Source of the DNA: Bilabrum cf. latius
Lineage: Eukaryota
Assembly: GCA_965178125.1 (NCBI GenBank)
Contig: OZ237740.1
Coordinates: 124,001 to 188,000 of the forward strand
Reading direction: 5' to 3'
DNA length: 64,000 bases
Shown here: in pieces, positions 1 through 64,000 of the stretch
How positions within the stretch are numbered: the stretch's first letter is position 1
Layout: each line of letters starts with the position of its first letter
Notes under the pieces: model-generated
Told to the model about the DNA's origin: nothing
Database searches by the model: none
The model's input: only the letters and a program-made list of their open reading frames with translations
Program-made: the position numbers and the translations under genes

Positions 1-13400: not shown

Positions 13401-16400
13401 GCTTAAGCTGGAGAGAGGCGACACGATTGGAATGAGCTACATTCCGAGGGACACGGAATCTCCGCCGGGTCGGATCGGGTCGGGCTCACCGCCTCGCGTG
13501 GTGGCAAGTGCGTCGAGCGGCGAGGCAGGGCAGGACACCAGCGGGGGTATTTAGCACGGTGAGTCGGCCAAGTCTCTCGCCAACAGCACGAGCAAGTACT
13601 TCTACAAGTCGCGACAGAACCCCCCCTTCAAGCCGTTCGACGTCGAAGTGCCGGGGCCTGTCCCCATTGTGGCCCGATGGAGGCGGGGCGTGCTCGCTCT
13701 GTTCTCTGCCGGGGAGGTGTCCCGCGCCGGGGTAGAGGAGTCAAACGGGCGCTGGTGGGTAGGGTCCACCTGGGAGGAGGAACAGGCGGAGAAGAAGCGG
13801 AGAGAAGATCAGGAGAAGGCCGACAAGGAGCGCGCCGAACAGGAGCAGGAGCAGGAGCAGGTGGCGAGCGCCGCCGGTGCAGGTTCGGGTGCGCTTAAGG
13901 GAAACTCGCAGGGTGGTCCAGGAGGGGGTGTTATATTGGCAGCGCGCAGCGGTAAATCGACGAGGCAATCGGCGGGCCAAGCAGCCGGCGTGCAATCGGC
14001 TGCGCGCGCTGTGGCAGTCTCGCGAGACCATGGCAGCGGAGGTAGCGGATATGCCGACCGGCATGACTCCATGGACCGAGTGGTCGGGTCTTCCAGAGAA
14101 CAAAGTGGTGAACTGTTGGGCCCGGTACCCCACGCGGCCACCCGAGTCGCTACCCCGAAGCACCGGCACCACGGGGCCCTGGACGCACCCGGGACGGAAG
14201 GTGCGACGCACGGCATGGGCGTGGGTGTCGAGGGCCGGGCGCCAGCTCACGCGACCTCTGACGGAACCGAAGCGCAGTCGGTGGAAAATTCATCGAACGG
14301 CCAGGGCAGTGTGGGCCAGCTTCGAGAATTCCTTCCCGTAGTGGACCACACGCCGTCCAAGCCGCACACCGAGGAGCCTGCCGGCATCGACAACGACGAG
14401 CCACCCATTTGGCCAGTGGACGATCTTGCCGAGTACCTCGAGGACTACAACGCGGTGGTGAGCATGCTGCATCGCGCCGACTGTAACAGCTTCGCCTACC
14501 GCAGGCTGCAGCTGCTGGAAGCGAGGTATGGTCTGCACAGGCAGCTGAACAGGAGGAGGGAGGAGCTCGAGGCGCAGGCCACGCCGCATCGCGACATGTA
14601 CAACACGCGCCGAGTGGACACGCACGTTCACCACAGCGCGTGCATGACGCAGAAACACCTGCTGCGGTTCATTAAGTCGAAGCTCAGGCGCTGCCCCGAC
14701 GACATTGTTCATAAGGACAAGGCCAAGGGAGAGTAGACGCTGGCTCAGGTGTTTGACAGCCTGCGCATGACAGCCTATGACCTTAACATCAACACCATGA
14801 ACATGCACGCGGGGGAGAGGTGAGTTTGGACTGTTTTTATCAGCATGATTGTGTTTGTGAAGTCGCTGGGCCGCGCCTGCAGCTGCATGGATGTCGATGC
14901 CTCCGCATGGTGCGTTCTCGCCGCCACGGTGCACCACCCGTCTCGTTTCCCATGCCCAACCTCTTCCATGCAGCACGATGCGTCGCTTTGACAGATTCAA
15001 CGCCAAGTACAATCCCCTGGGTCAGAGCGTGCTGCGGACGGTGTTCCTCAAGACGCACAACCACATCAGCGGCAGGTATCTAGCAGAGGTGACCAAAGAG
15101 GTCATGGGAGACCTGAGGGAGAACAAGTACTCGCTGGTTGAGTGGAGGCTCAGCGTATATGGCAGGGACAGGCACGAGTGGAATCGGCTGGCTCGCTGGG
15201 TAACCAAGAACAAGCTGGCCAGCCCCGAGATCCGGTGGATGATCCAGGTCCCTCGGCTCTACTCGATTTACCACAAGGCGGGGATGGTGCGCTGCTTCCA
15301 GGACATGATGACGAACCTCTTCGAGCCCTTGTTCCGGGTCACCATTGACCCGAGCTGGGACCCGGAGCTCCACAAGTTTCTGAACCTGGTGACTGGGTTC
15401 GATTCAGTGGACGACGAGAGCAAGCACGAGGGCGGCAGGGACGCGGAAGTACCGCTGCCAGAGGACTGGGACTCGCCGCACGACCCTCCGTACTACTACT
15501 AGATGCACTTCCTCGCGGCCAATCTAAAGTCGCTGAACCTGCTGCGGAGAGCGAGGGGGCTGAGGGAGTTCTCGTTCCGGCCACACTGCGGCGAGGCCGG
15601 TGACATCGACCACCTGGCTGCTTGCCTGCTCACAGCAGAGAGCATCAACCACGGGATCAATCTTCGGCACCTTCCCGCCATGGAGTACGTCTACTACCTG
15701 GCCCAGATTGGACTCAGCGTGTCGCCTCTGTCCAACCACAGGCTGTTTGTGGACTATAGGTCCTCGCCGTTCCTCGGTTTTCTGCGGCGGGGTCACAATG
15801 TGACTCTTAGCTCTGATGACCCGCTGATCCTGCACTTCACGCGGGACTCCCTCCTGGAGGAGTACGTTATCGCCGCGCAAGTGTGGAAACTGAGTCCACC
15901 CGAAGTAGCGGAGATTATGCGCAACTCTCTAAGGATCTCTGGGTACGAGGAGCCTTACAAGCGGCACTGGCAGGGGCCGGCCCACGTGGCCCCCGGCCCA
16001 CGCGGAAACGACATCTTCCGAACGAACGTTCCTTAGGTTCGCTTGCAGTTCCGGTATGAGCTGTTGCAGGCAGAGCGTCAGGTTGTCGCGAAGGGAGCCT
16101 CCCTTGCCATCGGCTGCAGCGAGGACGAGCTCGAGCCCGTGGTGGACGAGGAGGACCACGACCCGTGGCTGGAGGACTTCCAGGACTGCTGTGTGACGAG
16201 TGACCATGTGACGAGTGAGAGCCAGCTAGATCCCCTTGTGCGCGCCTACGAGGACGAGGCTCACAGGCTGGAGCGGAGAACAGCGGCAGGGGCAGGGGCC
16301 CAGCCCGGGTCTGCTCCATCAAGCCTGGACCTGCCCCGGCACCTGAGGCACACCTACGGGGACGAGGGCGGGGTGGTGGTGGAATTGAGCCATGCGGGAC

Positions 16401-16906
16401 GGGACGACCCGGCGTTTTGGGGCTGGCTGCGGCGCCGCGACGTGTTCCGCAAGAGGAGGCGGCAGGAGAGGCTCCTCGAGGCCAAGCTGCGGCGGGAGGT
16501 GACCCCATCGAGCGGGGGCTCGGCCCGGGGAATGCTCCTGGGAGACCCCAGGCTGGGGGGCGTGGGGAACACATCCGACGTAAGCGAGTTCGGGGCCGCA
16601 CAGATGGGTAAGGCGGTTGCAACCGGCTCGCAACCGGGCGCCGCTGCGGGGGGCGACGCAGCGTCTGCCGCTGCCGTTGCAGCCGCGATGAAACTGGATT
16701 CCGAGTCCGGGACGGGCGGGCTGGGCCTGAGCGCATCGGATCTGGGGCCCATTCCCGGGGCCGGGGGGGCGGTTCCTCCTGACGTCACAGAGGAGGATGA
16801 TCCGATCCTGCGGAGGGTGTCCGGAGGAACGCCCCAACAGGCCCGCCGGTCTGCCCAGATCGGCAGCATCCAGCTGAGGCAGGGCCCGCAGGTGCGCGAG
16901 ACGTAA
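10416..16906 (+). CDS. AMPD: AMP deaminase with very long low-complexity N-terminal extension
   Basis: Motifs RVDTHVHHSACM, RFDRFNAKYNP, GFDSVDDESK, FRPHCGEAG, LSSDDPL, GNDIFRTNVP. Introns 10648-10813 and 14820-14973. In-frame TAG at 10584, 11527, 11533, 11647, 13552, 14734, 15500, 16034. Ends TAA 16904-16906. First exon is inferred. Confidence 0.93.
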
Positions 16907-17226
16907 TGAGAATTGGTGTACCAATTGGCCCTTGTGGGACGTGGTGCGGCGAGAGCGCGGACAGGACAGGAGAGGATGGTCTCAGGCGACCCTTCGCCTT
17001 TGAGGCCGGGCGGGGCCAGGTTTTGTCGCGCGCAGCCTCTACTGGTCTGCGGCCGTTGCTCCGCTGCTCGATGAAGTTTGAACGATTTGCAGATGAAAAC
17101 GGATACTGAAAAGGCAGTGATTTTGTGCGGCGGAAAGGAACGCCAGGCGAACCTTCGCGATTCAATAGAACCTTCGTTACAGCGAACTTCGCGAAGGCCG
17201 ACCATTTTCGGCAAGAATCGATTGGG

Positions 17227-18689
17227 ATGTCGTCAACGAAGGACAAGCTCATGAAGGAACTCGCAGCGGAGGATAAGGTAGTATTTAAGAAGGAAAAGCT
17301 GGGTAGCCGATCAAGGGCTGGTGACATCCTGGGTGGTGCCATGGATTACTCTGAAGAGCGTGCAGCACAGGTAAGCCCTTGGGCCTATCTTGCGTGCGCT
17401 TGATTTGCCAGGTTACTCCATCCGCGAATTAAACTGCGTCGCTCCTATCCATTGATTCCGCCGCGTTGCAGCCGGAGGACGAGATGTACGACGAATCGAA
17501 CGTCGCAACCAGGGAGGAGATCCAAGCTGATATTGCTAGAGGCCTTGGGATCTCCACTGGAGACTCCGATGCAAAGAAAGCGTTGAGTGGTGCCGAAGGT
17601 GTTGCAAAGTACATCAAGTCGCACGGGGGTCACGAGCCTGGGAGCGACTACATGGCAACTGGAGGGGCGGAGGACTGGTCGCAGCCCATGTCGGTGGAGG
17701 AACGGGAGGTTCGGGCCGCGGCACGCGCCGCCCGAAAAACGGTGATCACGCTCCCGACGTACAAGAAGGCCGTCCGCGGGTTGCTGCGTGACCTCATGGC
17801 CTCGGAGGACCTCGAGGATTTCTGCGTGTCTGTCGAGCAGCTGCACGCGCCCATCTTCGCGTGGGAGCTGGTGAAGCGGGCGGTGATCATGGCGACCGGG
17901 GGACGCTAGTCCTTCCGGGAAACCGTGAGCAGCCTGCTCGCCTACGGTGTCGGTCGCATCTTCTCGCGGAAGGCCGTGGAGCAAGGGTTCGAGCGGGCAC
18001 TGGAGCAGATCGAGGACATCAAGCTTGACGTGCCCGATGCCGAACACGTGCTAGGAACGTTCCTTGCCCGGGCCGTGGTGGACGAGGTCTTGCCCCCCGC
18101 GTTCCTCGTCAACCCCGTCCCCGTGGCACTCAGCGCCCCAGCGCTCGACCACGCCAGGAAGCTGCTCTCTGCCGAGGGTGCCGCTCTGGCGCTCGAGATG
18201 GCGTGGGGATCCGGAGCCGCCCGTGACGTGCCCAGTCTCAAGAAGCAGATCCGGCTGGCCATCGAGGAGCTGTTTGATTCCAGGGACGTCACGGAAGCCG
18301 AGAAGTGCCTCTCGGACCTCAAGACGCCTCACTTTCTGCACGAGGCGGTGAAGCGAGCGTTCGTTCTTTCCGCGGACAAGGGCGAAGAGGAAAGGGAAGC
18401 TGCCATGCAGTTGCTTTGTTCCCTGTCAAAGCACGGCGTGCTGAGCTACGGGCAGGCGAAGATGGGCTTCGAGCGGATCGCCGAGGCGCTCGATGACATC
18501 CGGCTGGATGCGCCTCATGCGCCCGTGCTCTTCCAGCGGTTCGTCAAGCGAGCAAGGGAGGACGACGTGATTGAGAAAGGAACTCCCGCTTTCGCCGGAG
18601 AGAAGCCGGAGGGCGATGGCAGTGGCGATGCAGCCGCTTCCACCGGTGCTGCCACCGGTGCTGCTGCATCTGGCGAAGGTAGCAGTTGA
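17227..18689 (+). CDS. MA3-domain protein (PDCD4-like translation regulator)
   Basis: Intron 17371-17471. Two MA3-like repeats: ELVKRAVIMA...DIKLDVPDA...FLARAVVDEVLPPAFL and FLHEAVKRA...DIRLDAPHA. TAG 17907 lies inside the first repeat. Ends TGA. Confidence 0.85.
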
Positions 18690-19021
18690 TTTTGCACAGC
18701 TTGGCCTAGTCTGTATAGGGATACACATTTGTACCTTTTGGATGCATGCCAAGTGCATGCGCTGGAAATTGCGATCAATAGTTTGCTGTGCTGTGCTGTG
18801 TGGTAGGCCGCAGCACCGTCGGAAGGACAGCGTTGGTTTTCGATGCTAGAGCCGTTCGCATTGCATCATCATCAATATTTGACTCAATCAAACGAAACCG
18901 AAACCCCAAAGTCCTAGTATTCACGATGCTGTGCAAGAAACGCAGCTGTGCGCGGCTGTTGCAGTTGCAGTCGGCAGCCTGGTGCAAAATCCCGTGCCTC
19001 TCGAACGGAACCTCCTTACAC

Positions 19022-22000
19022 TCACAGGATGGGCACTTCGTGCTCGGTATCTGAAGCACCTTGGATCTTCTTCACCCGAAGAGTAAGCACTCCATTCTCG
19101 AGTTTGGCTTCCACAGAACCCTCGTCGGCATCCTCCGGCAGCGCAATCGTGCGCTGCACCATGCCGTAGGACCGCTCGTGGTCGGCGCCGCGCCCAGGCA
19201 GCGGCGACGGGACCGATTTAAGTGCACGCAACTATTTCGGGGCTCTGGCCAAATCTGGAACCGCCCATTATCTCGGGTAATTTTGGTACAACGTGATAAT
19301 TAGTCCTATTAAATGATTCAATATGATAGTATCGTGTGATATTGGCTGTGGAAAATCCTGTTAGACATCGTGATGCGCACCAGTGATACCATGAAGGGTC
19401 AGTACTCCCTGTTGCTTGGGTGCGGCTACAGACGTACACAAAGAGGGTTTTTGATCAAAACGCCTAGAATCGCACCCAAATCCAAGTAGCCATCGACTGT
19501 GATATTATCTGGAAAACGTTTTTGGTTAGCGTCGTGCCAGGCCTTGCCAAAGGCAATATCGCACTGCCCTGTCCGGGACATACATCCCCTGATTACAGGG
19601 CTCATAGGAGTTACTGCGCAAAATTGAGCCCGCAAATGTGTATTTGGATTTCATTTACATCCATTGTACCGGTATGCGTTAAATTGATCTCGTGCCGAAC
19701 CGCCGGAACCGCACTGGCGCGGCTGGGCTTCGTTCGAGCCGAACCAAAACGCCCCCTTCGAGCGCATGTCAGCCCGTAGAACCCCGTGACGGCTGAAGAC
19801 GAAACCTCGAGACTACCCTCCCGGACCGCGTTGTCGCCGTTGCTATCTGCAATCCCTGCTCCTGTGCCTGCTCGGCTGCGTCCTGCGCTTCCTGGTCCCC
19901 CAGCTCGTCTTCCTGTTCCTTCAGGTCGTCTTCGCCATCGCTGCCGCAGCGTTCAACCCCTTTCTTGTGCATGCCTGACCGCAACCGTTTGCGTTTACTC
20001 CCTGCCGTGATGCTTGAGACCGCGCTTGGCTCGCCTGCTCCTCCCCCCCGCCCAGCGCTGCTTCTTCAATGTCTGCAGCCCGCCCTTTGCCCCCGCTTTT
20101 GGTCTTGCTCTTGCTCACGCCCTTCCACCCCCATGCCTTCTTGTCAGCGACGACAAATAGAAACGGCTCCAGGGACAGCTCCATCCAGCGTTCTCTACGA
20201 CAGCCTCCAGCAAGTCTCCTCCAGCCAAACCGGAACAACCGCGAGGCCAGGTCCAGGATCTGATGCTCTCCCGCTTCTCTCTGTACTCGATCAGCAAAAT
20301 AGCGTCTCGGGCAGCATTCTTAGGCTCTGGCACCCCACTAGCGAACCGTCTCTCTCGGTTGGCCAGGATCCACAGCACTGCATGCCAACGCTGCACCAAC
20401 GACCCCACCGAGCAGGGCCGCGCAACCCTGGATCGAGCGACCTTCGCCGCTGGTTGGGCGAGGCTCTCCGCCAGAAAGTGAGCATACCGTTGCCATTGCT
20501 CGGCGCAGACGCTGGGCCGCCAGTCGCCTCACCTCGCATTCTGCCTCGCCACGGGCGCAGCACGAGCACCTCAGGTCGCCCTGGATCCCCTGCCACCCGG
20601 CCCGGTGGTCCAGGTCCCGGAGCCGACCGCGCGGTGCCACAGCTCAACAGCTGCTTTCTAGTTCTCACTGCATTATTTAGATGCCTCATACTTTCCTTGG
20701 ATGTGTCGCATAGCTGCAGAACGAGCGATGAAGTAGCCCCGGTCGCACATGCAGAGGCTGCCGCAGATATGCCACCAAGCTATAGATGAACTCCTGCAAG
20801 CGCCAATGCCACATTTTTAGGTGTCCAGCTAGTGATACAGACTTACAGGACACGAAGGTATGCAGAGGTAGGCCTCTTGCCGCGCACGTCCGACAGTGCA
20901 GCGGCCGCCAGAGACACTGCGACTGCGTATGCGACTGCGCATCGAGCCTCCTCAAGGTAATTTTGCTGCTGCTAGACAATTGCCTCCTCCTTCAGCTTAT
21001 ACTAGCGTTGCTACGTCCGTGAATCCAGTTTTAGAGGCTGACAGTCCAAACCTAAGGACCTGTCCGGTTGGCCTACTCGATCTCTTGCCTTGATCGAGGT
21101 GGATTACATCTGCGAAACTCATTGGAACAGAGCCGTAGCACGTAATCTACAAATAATTTAAAGATAGCGCCATCAACGTCGCCAAATATGCATATTTATC
21201 GATCATATCGACCAAAACCTGTCCAGCATACCCCCACCTTTGAAGCCCGTTTGCAAAAATACGTCATCTTGAATTTTGCTCAAAATCCATCGAACGGAAG
21301 GAAACCATACGAAGTTACAGTACACGGACGGAGAAAGTGTGCAATTGGATCGTGGGCACGCCAAGACTCCATGAGGAGACCCTCATTCGGCTCCCACAAT
21401 CAGCACAGCGCCCATATACACTCAAGGAAGACACAAATTGCACGAAACGCTGTATATTCCAATTTAAATCATAGATTTCTACGCAAAACATAGAGAAACC
21501 AATGCGAAAGCTGCCCAGGTACTGATTTCGGCTCAGCCAGGAAGCTCGCTCGGGAGTGGTACACATACTACCCGATGCACCATCCATTTTTCAACATCCG
21601 ACAAAAATAACCCGACGAAATGATAGAATGTACAACTCGGTCTGACATAAAAATGGCGGTTTTTGAGATATTGCCTCAATCTCGAGAAAATCGCGATTGA
21701 GTGCCAGGCGAGCAGCGCCTCACTTTGTCGGACGGGCCAGTGGAGCTACTTGCCGGATCCATGACCTCGGATCCAGCGCACCAATCGAATAAAGTAATCA
21801 ATGCAATCCTATTGACATACTCTCGAAATAATTCATTCAGTGGGAGCAGAGGAAAGTGGCCGCAAAAAATCCGGAACCCTCTCCCGTCGCCGCTGCCTGG
21901 GCGCGGCGCCGACCATCGACGCGGTGAAACACCGGTTTCTGCACCGCCATAGCACCCTCCTTGGGGGCCCCTTTGACCGCGCTGTCCCCGGGCGCCCCGT

Positions 22001-22916
22001 TGCTTCCATTGGCCCCGGCCTCCGCATGCTCACCCTCGCCAGGCAAGTGCTCGCCCCCATCGTGCTCGGGGCTGCTCTCGCAGTGCTCCTCTCGCTGCAC
22101 CGTGATGGTCAGCGAACCGTCCCGAACCTTCACCTTGATCTCCTCCTTCCGTGCGCCGGGCACATCTGCCTTCACCACGTACTTGTCGCCCTCCTCGGCG
22201 ATGTCGAGCGCGATCCGTTGGGGGACCAGAGGCTGTGACGAAGCTGAGGATGAAGAAAGCAGAGAGAACGGGTCCCACCGGCGAGCACTCGTCACAGCCC
22301 ACGGGTCGCCGTCCTCTCCCGGGTCTTGGCCCCGGCCCACCGCAGGTGACGCGTCGTCCTGAAGCTCTGCGTGTCTACGTCCACCTCCGCCCCTGCCACC
22401 GCCTCTACGACGTTGGGGTCGGAAGAAGGAGTCGTCTTCCAGCAGCCAGCGCCCGGGACCGAACCCCGATCCGCGACGGAAGAAAGAAGACGGTCCCCTT
22501 GAGCCCATGGACCAGTCTCCGAAGGCGTGCTGCATGCGCCGGTCCATTTCCCTGTGTGCTTCTTCCATGAACCCTTCCATCTCGCGGAACATGGGCGCGG
22601 CCGGGTGCCACGCGTCGATCCCCCTCCCGGCCCGACGACGGCGCTGGCGGGGCTGAGGGAGTTCTGAGTCCAGATCTGCGCCGCTGATTGCTTCTTTGGA
22701 TCTGTTTGTAGTTTGATGTGCGCGTGTGGTGGGGTCTCGCTCACCAGCAGAGCTCCCTTCGCCGCTGGTTGGAGCAGCCGCTCGAGTTTCCTCGGTTTTC
22801 TGAGCGACGTTCGCGATGATTGGTGTACCCGAAAGGCCCATGGCACCGATTCGGCGTGTCATCTAGCGCCTCAGATGGTTTTGTATGCTTGGTAGTGCGC
22901 GTTGGATTGACTTCAT
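19022..22916 (-). pseudogene. HSP20: Small heat-shock protein (HSP20/alpha-crystallin) gene interrupted by a TIR element
   Basis: The 5' part has LDIAEEGDKYVVKADVPG...FHRV and the 3' part has ERSYGMVQRTIALPEDAD...AKLENGVLTL, ending TGA 19022. Removing 19179-21915 plus one TCG restores FHRVERSYG. Start 22916 (through TAG 22863) is inferred. Confidence 0.9.
19179..21915. mobile_element. 2737-bp TIR DNA transposon, apparently non-autonomous
   Basis: Perfect 34-bp terminal inverted repeats TGGTCGGCGCCGCGCCCAGGCAGCGGCGACGGGA at 19179-19212 and 21882-21915. Flanking 3-bp duplication TCG at 19176-19178 and 21916-21918. No intact transposase ORF recognised inside. Confidence 0.93.
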
Positions 22917-23522
22917 GCCCTTAATTACTATTTGGAAAGTGAGCGGTAGCTGTCTCTGCGACATTCCGTCTCGAATTGTGGCTCCGGACGTATTGATCCG
23001 ATCCTCTGGGCCACGCAATGGCGGAATAACGAGTGGTTTTACAGCTTTATGTAAAAAGTAGGTCAACATCTGACCATACCTCCTTGCATGGGCAACTCGC
23101 GTGTGGCTGGAAGCAGGTGTTCAACGTTCCGATGTGATATTGCAAGTGCATCGGAACTAAGGCTACACATCTTACCAGTCCTACGACTTCATACAACAGA
23201 GCACTTCCATACACCCCTCCAGTCGGTAGCCGAACTAACCGTGGTCCCGATGTCTGCACCGGTGGATGGGGGAAGTTGGTGAGGGCGCTTGGACCAGCAT
23301 CCAGACGACGAAAGTGAAATATGTGGACTAGACAGCCACCAGAAATAAAATACATGCGTATGTTCCAAACTTTGGTATCGATATCACTGCAGCTGCGTCG
23401 CTCACGCCGTGCTCCTCATCAGCGAGCTCGATGCAACCCGGAATGTTGCACCAACTGGATTTCCGGATTTAGTTTCGCACAGCAAACTAGGATCTCAGTC
23501 AAAGGGCCCAGAAATTAAAACT

Positions 23523-24413
23523 ATGGCATCAATTGATACCAAGGTGGCAGATTGGATTGGATTGGATCCCTCTACACTCGTCGAGCCGACACGTTGGAGT
23601 GGTTCAACCATAGGAGTGTCTGCGAAGAGCAACGCTGTCGCCATTCAATGCCGTCCAGGCTCTGACTATTGGCAGAAGACCCACTATGGATTTATTCACG
23701 ATAATGGGCACACCGCCGGCATCAAAGTAGCCACCATTTAGGAAGATCCATCGGGAGATTTAACGTTCGAGCTTTGCTTCCGAGGAAAGTATACCGAGCA
23801 GTTCGACCAGGGCGGCGTCATGCTCCGAAAGTCACCTACAGACTGGATTAAGGCGGGCCTTGAATTCGTCGACGGTAGCCTCCGAGCGTCTGCGGTCGTC
23901 ACTCGCGATGGGTTCAGTGACTGGTCCACGGCCACGCTGCCTGACGAGTGGCAGGAAGGCCTGAAGGAGGGCACGGACAGCTACGCAGTACGGCTTGCAT
24001 GGGAGCGAGCTAGAACCAGCGTGAGGGTCTGGGGCAGGCGCATCTCGGGTGGTTCAAAAGGAGACGAGGGGGCAGGTTCCGGTGCTGCCAAGTCTGGTGC
24101 CAGTGCCTGTGGCGCTCCAGATGACCGCAGTGCTGTGGAGCCAGGAGCCAGGGATTCGGAATCAGAGTGGTCTCTCCTGAGGATCGCTGGGTGCCCCACG
24201 TGGGGTTTTCCTGCCGTTGAGGGTGGCAAAACCGGCAGTGGAAGCGCGCCCGACTGGGAGATCGGGCCCATGTGTTGTGCACCCGCTTCCACCTCCGGCG
24301 AAGAGCAAGCAGCTACGAAAACTACACCAGGTGTGAGTGATACCACCCCTGGATTTGTGTGCGAGTTCAGTGAGATCCGGCACAGGGCAGCTGGGGTGGA
24401 GTCGGAGCATTGA
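23523..24413 (+). CDS. DUF1349 (Ree1-like, concanavalin-fold) protein
   Basis: SDYWQKTHYGFIHDNGH, then TAG 23739, then QFDQGGVM...WIKAGLEFVDG...SAVVT...SDWS and IGPMCCAP, all in one frame. Ends TGA. Confidence 0.85.
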
Positions 24414-24714
24414 GACGAGAAAGGAGAGTGTGTTGAAGGCAAACCTCAATCAACGTGGCATTACCCAACCTCAGCTCCGAATCACATCCAGTCTTCCGGA
24501 TCAAAACACATAGCCTACCAGGAATGGCGGCAAGGTCCATCGGATTTGCTACGATCCATAGGATGACCTCGGCCACCCTGATCGGCTGAATAGCCTGTTC
24601 TCGGGCACAGGGAGTGCTTCAGCGCAAACACGCACACTGCTTGAAGCTTGACCAAACCAAATCGCTGCAGTCGGCTCGTATGCTGAGCGCGCTTCCACTA
24701 GCAGTCAGTTGCGG

Positions 24715-27700
24715 TCACGAGAGCTCGGCAGCGTTCGACTTGCCAGCGCCGAACCCCGGCGAGCTGCTGAAGGTCGATGCACTGCTCTGCCCATCCTTAG
24801 CATGGACCAACTGCATCGGATTGGCTGTCTGGATCGCGACTTGAGGCTAGGCGGACCCGGCAGGGGTGGGAGCTGGCTCGGACGACCTCACAACCAAAAC
24901 GTAGTACCCCGCAGCACCGATCCCTGCCAGTACTACCACAGCCACAAGTGCGCCGACAATTGCACCCACGGGGGAATCGGATGCGCTGTCGCCATCGCCA
25001 TCGCTATCACTACCTGCGCCAGCATTTTTCGCCCTGGGCGTCTGAGAAGTGCCCGTGCAGGCGTCCATCTGAACTCCAGTGTCGTAGTTGTCCGTCACCT
25101 GGACCGTTCCGATCTCGACCGGATCCATCAGAACGACTCTGCCAAGGACAAAGTTTGCGCCAGGAACGTCCGTAAAATCCATAGCAACCTCTCCCAGACC
25201 GCTTTGAAAGCTTGAGGCACCGGCATCGAGTCCAACAGTCGCCTCAGAGCACGAAGTGGAGGCCTGAAGCTCGCGACTCGCTGCCGCGTGTGTCTCCTCA
25301 CCGGGGGCAATTGCGATAGGGTCGCTCAGCTTGCGAGAGTCGAGCAGCTATGACGCGGTTCCAGACAGTCTGCGCCGGCTGCTCAAGCTGACTGTAGGGG
25401 TCGTAAAAGTGTTGGACCAAGGGGTGTTTGTGTTGACTGCTGTCGTGGATACTTGGATGGAGAAGTAGACCTCATAGCCAGAACTCCGGCCCGACATATC
25501 AGACAAGTACACCCACGTGTACCATCCGTTTGCGTTGCTATTAAATCGAGACAGCTGCTTTTCCTAGAGAATCTGAGTGTCAGAAACGGGAAGTGACCAA
25601 TCGTCTTGCCAGCCGTTGAGCAGGACAATGTCTGGGTTGCCGCAGGATGAGTCTCCGGTCCAGGTGAAAAACACGAAAACGACAGACTACGAGGAATCGA
25701 ACTCAAGCTTGGTGACTCGTGCATTTGAAATGCCGTCCTCGCAAGCGGGGTTGTTGCTATCGATGTCGATGTTTGACGATGATGAACTGAAGACCGTCCA
25801 AGATCTGTCCGCAGCTCGGTGTTTCACAGACACCCTGAAGTACACCTCGTCACCCTCATCGGCGATGGTAGAAGCGGGGACATCGACATAGTAGTTGCCA
25901 TTCTACAATGTCGTCAGGCCGGATGAAAAATCGCGCTCGTCTAGCACGTTGATGTCGGTGACCCCAGCAAAATCTCGCGACCTCCAAGCGTTCACTCGCA
26001 CACCGACGACTTCCCGACAAACCACGGCGGAACTTGACGAGAACGAAACACGGACATTGGTTCCCACTTCTCTAACAGACGAGATGCTCGGCCCTTTCCG
26101 CTACCCTCTCTGGCACTTGTAGGGCACGTAGCTGGTCAACCCACTCCGGTCTGACACAGCCGACCCGCTCGAGGTCTCCACTGTAACTGCGAAAGCCACG
26201 TTGTACGTGTCTGCCTGGCTCAGATCTGAAACGGGAATGTTGATGTAGTTATAGTCAGTCGACCTCTACATGACGTACTACCGATTCGAGTATAGTGTGC
26301 CAAGAGTGCCGTAGTAGACGCTAACGAATGCCTGGCTTATGCTTCCGCATGCGGTCGTAGAAGAGTGCGTGAAACGGACCTGAAGTTTCTCATACGGGCC
26401 TCCAGCGGTGTCGTCAATATACCAAATTGCTGACAGGACGCTTGGAGCTGGTGGCTTAGCGCAAGTCGGATCGTTCGCGCTGATGTCGATGCTCGATGAT
26501 GCGGCGCTCCGAGGGGACCACGAAACGCTGTTTGCCTCGTACGCCACGTATACGTAAAAGTATACCTTTTTGCCGTTGTCCTGGATGGCGGATGCGGGTA
26601 CTTCTACGTAGCTCCCAGTACTGTCGCTGCTGAGGCTGGAGGTAAGGTCTCTATCATTCAGGACTTGCGTATCAAGGATACTGCCAGTTCCTCGCCAGGC
26701 ATCCACCTTGACCTTGGCGACACCCCGGCACACGTTGTGCACGCTCTCCGCAAATCGAATACGGACGTTACTGCCCACCTCTGCCACAGACGTGATCCTG
26801 TGGTTTCCTCCATCGATATAGTACGAAGTGCAGCGGTAGGGCATGTTGTTCGTCTCTACCGAGTGATCGGATATCGCGGTGCCGTGAGCCGTTCTGACTG
26901 CGATGCTGTAGTGGACGTCTCGAGCACCAGCTCCAGTCAAGTCATCAACTGGAACGTTGACATACTTGTAGTCGCTTGCAGACTGCACCGAGTACTGCCT
27001 GTTCGTGATGACGTCGGTCCATAGACTCGTGTCTGCTGAGACGAGCACTTGCGTTATGCTACCACATGCGGTGGTAGACGAATGCCGAAATTGGATCTAG
27101 ACGTAGTCCCAGCTGCCCCCGTCAGGATCGTCAATGTACACAACATCAGTGATGGTGGGAGTGCTTGGCTTAGCACATGATTGGCTTGGCGTATCATCGT
27201 CGTCAGCTGCATCGTCAGTTGGATCCGGGGTATCGTCAGTTGGATCCGGGGTATCGTCAGTTGGATCCGGGGTATCATCCCCTAGACTTGGAGTATCGTC
27301 TATTGGGTCGTCCCCGATCGATCCGCTACTGTCCTCGATCTCACGAATGGCGGGCGCTGGATTGCCCGGCGTTCCCACCTTTGGTGCGAGCTGAATGCTC
27401 GGGAAGAGCTCGAGCGGAATGATGTTGTACAGCCTAAGGGTAACCAGCGGCCCAATGTCAACAACCGATCGGCCGGAGCTGACTGCGCCCCCGTCACTCT
27501 GAATCACCGTCAGAGGCCTGTACTCGAACCCCCAGTCTGCGTTCGCGATGGCCGTGCCCGGGTCCTCGTCCCAGCGAAGCCCACTGCACTACAATTCTTT
27601 CCAACCCCCGTTATCAGTCGCGGATTGGCAGCCAATGTTGGCCCAGCAAGTACCACTATCGAAGCAATCTGACACGCAGTAGCAACTCTCCGAGAGTTGC

Positions 27701-29705
27701 AGCGCATTGGAGTAGGTGTACCCGAGCTCAGCCATAGCGAATGCCGAAGCACCGACCGTCAATTTAGTGGGAGTCAGCCGCTGATTGCTGCCACGCGCTG
27801 CCATTGCAACATCCGAGGTGATCACGATAGGGAGAATGCCCACGCTGAAGGTGATAGACGGCAGCCTGACCGGGCTGTGCAGCGGTTCAGTCTCGCCAAC
27901 CCCGGCGTCAGCTTGCATGTCTACCACTAGGTCTGCCTTGATCTCAGCATCGCCACGAAGAAGCACCTTGAACTTGCGCAGCCCATTTCGGAATCCAGTA
28001 GGAACAAAGAGAAGTGTGTCGGTGACCTGCGAATAGCCGGCAATCACCAGACTGAGCGACGCTTCGAGGTAGGCGTACCTGCGCGACAAATTTCACGACG
28101 AGTTAAGGGACGAAAAGGGGTATTACCAATGAAAGCAGCCAGTGTGAGTATCCTATGCATATCAAGAGGGCTCGTAACGGTATGGTTAGAACGACGGTGG
28201 GCACACGATCTCACGTGTCTTCGAAGTACATGACGTCGTTCACCAATTGAATGCGATCCTCGATGGCCCGGTCCTGGTCGAAGTCGTAGTTGATCCCCCA
28301 CTGGAACAGATTCAGCTCGCAGTCGTAGTTGAATTGCGTCGTCATGGTGGATACAGCATAGCCGAGACTCTGCTCGTCGCACATGCCAGACGAAGCACGC
28401 CGAGCCCGGCTCCGTGCCTGCTGCTTGGACTCGTGAAGCGACTCGCGGATGGCGGCCGTGCTTCGCTGTCCTTTCATGAGCCCTGTCCGAAGCGATTGGC
28501 CTGGCTTCTTCTACTTGGCCGATACGTCTGGATCCATGTTGAATTCGAGGTCGAAGGCTTCCGTTGCCATGCTGGGTGGGACGTTCTCCGCGCGCAGCCG
28601 TGTTTCCCACAGCTCGGCTCCCTGCTCGTTGCGCACCTGAATCGGGTCTTCGGTGGCTACGACAAGAACTGTTTGGCCAACAGGTTTCTCGCTGTGCTGC
28701 GGTTTGCTGAGTCCCTGCTCGATGCGTTTGTCCACCTTGCCGGGGCCCTTGTGGCGGAGCACGCCATCCGCCAGCCTCTCGCTGCAGCCCCAGCCCTCCT
28801 CCAGCACGATTGGTTGGTCCACTTGTACTTCAAATGGGGCCGCTGACGTGATGATCATCTCATCCGAATCCGGGGGACACGCCAGTCCTAGAACCTCCCC
28901 CCGGTTCTCCAAGACAATCGCGTCGCTGCGCAGAACAGCATGATACTGAATCCGAGCGGTCCCAACTCCTGGAGCGTGTACCTCGTCAGCATGCAGGTAC
29001 CGTCCGCCGTGCTAACCATTAGACTCCTCTGCTGTCTCAATTGGAAGCGTGCGTCGGCCGATGCGCAGCAGGCCGGACGGCACGATCCGCTCGAACTCTC
29101 TGTGGTGGAATCGAGCCGCCTTGAGACCGTCGGGTCCATCGAATCCATGGGCCTCGATTGCAGCTTGTAGTTCACGGGCATGCCGGTCATGCTTTAAGGC
29201 ACGGCCGTTTTTCGAGTGAACACCGGAATGCACGACACGCACTGAAAGGCTGTTGTTTGCCGCCACCTTGCGGATTCCAGCCAGTGCGTTCTCCAGGTCA
29301 CACGCGCTGTCTAAACCGCACATTTGCACAACAAGATGGCAGCTCGGTGCAAGCGTACACTTTAGAGTCTGCAACATTGTTTGAAATATTGGCATTATGG
29401 CGCAAGAGTTCGGCATTAAAGTCTCTGAGGGGCGAATCAGTTAGGGTGGCAAATTCGAGACAAAACAATCGCACATGCGGCGCACAAGACTGAAACCACA
29501 TAATCCTTACAGGCAAAGTTATCTTTGTAAAAACAGAGCACAGCTACTCAGAAATACCGCACTACTGGCCCATTGGGCTCATAACCACGGCAACCGCCTC
29601 GTGGTAATGCTCGTCGTACCGAGCAGCGTTCGATGGGATCTGAGCCGCTCTAATGCACTAGGTGCTAAGCACAGCGTACACCATTGACAAAAGCATTGGT
29701 CTCAT
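24715..29705 (-). CDS. Large type-I membrane/surface protein with two ~240-aa internal repeats
   Basis: Continuous frame 24715-28078, intron 28214-28079, and a further exon upstream. At least 12 in-frame TAG (24847, 25348, 25564, 25687, 25903, 26101, 26266, 26278, 27097, 27589, 28511, 29012). C-terminal TM helix IVGALVAVVVLAGIGAAGYYVLVV. Signal-peptide-like start at 29705 and the 5' exon structure are uncertain. Confidence 0.75.
27211..27273 (-). repeat. In-frame tandem repeat 3 x 21 bp encoding a DDTPDPT linker
   Basis: ATCGTCAGTTGGATCCGGGGT x3 on the + strand. Confidence 0.95.
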
Positions 29706-29979
29706 GTTGGCTAGTGTTGACCAGTACGCGTCAATGTCTATGCGAAACTGTGCCTGACAGTGCCCTGCTTCTCCGGAGGTGGACAAACGGATCTTTGTGG
29801 CATTTCCGGATCCATGCAATCTTGCGGACTAGTCTAATGCAATTTTTGTAGATCCCGACGAACGAACAAAACTACCGTGTCGCAAGCAAGCAAGTATCCC
29901 TACACCCTCCTCCGTGCATCTCGAAACAAAACGCCGCGCGACTGGCACCACTCGTCGAACATCACATCTCTAACACTCA

Positions 29980-32900
29980 TCACATCTGACGGTCCGAGCC
30001 GTCGAGGTTGTCGAACAGAGCCTCCCGCGAAATACGCTGCTCCTCAGGGAAGTACTTGAGATTCGGCAGCACCCAGTCCAGGTTGCCCTCCTCCACGCCG
30101 AACCACCCCGCGATACCGTTCCACAGGCCCTCCCATGACAGCGTGGGGATCAATCGACCTCGTCCGATGTTGAGCTCGCTGCCGTCCCGGATATCAGTCG
30201 GGTACTGGCCGTGGATCCTGCCGCCGCGCACGCTTCCTCCCAGCATGAAGGCGTTGCCGCCCCACGCGTGGTCTGTCCCCGCCCCGTTGGACGTCAGTGT
30301 TCTGGCGAACTCGGACGCAGACAAAATCGTGGTGTTCCTCCAAACCCCCTGCAGCTTCATCTCGTCGATGAAGCTGGACAGCGCCTGGTCGATCTGCGGG
30401 AACTTCTCCTCCAGGGTATCGAAGGCGTTAGAATGCGAATCAAACCCACCGATGGTCACGTAGAACACGTCACGCTTCGAGCCAAGGTACCTCCGCGCAG
30501 ACACGATGCGAGCCGCCTGCTCCAGCTGCCTCGCAAAGCTTGTGGGGCGATCCACCTGCGTCGCCTCGAAGTCCTGCATGAGCTCCCCGTGCGAATCGAT
30601 GGACTAGGCCAGCTCCCTGGAGCGCTCCAGTGCGCCGAGCATCTGGCGGGACCATGTGTCTGCGTGCACGCCCGTGGAACCGTTCTTGACAAGAGCCTCG
30701 AGCGCATTGTGAAGGTGGGTCGTCCTCCCGTTCTCGTCAAAGGCAACGACGCCCGACCATGCGTCCACGATATCAGCCGCGCCCTCCTCCGACCCACCCA
30801 CCGCGATGCTGTTCCCGCTGATCGAGTAGGCGTTCACGCTCTCTCCCTGTCTGGCCAGCGCGTCCTTCAGTCGGCCCAGCACGCCCTTGCCGTCAAGCCC
30901 CTGCGCGTGCACGGTCTGCGTGGCCTTGGTCTGTACGTTGTGCGCGAACAGCTGGGGCGGCAGCTGCACGTTCCCGTCGTCCCAGTTCTGCCTGGTCACT
31001 GGCTCCACCATGGGCCCTACGTTGGCGATGAAGGACGCCTGGCCCTCGTCGTACAGCTCCTTGACCAGAGGAAGACGGTAGTGCACTCCAAACGTGTCGC
31101 ACGGCTGGGTCCCACTGGGCACGTCAAGCCGTAGGAGCTGATCCCGAGGCAAGGCGACGTCCCCTCTCACCTGCTGGTACTGGGCGTACATGTCGGTGCC
31201 CTGGCAGTTAGAGTGCGGCACCAGGAGGTTATAGGAGTCCAACCCGCCGGCAAAGAACAGGTACACCAGGGCGTGATAGTCCTCCTCGGGGTGCTCCGCG
31301 CCATGCCCGGTCTCGTCCACGATCGCGTCGGCAGTGATAGAGGTTGCCTCATGCACACCGGCAGCATGGAACTCGGGGGCGGCGGTCATCAGCTGGATGG
31401 CTGCACTCACGCGCTCGTTGTCCGTCCAGTCTCGCTCGGTGTCGTTGGACATGCGCACGTACGTGTCCTCAAGCACCTGCCTCGTGCTCGCGCTCATCCT
31501 GCCGCCGGTGAGCAGCAGGTTCAGCTCGTCCGTCATGGCCCTTGCCTTGCCGCTGAAGGAGGGGCTGTCGCCCTCCGGCATGGGGGCCTGCCAGGACAGA
31601 TGCCCACTCCAGTTGTCCTCGGCTGGGAGCCTGTTCAGCCTGATGCGCCAGCAGCTGATCCCACGGAAGGGCTCCTGCCCCAGTCCCCTCTCGCAGTTTG
31701 TCATGCCGTACTCCACGAGAGACAGCATACCGTTGAGCCAGGTGATGATGGTGGGTGTGTTGAGGATCTGGGCCTCTGGTGCCACCAGTCCCGACTGTGA
31801 CACCTTGCCTGATGGGCTGAAATCCGACTGGAAAAAGTTGAACACGGACGGGCTGAAGTACGGCGACTGCAGGAGGCGGCTCTCGAGCGACCTCATCTCG
31901 AGGTCCATGCCGTCCCTTGACGAGTACTCCATGGCTCGGAGCAGGTGCAGCAGCTTGATGATGGGCTCACGCGCCTTGCCGTAGGTGGGATCCATCTCGA
32001 GTGCGGGGCTGAGCGCCTCCGGGTCCAAAAGCACCGCTGCGATCGTGGCAGCCATGTCACCGTATTGCCCGCTCCCAATCCACTCGTGCTGTCCTCTCTG
32101 GAAAGCCGTGGCTACCCTCTCAACGTATCCCGGGCTTGGGTTGGACGAGGTGAACCGCTTGATCATGAAGTCGGCCACGAAGGGCGGCACGTTCTCGTGC
32201 TCCACGTACAGGTCGAGAGCGGCGTCAGTCTCGTGGTAGGCGTCCCTCGATGCTGGCTCCCAGTGGGCATTGAACTGGGGAGGGTTCCTGAAAGAGAAGG
32301 AGTTGCTGCCGCTACCGATCTGGATGGAGCTCCTGTAGTTGGCCAGGTGCTTCCACTTGTTGCGCCTGACTTGGGCCCAGAAGATCGTCTTCTCGTCGTA
32401 CATGCCGCCGGTGCTGTTCACGTGGAAGTAGACCTTAGCCCTGTCGTACTTCATTAGGTCGTTGCACGCCTTGGTAGTGCACATTGTGTACGTGCCTTCA
32501 TCGAAGGAAGCCGGGTCGGGGGCGCCGATGGTTAGAACGTCGGTGATGTCCGACATGTTCCTCGGGGTCTGCGTGATGACAGCCTCGGTCACCACCGTGG
32601 CGTTGCAAAGGAGAAGCGTCTCCTCGTTGACGTCGCCCGTGGAGGGCACAGCACCGGTATCGTCGCTAGACGGCGTCATTGGCTCGCAGGCCTCCGCGGG
32701 AAAGTGACCGTCTAGGGGCTTGGGCGCGCTGCCATCCCAAAGCACCCGGAATGGGAACTTGTCGGCGCCCTTCTTGGTTCTGACCTGCGCCCGGTCTTCC
32801 CTTTCAGTGTGCTTGAAGCGGTGGATGGCAGAGACACGGCCGTCTGGATGCACCTGCGCCTGCACGAAGCAGGTGCCGGTGCCCCACTGCTGCTGGAGGT

Positions 32901-35900
32901 TCCTGTTCCCGCAGTCCCAGCGGGGGTCCCAGTGGTCGCAGATGTACTTGCCCTCGGCCGCGCACCGCGCCTCGGCGGTTGCGTACGACACGCGCTCTCC
33001 CGCGTACCCCTTGCAGGGAACAGTGGCGCGCCATGGGTTGCCGTGCTCGCAGCAGCCGCCGCCCGCAGCAGACAGCCGCTCGTCGATGCAGAAGCCGTTC
33101 CACCGCCAGCCCGTGCTGGCGGGCTTCTACCTGCCCTCCTCCACGAAGGCAAACTCCACGCATGGCACCCGCTCGTACTCGTAGTACACGGGCGACTGGT
33201 GCTAACCGCGATCGATCTTGATCACACGCACCGTTTCCACGTCGCACTCGATGCCGTGGCACTCCAAGTTGGAATTGATCGTCACCACCGAGTCCAGCAT
33301 GCTCTTGCAGGACGCCGCTGTGCTCCCCTGTTCGCCGCAGATAGCGCCGTGAAGCTGTGACTCGCCCCGGACTGGGGTGAAGTAGTCGAAATTCTTGGTG
33401 TTGCCGTGATCCGTCTGCAGCTTGGGGGTCGGATCCTCGCCCAGGTAGTGGTACCTGGCACCTTTTCGGAGGAAATGGAGCTTGGGCAGGCTCCAGCACG
33501 CGGGGTAGGAATCCCCGATGTGGCGCCCATGCAGTGCCAGCTTAGGGAAGGAGTCGCGCCACGTGGGCTGCACCCACAGCGGGTCGATGTGGTTGTAGCT
33601 GTTGTCGCCACCGGGATTCTCGATGTTGCCTCTGGCGGGCTGCTGGTCGAACCCCGTCCAGACGCGGGACAGCTCGAGCACGTCGTCGTTTGTGTACGTG
33701 GGAATAGGTTCTCCGTTGGAGTCGAGCTTCTGGGTACCGTTCATGTGCAGCTCCCACAGTCCGATGGTGAAGAGCTACATGATCTCCCTGGCGTAGTTCT
33801 CGTCGGGGTACAGCTCCTTGCGCGGCCAGATGTACTTGGAGTAGTGCAGCGATCGAGTCTCGAGGAAAGTCAGCATGCGGGCCATGGCGGGGCTGTAGGA
33901 CACCTCCTTGACGATGTCGCGGTAGCTGCCGAAGGCGTTCCGCACGAAGATGTCGTAGTACGTCAGGAAGATCTCCATCTCGTTCTGCCTAGAGATGCCC
34001 TCCTGCGACACCACAAAGATCTGCGCAAGCGCCCAGGCCACCCTCTGCCTCAGCTGATCGGGGGCGTCCATGACTGTGTTCAGCCAAGCGGTGGACTTGG
34101 ACTGACTGCCACGCCTGCCCCTCACGTATTGGTCCTCCTCCTGGTTGTTGATGTCGTTGTTCCCTGCAATTCCCATCACGTACCGCATGCCCTCCGCGGG
34201 TTCATTCGCCACCTCGCCTGGAGACCCGCAGAACTCCTGCAGGGGTGCCTGGTTGGAGCCAGTGGAGGCCCCCGAGCCTATGGCTGTGCCCAGGGCGTCG
34301 TTGACGAGCTCCCGAGGCAGGTCTGCAAAATCAACGTTCTGGTTGCGCCTTCCAATGTATGTGTGCTTGCTCTCGTGGCCCCTCCACCGACTCATCATGT
34401 GCCAACTAGGATAGGTGAGCGAGGCGGAGCCAGACATGGCGAACTTGGCGATGGGGTTAGGGCGGTTACCGTTGAATGCCTCGTCGTTGCCCTGGTGCAG
34501 CGTGGTCCAGGCCGTGAAATCGTACACGGACAGCTCGTTGTGGTGGACGTGCTGCCAGCAGGTCACCACGCCGGTCCCCGTAGAGTTGTCCGTCACCAGG
34601 ATCTGCACACCCTTGCTGGCAGCCGTGCACTCGTCGTCCTTGGATCGGATGTCGATGACGTCAGCGTCATCGTCGGCCTCTAGAATCAGCTCGGAGAGCC
34701 AGTCGTGGGTTCCCTGATCGATCGCGGCAGAGCTGCCCTCGCTGGGCTGAGCAGCTTGAGGGCATTGGTCTCCTGCCCCCACGCGCCTCCACCTGCTGGT
34801 GGTATCGTCGCACGGCGGGTCCTCACCGTCCAGCCTCAGGCCGGTGACGTAGTGCACGTGCCTGCCAACGTGCTCGTAGAACGCCTTGATGGTGTCGTCA
34901 TCAAGCTGTACGGTCCGACTGGGATACATACGAGAGGCGCACCGCTGCAGGCCCACCTTGCACGAGTGCTCGTTCAGGAACGTCCTCGGCACCACCACGC
35001 ACTGCTCCACGCCCCGTATGACGTCACTCGACGGTTCACTGACGTCATTGTCAATCAGGCGCAGGCGTGACTCGTGCAGCAGCCACTCGGAAGGCGCCCC
35101 GTTGGATCCGCTCGAGGTTCTGAGAAAGGCGGGGCCGGTGGGAGGCGCATCGCACGAGCTACCTTGGACGGCGGGAAGATAGAAGGCGTCCACAGCAGGT
35201 GCGGCCACAGGCACAACCTCTGCATTTGTCATGACAAGCCGATTCCCCACAGCAGCCTGCAGCTCGCTCGTGGGGAAATGTACCTGCGGATTGTCCATGC
35301 GGCCCATGCAGTCCGTACCGAACTCGATCTCACCACCCACCTTCTGCTCCACGTCGCAGATGGCCCACGGTGCGTCACCAGCCATGGAATCTGCGGTCCA
35401 ATTGGCACCCATGTACGTCCGCGGCATGCCGTCCACCGTCAGGATGCCATCACTCGTCACATCGAGCTTCTAGCCCTGGTCATCGATCGACAGAGCAAAC
35501 CTCCTCCACCGTGACTCGGCCTGGCAGGGGCCACGCACCCCGCCCGAGTCGATCGGGCGAAGGTTCCTTGGGTTCGCTCGCTTGCGGTAGTACGCCCGGT
35601 GGAGCGTGGGAGGCACCTCATGCATCTGGTCATAGACCCACCCGGATGCGGTGCGGGCGAATTCCTCGGTGGGGTTCGGGGTGGGGTTGGGGCCTGGGGT
35701 AGGGAAAGCGTCCAGCTCTGCCCTAGTGGTTCCGAAGGTTGCAGCCTGCAGAAATCGGGCGGCGCGGACCTCATGGGGAACCTGGTCCGGCGAGAGCACC
35801 GCAGTGGACTGCACCCAGTAGGCAACGCCTCCACCCTCGGCCCCGTCCTGCAGCGCGCGGCGCCGGCTCTCGCTCGACGCGGTTCCGCTGGCTGCGTCCT

Positions 35901-37047
35901 CGGGGAACACAACGGAGCACAGGCCCAGCCCGCGGGGATCCACGGCCGGGGAACAGTTGAAGGACGCCATCAGGGGGGGCTGGGGCTCCCAGTCCCTTCC
36001 GTCGTAGGACCTTCCCGCGGGGACGGGCGCCTGGGGGGTTGTCCCCGAGGTGGGGTCGGAGCCCCGGGGCGTTCGGAACATGCGGATGAGCTGGCCGGGG
36101 CTGGAGCGCGCCAGCAGGATGGCCTCGCGTGACGAGTGCCCGGGCAGGGGCAGCATCTGGGGCTGCCCTCCCGGCACGGGGGCCGCGTAGGGCGCCGGAG
36201 ACGGGGACACGCTCGGAGTAGGCGAGGCGGAAGGCGTGGATGAGGGGGTGGGGGAGGGGGCTCCTGGCACCGCCTTAGCCTCCACCTTGCCCACCCCTGT
36301 CAGCGCGCTGCCGAGGGGGCTCTCCTCCCCTCCCGCGTCGCGCAGGGCGCCCAGCAAGCCACCGCTCTCGGCTGCTTCCTGCAGGGCTTGTTCGACTGTG
36401 GCCGCCACGGCTGCTTCCGGTTCCTCTGGCATGAAGCTGGGTCCAAGCCGCAGGGCAAACGTGACCTCGAGAGGTTCAGGCGCATTGGGATCGGCGGCAC
36501 CCTCCCCCGTTGTTCCCTGGTCCAGCCCGGAGTCCTCGAGGGAGGTCGGCGCCACGCCCAGTACTTGGCAGGAACCCGCCGGAAGCCCCGCCGCCTGTTC
36601 CACTCCCTCGCAGAAATGCCTGGCCGCCTCGGAATCGGGGGTGAATTCGTTTTCTTCTAGTCCTTGTAGTACGATGGAGCCGTCTACTACGACGGACTCG
36701 TTGGTGCCGCGTGGTGGGCCGGCTGAGAGGCTGCCCGAGCTGTCGTCGGTGCTCCCAGACAGCTGCCACACCACGATGCCAACAACCGCACCGATCACAA
36801 CCACGGCAATTGCAATAGCAATGTAGAGAGTACTGCCGCATCCGCGGGAGGCCACCGGCACAGGGTGCCCTCCTTTTCCTTTCGAAGACGCGTCGCCCGT
36901 GCTCGCGAACCCGGATGCTCCTACCATTTGCGGTCCGCCAGTTCCTTTCTTGGTCATGTAGCGCTCGCTCGCTACGGCTAGTTTGTTCTCATGGACGAAG
37001 CTTCCATCTTGCGCGAGTCGAGGCGCTCCCGATGTTGTGGTCTGCAT
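29980..37047 (-). CDS. DUF1800-DUF1501 fusion protein with N-terminal TM anchor (~2355 aa, no intron needed)
   Basis: DUF1800 motifs: ARFLQAATFG, DQLRQRVAWALAQIFVVS, PDENYAREIM*LFTIGL, GKAREPIIK. DUF1501 motifs: LVYLFFAGGLDSYNLLVP, GGFDSH, SEFARTL...GTDHAWGG. In-frame TAG at 35470, 33775, 33202, 33127, 30604. Ends TGA 29980. Confidence 0.88.
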
Positions 37048-37515
37048 CACTCCTCTTGTTCGAGTTGACACTGCTCTCGTGTGTAGCTGTGCGACAGGGC
37101 AAGGCAAGGCAACAAACGAGTCCAAAACTAGGCGGATATTATCTGTAATAGTAGTATAGTGCTAATTCGCGCAGAATTTTATAAATCCGGTGAAGTAGTA
37201 TGCAAGGTGCATGGAGAAAGAACGGCACAGTGGCAGAATCTTAAATGCAACGATTCTGCTGTCGTTGGATCCAAGTAACGGCGACGTGGAGCAGACCTGT
37301 GCTGCATCTTACTTAAATAAAGTCCTATAGCAGTTCAGGCCAGGCGCTCCGAAACGAGGGAGCTGCCACTGCCGTCAGTTTGTGACGCGGCGCGTGCACT
37401 GTAGCCCAGTTGGTCGCAATACGCTGAGCGAACACCAGCGAACCTTCGGTGCGACGGCAGAACGGCACCGGTTCGTTCATTTTGAGACAGTCACACGGAT
37501 AACCAAGCAAGTTTG

Positions 37516-39764
37516 ATGTTTGCTAAACGCGTTTCGGCTGCTACTCGCTTGTTCCACCAGTCGGCCTCATGGATCAGCCGTGCAGGGCTGGGAACAGGGC
37601 TGGTTGGAACAATCGCGTTTGCTTCGCGCCACTCTACCTGCGCATCCCCTGATGGTGAGTTGGTATTTGCGTCGAATCTCATAGTCGAATATGCTTTGTA
37701 TTGAATGTTATGCCGAGCTGGGAATTCTATGGTTGTGTTCAATAGTTCGTGGTGATCAGTCAAATTCGTTCTCAACTACCACCCTCGCTGCTCACTCGCT
37801 GCCATCGCAGGGGAAATCAGCCAGAACGATGTTGCGAACATGTCAAAGACTGCCACTTCAAGTCCAGTATTCAAAATAGCAAGGAACACGACAGCCACTG
37901 ACCTTCAAGACGGTGGCGCGATGCTGGATCGCGATGTGTTTGCTCGTTCCAATCATGTGTTCAGCCATCTTGTTCCGAAGCAAGGTGAGTTATGAACACC
38001 ATCAAGGCACATAGCGTCATTAATACATAGTACGTGCACAGGTTCGCTGGTATTCCTCGTCAATTAACCGGCTCTGCAGGCAAGGCCACCAACCAGGCCT
38101 CGAGCGGGCGGTGCTGGCTGTTTGCGTACTTGAACCAGGTTCGGCAGCAGATGATGATCGACCTGGACCTGCCTGAATCGTTTGAGCTGAGCCAGAACTA
38201 TCTTTTCTTCTTTGACAAGCTGGAGCGGTGCAACTACGTGCTGGAGTGCTACATCCAGACGGCGGGGGAGGACCTCGATTCGAGGCGTGTCCAGCACCTC
38301 CTCAAGTCACCTACCGAGGACGGGGGGCAGTACAGCATGATCCAGGCAGTGGTATCCAAGTATGGGATTGTCCCCAAATCGGCCTACCCAGAGGCCACGG
38401 GCGGCTGCCGGTCCGTGCACATGCGCCGCGTGATGAACGTCAAGATGAGAGAGTTCTGCAAGGACCTGCGGGAGGCCGTGGCCCGAGGCGCCACGCGCAA
38501 GGAGCTCGACGCTATGAAGAAGGACATGATGGCGATCATCTATCGGATCCTCGCCACGCATCTGGGGGAGCCCCCGAAGAAGTTCGACTGGGAGTACGTG
38601 AACACCAAGAAGGTGAGCAGGCGATCAAGCAAGTGCTCGGCCATACCAGGCCCAAGCCGCTTGGCAAGCACGTGGTGTTGCAATCAGATGTCGGAGTTGC
38701 GACTGCTGCTCCAATACCATGCTCTCTTTCGTACATGGTTATGCCTTGAGCATGTTGCCTTTCTGCCCCAAGCCCCTGCCAGCGGTCCAGACTACCAAGC
38801 CCAAGCCTTCGATTCCACCTTCCCCCCTATCCCATGGGTCCATTGTTCGCAGGAGTACCACGAGGTCAGAGGCATCACACCGAAGGAGTTTGCCGAGAAA
38901 CACGCCGGGATGAGCAATGTGAAGAACTTCGTTTCTCTGGTGAACGATCCCAGGAACAAGTGAGCGCACGCAAGATTCAGCCGTTTCAGCACCTCTGCTC
39001 ACATGGTCCTTGCCAGAGGTCCATCCATGCCTGCAGTTGCCCCAATCGCCACACCAGTGGTTTACCCCCGCCTCCCCCCCCCCCCCCCTGTCTCGTCGCT
39101 GCGCAGGTTTTACCGCACCTACACGGTGGATATGCTCGGCAACGTTGTGGGGACCGACACTCCGGTGCTGTACCTCAACGTGCCCATGGACGTGCTCAAG
39201 CAGGTGGCCGCCACCGAGATCGCCGAGGGGAGGTCCGTCTGGTTCGGCAGCGACGTCGGCAAAGACTTCGTGAGGAAATACTCGATGCTCGGGCCCGAGT
39301 ACCAGGACATGGGGGAGGTGTACGGCACCACATCAGGGCTGGCTAAGGGAGACCGCCTCAGGTACGGGCAGAGTCTCATGACCCACGCTATGCTGCTGAC
39401 AGGGGTGCACGTGCCCGGATGCGGCACCCGGAAGGTGACAACCGGCAAGGGCAAGGACAAGGAGGCTGACGCCAGCAGCCCGATCGATGCCTCCAAGGTC
39501 ACCAAGTGGCGCATCCAGAACAGCTGGGGAACAAGGCTGGGCAACGAGGGCTACCTCACGGCCACGGATGCGTGGATGGACGAGTGGTGCTACCAGGTTG
39601 TCGTGGAGAAGCACAGGCTGCCAGAGAGGGCGAGGATTGCCCTAGAGACTGAACCCGTGGTGCTGCCGCCGTGGGACCCCATGGGGGCGCTTGCTGTCGG
39701 CTTCGAGGCGGAGGGGGAGCCCGTGGCCGAGGCTGCTGGGTCCGCTGGTGAAGGCAGGGAGTGA
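37516..39764 (+). CDS. BLMH: Bleomycin hydrolase / aminopeptidase C (peptidase C1B) with possible mitochondrial presequence
   Basis: Catalytic motifs NQASSGRCW, MTHAM, IQNSWG and PPWDPMGALA. GT-AG introns 37655-37810, 37985-38079, 38613-38852, 38960-39106. No TAG codons seen. Ends TGA. Confidence 0.92.
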
Positions 39765-39931
39765 TGCTTTGAGAAGCTACCACGTGGTGATGCATACTTG
39801 CATTGCATTGCGCTGCCATACAGCACGTTGGCTGTGGTCGGTGCCCTGAGCGCCGACTGGTCGACAACGAAAAACAACAGAAGCCTGTATCACTCAATCG
39901 AAGTACAGGCTCATACCCTGTAGCGACACAA

Positions 39932-40789
39932 TCAGTACCCGCCTCCACCGGCACCTGAGGTCCCAGCAGCTGCAGCCGATCCACCGGTGCCGCCCTCGCT
40001 CCCCCCAGCAGCAGCAGCTGCAGCTGCAGCAGAAGGGCCGGCCCCACTCGCGCCCTCAAGCTTCCTGGCGCTGTCAAAGGCAGCTACGGTCCTCTAGAAT
40101 TCGTCTCTTTTCTCCCCGCTGAGTTCCTTCGCGAGGTCCATGGCACTGAGTCCCTCGCCGTTCTTCCCGTGGGGGTCCCCCCTGTGGGAGAGGAGTATTC
40201 TCGTGAGGTTCACGTGTCCGCGCTTGGCGGCGACGTGGAAGGCGGACTCGCCGTCGCTGTCCAGCTGGGTAAGGTCGGCGCCGTGAGTGAGCAATTCCTC
40301 AAGGACGAGCTTGGCGCCGTTCTGGCAGGCGAGCATGGCGGGCGTGACGAGGGTGCCCGGCGCTGGGTTCTGCTTGGCGCCCGCCTCCAGCAGCGTCTTT
40401 ACCATGTCGATTCGATTGATCGCAACCGCGGTATGAAGTGGTGATGTGACATCTACGGGGCCTCCTAGGTCATTCGGGTCTGCTCCTGCGGACAGCAGCT
40501 GCCGAACACAGTAGTGGGAACCGACCCGAACGGCTAGCTTCAAGCAGGTCATAGAATCTTTATTGGACCGAAGGGCCAAGCTGAGGCTACCAGAATGCCT
40601 GCATTCTCCAATTTTATCCCTAAAGCCGTCCTCAGTCCCGTGAAGACATGCCATCCGAAGCTTGTCAACCTCTTTCGGGTAGTCCGCTCCGCTGTCGGCT
40701 CCAGGCACAAGCGTGTCTTGCGCCTAGGGAGAAGCGGCTGGCATATCCGACTGATAAAATTCATCGCTAGCTTTGGACTCAGATGCCAT
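39932..40789 (-). CDS. Ankyrin-repeat protein
   Basis: Repeats TSPLHTAV, TPAMLACQNG, SAFHVAAKRGH. ATG 40789, TAG at 40724 and 40094 read as sense, TGA 39932. Confidence 0.85.
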
Positions 40790-40825
40790 GGTCTTCCGAT
40801 ATAGACAGTTCTGTGCATTTACTTT

Positions 40826-41259
40826 ATACAGAAATACAGAAATACATTGTTGGGTAAAGATTCCATAAACACCCAGATGCACCGTTGCCCCCGAGGGGGT
40901 TTGGGTGATCACCTAGATCCAGAGGAGCCCTAAAAACAAAGGACTACAAGACCCCCGGCCCTTTCAGGCCAAAGGCCCCCCGTTCTCAGCCTATGCCGCC
41001 GAGTTCCCATTCTTCGCCATCAGTGTGGTCCCCCACAGGCCCCCTTAAAATACAGAAATACAGAAATACATTGTTGGGTAAAGATTCCACAAGCACCCAG
41101 ATGCACCGTTGCCCCCGAAGGAGTTCGAGTGATCACCTGAATCCAGAGGAGTCCTCAAACAAGGACTACAAGACCCCCGACCCTTTCAGGCCAAAGGCCC
41201 CCCAATCTCAGCCTACACCGCCGAGTCCCCTTTATTCGCCATCAATGTGGTCCCCCACA
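40826..41259. repeat. Imperfect tandem duplication, 2 copies, period ~224 bp
   Basis: Both copies (starting 40826 and 41050) begin ATACAGAAATACAGAAATACATTGTTGGGTAAAGATTCCA and end near TGTGGTCCCCCACA. Confidence 0.92.
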
Positions 41260-41278
41260 AGCCCTCAGCCTGATGCCT

Positions 41279-41716
41279 TCACAGGGAGAAAGCATACAGG
41301 TGCGGAGCATGTGCCCGGCACAAAGCGCGGTCCAGTCCCACATCAGGGTCCCCTGCCGAGACCCACCATTTCCTCCTCCATGACCGTCTCTGCGTCTCAC
41401 GGTCCTTCAGAGAGGCTAGCATGCACGCGCTCATGCCTTTGGCCCATTGCCTCTCTATGTCCCTTAGCAAGCCGTGGGGCTTAAACATCCGTCGCTGTAG
41501 CCGAGCGTTCGCATTGGTTGCCGCTATCAGCTCTTGCGTGGCCGTGGCGGCAAGAGCAGCCGCCGCATCGCCTCGCATCCACTGCCTGCACGTCAGCTAC
41601 TCCTGCTAGCGCAGCTGGTTCCTGATCACCTGCACCACTCGGTTGGCCAGCTCCTTGACAGCTGTCCGTTCCGATGACCGCGCAATCGTACGCTCTATCC
41701 CCTTCGTGTGGTGCAT
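41279..41716 (-). CDS. Hypothetical 145-aa protein visible only with TAG=Gln
   Basis: ATG 41716, MHHTKGIERTIARSSERTAVKELANRVVQVIRNQLR*QE*LTCRQW..., TAG at 41606 and 41597, TGA 41279. Divergent from the transporter start about 100 bp away. No homology recognised. Confidence 0.4.
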
Positions 41717-41814
41717 TGTACAGTGTACTTAATTGGCAACGGTATTTGGTCTGTTTCTGCACTTTGTGCCGTTCTCCTCGCTGATCCAGTGAATATACGA
41801 TATTTTTTTCAAGT

Positions 41815-43965
41815 ATGGACTTATGTGCTGAACTATTACATGCACAGGCCGAGCTTAGTGGGCGAGGAATATCTAGGAAAGCTCGGATTGAGCTGGCAAG
41901 TGCGACTCGGCGTAATTCTGCAGTTGTCTCGTAGCCGGGCTCATCCTCAGCTGTAAGAGAAGTAAATACCCCGAATCCACTTCTAGCAGAATCTACATCA
42001 GGTAAGATTGGTACCGGATCTCTGTATGAGGCTGTATGCGTCGATGTGGAGTTCGATGTGCACATTTCTCGCTGTGCGTCCCGATAGTATTGCAGGTACA
42101 GACGATGATGACCAGCCCAAGTACTCGGATACGAACCAGCAAGATGAAGAGTCAATGTCATGGCACGTGCAACTTGCGTGGTTCTTTGCTGCAACGGGTC
42201 AGATGGCCTCGTGGACAGCGATGGGCGCTTTCATCAGTCTCTTTCGCCTAAACTTTGGCGACAGCATCCAGCTGGAGCTAAACCTGAGCTACTTCTTGCC
42301 AGCGTTTCCTATGCTTATCGCTACAATCACGCTGGTTCCGCGGTTGGATCGTGTTACGGGCCATTTCGTCGGTTTGGGAAGCAGGATCGGCATCTGCATG
42401 CTCGCCCTCGCTCTGCTCATGTTCGTGTTTCCGACGGCCGTAGCACAGCACGGTAAAGCATGGGTGATGGCATGTTCTGCGCTGATTGGAATCTTCGGGG
42501 GTCTTGCATACGGAAGCATGTTTGCTCTGGTGAGAGAGTCGGTGGTGTGCTTGCTGCATGTTTTCGGCACCGCTGGCAGCCTGCAGTGGTGCCCGTTGTT
42601 GACCCGGGGCGTGCTTACCTCGAATAAACCGCGCATTTAGTTTAGCTTCTTGCCGGTGATTGCGCGCTCTTCCGATTTGGGGCTCGCGCTGGTCGCACCA
42701 GCTGCTGCTAGTCTGGTCGCACGCACCCCCTCCCCAACCCGATCTGATCCGATCCGATCCGATCCCACCCGCAGAACTCCATGTTCCCCAGACAAGCCAG
42801 CGCTGTGTTTTCAATGGGGCTGTTTGCCCCCGGGTTCTTCTACCTGGCCCTGCACCAAATCACCGGCTTTGCCCGGGAGAGCCCCGTCCCAGAGTGGAAG
42901 AGGTCGCTGCATTGGTACTTTGGGGGCGTGCTCACCATCGTGGGCCTCGCCGCGGGCATGTATCTGCTCTTCTCTGAGCAGGGTAAGGACTTGTGCGACC
43001 AGATGGACGAGCAGTGCGGCATCAAGGGAAGCGGTAGCAGCGGCAGCAACGGCGACGGGAGCTCAGCAGGCGCCCAAGGTGCGAAGCACGCCCGCATCGA
43101 TGGAAGGCACACGGAGGACTGGGCGGGGGACTCCAAGGAGGACCCAAGGAACAAGAGGTCGACAGGCGGGGATCTCGAGCAGGGCAACACGGGCCGAGGT
43201 GACAACTCGGGGAACAGGCAGGAGCGCCGCCGGTCCACTGTCCGTTTGGAGAACCTGGGTCCAGACGTGGGCGCAGCCGTGGCCTCGTCACACCCCGAGG
43301 GCGCCTACGGCACAATGAGTAGGGATGCTGGCAGGGCCATGGGCATGGGAGGTGACGAGGAGGAGAAGGATGAGGAGGACCGGCGGCAGCAGACTGACGG
43401 GAAGGGCGATAGCTCAGACCAGAAGCAGCTCCTGTCCGGGGACAGCCGCAGCAGTGCCAGCAGCAGCGGAGATGATGCCGGGTCCATGAAGGCGGTTGCA
43501 ACCTCTATCTGGCAGTCGCTGCTATCCATCTTCGCGTCCATCTTTGTGATCGTGTGCATCACGTCCTTCTTCACTGTGGTGCCCTCGGACAACGTCCAGC
43601 TCCCCGTGATTTTGTTCTACGTCAAGAACGGGGCCGATTTCGCGGGCAGGTGCGCATCGCTGCTCCCTTTCTCCATTGAGAACCAGTGGCACTTGCTGTG
43701 GGCGGTGGCAGCTAGGTGCCTCCTGTTTCCGGTCTTCTTCATCTACACGCTTACTCCCGCGTTCGGACGCTCGGACATACTCATCATCATGATCGTGGCC
43801 ATCTCGTCCGTGACTTCGGGCTGGGTGAACACGCAGTGCTACATGGTCGCAAGTGCTTCTGTCAAGGCTGAGCACAAGCCCACGGCAGCGGGTCTGATGA
43901 ATCTCGTGTTCCAGACGAGCATTTTGGCGTCCCTCGGCGCATCGATTGGACTGCTTCAGGTCTGA
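41815..43965 (+). CDS. Equilibrative nucleoside transporter (ENT/SLC29)-like protein
   Basis: Multiple TM helices; YGSMFAL|NSMFP, DFAGR, TSGWVNT...AAGLMNL. Introns 42002-42095 and 42530-42774. TAG 41932 lies in the inferred first exon. Ends TGA. Confidence 0.8.
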
Positions 43966-44357
43966 GGAATGTGCTCGATTCATCTTCTAGCGATCACCTG
44001 GATGACCCAGCCATCACAGTAGAGTGGCTGGTCCTTGCGTCTTGTAGTTCGGGTCTTGGGGCCACACTTTGCGTCATTTCTTGGGTGGCGGCGCAGCTGC
44101 TTCGTGCCTCCTTCTCGCACCGCTTGGTCGCAAACCACCAGCGACTCGGAGCGAGCGGGGCACGAGGGGCTAGCTGCACCTCACCCGTTTGGCTGCGGAA
44201 TGACGCAATGCATGGTGTCTCTTGAGTCCGTATGCTTGCATTTGTAAAACCTAATTACGGCACATTTATTTGGTGCATCGGCTCGTCCAAATCCCTGGTG
44301 TGAATCAGCCCGCAAGTCACAAGGAAGGGTTCAGCAGCAGCAAGCCAAAACCGCATG

Positions 44358-47167
44358 TCAGCTCGCCAGCTCATCAGCAAGAGCAGCGATCTCGGGCCCA
44401 TTCCTCCTCAATGCACCAGCCTGTTGGCCCCGCATGACCCCCTCGAGCAACGCCCTCACCGCACCCCTGTGTTCCCCAGAGCACTCCGCCATCTCCCTCA
44501 GCCACCCGGCAAGGAATCGCACCGCGTCACCGTCCACGTCCCCCCCTCCTTCCGCTGGAGCCCCGCTGTCATCCACCAGCAGCTCCACCGCGTCCTGCAG
44601 CGCGCCCAGCACAGCCGGCCCTGAGCCATACACAGCCACCAATCGTACTGCCTCCGCCGCGAGCCCGATGGTCTCCGCCCTCGTCATGCCCTCCAGCACG
44701 TGGTCTAGCAGCGGCTCGAAACAGGCCTTCTCTAGCGCTGGCGGGATCGCCCACTCGGGGTCCCTTTCACCACCCCCTTCACCACTTTCACCACCCTCCC
44801 CGTCCTTGCGCTCCCCCTCCCCCTCACCCCCCTGCTCTCCATGCCCCTGCTGCTCCTCGGGCCGCAGCAGCGCCACAAGCAGCTGCAGGTGCGCAGGGGA
44901 CAAGGACAGGGAAGGGTCCTCCCCTGCGCGTGCCAGCTCCCGAGCCACCGTCTCGGCGGGCCACGTGGCCGCCGCGGGGGGCAGGGTGAAGACGGCACCC
45001 GAGGCCCCGGTCAGCGGGAGGCTCCTCGGCTCCGTCTCTGCCTCGAGTGCAGCTACCCTGTCCTGTTCGTCAAGGGCCAGCACAGCGCGGACGAAGGAGG
45101 GGACAATCGATTCCGGGTAGTTGTGCAGCGCGTCGGCGGCGAATGCCACTGCTGCCCTGCCCACGATGGGCCCCGCCGCTGCCTCCAGCACCCGCACCAG
45201 CATGCCCTGCACCACCTCCATGTTCCCCCTCATGGCATCGTCCCCTTCCGTCGCCGCAGGAGGCACCACGGCCAGCAACTGTCCAGCGGCAAGCGCCACC
45301 TGAACCCTGACTTCCCACCAGGATGCATCTGACGCCAGGGCACGAAGCGAGGACAGCCTCTGCGCCGCGGCTCTGGGGTCTGCTGGAATCACGGCCGCGA
45401 TAATCCCGACAGCCGCTGCCCTGAGCTGCGGAGAGGAAGACGTGCCCCCGATGCCTGCGTAGTACAGATACGCCTCCGCCAAATCCCTGTCCATGTCCGG
45501 CTCCAGAAAGGACAGCACCGCCACGCAGTGCAGGAAGGCCCTCTGATCCTTGAGAGAATCGCGGAGGGAGCCCACGGCAGCCTTCCTACTCTTGGTGTCA
45601 CGGGGGGTGAAAGCGTACAGCACGCGGAGCACGCCCACTCGCTTGGTTGCCTGTGTCCTGAGCACAGGCAGCAGGCCAGGCAGCTGCAGATCCCGGAACA
45701 GGGACTGCGCCCCGCGCGCGTCTAGCCGAATCAGCGCTGCGCCCGCCCTTACCATTGCATCCGAGGCCGCGGCCCACGTAGCGCTGGAGCTGGGCAAACC
45801 GGCAAGAAGTGCGTTCACCAGGGAACACAGCTGCAGAAACGCACGGGGCGCGCCCGCGCAAGCCTCGGCGAGCTCCCCCGCCCTCTCTCCCACGCGGTGC
45901 ATGACCCGGGCCGCGTGCGAGTCGGGGAACTCTCGCTCCCCGATCAGCGCGTCCACGAAGGAATCGCTGGGACTGGAACCGGACCCAGCCCCCGATCCCT
46001 CCAGCAGCCCTTCCGACCCTGTCCCCTCCAGACCCTCCCTCACGCACTGGTCGAGCAGCCTCACCACAGCAGCAGACGCAGCCGCGCCCGCCGCTAGAAT
46101 CGCGTCTGGATCCGCAGCAAGAGCACCAGCTGGCGAGAGGCGCCCCGCACTAGAAGCAGCGGCGGCAGCATACCCGCTCCCTGCCGCAGGCACCTATCCC
46201 CCTGTGGCATGCATCGCCGCCAGGGCACCAGCCGCTCGCCCCCCGGGAGCAGCAGCAGCCGCAGCAGCAGAAGAAGCAGAAGCAGAAGCAGAAGAAGCGC
46301 CCCCGGCAGCCGCCTGCGCCTCCCTCTGCGCCCGCAACCGAGCCACCTCTCCTTCTTCCGCTCCCTCCATTCCCTCCACCTGCACCCGCTTCACCTGCAC
46401 CCTCCTCATCCCCGGCCCTTGTTCCCTGGACATGGCTCTAGGGGCGGCGCCGCGCATGACCCTGTGGGCCTCCCGTGCCCTGACCGTCAGGGGCACGTAC
46501 CTGCTGGGATCCTCCGCCCTGTCCCTCTACAGCTGGGTCTGGTGGGCCTTTAGGGCCTCTTCCATGATGGCGTGCCTGGCCTCTGCGTCGCTGACCATGG
46601 CGATCCTGGGCTCCCTAGAGGCCTGGTGGATGGCTCGGCTCGCCGTGTCCCTGGCGTACGCAGGGGCAGAGGACGCGATGCGGGCCTGGGCGGCCGGACC
46701 AGAGAGTGGGGGCAGCTGTTTGTGTGTGAGCATTTCGTAGATCCTTTCTATAAATTCGATGGCGGCGTGGCCCCGAGAGTGGACGATGTCTTCCACGTCG
46801 GCTTCCGTCACGGGGCGGCCACCCGGCCGGATGTCATTCTTGGCGAAGAAACGGAGCAGCTGCGCCCAATTATCCCGCTTCACGCTGATAGACGTCCCAT
46901 TGTCAAAGCCGTGAAGCTGAACTTTACTCCCGTAGTATCTCTCGAAAATCTCCGCGACGTTGAAACCGTTCGCAAAGTCCCTGCAGTGACATTTGTAGCG
47001 CACAGCGGTCCAAGCCAGCGAAGTACAATAACCTGAATAATATATTTTCAGACGTGCTTTCCGAGTCCTTCTCACCTCTTGGCGTTCTTGATCGAATACG
47101 TAAGGTCTAGGGATTGGATCCACTTGAGTACCTATCTGCGCAACGATGACGGTCCCCGGCTGGCCAT
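44358..47167 (-). CDS. SPATA4/SPEF1-like CH-domain protein with HEAT/ARM-like C-terminus
   Basis: MASRGPSSLRR*VLKWIQSLDLTYSIKNAKR|DFANGFNVAEIF...FDNGTS...DNWAQL. Intron 47075-46981. TAG at 47132, 46527, 46194. TGA 44358. Confidence 0.85.
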
Positions 47168-47563
47168 TTCGCAATCAATGGACTTTACGTAGAATTTCTT
47201 GGTTTGGAGCTAGGAAACTAGCCTGGTGTATGACTGGTTCAGGCTGGGTACTGACAATCAGTCCCAACTCGGATCGACAACGGATAGCACTCGTCACATC
47301 GAAATCTGGACAACGCCGACGCGCGCACAGGCAGGTGGTGCATTGATATTTAATCAGAATAGTATGCCTGTGTCATAGGTGTGCCGGGCGGCTAGCGTGG
47401 GCGTTGGCGGGAGGGGGCGTGGGGGCATGTAGAGTGGCAGCACCATGGCTGCTGTTGGAATGCACGTGATGTGGGTGGCGGCTGGCGAGCTGTTGGTGCT
47501 GTAGACTACTGTGCTTGTGGATAGGGCAAGTGCGGTCGGCACTGGTACACTCGCACACACCGA

Positions 47564-48838
47564 TCAATTGATCCACCCCCCAACGTGACACCCCGCACCG
47601 CAGTCGAGCCCGCCGCACGCATCGATCCACTCCCTGCTCGGCAATCCCGGGCCCTCGTTCGACCAGCCCAGCAACTACTCTAGCGCTGTGCTCATCGTCA
47701 CTGCCGGCCCCACAGTCCCTGTATTCTGGGCTTGGTCGCACGTGTTCTGGCTGAATCCGCTGGTGGATAGGCTCGTGCAGTGGCTGTAGCAGGACCAGGA
47801 AAAGACTGCGTTCGAGGCGACCGCGTGCCCGCTGGGAAGCGTCACGGGATTCCCGCGCCAGTTGCGACGAATGCTGTCGATCAAGTGCTCGGTCCGGTTG
47901 GAGAAATCCGCGGCGTACGCGAGCTCAGCGCTGCTCGAGGGCCGGTGGCCGATGCTCGTTCCTAGCTGGAATGCGTCATCCCTGGATGCAACGAGGAGAT
48001 AGGGCGTCGTCAGGTAAGGCATCCTGTACTGCCCGAACATGCACTTCCAGCCGTCGTCGCCGGGGTGGTCCTTTGAGCAATGCTCGCCCAAATGCGTGAC
48101 GTTCGCGATCGAATGCACCGCCTGCGTCACAGCGCGGAAGCCGGGAAATGAGCTGCCCTGGAACGGAGGGATGTCAACCCACAGCGGAGAGTCCATGAAA
48201 CCGACGACAGCGATGCTATCGGGATCTGCCCCGGCTTCGGCGAGCATCTGCGGTACGTAGTCCATGTGTATCATCGCCCCGCGGGATCCGGCCGATCCGC
48301 CAGCGAACAAGAGCATTTCCGAAGGAATGCCATCCACACGACCGGAAGAAGGATGAGCTCCGAGCCCCTTGCTCTTCACCAGGTCTCGTATGACGGCCTT
48401 AACGACGCGATTTCCTCGGAACTGCCATCCGTTGAGCGCAGCTGCATCTCCCATGTGCCCGTCCGAAGTGCAGTATCTTACGTAAACAAGGTTCGCCGCC
48501 GCCAGCCTGTCGTCATGCACAGGGTTGAAAATCCCCCCGGGAGAAAAAGTACTGCCCCACTATTTCGAGCTGCACAGAGTTTTGCTGGGGTCCGGATTGG
48601 ATACGGGGCCACACCGCCCTTGGCAGCTTGCTTCGTCCCAGCACCAGCCCCCTGGCTCCATATACACCAACCAGTCGGTCGAATGGGTTGCGGATGCCTT
48701 GAAGTAGTACCCTGCTTCGCTGCCATCCATGCAAACCGCGAGTGGATCGACGTGAGCCAGGGACTGCAATGCCAGCTCGGTGCCGCTCACAAGGCATCCA
48801 AGGGCAGCCGCGAAGCTAATTTGCATAATTGTCTTCAT
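47564..48838 (-). CDS. Secreted pectin acetylesterase/Notum-family hydrolase
   Basis: Signal peptide, AVCMDGS.AGYY, EPGGWC, YVRYCTSD, GGSAG nucleophile motif, and C-terminal WIDACGGLDC reached only by reading through TAG 48560 and 47675. Ends TGA 47564. Confidence 0.85.
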
Positions 48839-49036
48839 AATGATCGCAATTTCGCGGAGCGTATCTGCGGTTTGTGACAGCAAGTGACGGGATAGATCCA
48901 CTGGCCTAGTTGCAGTCTCGGCGTCGTCACACAAACGCTGGATTCTCGAACCTTGTATTCGATCTCTCGCGCGAGCACTAGCAGTCGCCCACTTCAAATA
49001 TCGGCCTAGCAAGAAAGAGAATCCGCGGTCCAATAT

Positions 49037-50356
49037 TCACAGCGCGGACCGTGCTGCCGCAGCCGTTCTCCACACGTGTGTCGCTTCGATTGGCTGCCCC
49101 TCGAGCAAGTCATCAACGTCCATGCCCTCTAGAGATACCCCCTTTCCCTGCGGTGGCCCATCACCTCTGTTCGAGTGACGAGTGCAATGGGCGAGCATGT
49201 CGTGCAGCAGGTGCCTCGCAGCGTCGCAGTCGCACCCAGCCGTGCCGAGCCCGGCTTTCACGTCGGTGTCCACCGCCCCCGCCCCCGACCCCAAGGCGGG
49301 GTCATACGACGACCCCCCATGACCCCCAGAGGTCTCCTTGCAGCATGGGTCAAGCCCCTGCGATGCACCCAATGCCGACCTGCGCCATAGCCCGCGCAGC
49401 AGCATGGGGCGCAGGACGGCAGCGCCTCTGCTGCTGCTGCTGCTGCCGTGCTGCTCGCCCCAGAGTACTTGCTCCGCAACAGTGCAGCGCTCGCCCCCAC
49501 GCAGCGCCACGTCGCGGGCCGATTCCCTTACCGAACGTTCTCTGGCCGAGGGAACCCCGAGCGGGGATTCGCGCAGCTTGGAGGTCTGGGATCTACCTTC
49601 TTGCTGGTGCTCACTCCGAGCACTTGCTCCGTGCTCGCTTGTAGCGCCTGCTGCCCACGCGACTGCCATCCTGCTGGACGGCGTAAACCAGCGCCGGGCT
49701 GAATCCGCTTCCATCGCACGCTGCAGTCTACTCCCAAGCTCTGGCACGTCTGTTTGAACAAACAGGGGCGTGCCAGGTGCGAGCGCGGCGGCCAGTCGGG
49801 TCACGAAAGGCGGCCTGAGGACCTGCCTCCTGCGGTGGCGGTGCTTGAGGACAGGATCCGGGTGAAGGATCACAACTCCAGCAATGCGTCTTGCCGCAAA
49901 TATTGGAGGTCTATGAGATTGCATGGCTGTACCAGAACAGGGATCGCGGATTGCCTGCGCAACCGCCTCCATCGCGAGGTGAGGGTTCGTCTGCGTGATC
50001 CCGCACGCCTTCTTCATTGGGCCACTGAGCATGTCGAAATACTGACGGGCCTTTGAAACCATACTGCGCCGAATTTCCATGCCGTAGCCGGCCCAAGGGA
50101 CTGATGCAGAGCGATTGTCAGCCTCGCCCGACCGCAATGCCCCAACTGCCTCTGCGAGCCAAGCACCATCTGATGAGCCAATCTCAAGCACTATAGGCCC
50201 GCCACATGAACCATCAACTGATTTAGGCACGCTCCCCTAGTCAACCCAATATAGGTGTTTCGCATGAGGGTTTACATGATTTCTTGCCCTCGTACCCAGC
50301 CATCGGGCATTTTGCCGCAATCTGTGGGGTTTATGCGATAGAAGCCGACTCATCAT
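49037..50356 (-). CDS. tRNA (guanine-N7)-methyltransferase TrmB-like
   Basis: The N-terminal RARNHVNP lies upstream of TAG 50237. Then LEIGSSDG, GMEIR, HPDPVLKHRHRRR, VQTDVPEL. Ends TGA. Confidence 0.8.
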
Positions 50357-50582
50357 TTTTTAAGTATTGCATATGCCGGGAAATTTCGAGACAATACGTT
50401 GCTGCTGCAACACACAAGGAGCCCAGACAGTTTGAATGCTTCCGGGTTGCAGGGTTGCAGTTGCACAGAAGTGTAGATCACGACCGGCTTACAAAATATA
50501 CAGTCAAAGACACATCATGGATGAAACCAGACTACTTGTACAGACTGGCTCCCACCACCGCGCTTCAGAGAGACCCGATTGC

Positions 50583-53500
50583 TCACGAGACCACGCAGCA
50601 CCCGCTGCCGCCGTCCTGGCTTCCTGCGTCAGCCTGAGGGCTACTGGCTGCGGGGGCGGCGGCAGCGGGCGCCGGTGCTGGCTCAGCCTGCGCCTCGGGG
50701 TCAATTTCAGGTTCCGGTCCATCCACAGCTGCGGAACCCACGTTCATTGCACCGGGCCCGTCGCCTGCGCCCCCCCTGGCCGCCCGCGCCGCGGCGTCGT
50801 CGGCAGCAGCCGCGAAGGCAAGGAAATCCTCCGCATCCGTCGGTCCGTCCACCTTCCACTGAAAGACCACGCGGTCGGCACCGCTCACACTCACCAGCCG
50901 CTCGTCTCCCGGGAGCCAACGAACGTTCGTCACGAAGCTGGAGTGCCCGCCGAACACCTTGGACTGCTGCTTCTCGTCGCACGCAGGGAACCGGAACAGC
51001 CTCAGCTGCCTCTTTTCGTCGCCCACCGCGAGCACACCCCTCTGTTTTGACAGGTCGCAGGCCCTTACCGCATTCATGTCGATCGTCTCGTTGTGAGCCG
51101 CCATAGTCGCCCACTGGATGGTGCAGTGCTCCGAGGCCCACTTCTCCTGCTTGAGCTCAGAGGCAGAGGCGACATGCCTGCCCGTTGTGGCGTCGTAGAA
51201 CAGGAGCTCGTGAGCACCGTCGTTCACTCGGATGTACTTGCTGTTGGCGGACCAGTCGAAGTGCACGACGAACGAGTTGCTCTTCCTCAGCTTTTCCACC
51301 ACGCGGTACCCGTCCGTCGCGTCCATCACGTACACGCAGTTGTCGTGGGATCCGATGGCCAGGTACTTGCTGTCCGGTGAGAACTTGCAGTCCGAGATCC
51401 ACTCCTTGCTAAGGGGCCTCGCCGACTCGTACACCAGCTCGAGCGTCTCTGCGTTCAGCACGGCGAACCCACCCAACTTCTTGTCCTTGCCCCGCACTGT
51501 TCCCCCGAGATCGCCACCAAAGCCCACGGCCACGAGGTTGCCATCACCGGAGAAGGACACGCATCGGATCAGCGAGCCTAGGTCGCATTCGGCCAGCTGG
51601 GCGCATTTCTGCGCATCCCACAGCCTCAGTGTGTTGTCGTCGCCTGACGTCACAAACCGCTGCTCCGTGGGGTGGGCGGCCACGCCCCACAGCTCAGAGA
51701 ACACGCGGGGGCACCAGTGGCCGTGCACTACGGGCCTGCCGCCATGCAGCAGATCGCCAGACCCTGCGTCCATCTCCATCACGCGGCCAGACCGCAGCAC
51801 CGCTCCGTTCTTGGTGCCGTCCTGGCTTGCGGCAATGGCCACCACCTGGTTCAGCTTGGACACGGGCTTGCCCCCCGCCCCCCTGGTCACCAGGCTCTCG
51901 ATCTTGGACTCGACCTTCAGGGCGTCTGGGTCCAGCACGGCCACGGTGCCGTCGGAAGCACCGCAGACGAGCTGGCCGGTCGCAGGGTTCCTAGCGATGG
52001 AGAACACGGGCTGCCTGGACACCCGCTCGATGTCCGCCATGCGCCGACCCGCGAACTTAACTGCGTATCCCTTGGCTGACACGCCGTACACGGTGCCAGA
52101 AGGTGCAGCCCTCCGCCGCCCGCGCCTCCCGCTGGCAGCCGAGGCCGCCTCGCCATCCCCGGACGGAGGCACGGTGCACAGGGCGAGGAGTGGATCCCCT
52201 CTCATCTTCGGGTGGGAGATTCCCCTGGAGGAACGGCCGGTCCTCACGTCCCAGAAGTTGACCTGCCTCTTGTCCGACACGACCAGCGTGTCCTCGTCCT
52301 GGAAGGCGACGGAGCAGACGTACTCTGCCGAGCTGCCCGAGTTGGCGAGCAGCATCTCGCCCTTGCGCACGTCGTACACGTACACCGTGTGCTTGTCGTC
52401 CATGCACGCGAAACCGACTCTGTTCCCCGAGGGCGACCAGGCCAGCGACTTGACCTCCCTCATGCCGTGCTTGAGCGGGATTGTGGCGATCCTCTTGAGG
52501 GAGAGCGCGGGGTCCCTTGGCTTGGTGAGGCGCTTCTTGGGATTCTTGTGGTACTTGCTAGAGGGCCCCTTGCGTCGGCCCCGCTTGGCACGGGCAGCCT
52601 TCCTCTTGTTCCTCGCCTTAAGTGAGGCCTCATCCTCGAAGAAGTCCTCCACCTCACCGGAGCCCCCCGACCTGTCTTCCTCCTGTTCCTCCAGGCTCCA
52701 GATCAGCACGCGGGGCTTGGCGCCGCGGTCACCAGAGGCCGCCATAGTGCCGTCTGGTGACACGGCGAGTGACGTCACTCTGCATCGCCCATGACCCGTG
52801 AAATACTGCTGGGTGGCTGCCTCCCCCGTAGACTGCACCACCACCATGCCTCCGGCAGGGAACACCACACGCCCACTGGCATCGTACCCGATGGCAGAGT
52901 TGTAGATGGTCTTGTTGTAGTCGAGACGGTAGTCGTAGCACGCCACGCCGTGTACCCACTCCAGCTCAAGGTCGCACAGCGGAGGCTCGTAGTCAGGCCC
53001 GGCCCACCCCGCGGGCTCCGACGCCTTGATCGCACCTTCCCAAGGCTTTACGGCCATGTGTCCCACGTCGTCCGCCTTGCCGCCGATGGTCTCCACAGTG
53101 GGTCCATCCCCATCCCCATCCCCGTCACCCTCCTTCCCCTCCCCCGCACCCTCGTCGCCCTCCCCCTCACCCGCCTCTTCCCCTTCCTCCTCGCCCACAC
53201 CATCCGCCTCGTAGTCGCTGGGGTACTCGTCCCCGTCGACGTCGAACTCCTCATCGGGGTCCTCGTCGTCCGCCCCAGCGTGCTCCCCCGCACCGCTGGC
53301 AGGCCCCGCCTCGAATTCCTCGTCGGCGGCATCCGAGACGAACTCCATGAGGCTCGCGCACTCGTCACTCGAAGCGGCGGCGAATGAGACCTCCAGGGCG
53401 TCGACCTTGTCGCCGCCACCCCCACCTGCCGACTCGGCTCCCTCATTCGCCTCCGCTGCCTTTGCGCGCGCGTCTGAGATGATCTTCTCGGCCACGGTGC

Positions 53501-54288
53501 CTGCTTGCTCCAGCAAGGCGGCGGGGTCGCCCTCCAGGTTGGTGGCAGCAGCAGAGGCCGCGGCGATGAGTGCGCGGGCGACAGCGGCCACACCATCCGC
53601 ATCAACGGCGCCCAGTTCTTCGCTCTGGTAGTCAACCGCGAGCTGCGTGAGCTCAAAGGCCTGGTCTGTCAGCGAGAGGTCGGAGCCGGCGACGGCCAGA
53701 ATCACCACACGCTTTGCGACATCCACGTCCTGCGAAAACTCATATTGAACAAAAAGGAGATCTCGCTAGTGTCAGCTTCATGCGCCACGCGCTCGAGGCG
53801 AGCTCCCGTGATGACCCGAGGCCTGCAGCTCGCGCGCGAGAACGAGATCGGGAGCGGGTAGTCATCCCTTTTGGCAGCAATATGCAGACCAGCAGCGGCA
53901 GGGAGGCATCAATTACATTATGAACAGCTAAATCATGCCAGTTTAAACAATTAAGCATGCCGGAAATTCGCAAAAACTGGTACCTCACGCCGAGTGGAGC
54001 GATCAGATCGTCCTTCTGTTCGTCTGGCACGGCATCTCCGAGAATTGCTTTGACGCCGTCCTAATCAATGGTAGGGTTTGATACTGCCTGGTCCTGGTAG
54101 CGAGCCACCATGTCGCGCGCTGTCTCGGCACGTACTGCGGTACGAAAGGCGAAACCGAAAGAAACGCTGCAGCCGTGGCAAGGCCAGCAAAAAATAGTAA
54201 TCGAAGGAAGCTAATGGAATCGATACTCACAGCCAATGAGCGGCTTTACGAAATCATTGAATTGTGCTGTGCTGCTTTGCTATCCCAT
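50583..54288 (-). CDS. EML (echinoderm microtubule-associated protein-like; HELP + WD40) protein
   Basis: AVKPWEGAI, LELEWVHG, WD40 repeats (ELWGVAAHP, LAIGSHDN, GHSSFVTNVRW), C-terminus CCVVS then TGA. Inferred exon 1 54288-54231 (MG*QSS) and intron 54230-54135. The second intron (~53990-53730) has uncertain boundaries. Confidence 0.85.
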
Positions 54289-54488
54289 TGTATATGATCA
54301 GCTGTGAATGAGACTGGTGCGAGGCGCGCGACCAGCCGGGCTCAACGGAACCACGATGTTGCGACCAAAATAATGCCCAAAGTTGGTTGCAACCGCAAGC
54401 CCACCTCAAGCTCTTGGATCGATCAGTAGGTCCTCATCGATCTGTGCAAGGAAACTTTGAGGTACGTGTTAAGGTTGCTACACCAGCC

Positions 54489-57400
54489 ATGAGTAGGGCG
54501 TTGTTGAAGGCTATTCGGCTCGGGAACACGGTGTCTGTCGCCAAGAAAGTGAGCCGACCCAACGCGTTTGCCTGCACGTTTCGCCGCACGCTTGGCCTTC
54601 CACGTACAGTGATTTACGACGTATCATCTGCCACATTGGTTTTCAATACGTTCGCAGCTTGAGGAGACTGCCATAAACCCCAATGAGCGCGACGTGGCTG
54701 GTGCTACGCCCATCATGCACGCTGCATGGTGGGGCCACGTTGGGATTGTAGAGGCTTTGATTTCCTCGGGAGCCAACCCAAATGTGAGACATATACTTGA
54801 CGAATTGCTTTGCCCGGTCTCTGCGCGTCGTAGGGCTTCCAGTAGGTGATTGTCGTGCGATGTGATGGCGCGCACCTTGTCGGTCCATAGTTTTCCTTGC
54901 AACCAACGCAGGCACACAACCTAAACCTTAACACTCCCCTGCATTTCGCGTATGAACGCGGTCATAGGCAGGTTGTCGAACTTCTTCTGGCCCGCGGGGC
55001 TGCGCCGAGCGCCCACAAACGGAATCGTCGCGGCTTCCTGCCAAGGGAGCTGGGCACCGACGCCAACCCCGTCAGGCGATTCATTCAGACCGTCCTTGGC
55101 GGCAGATCGAAATCCGAGGCACCCTCTGTCGAAGAAATGGCGACTCCGCGACCTCGAACGCTCCGTGCTCTTGGCACCTCGGCTGCAGCGCCGGGAGGGG
55201 GCGCCTCCTCGTCCTCCAAGCCGCGAAGGACCTCTTCCACCAACCCCGCCACTTCGTCAGCATTGTTGCAGCAGGCACAGGCGGTACGCGCAAAGGACCA
55301 TGACACTCATCACACCGCTGCAGCCTCGGAGTTTCCGCGGAGCTCCAGCCTCCAGCAGCCCTCGACAGCGACTGCGGCCTCGGAGGGCGGCACAATCACG
55401 GTCCCGCCCTCGCTGCCGCAGTCAAGACGCACCGGTGCTACCCAGGGAACAGAGTAGGGAACAATCCAGGGAACAGGACCTCATGTGCCGCACCTACCGG
55501 TGGGGGGGAGCCAGAGCGGTACCCGTGTGACGAGTTAGTCCCGATCGCACAGCGCCAGAGCGACTCCCGGGGACGGCGCGGCGCCGCTGGTTCCGCAGCG
55601 GGAGCAGCGCTCGTGGCGGTCGCTGCCTGCAACGTCTGCTTCCGGTGCCGGCGGGGCCGCGCTCGTCACCACACCCGACGAGGACCGGGACGATTCCGAG
55701 TCCTGGTTCTTCGAGTCCGAGGTTGCGACCGGCACGGATGGGTCAGATGCGACCGGCGGCGGTGATGACTCGAGCACGTCGCTACTGGGTGCGCCCCCGC
55801 GTCCCCGGGGGGACTCGAGTGGACCCCGGGGAGCCCACCTGAGCACCGGCGGGGTCAGCGGCGAGGCGGGGCGGGGGCAAAGTGATAGCACTGGGGTGGG
55901 GGTCAGCTTCGATGCGCGGTCGGGGGGCGTCGCCGGCGACGAACCCCTGAGGGAAGGTTCGGTGACGGCGCGCACGGCCCCTGCAGCGGATCGGATCGGT
56001 GACGGTGCGACCGGGCACAGCCCGGGCAGCTTTGCGAGTCTCAGGAGCCGTGACGAATCCAGGGAACACACGGATCACTCGCACCATGGAGATGCAATGA
56101 GTGAAGATGAAGATGGGAGGTCCTACGCGAGTGCCTGCGACGGTGACCACGGCCAGGGGAGGGGCGCCGGCTGGGTGGCGTCTGGGTCCGCCTCGGGGAG
56201 CGTGGCATCTGAAGGTGGTCGGCGCCCCAGGATCGGTTGCAACCATTTCGACCCGTCCGAGGAGCACACATCGGGCTACGCCGATGGTGGATACTCGTCA
56301 CACCCAGCCCTCTCCCCCGGGATGGACGAGGACGTGGAGTCGCGGCCTCGTTTCAACTCGACGGGGTCCGATGACATCCACGGGCGCGGTGGCCAAACCC
56401 GTCCGGTTGCAACCGGGCAGACGAACCCGCAGCCAGTGGCCCCGCCACCGCTGCCACTTTCCCCACCCCCAGTGCCCAGGGGTAGCGCCGATGGGATTGC
56501 ATCCGCTGTGTCGCCTCAGGCACAGCAAGGCGGTGTTGGGCGAGGCAAGCCGGTCCCGCCCACCAGGCGGACTGTCGGGTTTCCGCCGAAAGCGCCCGAC
56601 AGGGGTAGTGGCACTGGTGGCGGTAAGTCCCATTCTACGTCTTCTGCTGGTAGTCAGCCGTCTGCAACACCTGGGAACACCCGAGGCGACCAGTAGGAGG
56701 AGACCCCAGCAGAAGAATCTGGCAGTGCCAAGAAGCTGCCCAATCCTGCCCTGGGCTCAGTACGTGCCTCCGCTGCTGCAGTGGGCGGTGGCATCAACAG
56801 CACGGCCGCATCCACACCGCCAAGACCGCCTTCACGAATCCGCGGCACGTCCGCCCCACATGGGCCCGATGCGACCAACTAGAATGCGAACTAGAATGCG
56901 GGCGAGGACAGCGATGGCAGCAAGGCAAGGCGGGTCAAGCAAGGCAAGTACTCTACCATCGGCGGGATGCGAACCGCAAGGACAAAGCACGGGCCAGGTC
57001 CCTCCAGCGAAGGCAAAGCGAAGGCCGGGCGCTACGGCACGACCGGAGGAAGGCGAGGCAGCACCGGGCCGATCGACAAGCGACTGCTGCAGAGCCTTCG
57101 TGTGGATCCCTGCGTGGGAGTCAGGTATGCCATATAGGCGTAGGCCTCCCACGGCATGGGATCGGTGCGGCGGTCGTTTCGGGAGGGTAGTCCGGTGTGG
57201 GAGCGTGACTGGGGGGAGGGGGCTGATTCATCCTCTTCGGGTGAGGAGGGCGGGCGCCGTGGCGGTGCTGGTCGGGGCAGGGGGAGGCGGCCTCGCAGAC
57301 AGCGCGGGAGAATGCTTCCGGGCAGCAGGTTAAGGGATTCGTCGGTCAGCAGCACCAGCTCTGATTCAGATGACGAGGACGGGAACGTGGCGTCCGGCGA

Positions 57401-59648
57401 GGCGGGGATTGGCCGTAGGGGCGCGTCGAGCGGTGCGCTTGGAGGTCAGGGCGACGACGAGATGGGAGGCACCGGCGCCGCGTACCCGTCTTCTTCGCTC
57501 TCTCGCCGGTTCAGCAGACGGGCTCTGTACACGAATCGTGCTGCCATCAGCCTCCCAGGCGGTACAATGACCCTCAGGGAGGTATTCGACCTGGCTGACT
57601 TGGATGAGGACGGGCTGCTTGACGAGAAAGAGGAACTGCGCGCCGCGCTCGTGGCGATCGGCCTGGAGTGGGGTCCAGAGCACCTGTCTGCGTGCAGGGC
57701 GGGGGGTGTGAGGGGCCTGGGTCGGATGCTGAGGAGGCGAGCGCGTGCCAGGGAACAAGCCAAGCAGGCTGCGCAGCTGGCCAAGATGGCCGGTGCTACC
57801 GCTGGATCGGGTGGGATGGGGGGCGGCGCCGGCGGCAGTTCTTCGGGTGGTGCCAGAGGCCGGCGAGCCACGGTGGCGCTGGGCAGGATGGGCGCCGGCA
57901 TGCCTCCCATGATTCGAAGGACGTCCACGGACGGAGGCTTCAGGAGCTCTTCCAGGATTGCCGCCATTCCGGAGGAGTCCTTCGTACCTGATGGTTCCAA
58001 TGACCACGACGCGACGAGCCGGCCGGGAGGGCTGACCCGTGACGGCACGTCAGGCAGGTCCGGTCACCAACAGGCAGGAGCAGGCGAGCTGACGGCCAGC
58101 CGAACCAGCAAGGTGGCCAAAGGCGTCCCACCGACCAGCTCAAGTCCGGAAGGCTCAGCCACTGCCTCAAACGCCGTGCTATCCATCCCGAACGAGCCCT
58201 TGGATACCCCTGTGGCCAGCCTGCCCAAGCGGTCAGCTACCCCTCCCCAGCGAAGGGGGTCCAAGATCGGGGAGGAGTCCGGAATCGAAAAGACCGCGAC
58301 CAGGGAGCCGCGGACGACCAGGGGCAGCCGCAACGGGACGGACTGGTTCCGGCACGGCGTTACTTTCGTGCAGTACAGTGCCATCAGCGAAACGCTGCAG
58401 AGGCACGGGGCACAGATGGACCCAAGCGCCTCGCTGGAGCGGGGCATGGCGCAGGAGCTGGGGCTGGACCTCGGCACAGGTGCTGCGATCGGGGCTGCTG
58501 CGGGTGCGAACGGCGCCGGGATTGATGCCATCGGTGGCTTGCAGGAGCGAGCGAACATCGGTGCGTCTGCAGGCGGCTCTGAACGCCAGGACGGTTCCGC
58601 GGGTTCTGGGGCTGCGCGGTTTGCGGGACTGGGTGATCTCACGCCCGTGATTGGCGGCGGGAATGAAGGTCACTCCAAGCTGATGGCTGCCCGCATGCCT
58701 GGCATGCCCCTTGGGCTTCGGTCGTGGACCAGGCAGCAGCAGGAATAGCTCGACAGTGGCGGTGCGGATGCACTGAGGAGCGCGCTGCTGTCCCGTAAGG
58801 CCGGCAAGCACAGCCCGAGAGTTGACCCCGATGCCCCTGCGCGTGGGAGTCCCGAACATGCAGCTGGGCACGCTGCTGGCTCAAAACCTTCGCCTGAGGG
58901 CGTCAGATCCTCCGCACTAGACAAGAAGGGCAGCGCTGGCGCTGAGGAGAGTGCCACCATGGACACCGGTGGTCAAACTGAGGTAATCGGTGCAGCTGGA
59001 CCAATGGTTTCCACCGCTGTTGAGGGGCAGCGGAAGTAGCAGCATCAGTAGCAGTAGCAGGCATCTGCCGAATCCGTGGACATGAAATCGCAGTGCGTGC
59101 TGGGGCCGATCCTGCCCGAGGGCGCCGCACCTCCGCCCCTGGTGTTCCTGGGGGGGGGCTGCAACCCAACCACGTGGCGTTTCGATGCGGCCATCCCCCG
59201 GTTGCTTGCAGCCAGCATGCGGTGCTACAACCCCCAGGTGGAGGAATGGGACCCCTCTCTGATCCAGCTGGAGGAGACGGCCAAGCAGGAGGCTGACGTG
59301 CTCCTCTTCGTGATCGGGCCTGAGACCAGGGCGGTGGCCAGCATGATCGAGGTGGCAGAGCTGGCGGCCGACCCCAGCTCAACGGATAGATTGGTGGTGG
59401 TCGTGGAAGACGTGCCCGCGGGCGCTTCCATCGGGGAGGAAAAGGTGGGGCCCTCACAGCTGAAGGACCTCAACAGAGGCAGGGCTTATTTGGCGAAGTG
59501 CCTGGATAGGCACGGTGTTCCGGCCATGTCCGACGTGGGTGCGGGCGTGGAGGAGTGCATTCGAAGGTGCAAGAAGGTCATGAAGCAGGAACGGAGGAAG
59601 CAGAAGCACATCCTCAAGAGCAGGGCCGGGCCTGGACCGCTGTACTGA
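54489..59648 (+). CDS. Ankyrin repeat + EF-hand + nucleoside 2-deoxyribosyltransferase-like (Raw-like) domain protein
   Basis: Introns 54549-54657 and 54784-54911. Ankyrin motifs TPIMHAAWWGH and TPLHFAYERGH, EF-hand DLDEDGLLDEKE, C-terminal VFLGGGCNPTTWR...YNPQVEEW...TRAVASMIE...DLNRGRAYL. Eleven in-frame TAG (55455, 55536, 56694, 56880, 56892, 57135, 57141, 58746, 59037, 59049, 59055). Ends TGA. Confidence 0.82.
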
Positions 59649-60173
59649 TCATCACCGGCCACGGCTTGTTGGGCGTGTGCTGCTCAATGCTGTCCTGCTC
59701 AAGTTTGAATCACTTATTCCTGAAATGTATGTGTGAGGTACATACAAAGATTATTTGAACTGTATCATCGAGATCGGTAAATGTAGCCGTGCTGGCGAGT
59801 GTATACCGGGATCCAATGCAAGAGATCGATTATTCCAGCGCTTCATGCTGCACCAAACAAATAATTGGCCAGCCGGACAGACAGTGTGTATGTTTGACCG
59901 TAAAAAACGAATGCCACTTCGATACCACGACGCCGGCGGGAGATATTCGCACAACTGCAACTGCGCACTGCGATGTGACTGCCTGCACATGCCAGTTCTA
60001 GACGATTGACTGCTTATCTGCTTAATTCTGTAAACAACTACTTTAGGTCATTGTGGCCGCACACACGTTGTCAACAGTGTCAACAACTGACAGTTGGCAA
60101 ACTAGTTTTAGACACTCGGCCAGGACCAGCAGCAGTAAGCGAGAACTGGACATTAGCGAACCTCCAAACAGCT

Positions 60174-62016
60174 TCAGGCTAGCGGCTTGCTACGCACGAC
60201 CCAGAAGTCATCAGAGTACTTGCCATGGGGCGCCTTGTGATTCTCGGCCGTCTGCACGAAGGTCAAGTGAGCATGAGTGGCGTTCATCGCCTGGTATGTG
60301 GAGAACCCGTAGGAATTGCTGCACGTCCTCATCCTCTCGTCAGAATGGTTGCAGTTTCCGTTGTCCTCGCGGTTGCCTGCCGCTCCCGTGATCACAGGAA
60401 TGATGTACTCGGGGTCGCGCACCACGCCGGGATCGCTGCCTGGGTATGCCTTGCCGGACACGGGGTCCACTGGCCAGAAGGCCTGGTAGTTGTGCACGTG
60501 GCCCACGAAGAGGAAATCAGCGCCCTTGGCCTGCGTCACCGTGGAAATGGGCGGTGTGGCTGTCTAGTGTGCGGCATCATCAAGGTCAATCCGTCACTGG
60601 CAGTCAGTCGGTCACAAGAGTGTGCGCGCACAAAGGTCATCATCAAAGCGGGCACCGTGGCTGCATTGCACTGCATTTCATTGATTTGCACTGCATTGCA
60701 CTCACGATAAGAGGGCTAATTCCGGTGAAGTTAGTGTTCATGTCGCTGTTAAGGCCGGTCCAGCTCTTGTGGGCGATGGCCACGACCCAGGGGGTCACAG
60801 AGCGGTCCACACCGCTGACTTCTTTGTGAATGAACGCGATCATGCGGTCGATCTCCGCCTGGTCCTGGTAGTAGACGAAGGCCTCGCTGGAAAAGTGCAC
60901 GAAGCGGGTGAGGCCGTACGTGTACGCGTAGTAGATGGCGCTATCGGAGCCCGAGCGACGCCCTGCGTAGTAGCCCACGCCCCTGAACCGCATCTTGTAC
61001 TCGGTGAAGTTGGCGCCGCGCTCGTGGTTGCCGGGACAGGGCATGTACGTGTACTGGGACGTGAACGGTGTCACCATCTGCTAGTAGAGTCCCAAGATGC
61101 AGAGAAATATGCGTGAGCAAAATGACAGATGCCTTGCAGGTGGTGCTAGCGACACGAATACAGCCAGGAAGACATCGATTTGCAGACCCTCGGCCATAAG
61201 GAAGCCCTCGCTCGAGCCAGCCTCTCGGCCCGCCTGTATCCCTAGTCTATCTCACGTCCATGTACTTGTTGCCCACAGTGCTTGACTCCGAGTCAAAGTC
61301 ATACGCAAACTGCGGGAGAGATACGCGGGGAATATTTGTCACTGGGACTTTCAGCGTACACTCTTGGGTGACGGCAATGCCAGCGGTCAAGGTCTTGGTC
61401 AAGGTGCGGTCGGAGCTGCGCTTCGCCTAAAGTCATAATACAGTCACATGAGATACCCGAGCCCCCGCAAACAACGAAAACGCCTATATCGATGATATGA
61501 AATGGGTTCGTGGAGCATAACCGCATCCAAGCAGCAGTACAAGCAATACTAACACCAACTGCAACTCACATCGCCCGCATGAATGATTGCGTCGTAAGAG
61601 CTCTTCTGCGCTTCTTCGATCAGCTTTGGTACGCTCATTGCATTTTCATATCCCATGTCTGCAAAGATGCTGACGACAGGGGGGCGGTTGCCCACGGTTC
61701 CGGTGGAAAAGTTGGCGGTGAACGACTTTTGGATCTCGTACACGATCCGGGCGTCTTGCTCCAGATCTACGAGCTCAGCGTTGCAGAGGTGTCCGATCGT
61801 CGAATATTCAACGCAGTAGCCTGTAGCAGTCTTGCTGAGAGGACCTCCAGCGGGCCCGTAGGCTACAGTGTTACCCGGATACTGGGATGAGACCCATTCT
61901 ACGACACGGTTGTTCGGCGCGCCGTCCCCTGCCAGCGACAGGTGCACCTGGGACACTGATGCAGTAGCAATAGTAGCAGAAATAGCCAAAAGGATTCTCT
62001 CTGCCACGGTGCGCAT
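60174..62016 (-). CDS. Purple acid phosphatase (metallophosphoesterase), secreted
   Basis: Signal peptide and metal-ligand motifs FADMG, AGD|FAYD, PGNHE, AHK, GHVHNY. Introns 61569-61310, 61255-~61080 and 60705-60531. Ends TGA. Confidence 0.9.
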
Positions 62017-62201
62017 TCTGCGGCGGAAGATATTCTGCAGGCCCTTCGACAAGGTGCACCTCAAGAAATACAGATTTTGTGTTTATTATAAGGTGTGGAA
62101 TAGCTCGCGACAACGCAACTACGCAACGAAGACCACAAAATATCATATCCCCGAGTCAAGACTCAACCTGCTGCCCCCAACATGCCCTGTCTGTCAGACG
62201 T

Positions 62202-64000
62202 TCAAGTGCCATCGCCAGCTGATCTGAAAGCCCGCCAAAAGAAGCCTCCCTTCACCGCGAAGAGCAGAGAAGTCACGGCAAGAGCAGCAGATGCCAGTAC
62301 GGGAGCGCCAGCAATGAACACCCTCTGCTCCCAGAGCAAGCCCTGCGGCACAAGATGCAGCTGGCCGAGCTGCCCGCCGTGCCCGCCCACCCTCCCAAGC
62401 GTGCACGCGTCCCACCCGCACGCACCGGCGGTGCAGCCGATGGCAAGGCCCACAGCGACCAGGATGCTCAGATCCTCGAATAGGCGGAACCACAAGGACA
62501 GTCTGGCCACGCCGCCCGCCACTTTGACCACCCATTCCCTAGGTCGCACGCACGATGCGTGCAGCCCGCTCCACCCGATCGCCTGTGCTTCCCAGGCCAA
62601 GAGCGCGCCCAGCAGCTGGGCCGTCACGCTGCACATGTCTCGGCGGAGGCTGTATAAACTGGCGTGTCCAATGCTACTGGTTGCGATGCTTGGCGGGCTA
62701 GGCTGCGCGGGATACGGCAGTCGTGCCTAGTCAGAAACGGGCCGGTTTTCGTCTTCTTGGCCGACCTCACGAACAGTCTGCTGGGCCGTTCGGTGCGACC
62801 CCCACGTGCTGCTTGGGCGCAGGACAGTGTGCGGCCCTGCCGCCGTTTTGTAGGCCTGGAGCGTGCTCTTGGGCCGAGTGGAGCTGCCGGTATCACTGAT
62901 GGTCTCGCTCTTCATCTTGCCTGTCGTCCTGAGCGAATGCACAGCATTCGCGCCGGTGCTGTTCCCCGAGCGGCCTGTCCCACGCGCAGCAGGGCCCAAA
63001 CCACTGGATGTTTCAAATTCTGTCTCCTGGAACGTAACTCCTTGGCCATGAACGGCAGCAGACGGGGCCTCCGCTCCTTTCTCGAAGCTTGACTGCACCC
63101 GTGAAGCCGTCCCGTCGCTGCTGTCCCCGCGAGAATCGGGAATGGACTCGAAGCGCGGAGTCTCCTTGTTGTCTTGGCGGTCAAACACGGATCCGAAGAG
63201 CATATCGCCAAAGCCAGAGCCGTCGGCACCATCGACCTAACCCGGCAAAGACTGCATAGAAGGCACCTTGATCTGCTCCTGCTCATGGCAATCGGGAGGA
63301 GGCACGTCCACGTCGCCGCTCTCGGGGAACGACTGCATGGAAGGCACTCGAATCAGCTCCTAGTGCTGACCCGGTGCGGATGCTTGTCCATCTGGTGCGT
63401 TCGGTACTTGGGTCCCTGCTGCATCGCATGATTGCTCCTCCTTCTCGCTCACCTCCTCCACGACCCCAAGGCTGCCGCCAAAATCGAAGGTCTGCCCGCC
63501 CAAGCCGCGCGATGACGGACTGCCAGAGTGTGGCAGCCCCGCTGCCGCCCTGCACCACATCTTCTGCACTCCCATTGGACTCACAGTCCCTGAGTGAATG
63601 CTGGATGGGGTGCTCGGCAAGGCCAGAGCCGCCTCCCTCGGCTCCTCCTCGGACCCTTTGGAGGCGCGAGCAAGCCTGGCCAAGTTGTTGCGCGGGGAAC
63701 TCAAGTCAGCGGCGGCGGCAGTGGCAGCTGCCGGTGGATCGAGCGCAGTGCCTGCAAAATGAGACGTACTTTCAGCGGTGTTCTCTGGCAGCGGCTTCGA
63801 CTCTGCCCCGAGGGAGTGGTTTGGGCTGACGTTGCCCCAGTAGCTGGAATCCATGGATGCTGCAGCTAGAAGCACAGAAGCGCCACCGCTGCCACCTGTT
63901 ACCCCCACTGCTGCGCGACCACCTCGACCGGCTCCTAGGCCAATGACAGGGCCTCCTGCGATGCCTTTGGAGCGACTTTCTGCATTTGTGATCCGGCTCG
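62202..64000 (-). CDS. Hypothetical protein with hydrophobic C-terminal region, 5' partial
   Basis: A single frame is open from the window end to TGA 62202, apart from TAG at 63360, 63237 and 62727. Confidence 0.6.

Follow-up and report, generated by a model that had tools for sequence, protein, structure and literature searches.

UAG as a probable glutamine codon in the GC-rich nuclear DNA of a likely stramenopile, read from an internal protein repeat and its surroundings

Can a gene that is broken ten times by TAG encode an intact protein, and if so, which amino acid does TAG specify? The question is raised by a minus-strand frame in a 64-kb stretch of DNA (hereafter the window, meaning the whole stretch analysed), whose product contains a long internal repeat with TAG and CAG facing each other between the copies. 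The reading we favour, to which we give a probability of about 0.93, is that the window is nuclear DNA of a GC-rich, uncultured eukaryote, most likely a stramenopile, in which UAG encodes Gln while UAA and UGA are stops; that the gene at 28089-24715 (minus strand) is intact and transcribed and encodes a membrane-anchored protein with five FN3-like domains; and that its 10 TAGs are ordinary Gln codons. The gene has the following features:

24715-28089, minus strand: frame encoding the membrane protein, open over 1124 codons with 10 in-frame TAG, no TAA and no internal TGA; TGA stop at 24715-24717
27211-27276, minus strand: perfect 21-nt tandem repeat, 3.1 copies, coding an acidic DDTPDPT linker ahead of copy 1
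26461-27168, minus strand: repeat copy 1 (aa 308-543), two FN3-like beta-sandwich domains by alignment and structure model
25741-26454, minus strand: second copy of the repeat (aa 546-783), with 42% identity to the first by alignment
25375-25734, minus strand: fifth, more divergent B-type domain (aa 786-905) with TAG801 and TAG842, by domain alignment
24913-24969, minus strand: putative membrane anchor, the only helix of strong hydrophobicity (aa 1041-1059, Kyte-Doolittle mean 2.59), after which comes a tail of 65 aa

Smith-Waterman self-alignment of the translation (BLOSUM62, TAG masked as X) matched aa 308-543 to aa 546-783 with a score of 479, against 45.6 +/- 7.1 (maximum 86) in 200 shuffles, which confirms the two copies of ~240 aa recognized in a preliminary description of this DNA. 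The copies are identical in 101 of 240 columns and provide 234 residue pairs, and MAFFT independently returned identical pairings. The TAGs within them are partnered as follows:

27097-27099, minus strand: TAG at aa 331, copy 1, facing CAG 26380-26382 (aa 570, copy 2)
26278-26280, minus strand: TAG at aa 604, copy 2, facing CAG 26995-26997 (aa 365)
26266-26268, minus strand: TAG at aa 608, copy 2, facing CAG 26983-26985 (aa 369)
26101-26103, minus strand: TAG at aa 663, copy 2, facing TAT (Tyr, aa 424)
25903-25905, minus strand: TAG at aa 729, copy 2, facing AGT (Ser, aa 490)

The first three pairs had been described before; the codon positions then given are accurate, the peptide strings quoted agree with the translation, and both aligners place Gln opposite all three TAGs. 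The copies hold five TAGs, however, and the two that went unmentioned face Tyr and Ser, both in poorly conserved stretches. Gln codons make up 10 of the 471 non-TAG codons of the repeat region, and the probability of at least three of five TAGs facing Gln is 9e-5. TAG and CAG are one transition apart and as synonyms would interconvert freely, which would explain how TAG and CAG came to face each other at three conserved Gln positions of an old internal duplication. The preliminary description saw in this pattern evidence that TAG and CAG are synonymous. TAG does appear to mean Gln, but the repeat by itself is only moderately strong evidence: three of five pairs agree, and a BLOSUM62 likelihood over the residues facing the five TAGs (Q, Q, Q, Y, S) puts Gln ahead of Glu, the next best, by 3.8 ln units (~45-fold). 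Nor can the repeat alone tell recoding from the decay of a pseudogene, since no other one-step nonsense change is as common as CAG to TAG. It is the evidence outside the repeat that settles TAG as Gln.

The encoded protein probably starts at Met58 (27916-27918) or in an upstream exon. Beyond Met58, aa 79-97 are hydrophobic to a lesser degree than the C-terminal helix and make a candidate signal peptide by hydropathy. AlphaFold2 models the 242-aa unit as all-beta with two domains, at moderate confidence only (pLDDT 66, pTM 0.56), and the best PDB matches found by Foldseek are FN3 tandems (2vkw_B, E = 2.7e-6; top E ~1e-6), with TM-scores of only 0.25-0.39. Within our best explanation, the predicted architecture is five FN3-like domains in the order A-B-A-B-B'. 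When the five are aligned at the domain level, TAG801, TAG842 and TAG663 face G/G, N/D and D, respectively, in an alignment too weak for inference. The protein matched no Pfam family, FN3 included, and the only relative of the repeat region found among proteins of 179-573 aa was P0122. With one strong C-terminal transmembrane helix and the modelled FN3-like domains, the earlier label of surface protein is plausible.

The most conserved position bearing on the code lies in a neighbouring gene:

33775-33777, minus strand: TAG in the DUF1800 motif YAREIM[TAG]LFTIGL, inside a 2443-codon DUF1800-DUF1501 frame (29980-37308)

The column of this TAG holds Gln in 188/188 full-length homologues; among representative homologues it is Gln in 144/146 and Glu in 2. 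In a PAE-family gene, too, a TAG lies opposite Q in Notum. When bleomycin hydrolase, EML and DUF1349 are aligned with PDB structures, the TAGs fall outside the aligned columns or within an insertion and are uninformative. In variable columns, homologues have mixed residues opposite TAG.

AMP deaminase (AMPD) allows comparison with close relatives, namely a sister species (P0002 and L001-L003) and a strain of the same species (P0016):

14818-14971, plus strand: 154-nt GT..AG intron in AMP deaminase, spliced out in contigs of runs X5 and X7
15500-15502, plus strand: TAG in the AMP deaminase core, PPYYY[TAG]MHF; CAG in the sister species (L001/L002), Q in P0002
16034-16036, plus strand: TAG in TNVP[TAG]VRLQF of AMP deaminase; the sister species likewise has TAG, the same-species strain P0016 has Q
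16904-16906, plus strand: TAA stop of AMP deaminase with TGA immediately after; TGA at the aligned position in the sister species

Exchange between Gln and TAG goes in both directions with P0016 and the sister species. Ten true-frame TAG pairs could be formed with the sister species: four are TAG/CAG swaps and one is TAG/TAG, while the other five (Thr twice, Glu, Leu and Lys) come for the most part from tails with little conservation. Between the two species the AMPD core has 94% protein and ~74% DNA identity, which indicates strong purifying selection. Distant homologues are less uniform: at TAG 15500 the AMPDs of human and Arabidopsis have Tyr, and P0004 and P0006 have Trp; at TAG 16034 the partner is Asp or His; and a TAG at AMPD aa 1316 faces Q in human AMPD2 and Leu in Arabidopsis. 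Near the 3' end, 16 codons ahead of the AMPD stop of the sister species, a TAG stands opposite a CAG of the window (16856), and both proteins reach one aligned stop, TGA in the sister species and TAA here. Since both proteins continue past it, this TAG near the 3' end is read as sense, and the alignment of TAA with TGA indicates that both are still stops.

The pattern extends over the window, which has a GC content of 61%. In 20 gene frames totalling 15,807 codons we counted 66 TAG, 449 CAG, 118 CAA and 0 TAA; these totals are slightly inflated by one frame (39100-39764) that is out of frame and adds 1 TAG, 3 CAG, 2 CAA and all 4 'in-frame' TGA. The CAA/CAG ratio predicts ~17 in-frame TAA, against a zero that is partly by construction. 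Stop-to-stop frames of at least 100 aa number 66, averaging 284 aa, when TAG counts as a stop and 40, averaging 508 aa, when it is read as sense; reading TAA as sense brings no gain in length. No long gene of the window, housekeeping or other, is free of in-frame TAGs. A likelihood over all 29 tabulated TAG partners puts Gln 14.7 ln units ahead of its nearest competitor. Comparisons with paralogues and orthologues, and with distant homologues, show TAG to mean Gln, and this holds throughout the window rather than in the repeat gene only.

The window is eukaryotic nuclear DNA, as its spliceosomal introns and eukaryotic Pfam families demonstrate (the domains found include CDC5-type Myb, AMP deaminase, MA3, bleomycin hydrolase, EML, ankyrin and CH_2). 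The host is probably a stramenopile, judging by a quick tree and by named best matches, which are stramenopiles. Transcripts were examined in sequencing-run contigs. GT..AG joints are spliced in contigs of X5 and X7 and not in those of X1 and X6; X5 and X7 were taken as RNA solely because their contigs are spliced, X5 being labelled 'RNA? (probably DNA)'. The records list DNA runs X1-X4 for this contig and no RNA run. Spliced X5/X7 contigs match the DNA with no other letter at TAGs 13552, 14734, 15500, 16034 and 17907, and one of them (X5 record 10) runs across the first four with 0 differences. A second X5 contig (record 14) spans 24602-25799 and covers TAGs 24847, 25348, 25564 and 25687 of the repeat gene. 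Among the pieces listed, no RNA contig of X5 or X7 covers the focal TAGs at 26266-27099 or the region 25800-28089; the summed depth of X5 is non-zero at the focal TAGs.

We considered whether the code might be ambiguous, with UAG meaning Gln within genes and acting as a context-dependent stop at some gene ends, as in Condylostoma or karyorelict ciliates. Frame ends were set by TAA and TGA only, so that a gene truly ending at TAG would appear slightly extended, and occasional UAG stops could go unseen in as little as 64 kb. TAG does occur within ~40 codons of the end of several frames, for example at aa 1081 of 1124 in the repeat gene and aa 1114 of 1151 in CDC5. The sister-species AMPD speaks against such a code, being read through its late TAG to the shared stop, and we judge it unlikely.

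That TAG is sense for another amino acid (Tyr, Glu, Leu, Ser, Lys or pyrrolysine) is more improbable still. Nuclear codes with UAG as Leu and as Ser are known (cited sections of PMC11687900), and Tyr or its codon stands opposite two TAGs, 15500 in the two solved AMPDs and 26101 in the repeat. Against these stand the invariant Gln of the DUF1800 motif among full-length homologues and the close relatives, which in conserved contexts replace TAG with CAG and never with a Tyr, Leu or Ser codon; over the 29 observations, Gln scores 14.7 to 16.5 ln units above Glu, Tyr and His.

The repeat gene could also be a decaying pseudogene, its TAGs premature stops that arose by CAG to TAG transition and their pairing with CAG a mutational outcome. 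This would suit a protein that has no Pfam family and a single database relative in the size range searched, and TAG accounts for 49% of the weighted one-step nonsense paths in this gene. Under such paths, however, the probability that 10 of 10 in-frame stops are TAG is 8e-4, and the 1124 codons contain no frameshift. The relative P0122 is a 90%-identical orthologue fragment that stops exactly before TAG604, so this TAG is conserved. TAGs are also present in the housekeeping genes, the AMPD core is under strong selection, and the 3' part of the repeat gene is found in a contig of X5, the run that holds spliced transcripts. Decay of this gene is therefore hardly credible. The same can be said of editing of U to C in mRNA, which would turn UAG into CAG under a standard code: we found no evidence in its favour, and the mRNA keeps UAG unedited at the TAGs inside spliced contigs. 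Finally, although TAG-to-Gln recoding is best known from phages (cited sections of PMC9523058), a TAG-recoded phage or prokaryote using table 15, as in gut phages, is virtually excluded as the source of the contig by its eukaryotic gene families and GT..AG introns and by searches that found no relative of the repeat region among viral contigs and none of AMPD among prokaryotic genome contigs.

We thus return to UAG as Gln. Following the logic published for UAG-only codes (cited sections of PMC5304391), the decoder would be a tRNA-Gln whose anticodon is CUA, descended from tRNA-Gln(CUG) and unable to pair with UAA, accompanied by an eRF1 with weakened recognition of UAG. ARAGORN found no tRNA genes in the 64-kb window or in the sister-species loci L001-L003, Rfam gave no matches at gathering thresholds, and the window does not contain the eRF1 gene. 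The code is best classed as a UAG-to-Gln-only nuclear code (table-15 type), a rare but known kind, here in a new lineage. Nuclear codes in which UAG differs in meaning from UAA are described as rare, with Iotanema, a rhizarian, Scotinosphaera and a few ciliate lineages as cases (cited sections of PMC11687900), and every independent origin is a test of how one stop can escape a release factor that recognizes all three. Our literature search found no report of a non-standard nuclear code in stramenopiles. It is conceivable, at slightly less than an even chance, that this is the first: an undescribed GC-rich lineage of at least two species in which UAG alone went to Gln, the rare uncoupling of UAG from UAA having arisen independently at 61% GC. 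On that tentative reading, loss of stop codons under AT pressure cannot be the driver at such a GC content. Public data already offer transcripts and genomic DNA as contigs, as well as a diverged sister species, so the changes in tRNA and eRF1 should be directly recoverable. Database entries are fragments only (e.g. P0016, P0122, P0124, P0126 and P0175); gene callers using the standard code cut proteins at each TAG, and the genes of this organism will thus be mis-annotated wherever it is present in metagenomes.

UAR = Gln codes (table 6) are used by many ciliates, ulvophyte green algae, Hexamita, Streblomastix and Amoeboaphelidium. As is the case there, the window would have turned a stop into Gln through a one-step anticodon change. 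In table 6, however, UAA is Gln as well, whereas the window has 0 in-frame TAA (~17 expected, the zero partly by construction) and a TAA aligned with an orthologous TGA stop.

The closest parallel is the fornicate Iotanema spirale, for which Panek et al. 2017 describe, in the sections cited, nuclear UAG as Gln with UAA kept as a stop (PMC5304391). In both, UAG alone goes to Gln and UAA is a terminator, and the expected mechanism, tRNA-Gln(CUA) with altered eRF1, is the same. Iotanema is an anaerobic metamonad, whereas the window comes from an unrelated, GC-rich, apparently stramenopile lineage; its case was made, according to the same sections, from transcriptomes, and ours from genomic DNA, a sister species and spliced contigs. 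The eRF1 of Iotanema carries T32G, a change where the protein contacts the third base of the stop codon. UAG-only-to-Gln codes are also described in the ciliate Protocruzia tuzeti and two phyllopharyngean lineages (McGowan et al. 2024, cited sections of PMC11687900), with the same codon, the same amino acid and UAA unreassigned. The window is unlike these in having no ciliate-like traits, 61% GC and stramenopiles as its named best matches, and if the stramenopile placement holds, its code originated independently of theirs. TAG-recoded phages of table 15 (e.g. crAss-like, cited sections of PMC9523058) share the formal code table, with TAG as Gln; they use bacterial ribosomes with RF1 and RF2, whereas the window is a spliced eukaryotic nuclear genome with termination by eRF1.

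The repeat protein itself can be compared with FN3 tandem surface proteins such as NCAM, neogenin and the FN3 pairs of titin, which it resembles in its two predicted beta-sandwiches per 242-aa unit and its putative single C-terminal membrane anchor. It differs from them in its lack of Pfam matches and in conserved Cys residues in each domain, atypical of FN3, and the likeness is seen through a model with a pLDDT of 66 and TM-scores of 0.25-0.39.

The target gene, which encodes a repeat-bearing, putatively membrane-anchored protein, occupies a minus-strand frame at 28089-24715 that stays open for 1124 codons when TAG is read through. It contains 10 in-frame TAGs, no TAA and one TGA, the frame end, along with 20 CAG and 11 CAA codons for Gln. 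In a Smith-Waterman self-alignment of the protein in which every TAG was masked as X, aa 308-543 (copy 1) match aa 546-783 (copy 2). The copies are identical in 101 of 240 columns and score 479, against 45.6 ± 7.1 (maximum 86) in 200 shuffles; MAFFT aligns them in an identical register.

TAG codons of the internal repeat and their partners in the self-alignment (minus strand)
27097: TAG, opposite CAG 26380
26278: TAG, opposite CAG 26995
26266: TAG, opposite CAG 26983
26101: TAG in copy 2, opposite TAT (Tyr) 26818
25903: TAG in copy 2, opposite AGT (Ser) 26620

The preliminary description had reported the first three pairs, and all six of their codons lie where it placed them, with CAG opposite each of the three TAGs in both alignments. 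It lacked the two further copy-2 TAGs, which face Tyr and Ser; the full tally is therefore three of five and not three of three. Gln codons make up 10 of the 471 in the repeat region, which gives P = 9e-5 for at least three of five TAGs facing Gln by chance; in a BLOSUM62 likelihood on these five pairs alone Gln stands 3.8 ln units above Glu.

The strongest single site for the meaning of TAG lies in the DUF1800-DUF1501 gene:

33775-33777: TAG in the DUF1800 motif YAREIM[TAG]LFTIGL

From the best 150 of 5548 representative homologues, 146 align there at <90% identity, with Q in 144/146 and E in 2/146; among the matches listed, Q occupies this column in 188/188 homologues of at least 1300 aa. 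The columns of the protein's four other aligned TAGs are variable or gapped and carry no information. Its 2443-codon frame (29980-37308, minus strand) fuses a transmembrane N-terminal part to DUF1800 and DUF1501. Homologues of 1300-4200 aa number in the hundreds, the legibly named ones among the matches listed all being stramenopile; this large, uncharacterised family is eukaryotic, with DUF domains of prokaryote type.

In the pectinacetylesterase-family gene, Notum has Q opposite a TAG. In the AMP deaminase (AMPD) gene, the TAG at aa 1316 faces Q in human AMPD2 and L in Arabidopsis. At TAG 15500 both solved AMPDs have Y, and database proteins P0004, P0005 and P0006 have W, Q and W; at TAG 16034 the solved AMPDs have D or H. 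Close relatives tell more. P0016, from a strain of the same species and 100% identical over the shared part, begins just past TAG 15500 and has Q at 16034, and P0002, from a sister species and 95% identical, has Q at 15500 and ends just ahead of 16034. The sister species' AMPD and MA3 genes are found on three metagenome loci (L001-L003); its AMPD core is 94% identical in protein but only ~74% in DNA. In true frames, 10 non-redundant pairs between window and sister species involve TAG: TAG/CAG swaps at 15500, 16856, 18246 and 18453, TAG/TAG at 16034 alone, and five with other residues (Thr twice, Glu, Leu and Lys) that lie mostly in poorly conserved tails. In total 29 partner residues were tabulated, and across them Gln leads Glu by 14.7 ln units and Tyr by 15.4. 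The interpretation of UAG as Gln, already proposed in the preliminary description, is supported by the repeat pairs, the homologue columns and the sister-species swaps together.

The AMP deaminase of another metagenome organism, unrelated to the window's (L012, 3986-5270; L013, 3570-4854; 42% identical, GC 0.47), has one in-frame TAG opposite Ala in a 392-aa tblastn segment. Either a short in-frame intron lies there, or this may be a second organism that reads TAG.

Twenty gene frames (15,807 codons, with one short frame among them set out of frame) contain 66 TAG, 449 CAG, 118 CAA and 0 TAA, against ~17 TAA expected from the CAA/CAG ratio if TAA meant Gln. In the window, AMPD stops with TAA and a TGA follows at once (16904-16909, plus strand); the sister species' stop that aligns with this TAA is TGA. 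Sixteen codons before this stop the sister species has TAG where the window has CAG, and TAG near the 3' end is therefore still sense. The share of TAG among Gln codons is high in fast-evolving, low-complexity proteins (10/41 in the target, 9/39 in 2712-6230, 14/72 in 54801-59648) and low in conserved genes (DUF1800-DUF1501 6/109, CDC5 1/50, EML 1/30); TAG may be a disfavoured Gln synonym. Ahead of its conserved domain the AMPD gene has, within 10789-14823 (plus strand), a low-complexity N-terminal extension of ~1200 codons that holds 4/5 of the gene's TAGs; its catalytic domain is split by a 154-nt intron (14818-14971).

With TAG as sense, the window (GC 61%) encodes CDC5-type Myb, AMP deaminase, MA3, bleomycin hydrolase, EML beta-propeller, ankyrin, CH_2 and pectinacetylesterase/Notum families and the 2443-codon DUF1800-DUF1501 fusion. 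Stop-to-stop frames of at least 100 aa fall from 66 (mean 284 aa) to 40 (mean 508 aa); reading TAA as sense has no effect. GT..AG segments are removed in contigs of public sequencing runs X5 and X7 at 10647/10814, 14817/14972 and 17367/17469, and on the minus strand at 29368/29511; X1 and X6 contigs run collinear with the window DNA. X5 carries the automatic label 'probably DNA', and we call it RNA because its contigs contain splice joints.

Editing of TAG in mRNA is rejected for the sites covered: spliced X5/X7 contigs show 0 differences from DNA at TAGs 13552, 14734, 15500, 16034 and 17907, and X5 record 14 spans target positions 24602-25799 with TAGs 24847, 25348, 25564 and 25687. The RNA pieces listed lie outside the focal TAGs (26266-27099), where summed depth alone is reported. 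That the target is a pseudogene with premature TAG stops is likewise rejected: TAG accounts for 10/10 in-frame stops (P = 8e-4 under mutational paths), the frame has no frameshift, P0122, a 90%-identical fragment of the orthologue, ends exactly at TAG604, and in-frame TAGs are common to all window genes. The eukaryotic families and spliced GT..AG segments rule out a phage or prokaryote origin, and the window is therefore spliced eukaryotic nuclear DNA; no relatives were found in viral_contigs or prokaryotic genome_contigs.

Between the MA3 and HSP20-domain genes, at 19132-22451, summed X1 contig depth leaps from ~13-18 to 70-180, and the stretch is rich in variant letters, loose ends and small indels. 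This looks like a multi-copy or polymorphic element, where the window assembly may have collapsed a repeat. The bleomycin-hydrolase (Peptidase C1-like) gene (37989-39764, plus strand) has at least 3 exons; part of aa 209-288 in its first frame has no aligned counterpart in homologues and probably represents an in-frame intron.

The target protein matched no Pfam family. An AlphaFold2 model of its 242-aa unit, from an alignment of 3 rows, is all-beta with two domains (pLDDT 66, pTM 0.56). Its top Foldseek PDB matches are tandem FN3 pairs (NCAM 2vkw_B, E = 2.7e-6; titin and neogenin tandems also among the best), at TM-scores of only 0.25-0.39.

Putative layout of the target protein
After Met58, N-terminus: possible signal peptide
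N-terminal part: Cys-rich
27211-27276: perfect 21-nt tandem repeat coding for an acidic DDTPDPT linker
Downstream of the linker: predicted domains A-B-A-B-B'
aa 1041-1059: single strong hydrophobic helix, then a short tail

The FN3-like model and this layout with its hydrophobic helix make a membrane-anchored surface or adhesion protein a reasonable inference. X5 contigs of the convergent DUF1349 gene (23498-24603, plus strand) and the target (24602-25799, minus strand) end at one place; the 3' ends appear to abut, with UTRs of ~110-190 nt.

The closest proteins to the window's are metagenome fragments. Among the AMPD matches listed, the best that bear names come from stramenopiles (Aphanomyces, Tribonema, Phytophthora, Rhizochromulina; 54-57% identity), and fungi follow closely. 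A quick AMPD tree was built from the window and 35 of 120 matches listed (19 named, 16 unnamed), a set that contains no alveolates, rhizarians or haptophytes. In it the window and P0002 fall within an SH-aLRT 95 clade containing all named stramenopiles, in a long-stemmed subclade without named sequences. For DUF1800-DUF1501, 12 of 120 matches listed bear legible organism names, all stramenopiles: Epithemia (three), Cyclotella, Nitzschia (two), Fragilaria, Coscinodiscus, Triparma, Bolidomonas, Pteridomonas and Hondaea. Taxonomy look-up confirmed Triparma and Hondaea; the other seven genera are classed as stramenopiles.

On the logic set out in PMC5304391, UAG would be decoded by a tRNA-Gln(CUA), which differs from tRNA-Gln(CUG) by a single anticodon change and cannot read UAA, alongside a modified eRF1. 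A full-text search of one literature collection found no stramenopile nuclear code change. PMC11687900 and PMC5304391 report reassignment of UAG to Leu in a rhizarian and to Ser in Scotinosphaera, and of UAG only to Gln in Iotanema spirale, Protocruzia tuzeti and two phyllopharyngean ciliate lineages. The window represents a new lineage for a code type that is itself already known, but rare.

Follow-up and report, generated by a model that had tools for sequence, protein, structure and literature searches.

A short run of codons towards the 3' end of a long reading frame raises the question of how TAG is read in this genome. In the window, by which we mean the whole stretch of 64,000 nucleotides analysed here, the codons at 59028-59060 are CAG CGG AAG TAG CAG CAT CAG TAG CAG TAG CAG. 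A sequence-only reading had reported this tract as QRK*QHQ*Q*Q, which matches the DNA exactly. With TAG translated as glutamine the tract becomes Q R K Q Q H Q Q Q Q Q. Our analysis indicates with high confidence that the tract is real, lies inside a translated gene and spells a short glutamine run under a UAG-to-Gln code. The tract is one visible symptom of a rare nuclear genetic code change. Coordinates of the relevant features are collected in Table 1.

The tract is located in exon 3 of a three-exon gene, which begins at ATG 54489 and ends at the TGA at 59646 after 1640 codons. Before splicing, and with TAG read through, no stop interrupts the frame between 54801 and the TGA at 59646; this stretch contains 14 TAGs, three of which (54831, 54843 and 54888) belong to intron 2; splicing restores continuous ankyrin repeats. 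All 11 TAGs of the coding sequence (CDS) are in exon 3, at 55455, 55536, 56694, 56880, 56892, 57135, 57141, 58746, 59037, 59049 and 59055. The frame of the tract (codon starts divisible by three) is also the frame of the downstream PF15891 domain and of the upstream EF-hand-like loop. The predicted protein of 1640 residues would consist, in this order, of ankyrin repeats, a long low-complexity region, the EF-hand-like loop, a linker and a PF15891 nucleoside-2-deoxyribosyltransferase-like (NDT-like) domain.

Table 1. Positions of the features discussed in the text, numbered from the first nucleotide of the window.
Feature	Position	Strand	Basis or remark
Probable TAA stop of EamA-family gene	2712..2714	-	AT-rich sequence right after
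TAG in AMP deaminase gene	15500..15502	+	Homologue alignment
TAA TGA ending AMP deaminase gene	16904..16909	+	Sequence
Two paralogous ~238-aa repeats in surface-protein-like ORF, 5 TAG columns	25753..27177	-	Repeat alignment
TAG in DUF1800 motif ...YAREIM(TAG)LFTIGL	33775..33777	-	Homologue alignment
CDS exon 1	54489..54548	+	ATG first in frame after upstream TGA; ankyrin-repeat region begins
Intron 1, 109 nt, GT..AG	54549..54657	+	Joint in X5, X6 and X7; none in DNA run X1
CDS exon 2	54658..54783	+	Ankyrin repeats continue in frame
Intron 2, 128 nt, GT..AG	54784..54911	+	Contig joint
CDS exon 3, stop TGA 59646-59648	54912..59648	+	Contigs, ORF
Ankyrin repeat	54927..55013	+	Pfam PF00023, 24.7 bits against cut-off 21.1
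EF-hand-like loop DLDEDGLLDEKE	57570..57659	+	Pfam EF-hand families, sub-threshold
Conserved block 5' of tract	58671..58787	+	Same frame; includes TAG 58746
Variable linker with tract	58788..59081	+	294 nt, against 156 nt in L001; each divisible by three
Poly-Gln tract	59028..59060	+	DNA sequence, frame, presence unspliced and unchanged in contigs
Three in-frame TAGs of the tract	59037-59039, 59049-59051, 59055-59057	+	Sequence
NDT-like C-terminal domain	59082..59645	+	Pfam PF15891 (Nuc_deoxyri_tr2) match at 59139-59405
3' untranslated end of transcript contigs	59649..59749	+	Contig ends at 59698 and 59749

Contigs of three runs (X5, X6 and X7) contain the GT..AG joints 54548>54658 and 54783>54912, the neighbouring minus-strand genes show CT..AC joints in contigs of the same runs, and a poly-T loose end is present at 50478 in X6. 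In the DNA run X1, a single piece spans the whole 20 kb and has none of these joints. We infer the RNA origin of X5, X6 and X7 from the joints and the poly-T end, the run labels being 'RNA?' and, for X6, 'probably DNA'. Three contigs (55907-59698, 57873-59749 and 58624-59642) span the tract and align to the DNA free of differences and gaps, and the tract is unspliced and unchanged in X6 (rec18), X5 (rec12) and X7 (rec23). Because spliced contigs cross it unspliced and identical to the DNA, the tract is neither an intron nor edited; it is part of a spliced, polyadenylated-type transcript. The sequence-only reading would have been overturned by a tract lying in an intron or untranslated region with the NDT-like domain as a separate gene; instead, the spliced contigs link the tract without a break to the sequence before it and to the NDT-like domain.

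No splice joint was found between 54912 and 59749 in the contigs of the three runs. This bears on the possibility that the tract is intronic or is translated in another frame, where the +1 register gives AGC/AGT serine codons (GSGSSSISSSS) that differ by C or T in the third position. However, the serine frame is open for only 32 codons, from the TAA at 58984 to the TGA at 59083, and both flanking conserved blocks are in the glutamine frame, which together with the missing joint makes such a reading vanishingly improbable.

The composition of the frame also argues for translation through TAG. The 1640 in-frame codons of the CDS include 11 TAG, 0 TAA and 0 TGA, whereas its two off frames contain 2 + 10 TAG, 4 + 3 TAA and 23 + 36 TGA. 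Calculated from these off-frame densities, the probability that the 1397 codons following the first TAG would stay open is ~6e-13.

Comparison with a relative, L001 (81% amino-acid identity), reveals a single shared frame which runs from the block upstream of the tract into the NDT-like domain. Between the two sequences, the 39 codons of the upstream block comprise 10 identical, 18 synonymous and 11 non-synonymous positions, while the 188 codons of the domain comprise 59 identical, 95 synonymous and 34 non-synonymous ones. Conservation of the open frame extends to either side of the tract. L001 has in-frame TAGs of its own. One of them belongs to the NPQ motif; at this codon the window reads CAG, and each of the 36 other aligned rows has Q. 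Opposite its other TAGs, the window has A, K and M. The third TAG of L001 is Q in P0124. In the opposite direction, the TAG at 58746 of the window is aligned to His in L001.

Were the standard code in force, each TAG would be a true stop, and the long upstream frame would be either leader sequence that is not translated or the remains of a decayed gene; translation of the NDT-like domain would start on its own at the ATG at 59082, or the domain would have its own transcript. Public gene models that assume the standard code are drawn in just this manner: P0122 is the domain only, P0123 has a TAG at either end, P0340 stops at a TAG and P0465 occupies the space from one TAG to another. The tract is also unconserved in L001. 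However, the complete lack of in-frame TGA and TAA against 59 TGA and 7 TAA off-frame, the in-frame preservation of the upstream block with its excess of synonymous changes, the TAGs at invariant Q positions inside conserved domains and the unbroken transcript contig at 55907-59698 make the standard-code explanation highly improbable.

Instead, the stops might be genuine and be read through, in a programmed or leaky fashion, or the RNA might be edited from U to C so that TAG becomes CAG. In organisms with the standard code, UAG can be read inefficiently by a near-cognate tRNA-Gln (PMC13192750). Against this, 11 TAGs occur in one CDS, and over the 11 ORFs of the window (12,685 codons) 53 TAGs are in frame compared with 126 in the two off frames. 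Because the in-frame density matches that of non-coding frames, TAG is not selected against. Editing is contradicted by the RNA-derived contigs, which show no letter differences from the DNA, though such contigs drop rare variants and are no proof that one mRNA molecule carries the whole sequence or that it is translated. We therefore regard readthrough and editing as extremely improbable, and agree with the earlier judgement that three leaky stops within seven codons are implausible; with 11 in a single CDS, readthrough is not credible.

The NDT-like domain matches PF15891 with 51.2 bits against a cut-off of 30, and the near-invariant FLGG.CNPTTWR and NPQ motifs are present. The sequence-only reading had placed an EF-hand region and the NDT-like domain in one joined frame. 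The single frame holds, but the EF-hand match stays below the Pfam thresholds, the best being PF13499 with an E-value of 0.0023 and 18.7 bits against a cut-off of 30. The 12-residue loop DLDEDGLLDEKE agrees with the canonical Ca-binding loop pattern, and we call it EF-hand-like only. The EF-hand of P0132 matches the loop weakly, with similarity in the helix preceding it. Among the homologues listed, at least nine combine an EF-hand with PF15891 in one protein (~250-320 residues, from protists or metagenomes); their domain order is the same as in the window protein, and their NDT-like domains are 41-56% identical to that of the window protein. In contrast to these proteins, the window protein is about five times longer, adds N-terminal ankyrin repeats, places a low-complexity stretch of several hundred residues after the EF-hand-like loop and before the domain, and contains an EF-hand match that is sub-threshold.

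The identity of the amino acid follows from further alignments. In-frame TAGs lie inside the DUF1800, AMP deaminase and PF15891 domain alignments and are kept in transcript contigs. The DUF1800 TAG falls in a column with Q in 143 of 148 homologues and E in the other five; comparison of the DUF1800/DUF1501 protein with solved structures gave 0 matches. In the AMP deaminase gene, the TAG at 15500 corresponds to Q in P0002 (95% identical) and to Y in two solved AMP deaminases, while a second TAG, at 16034, corresponds to D/H in the same two structures, P0002 stopping just before it. The five TAG columns of the paralogous repeats have Q, Q, Q, Y and S as partners, and a TAG in a pectinacetylesterase-family gene is Q in one Notum chain and D in a second. 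Non-Q partners fall at variable columns. Taken with the NPQ site of L001, these alignments place TAG on conserved Gln positions both here and in a relative.

It could still be argued that TAG is sense but not, or not only, Gln, being Tyr, Glu or an ambiguous codon with context-dependent termination of the Condylostoma type. Y does occur at two TAG columns and E in the five DUF1800 rows, and with only five supported gene ends in the window the sample is small for judging termination at TAG elsewhere. However, Q alone recurs at the conserved columns (143/148, 36/36, the closest relative and 3/5 paralog columns), and none of the five supported gene ends is a TAG. A meaning other than plain Gln is accordingly very unlikely.

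The two remaining stop codons behave differently from TAG. Five gene ends are backed by RNA ends or composition: three TGA, one TAA and one TAA-TGA. UGA is a terminator, TGA being the stop of three genes with RNA-supported 3' ends; window-wide, 449 TGAs lie off-frame. For TAA, the 11 ORFs have seven in frame compared with 72 off-frame, and all seven are at ORF margins or past the stop (relative position <=0.09 or >=0.92), so that the 12,685 codons in the 64-kb window contain no internal in-frame TAA. About 10 internal TAAs would be expected if TAA:TAG tracked CAA:CAG (P ~4e-5). As no internal TAA occurs and two genes seem to be TAA-ended, TAA appears to be still a stop, as judged on 64 kb only. 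ARAGORN found no tRNA genes in the window or in L001-L005, and none of the genes recognised in the window encodes eRF1. By analogy with other UAG-to-Gln lineages, decoding would involve a tRNA-Gln with anticodon CUA and an eRF1 blind to UAG. Overall, the window very probably derives from a eukaryote whose nuclear genome is GC-rich (~62%) and poor in introns and uses UAG as an ordinary Gln codon, with UGA, and apparently UAA, as terminators.

Under a UAG-to-Gln code the tract itself needs no special explanation. Random placement of the 11 TAGs of the CDS would put three within seven codons with P ~0.005. However, the gene uses 48 CAG, 7 CAA and 11 TAG, and at this rate (11/66 Gln codons) three TAGs among the eight Gln codons of the tract have P ~0.13; were TAG a Gln codon used this often, its density in the tract would be unremarkable. 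Within this repeat, TAG and CAG behave as synonyms. The sequence-only reading had explained the pattern by synonymous drift in a Gln homopolymer. TAG as a Gln synonym is supported, but three separate point changes are not needed, for the tract has the look of slippage of a TAGCAG unit; the alternation of CAG and TAG may have come from synonymous C/T change, from such slippage or from both. The sequence-only reading had also proposed to survey CAG runs for interruption by TAG or TAA. In the 64-kb window there are only eight runs of at least four codons; TAG interruptions do occur, in three runs as against 8 with GAG and 10 with CGG, numbers too small to inform. The linker around the tract is fast-evolving and probably disordered, and the tract is a young, unconstrained piece of it, since it is missing from the shorter linker of L001.

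A nuclear code in which UAG alone is reassigned to Gln corresponds to NCBI table 15. Such codes are described in PMC11687900 and PMC5304391 for the fornicate Iotanema spirale, the ciliate Protocruzia tuzeti and two phyllopharyngean ciliate lineages. The window resembles them in having TAG at Gln positions, no TAA as sense in 12,685 codons and TGA as a stop. Unlike the Iotanema and ciliate cases, it is GC-rich and has introns of 95-260 nt with GT..AG borders. In a single-gene AMP deaminase tree, the window is placed beside an ochrophyte-plus-oomycete clade and not with green algae, fungi or animals; the position is coarse. A CDC5-like Myb protein is ~58-70% identical to plants, oomycetes, diatoms and animals alike and is uninformative for placement. 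Descent from a known UAG-only lineage seems unlikely, on an AMP deaminase tree that includes no ciliate or fornicate sequence.

UAR-to-Gln codes (NCBI table 6) are reported for many ciliates, ulvophycean green algae, Hexamita, Streblomastix and Amoeboaphelidium (PMC11687900). The window shares with them a stop codon read as Gln and TGA as the main terminator. However, its ORF interiors are free of TAA and two of its genes seem to end with TAA; UAA was not found in use as a Gln codon. According to PMC10942620, poly-Q and Q-rich tracts of ciliates use reassigned stops, and non-CAG Gln codons are discussed in relation to CAG/CTG slippage. The Gln run of the window is similarly spelled in part by a former stop codon, but the ciliate tracts use TAA and TAG with very little CAG (PMC10942620), whereas here CAG dominates and only TAG is added.

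Ambiguous stop/sense codes are known from PMC12005148 in Condylostoma, karyorelict ciliates, Blastocrithidia and Amoebophrya sp. ex Karlodinium veneficum. Like them, the window has in-frame stops in expressed, conserved genes with unedited RNA; unlike them, it has one affected stop codon out of three. No TAG termination was seen in the window, in a small sample of five supported gene ends. Amoebophrya sp. Kv was considered as the source of the window and rejected, being described there as AT-rich with all three stops in frame (PMC12005148).

In the literature searched, which covered few subscription journals, no GC-rich, non-ciliate, non-fornicate organism with a UAG-only-to-Gln code is reported. 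UAG-to-Gln codes are a known kind, and the lineage of the window may be a new case. We consider it plausible, without quite leaning towards it, that a lineage placed beside the stramenopiles by the single-gene tree, GC-rich, with ordinary introns and not yet reported as code-deviant, has reassigned UAG alone to Gln independently and retained UAA and UGA as stops, that L001 at least shares this change, and that public gene calls are broken at every TAG.

Standard-code gene callers split genes at each TAG, as in P0002, P0123, P0340 and P0465, and therefore, in public databases, this organism and its relatives have fragmented proteomes and domain architectures. A diagnostic peptide or amplicon could conveniently be aimed at the tract. 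Nuclear genomes rarely depart from the standard code, and UAA and UAG are stated in PMC11687900 to change together virtually always. An independent reassignment of UAG alone, if true, would be only the second UAG-only-to-Gln case outside ciliates, after Iotanema, by the cases given in PMC11687900. A new UAG-only lineage would add an independent data point on the uncoupling of UAA and UAG, here in a GC-rich genome, where TAG is commoner than TAA.

The sequence CAG CGG AAG TAG CAG CAT CAG TAG CAG TAG CAG at 59028-59060 (+) was confirmed as the sequence-only reading had given it, and translates to QRKQQHQQQQQ when TAG is read as Gln. With TAG read through, the frame of this tract (codon starts divisible by three) has 1615 open codons between 54801 and the TGA at 59646, among them 14 TAG and no TAA. 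Downstream of the tract this frame encodes an NDT-like domain (Pfam PF15891, 'Nuc_deoxyri_tr2'; score 51.2 bits, cut-off 30); far upstream it contains an ankyrin repeat.

Contigs of the DNA run X1 and of the runs X5, X6 and X7, labelled 'RNA?' and originating from two studies, were aligned on 44001-64000. The label is a guess, and X6 had been classed as 'probably DNA'. X1 spans the region as a single identical piece with none of the joints of X5-X7, which have GT..AG ends at plus-strand genes and CT..AC ends at minus-strand genes. X6 also has a loose end of 23 T at 50478, where the EML gene on the minus strand has its 3' end. We have taken these joints and the poly-T end as marks of spliced, polyadenylated RNA. 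Two joints belong to the gene of the tract (table). Joining of the exons yields a coding sequence of 1640 codons, from ATG 54489 to TGA 59646, in which the ankyrin-repeat region becomes continuous. Of the 14 TAGs in the raw open frame, three fall within intron 2. No splice joint is present between 54912 and 59749 in the contigs of X5, X6 and X7, and three of them cross the tract without gaps; therefore the tract is not located in an intron, a possibility which would have undermined the initial interpretation. Because these contigs are identical to the window, the RNA-derived sequence has TAG and not CAG at the tract, with the limits that contigs may mask variants of low frequency and are no proof of one continuous mRNA molecule.

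Features of the window, transcript-derived evidence and residues aligned with in-frame TAG codons
Feature	Position	Strand	Detail
CDC5-like Myb protein; EML-type double beta-propeller protein; CH-domain sperm-flagellar-type protein			Nuclear genes
AMP deaminase; pectinacetylesterase/Notum-family protein; C1-like peptidase			Nuclear genes
DUF1800+DUF1501 fusion ORF	29980-37374	-	2464 codons
Gene joint 1	54548>54658	+	X5, X6, X7
Gene joint 2	54783>54912	+	X5, X6, X7
Tract-crossing contig, X6	55907-59698		0 differences, 0 gaps
Tract-crossing contig, X5	57873-59749		0 differences, 0 gaps
Tract-crossing contig, X7	58624-59642		0 differences, 0 gaps
TAG, DUF1800 motif	33777		Q 143/148, E 5/148 homologues (two rows identical to window excluded)
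TAG of L001 (related metagenome contig), NPQ motif			Q in 36/36 other rows; window codon CAG
TAG, AMP deaminase	15500		Q in P0002 (public homologue, 95% identical); Y in both solved AMP deaminases
TAG, AMP deaminase	16034		Standard-code gene call P0002 ends exactly here; D, H in solved structures
Five TAG columns, two internal paralogous repeats			Partner residues Q, Q, Q, Y, S
TAG, pectinacetylesterase-family (Notum-like) gene	48562		Q in one Notum chain, D in another
TAG, gene of the tract	58746		His in L001
Other three TAGs of L001			A, K, M in window; Q in P0124 (public homologue) at one

The 1640-codon sequence has 11 TAG, 0 TAA and 0 TGA in frame, as against TAG 2+10, TAA 4+3 and TGA 23+36 in its two other frames. 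From the off-frame densities, the probability of 1397 codons after the first TAG without TGA or TAA is ~6e-13; selection has thus purged TGA and TAA from the frame and spared TAG. The same behaviour of TAG extends over the window, which has a G+C content of 62% and whose genes, of eukaryotic nuclear type, are found on either strand. When TAG is no longer counted as a stop, the longest ORFs grow from 1113 and 1060 to 2442, 1615 and 1344 codons, whereas taking TAA out instead leaves them almost unchanged. In 11 ORFs or gene models (12,685 in-frame codons; three models include some untranslated sequence), TAG occurs 53 times in frame and 126 times in the two off frames, and is thus not depleted; its non-coding density inside coding frames indicates that it is tolerated by selection. 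TGA occurs 449 times off-frame and three times in frame, the latter being the genuine stops that the models include. The corresponding counts for TAA are 72 and seven, and all seven in-frame TAAs lie at relative positions <=0.09 or >=0.92. Were TAA to encode Gln at the CAA:CAG ratio (84:372), ~10 internal occurrences would be expected (P of none ~4e-5).

The EamA-family gene has a TAA at 2714-2712 followed by an abrupt turn to AT-rich sequence, the AMP deaminase gene ends in TAA TGA (16904-16909, +) and TGA is the stop codon of three genes whose 3' ends are supported by RNA. A tandem stop, TGA TGA, also ends the L001 gene (about 869-874). The code is best described, from the sequence of 64 kb and five supported gene ends, as one in which UAG probably specifies Gln and both UAA and UGA terminate, a description compatible with occasional UAG termination. 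The deepest RNA-derived contigs cover the minus-strand phosphatase-like gene (60054-61900) and EML gene (50478-54231), both with few TAGs: the former is free of TAG up to its TGA stop, and the latter has two in ~1100 codons, both near the start, compared with 11 in 1640 for the gene of the tract. It is possible that TAG is avoided in highly expressed genes, in what is a tiny sample with contig depth as a poor measure of expression.

The aligned TAG positions examined for the amino acid they represent are all given in the table. Gln is the sole recurring residue and that of every strongly conserved column, and TAG thus appears to specify Gln; other partners are confined to variable columns or distant homologues. 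Public standard-code gene calls of the organism and its relative are broken at TAG codons (29980-37374, -; 14972-16099, +; L001 305-868). Among these public proteins, P0340 terminates at TAG 33777, P0465 extends between the ATG and the TAG that follow, and P0123 is flanked by two TAGs of L001. The DUF1800+DUF1501 ORF has many homologues of similar length (1500-2400 residues) among the representatives searched. The Pfam match of AMP deaminase is split between two open frames (profile 111-251 up to 14823, 253-627 after 14861, +), which would imply a short intron or frame change there. An ORF at 24715-28092 (-) without a Pfam match contains 10 in-frame TAGs, two repeats of ~238 aa (44% identical), an acidic repeat rich in Thr, Pro and Asp (TPDPTDD) and a hydrophobic stretch at the C-terminus, and looks like a surface protein.

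Comparison with L001, which is 81% identical over the NDT-like domain, bears on the linker holding the tract. With TAG read as Gln, L001 is open in one frame from the contig start to the domain, and before the linker this frame includes a block that matches the window. In this block 10 of 39 codons are identical, 18 differ synonymously and 11 change the amino acid; the figures for the 188 codons of the domain are 59, 95 and 34. The linker between them measures 294 nt in the window as against 156 nt in L001, each a multiple of three. In both organisms the conserved blocks on either side of this linker of variable length are thus kept in a single frame, which argues that the linker is coding. 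The proposal that the gene joins an EF-hand region to the NDT-like domain agrees with homologue architecture, as at least nine homologues of ~250-320 residues among the matches listed combine both in one protein, but the EF-hand of the window itself is sub-threshold (best 18.7 bits versus 30).

In the +1 frame, the bases of the tract read as AGC/AGT serine codons and could be regarded as an ordinary serine run. However, this frame is open for just 32 codons across the tract, and no splicing seen in the contig joints brings it into use. The reading of the tract as Gln, with TAG as one of its codons, is supported. Three TAGs within seven codons have P ~0.005 under random placement of TAG in the coding sequence, while three TAGs among the eight Gln codons of the tract have P ~0.13 if TAG is used for Gln as often as in the gene overall (11 of 66 Gln codons). 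Synonymous CAG/TAG drift was the origin initially proposed; the TAGCAG...TAGCAG TAGCAG pattern suggests a six-base slippage unit as much as independent C/T changes. The tract is young and unconstrained, as it is absent from L001. A 3271-base contig of X1 matches 26 of its bases (59035-59060) twice, in tandem on the opposite strand, which suggests that another locus in this sample carries a similar repeat. A survey of CAG runs over the whole window, a sample too small to weigh their TAG interruptions, gave a second mixed run, CAG TAG CAA TAG TAG CAG, at 61962-61979 (+), directly upstream of the minus-strand purple-acid-phosphatase-like gene.

In a single-gene tree of AMP deaminase, whose rows include no ciliate or fornicate, the window and P0002 form a long branch in a well-supported clade of 10 sequences, sister to an ochrophyte-plus-oomycete clade and separate from green plants, fungi and animals. 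The CDC5-like protein resembles those of many groups to the same degree. Introns are 95-260 nt long as judged by the contig joints and, to our knowledge, such introns and the high G+C content fit ciliates poorly. Amoebophrya sp. Kv was considered and rejected as a match; it is described as AT-rich with all three stops in frame, unlike the window, where TAG alone occurs inside ORFs.

PMC11687900 reports UAG-only reassignment to Gln in Iotanema spirale, Protocruzia tuzeti and two phyllopharyngean ciliate lineages, and UAR reassignment to Gln in many ciliates, ulvophytes, Hexamita, Streblomastix and an aphelid. In ciliates, according to PMC10942620, there are poly-Q tracts that make use of reassigned stop codons. 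The phenomenon is therefore of an already known kind. By analogy with other stop-to-Gln lineages, UAG would be decoded by a tRNA-Gln with anticodon CUA, and eRF1 would no longer end translation at this codon. No reading of UAA would be expected from such a tRNA, and UAG could therefore change alone (PMC11687900). No matching earlier report was found in the literature searched, which covers few subscription journals, and we tentatively give slightly less than an even chance that this lineage reassigned UAG alone independently and represents an unreported case. The TAG codons are transcribed, retained in spliced transcripts and located on conserved Gln positions. While the tract itself is a small Gln run under no constraint, the real finding behind it is the organism's genetic code.
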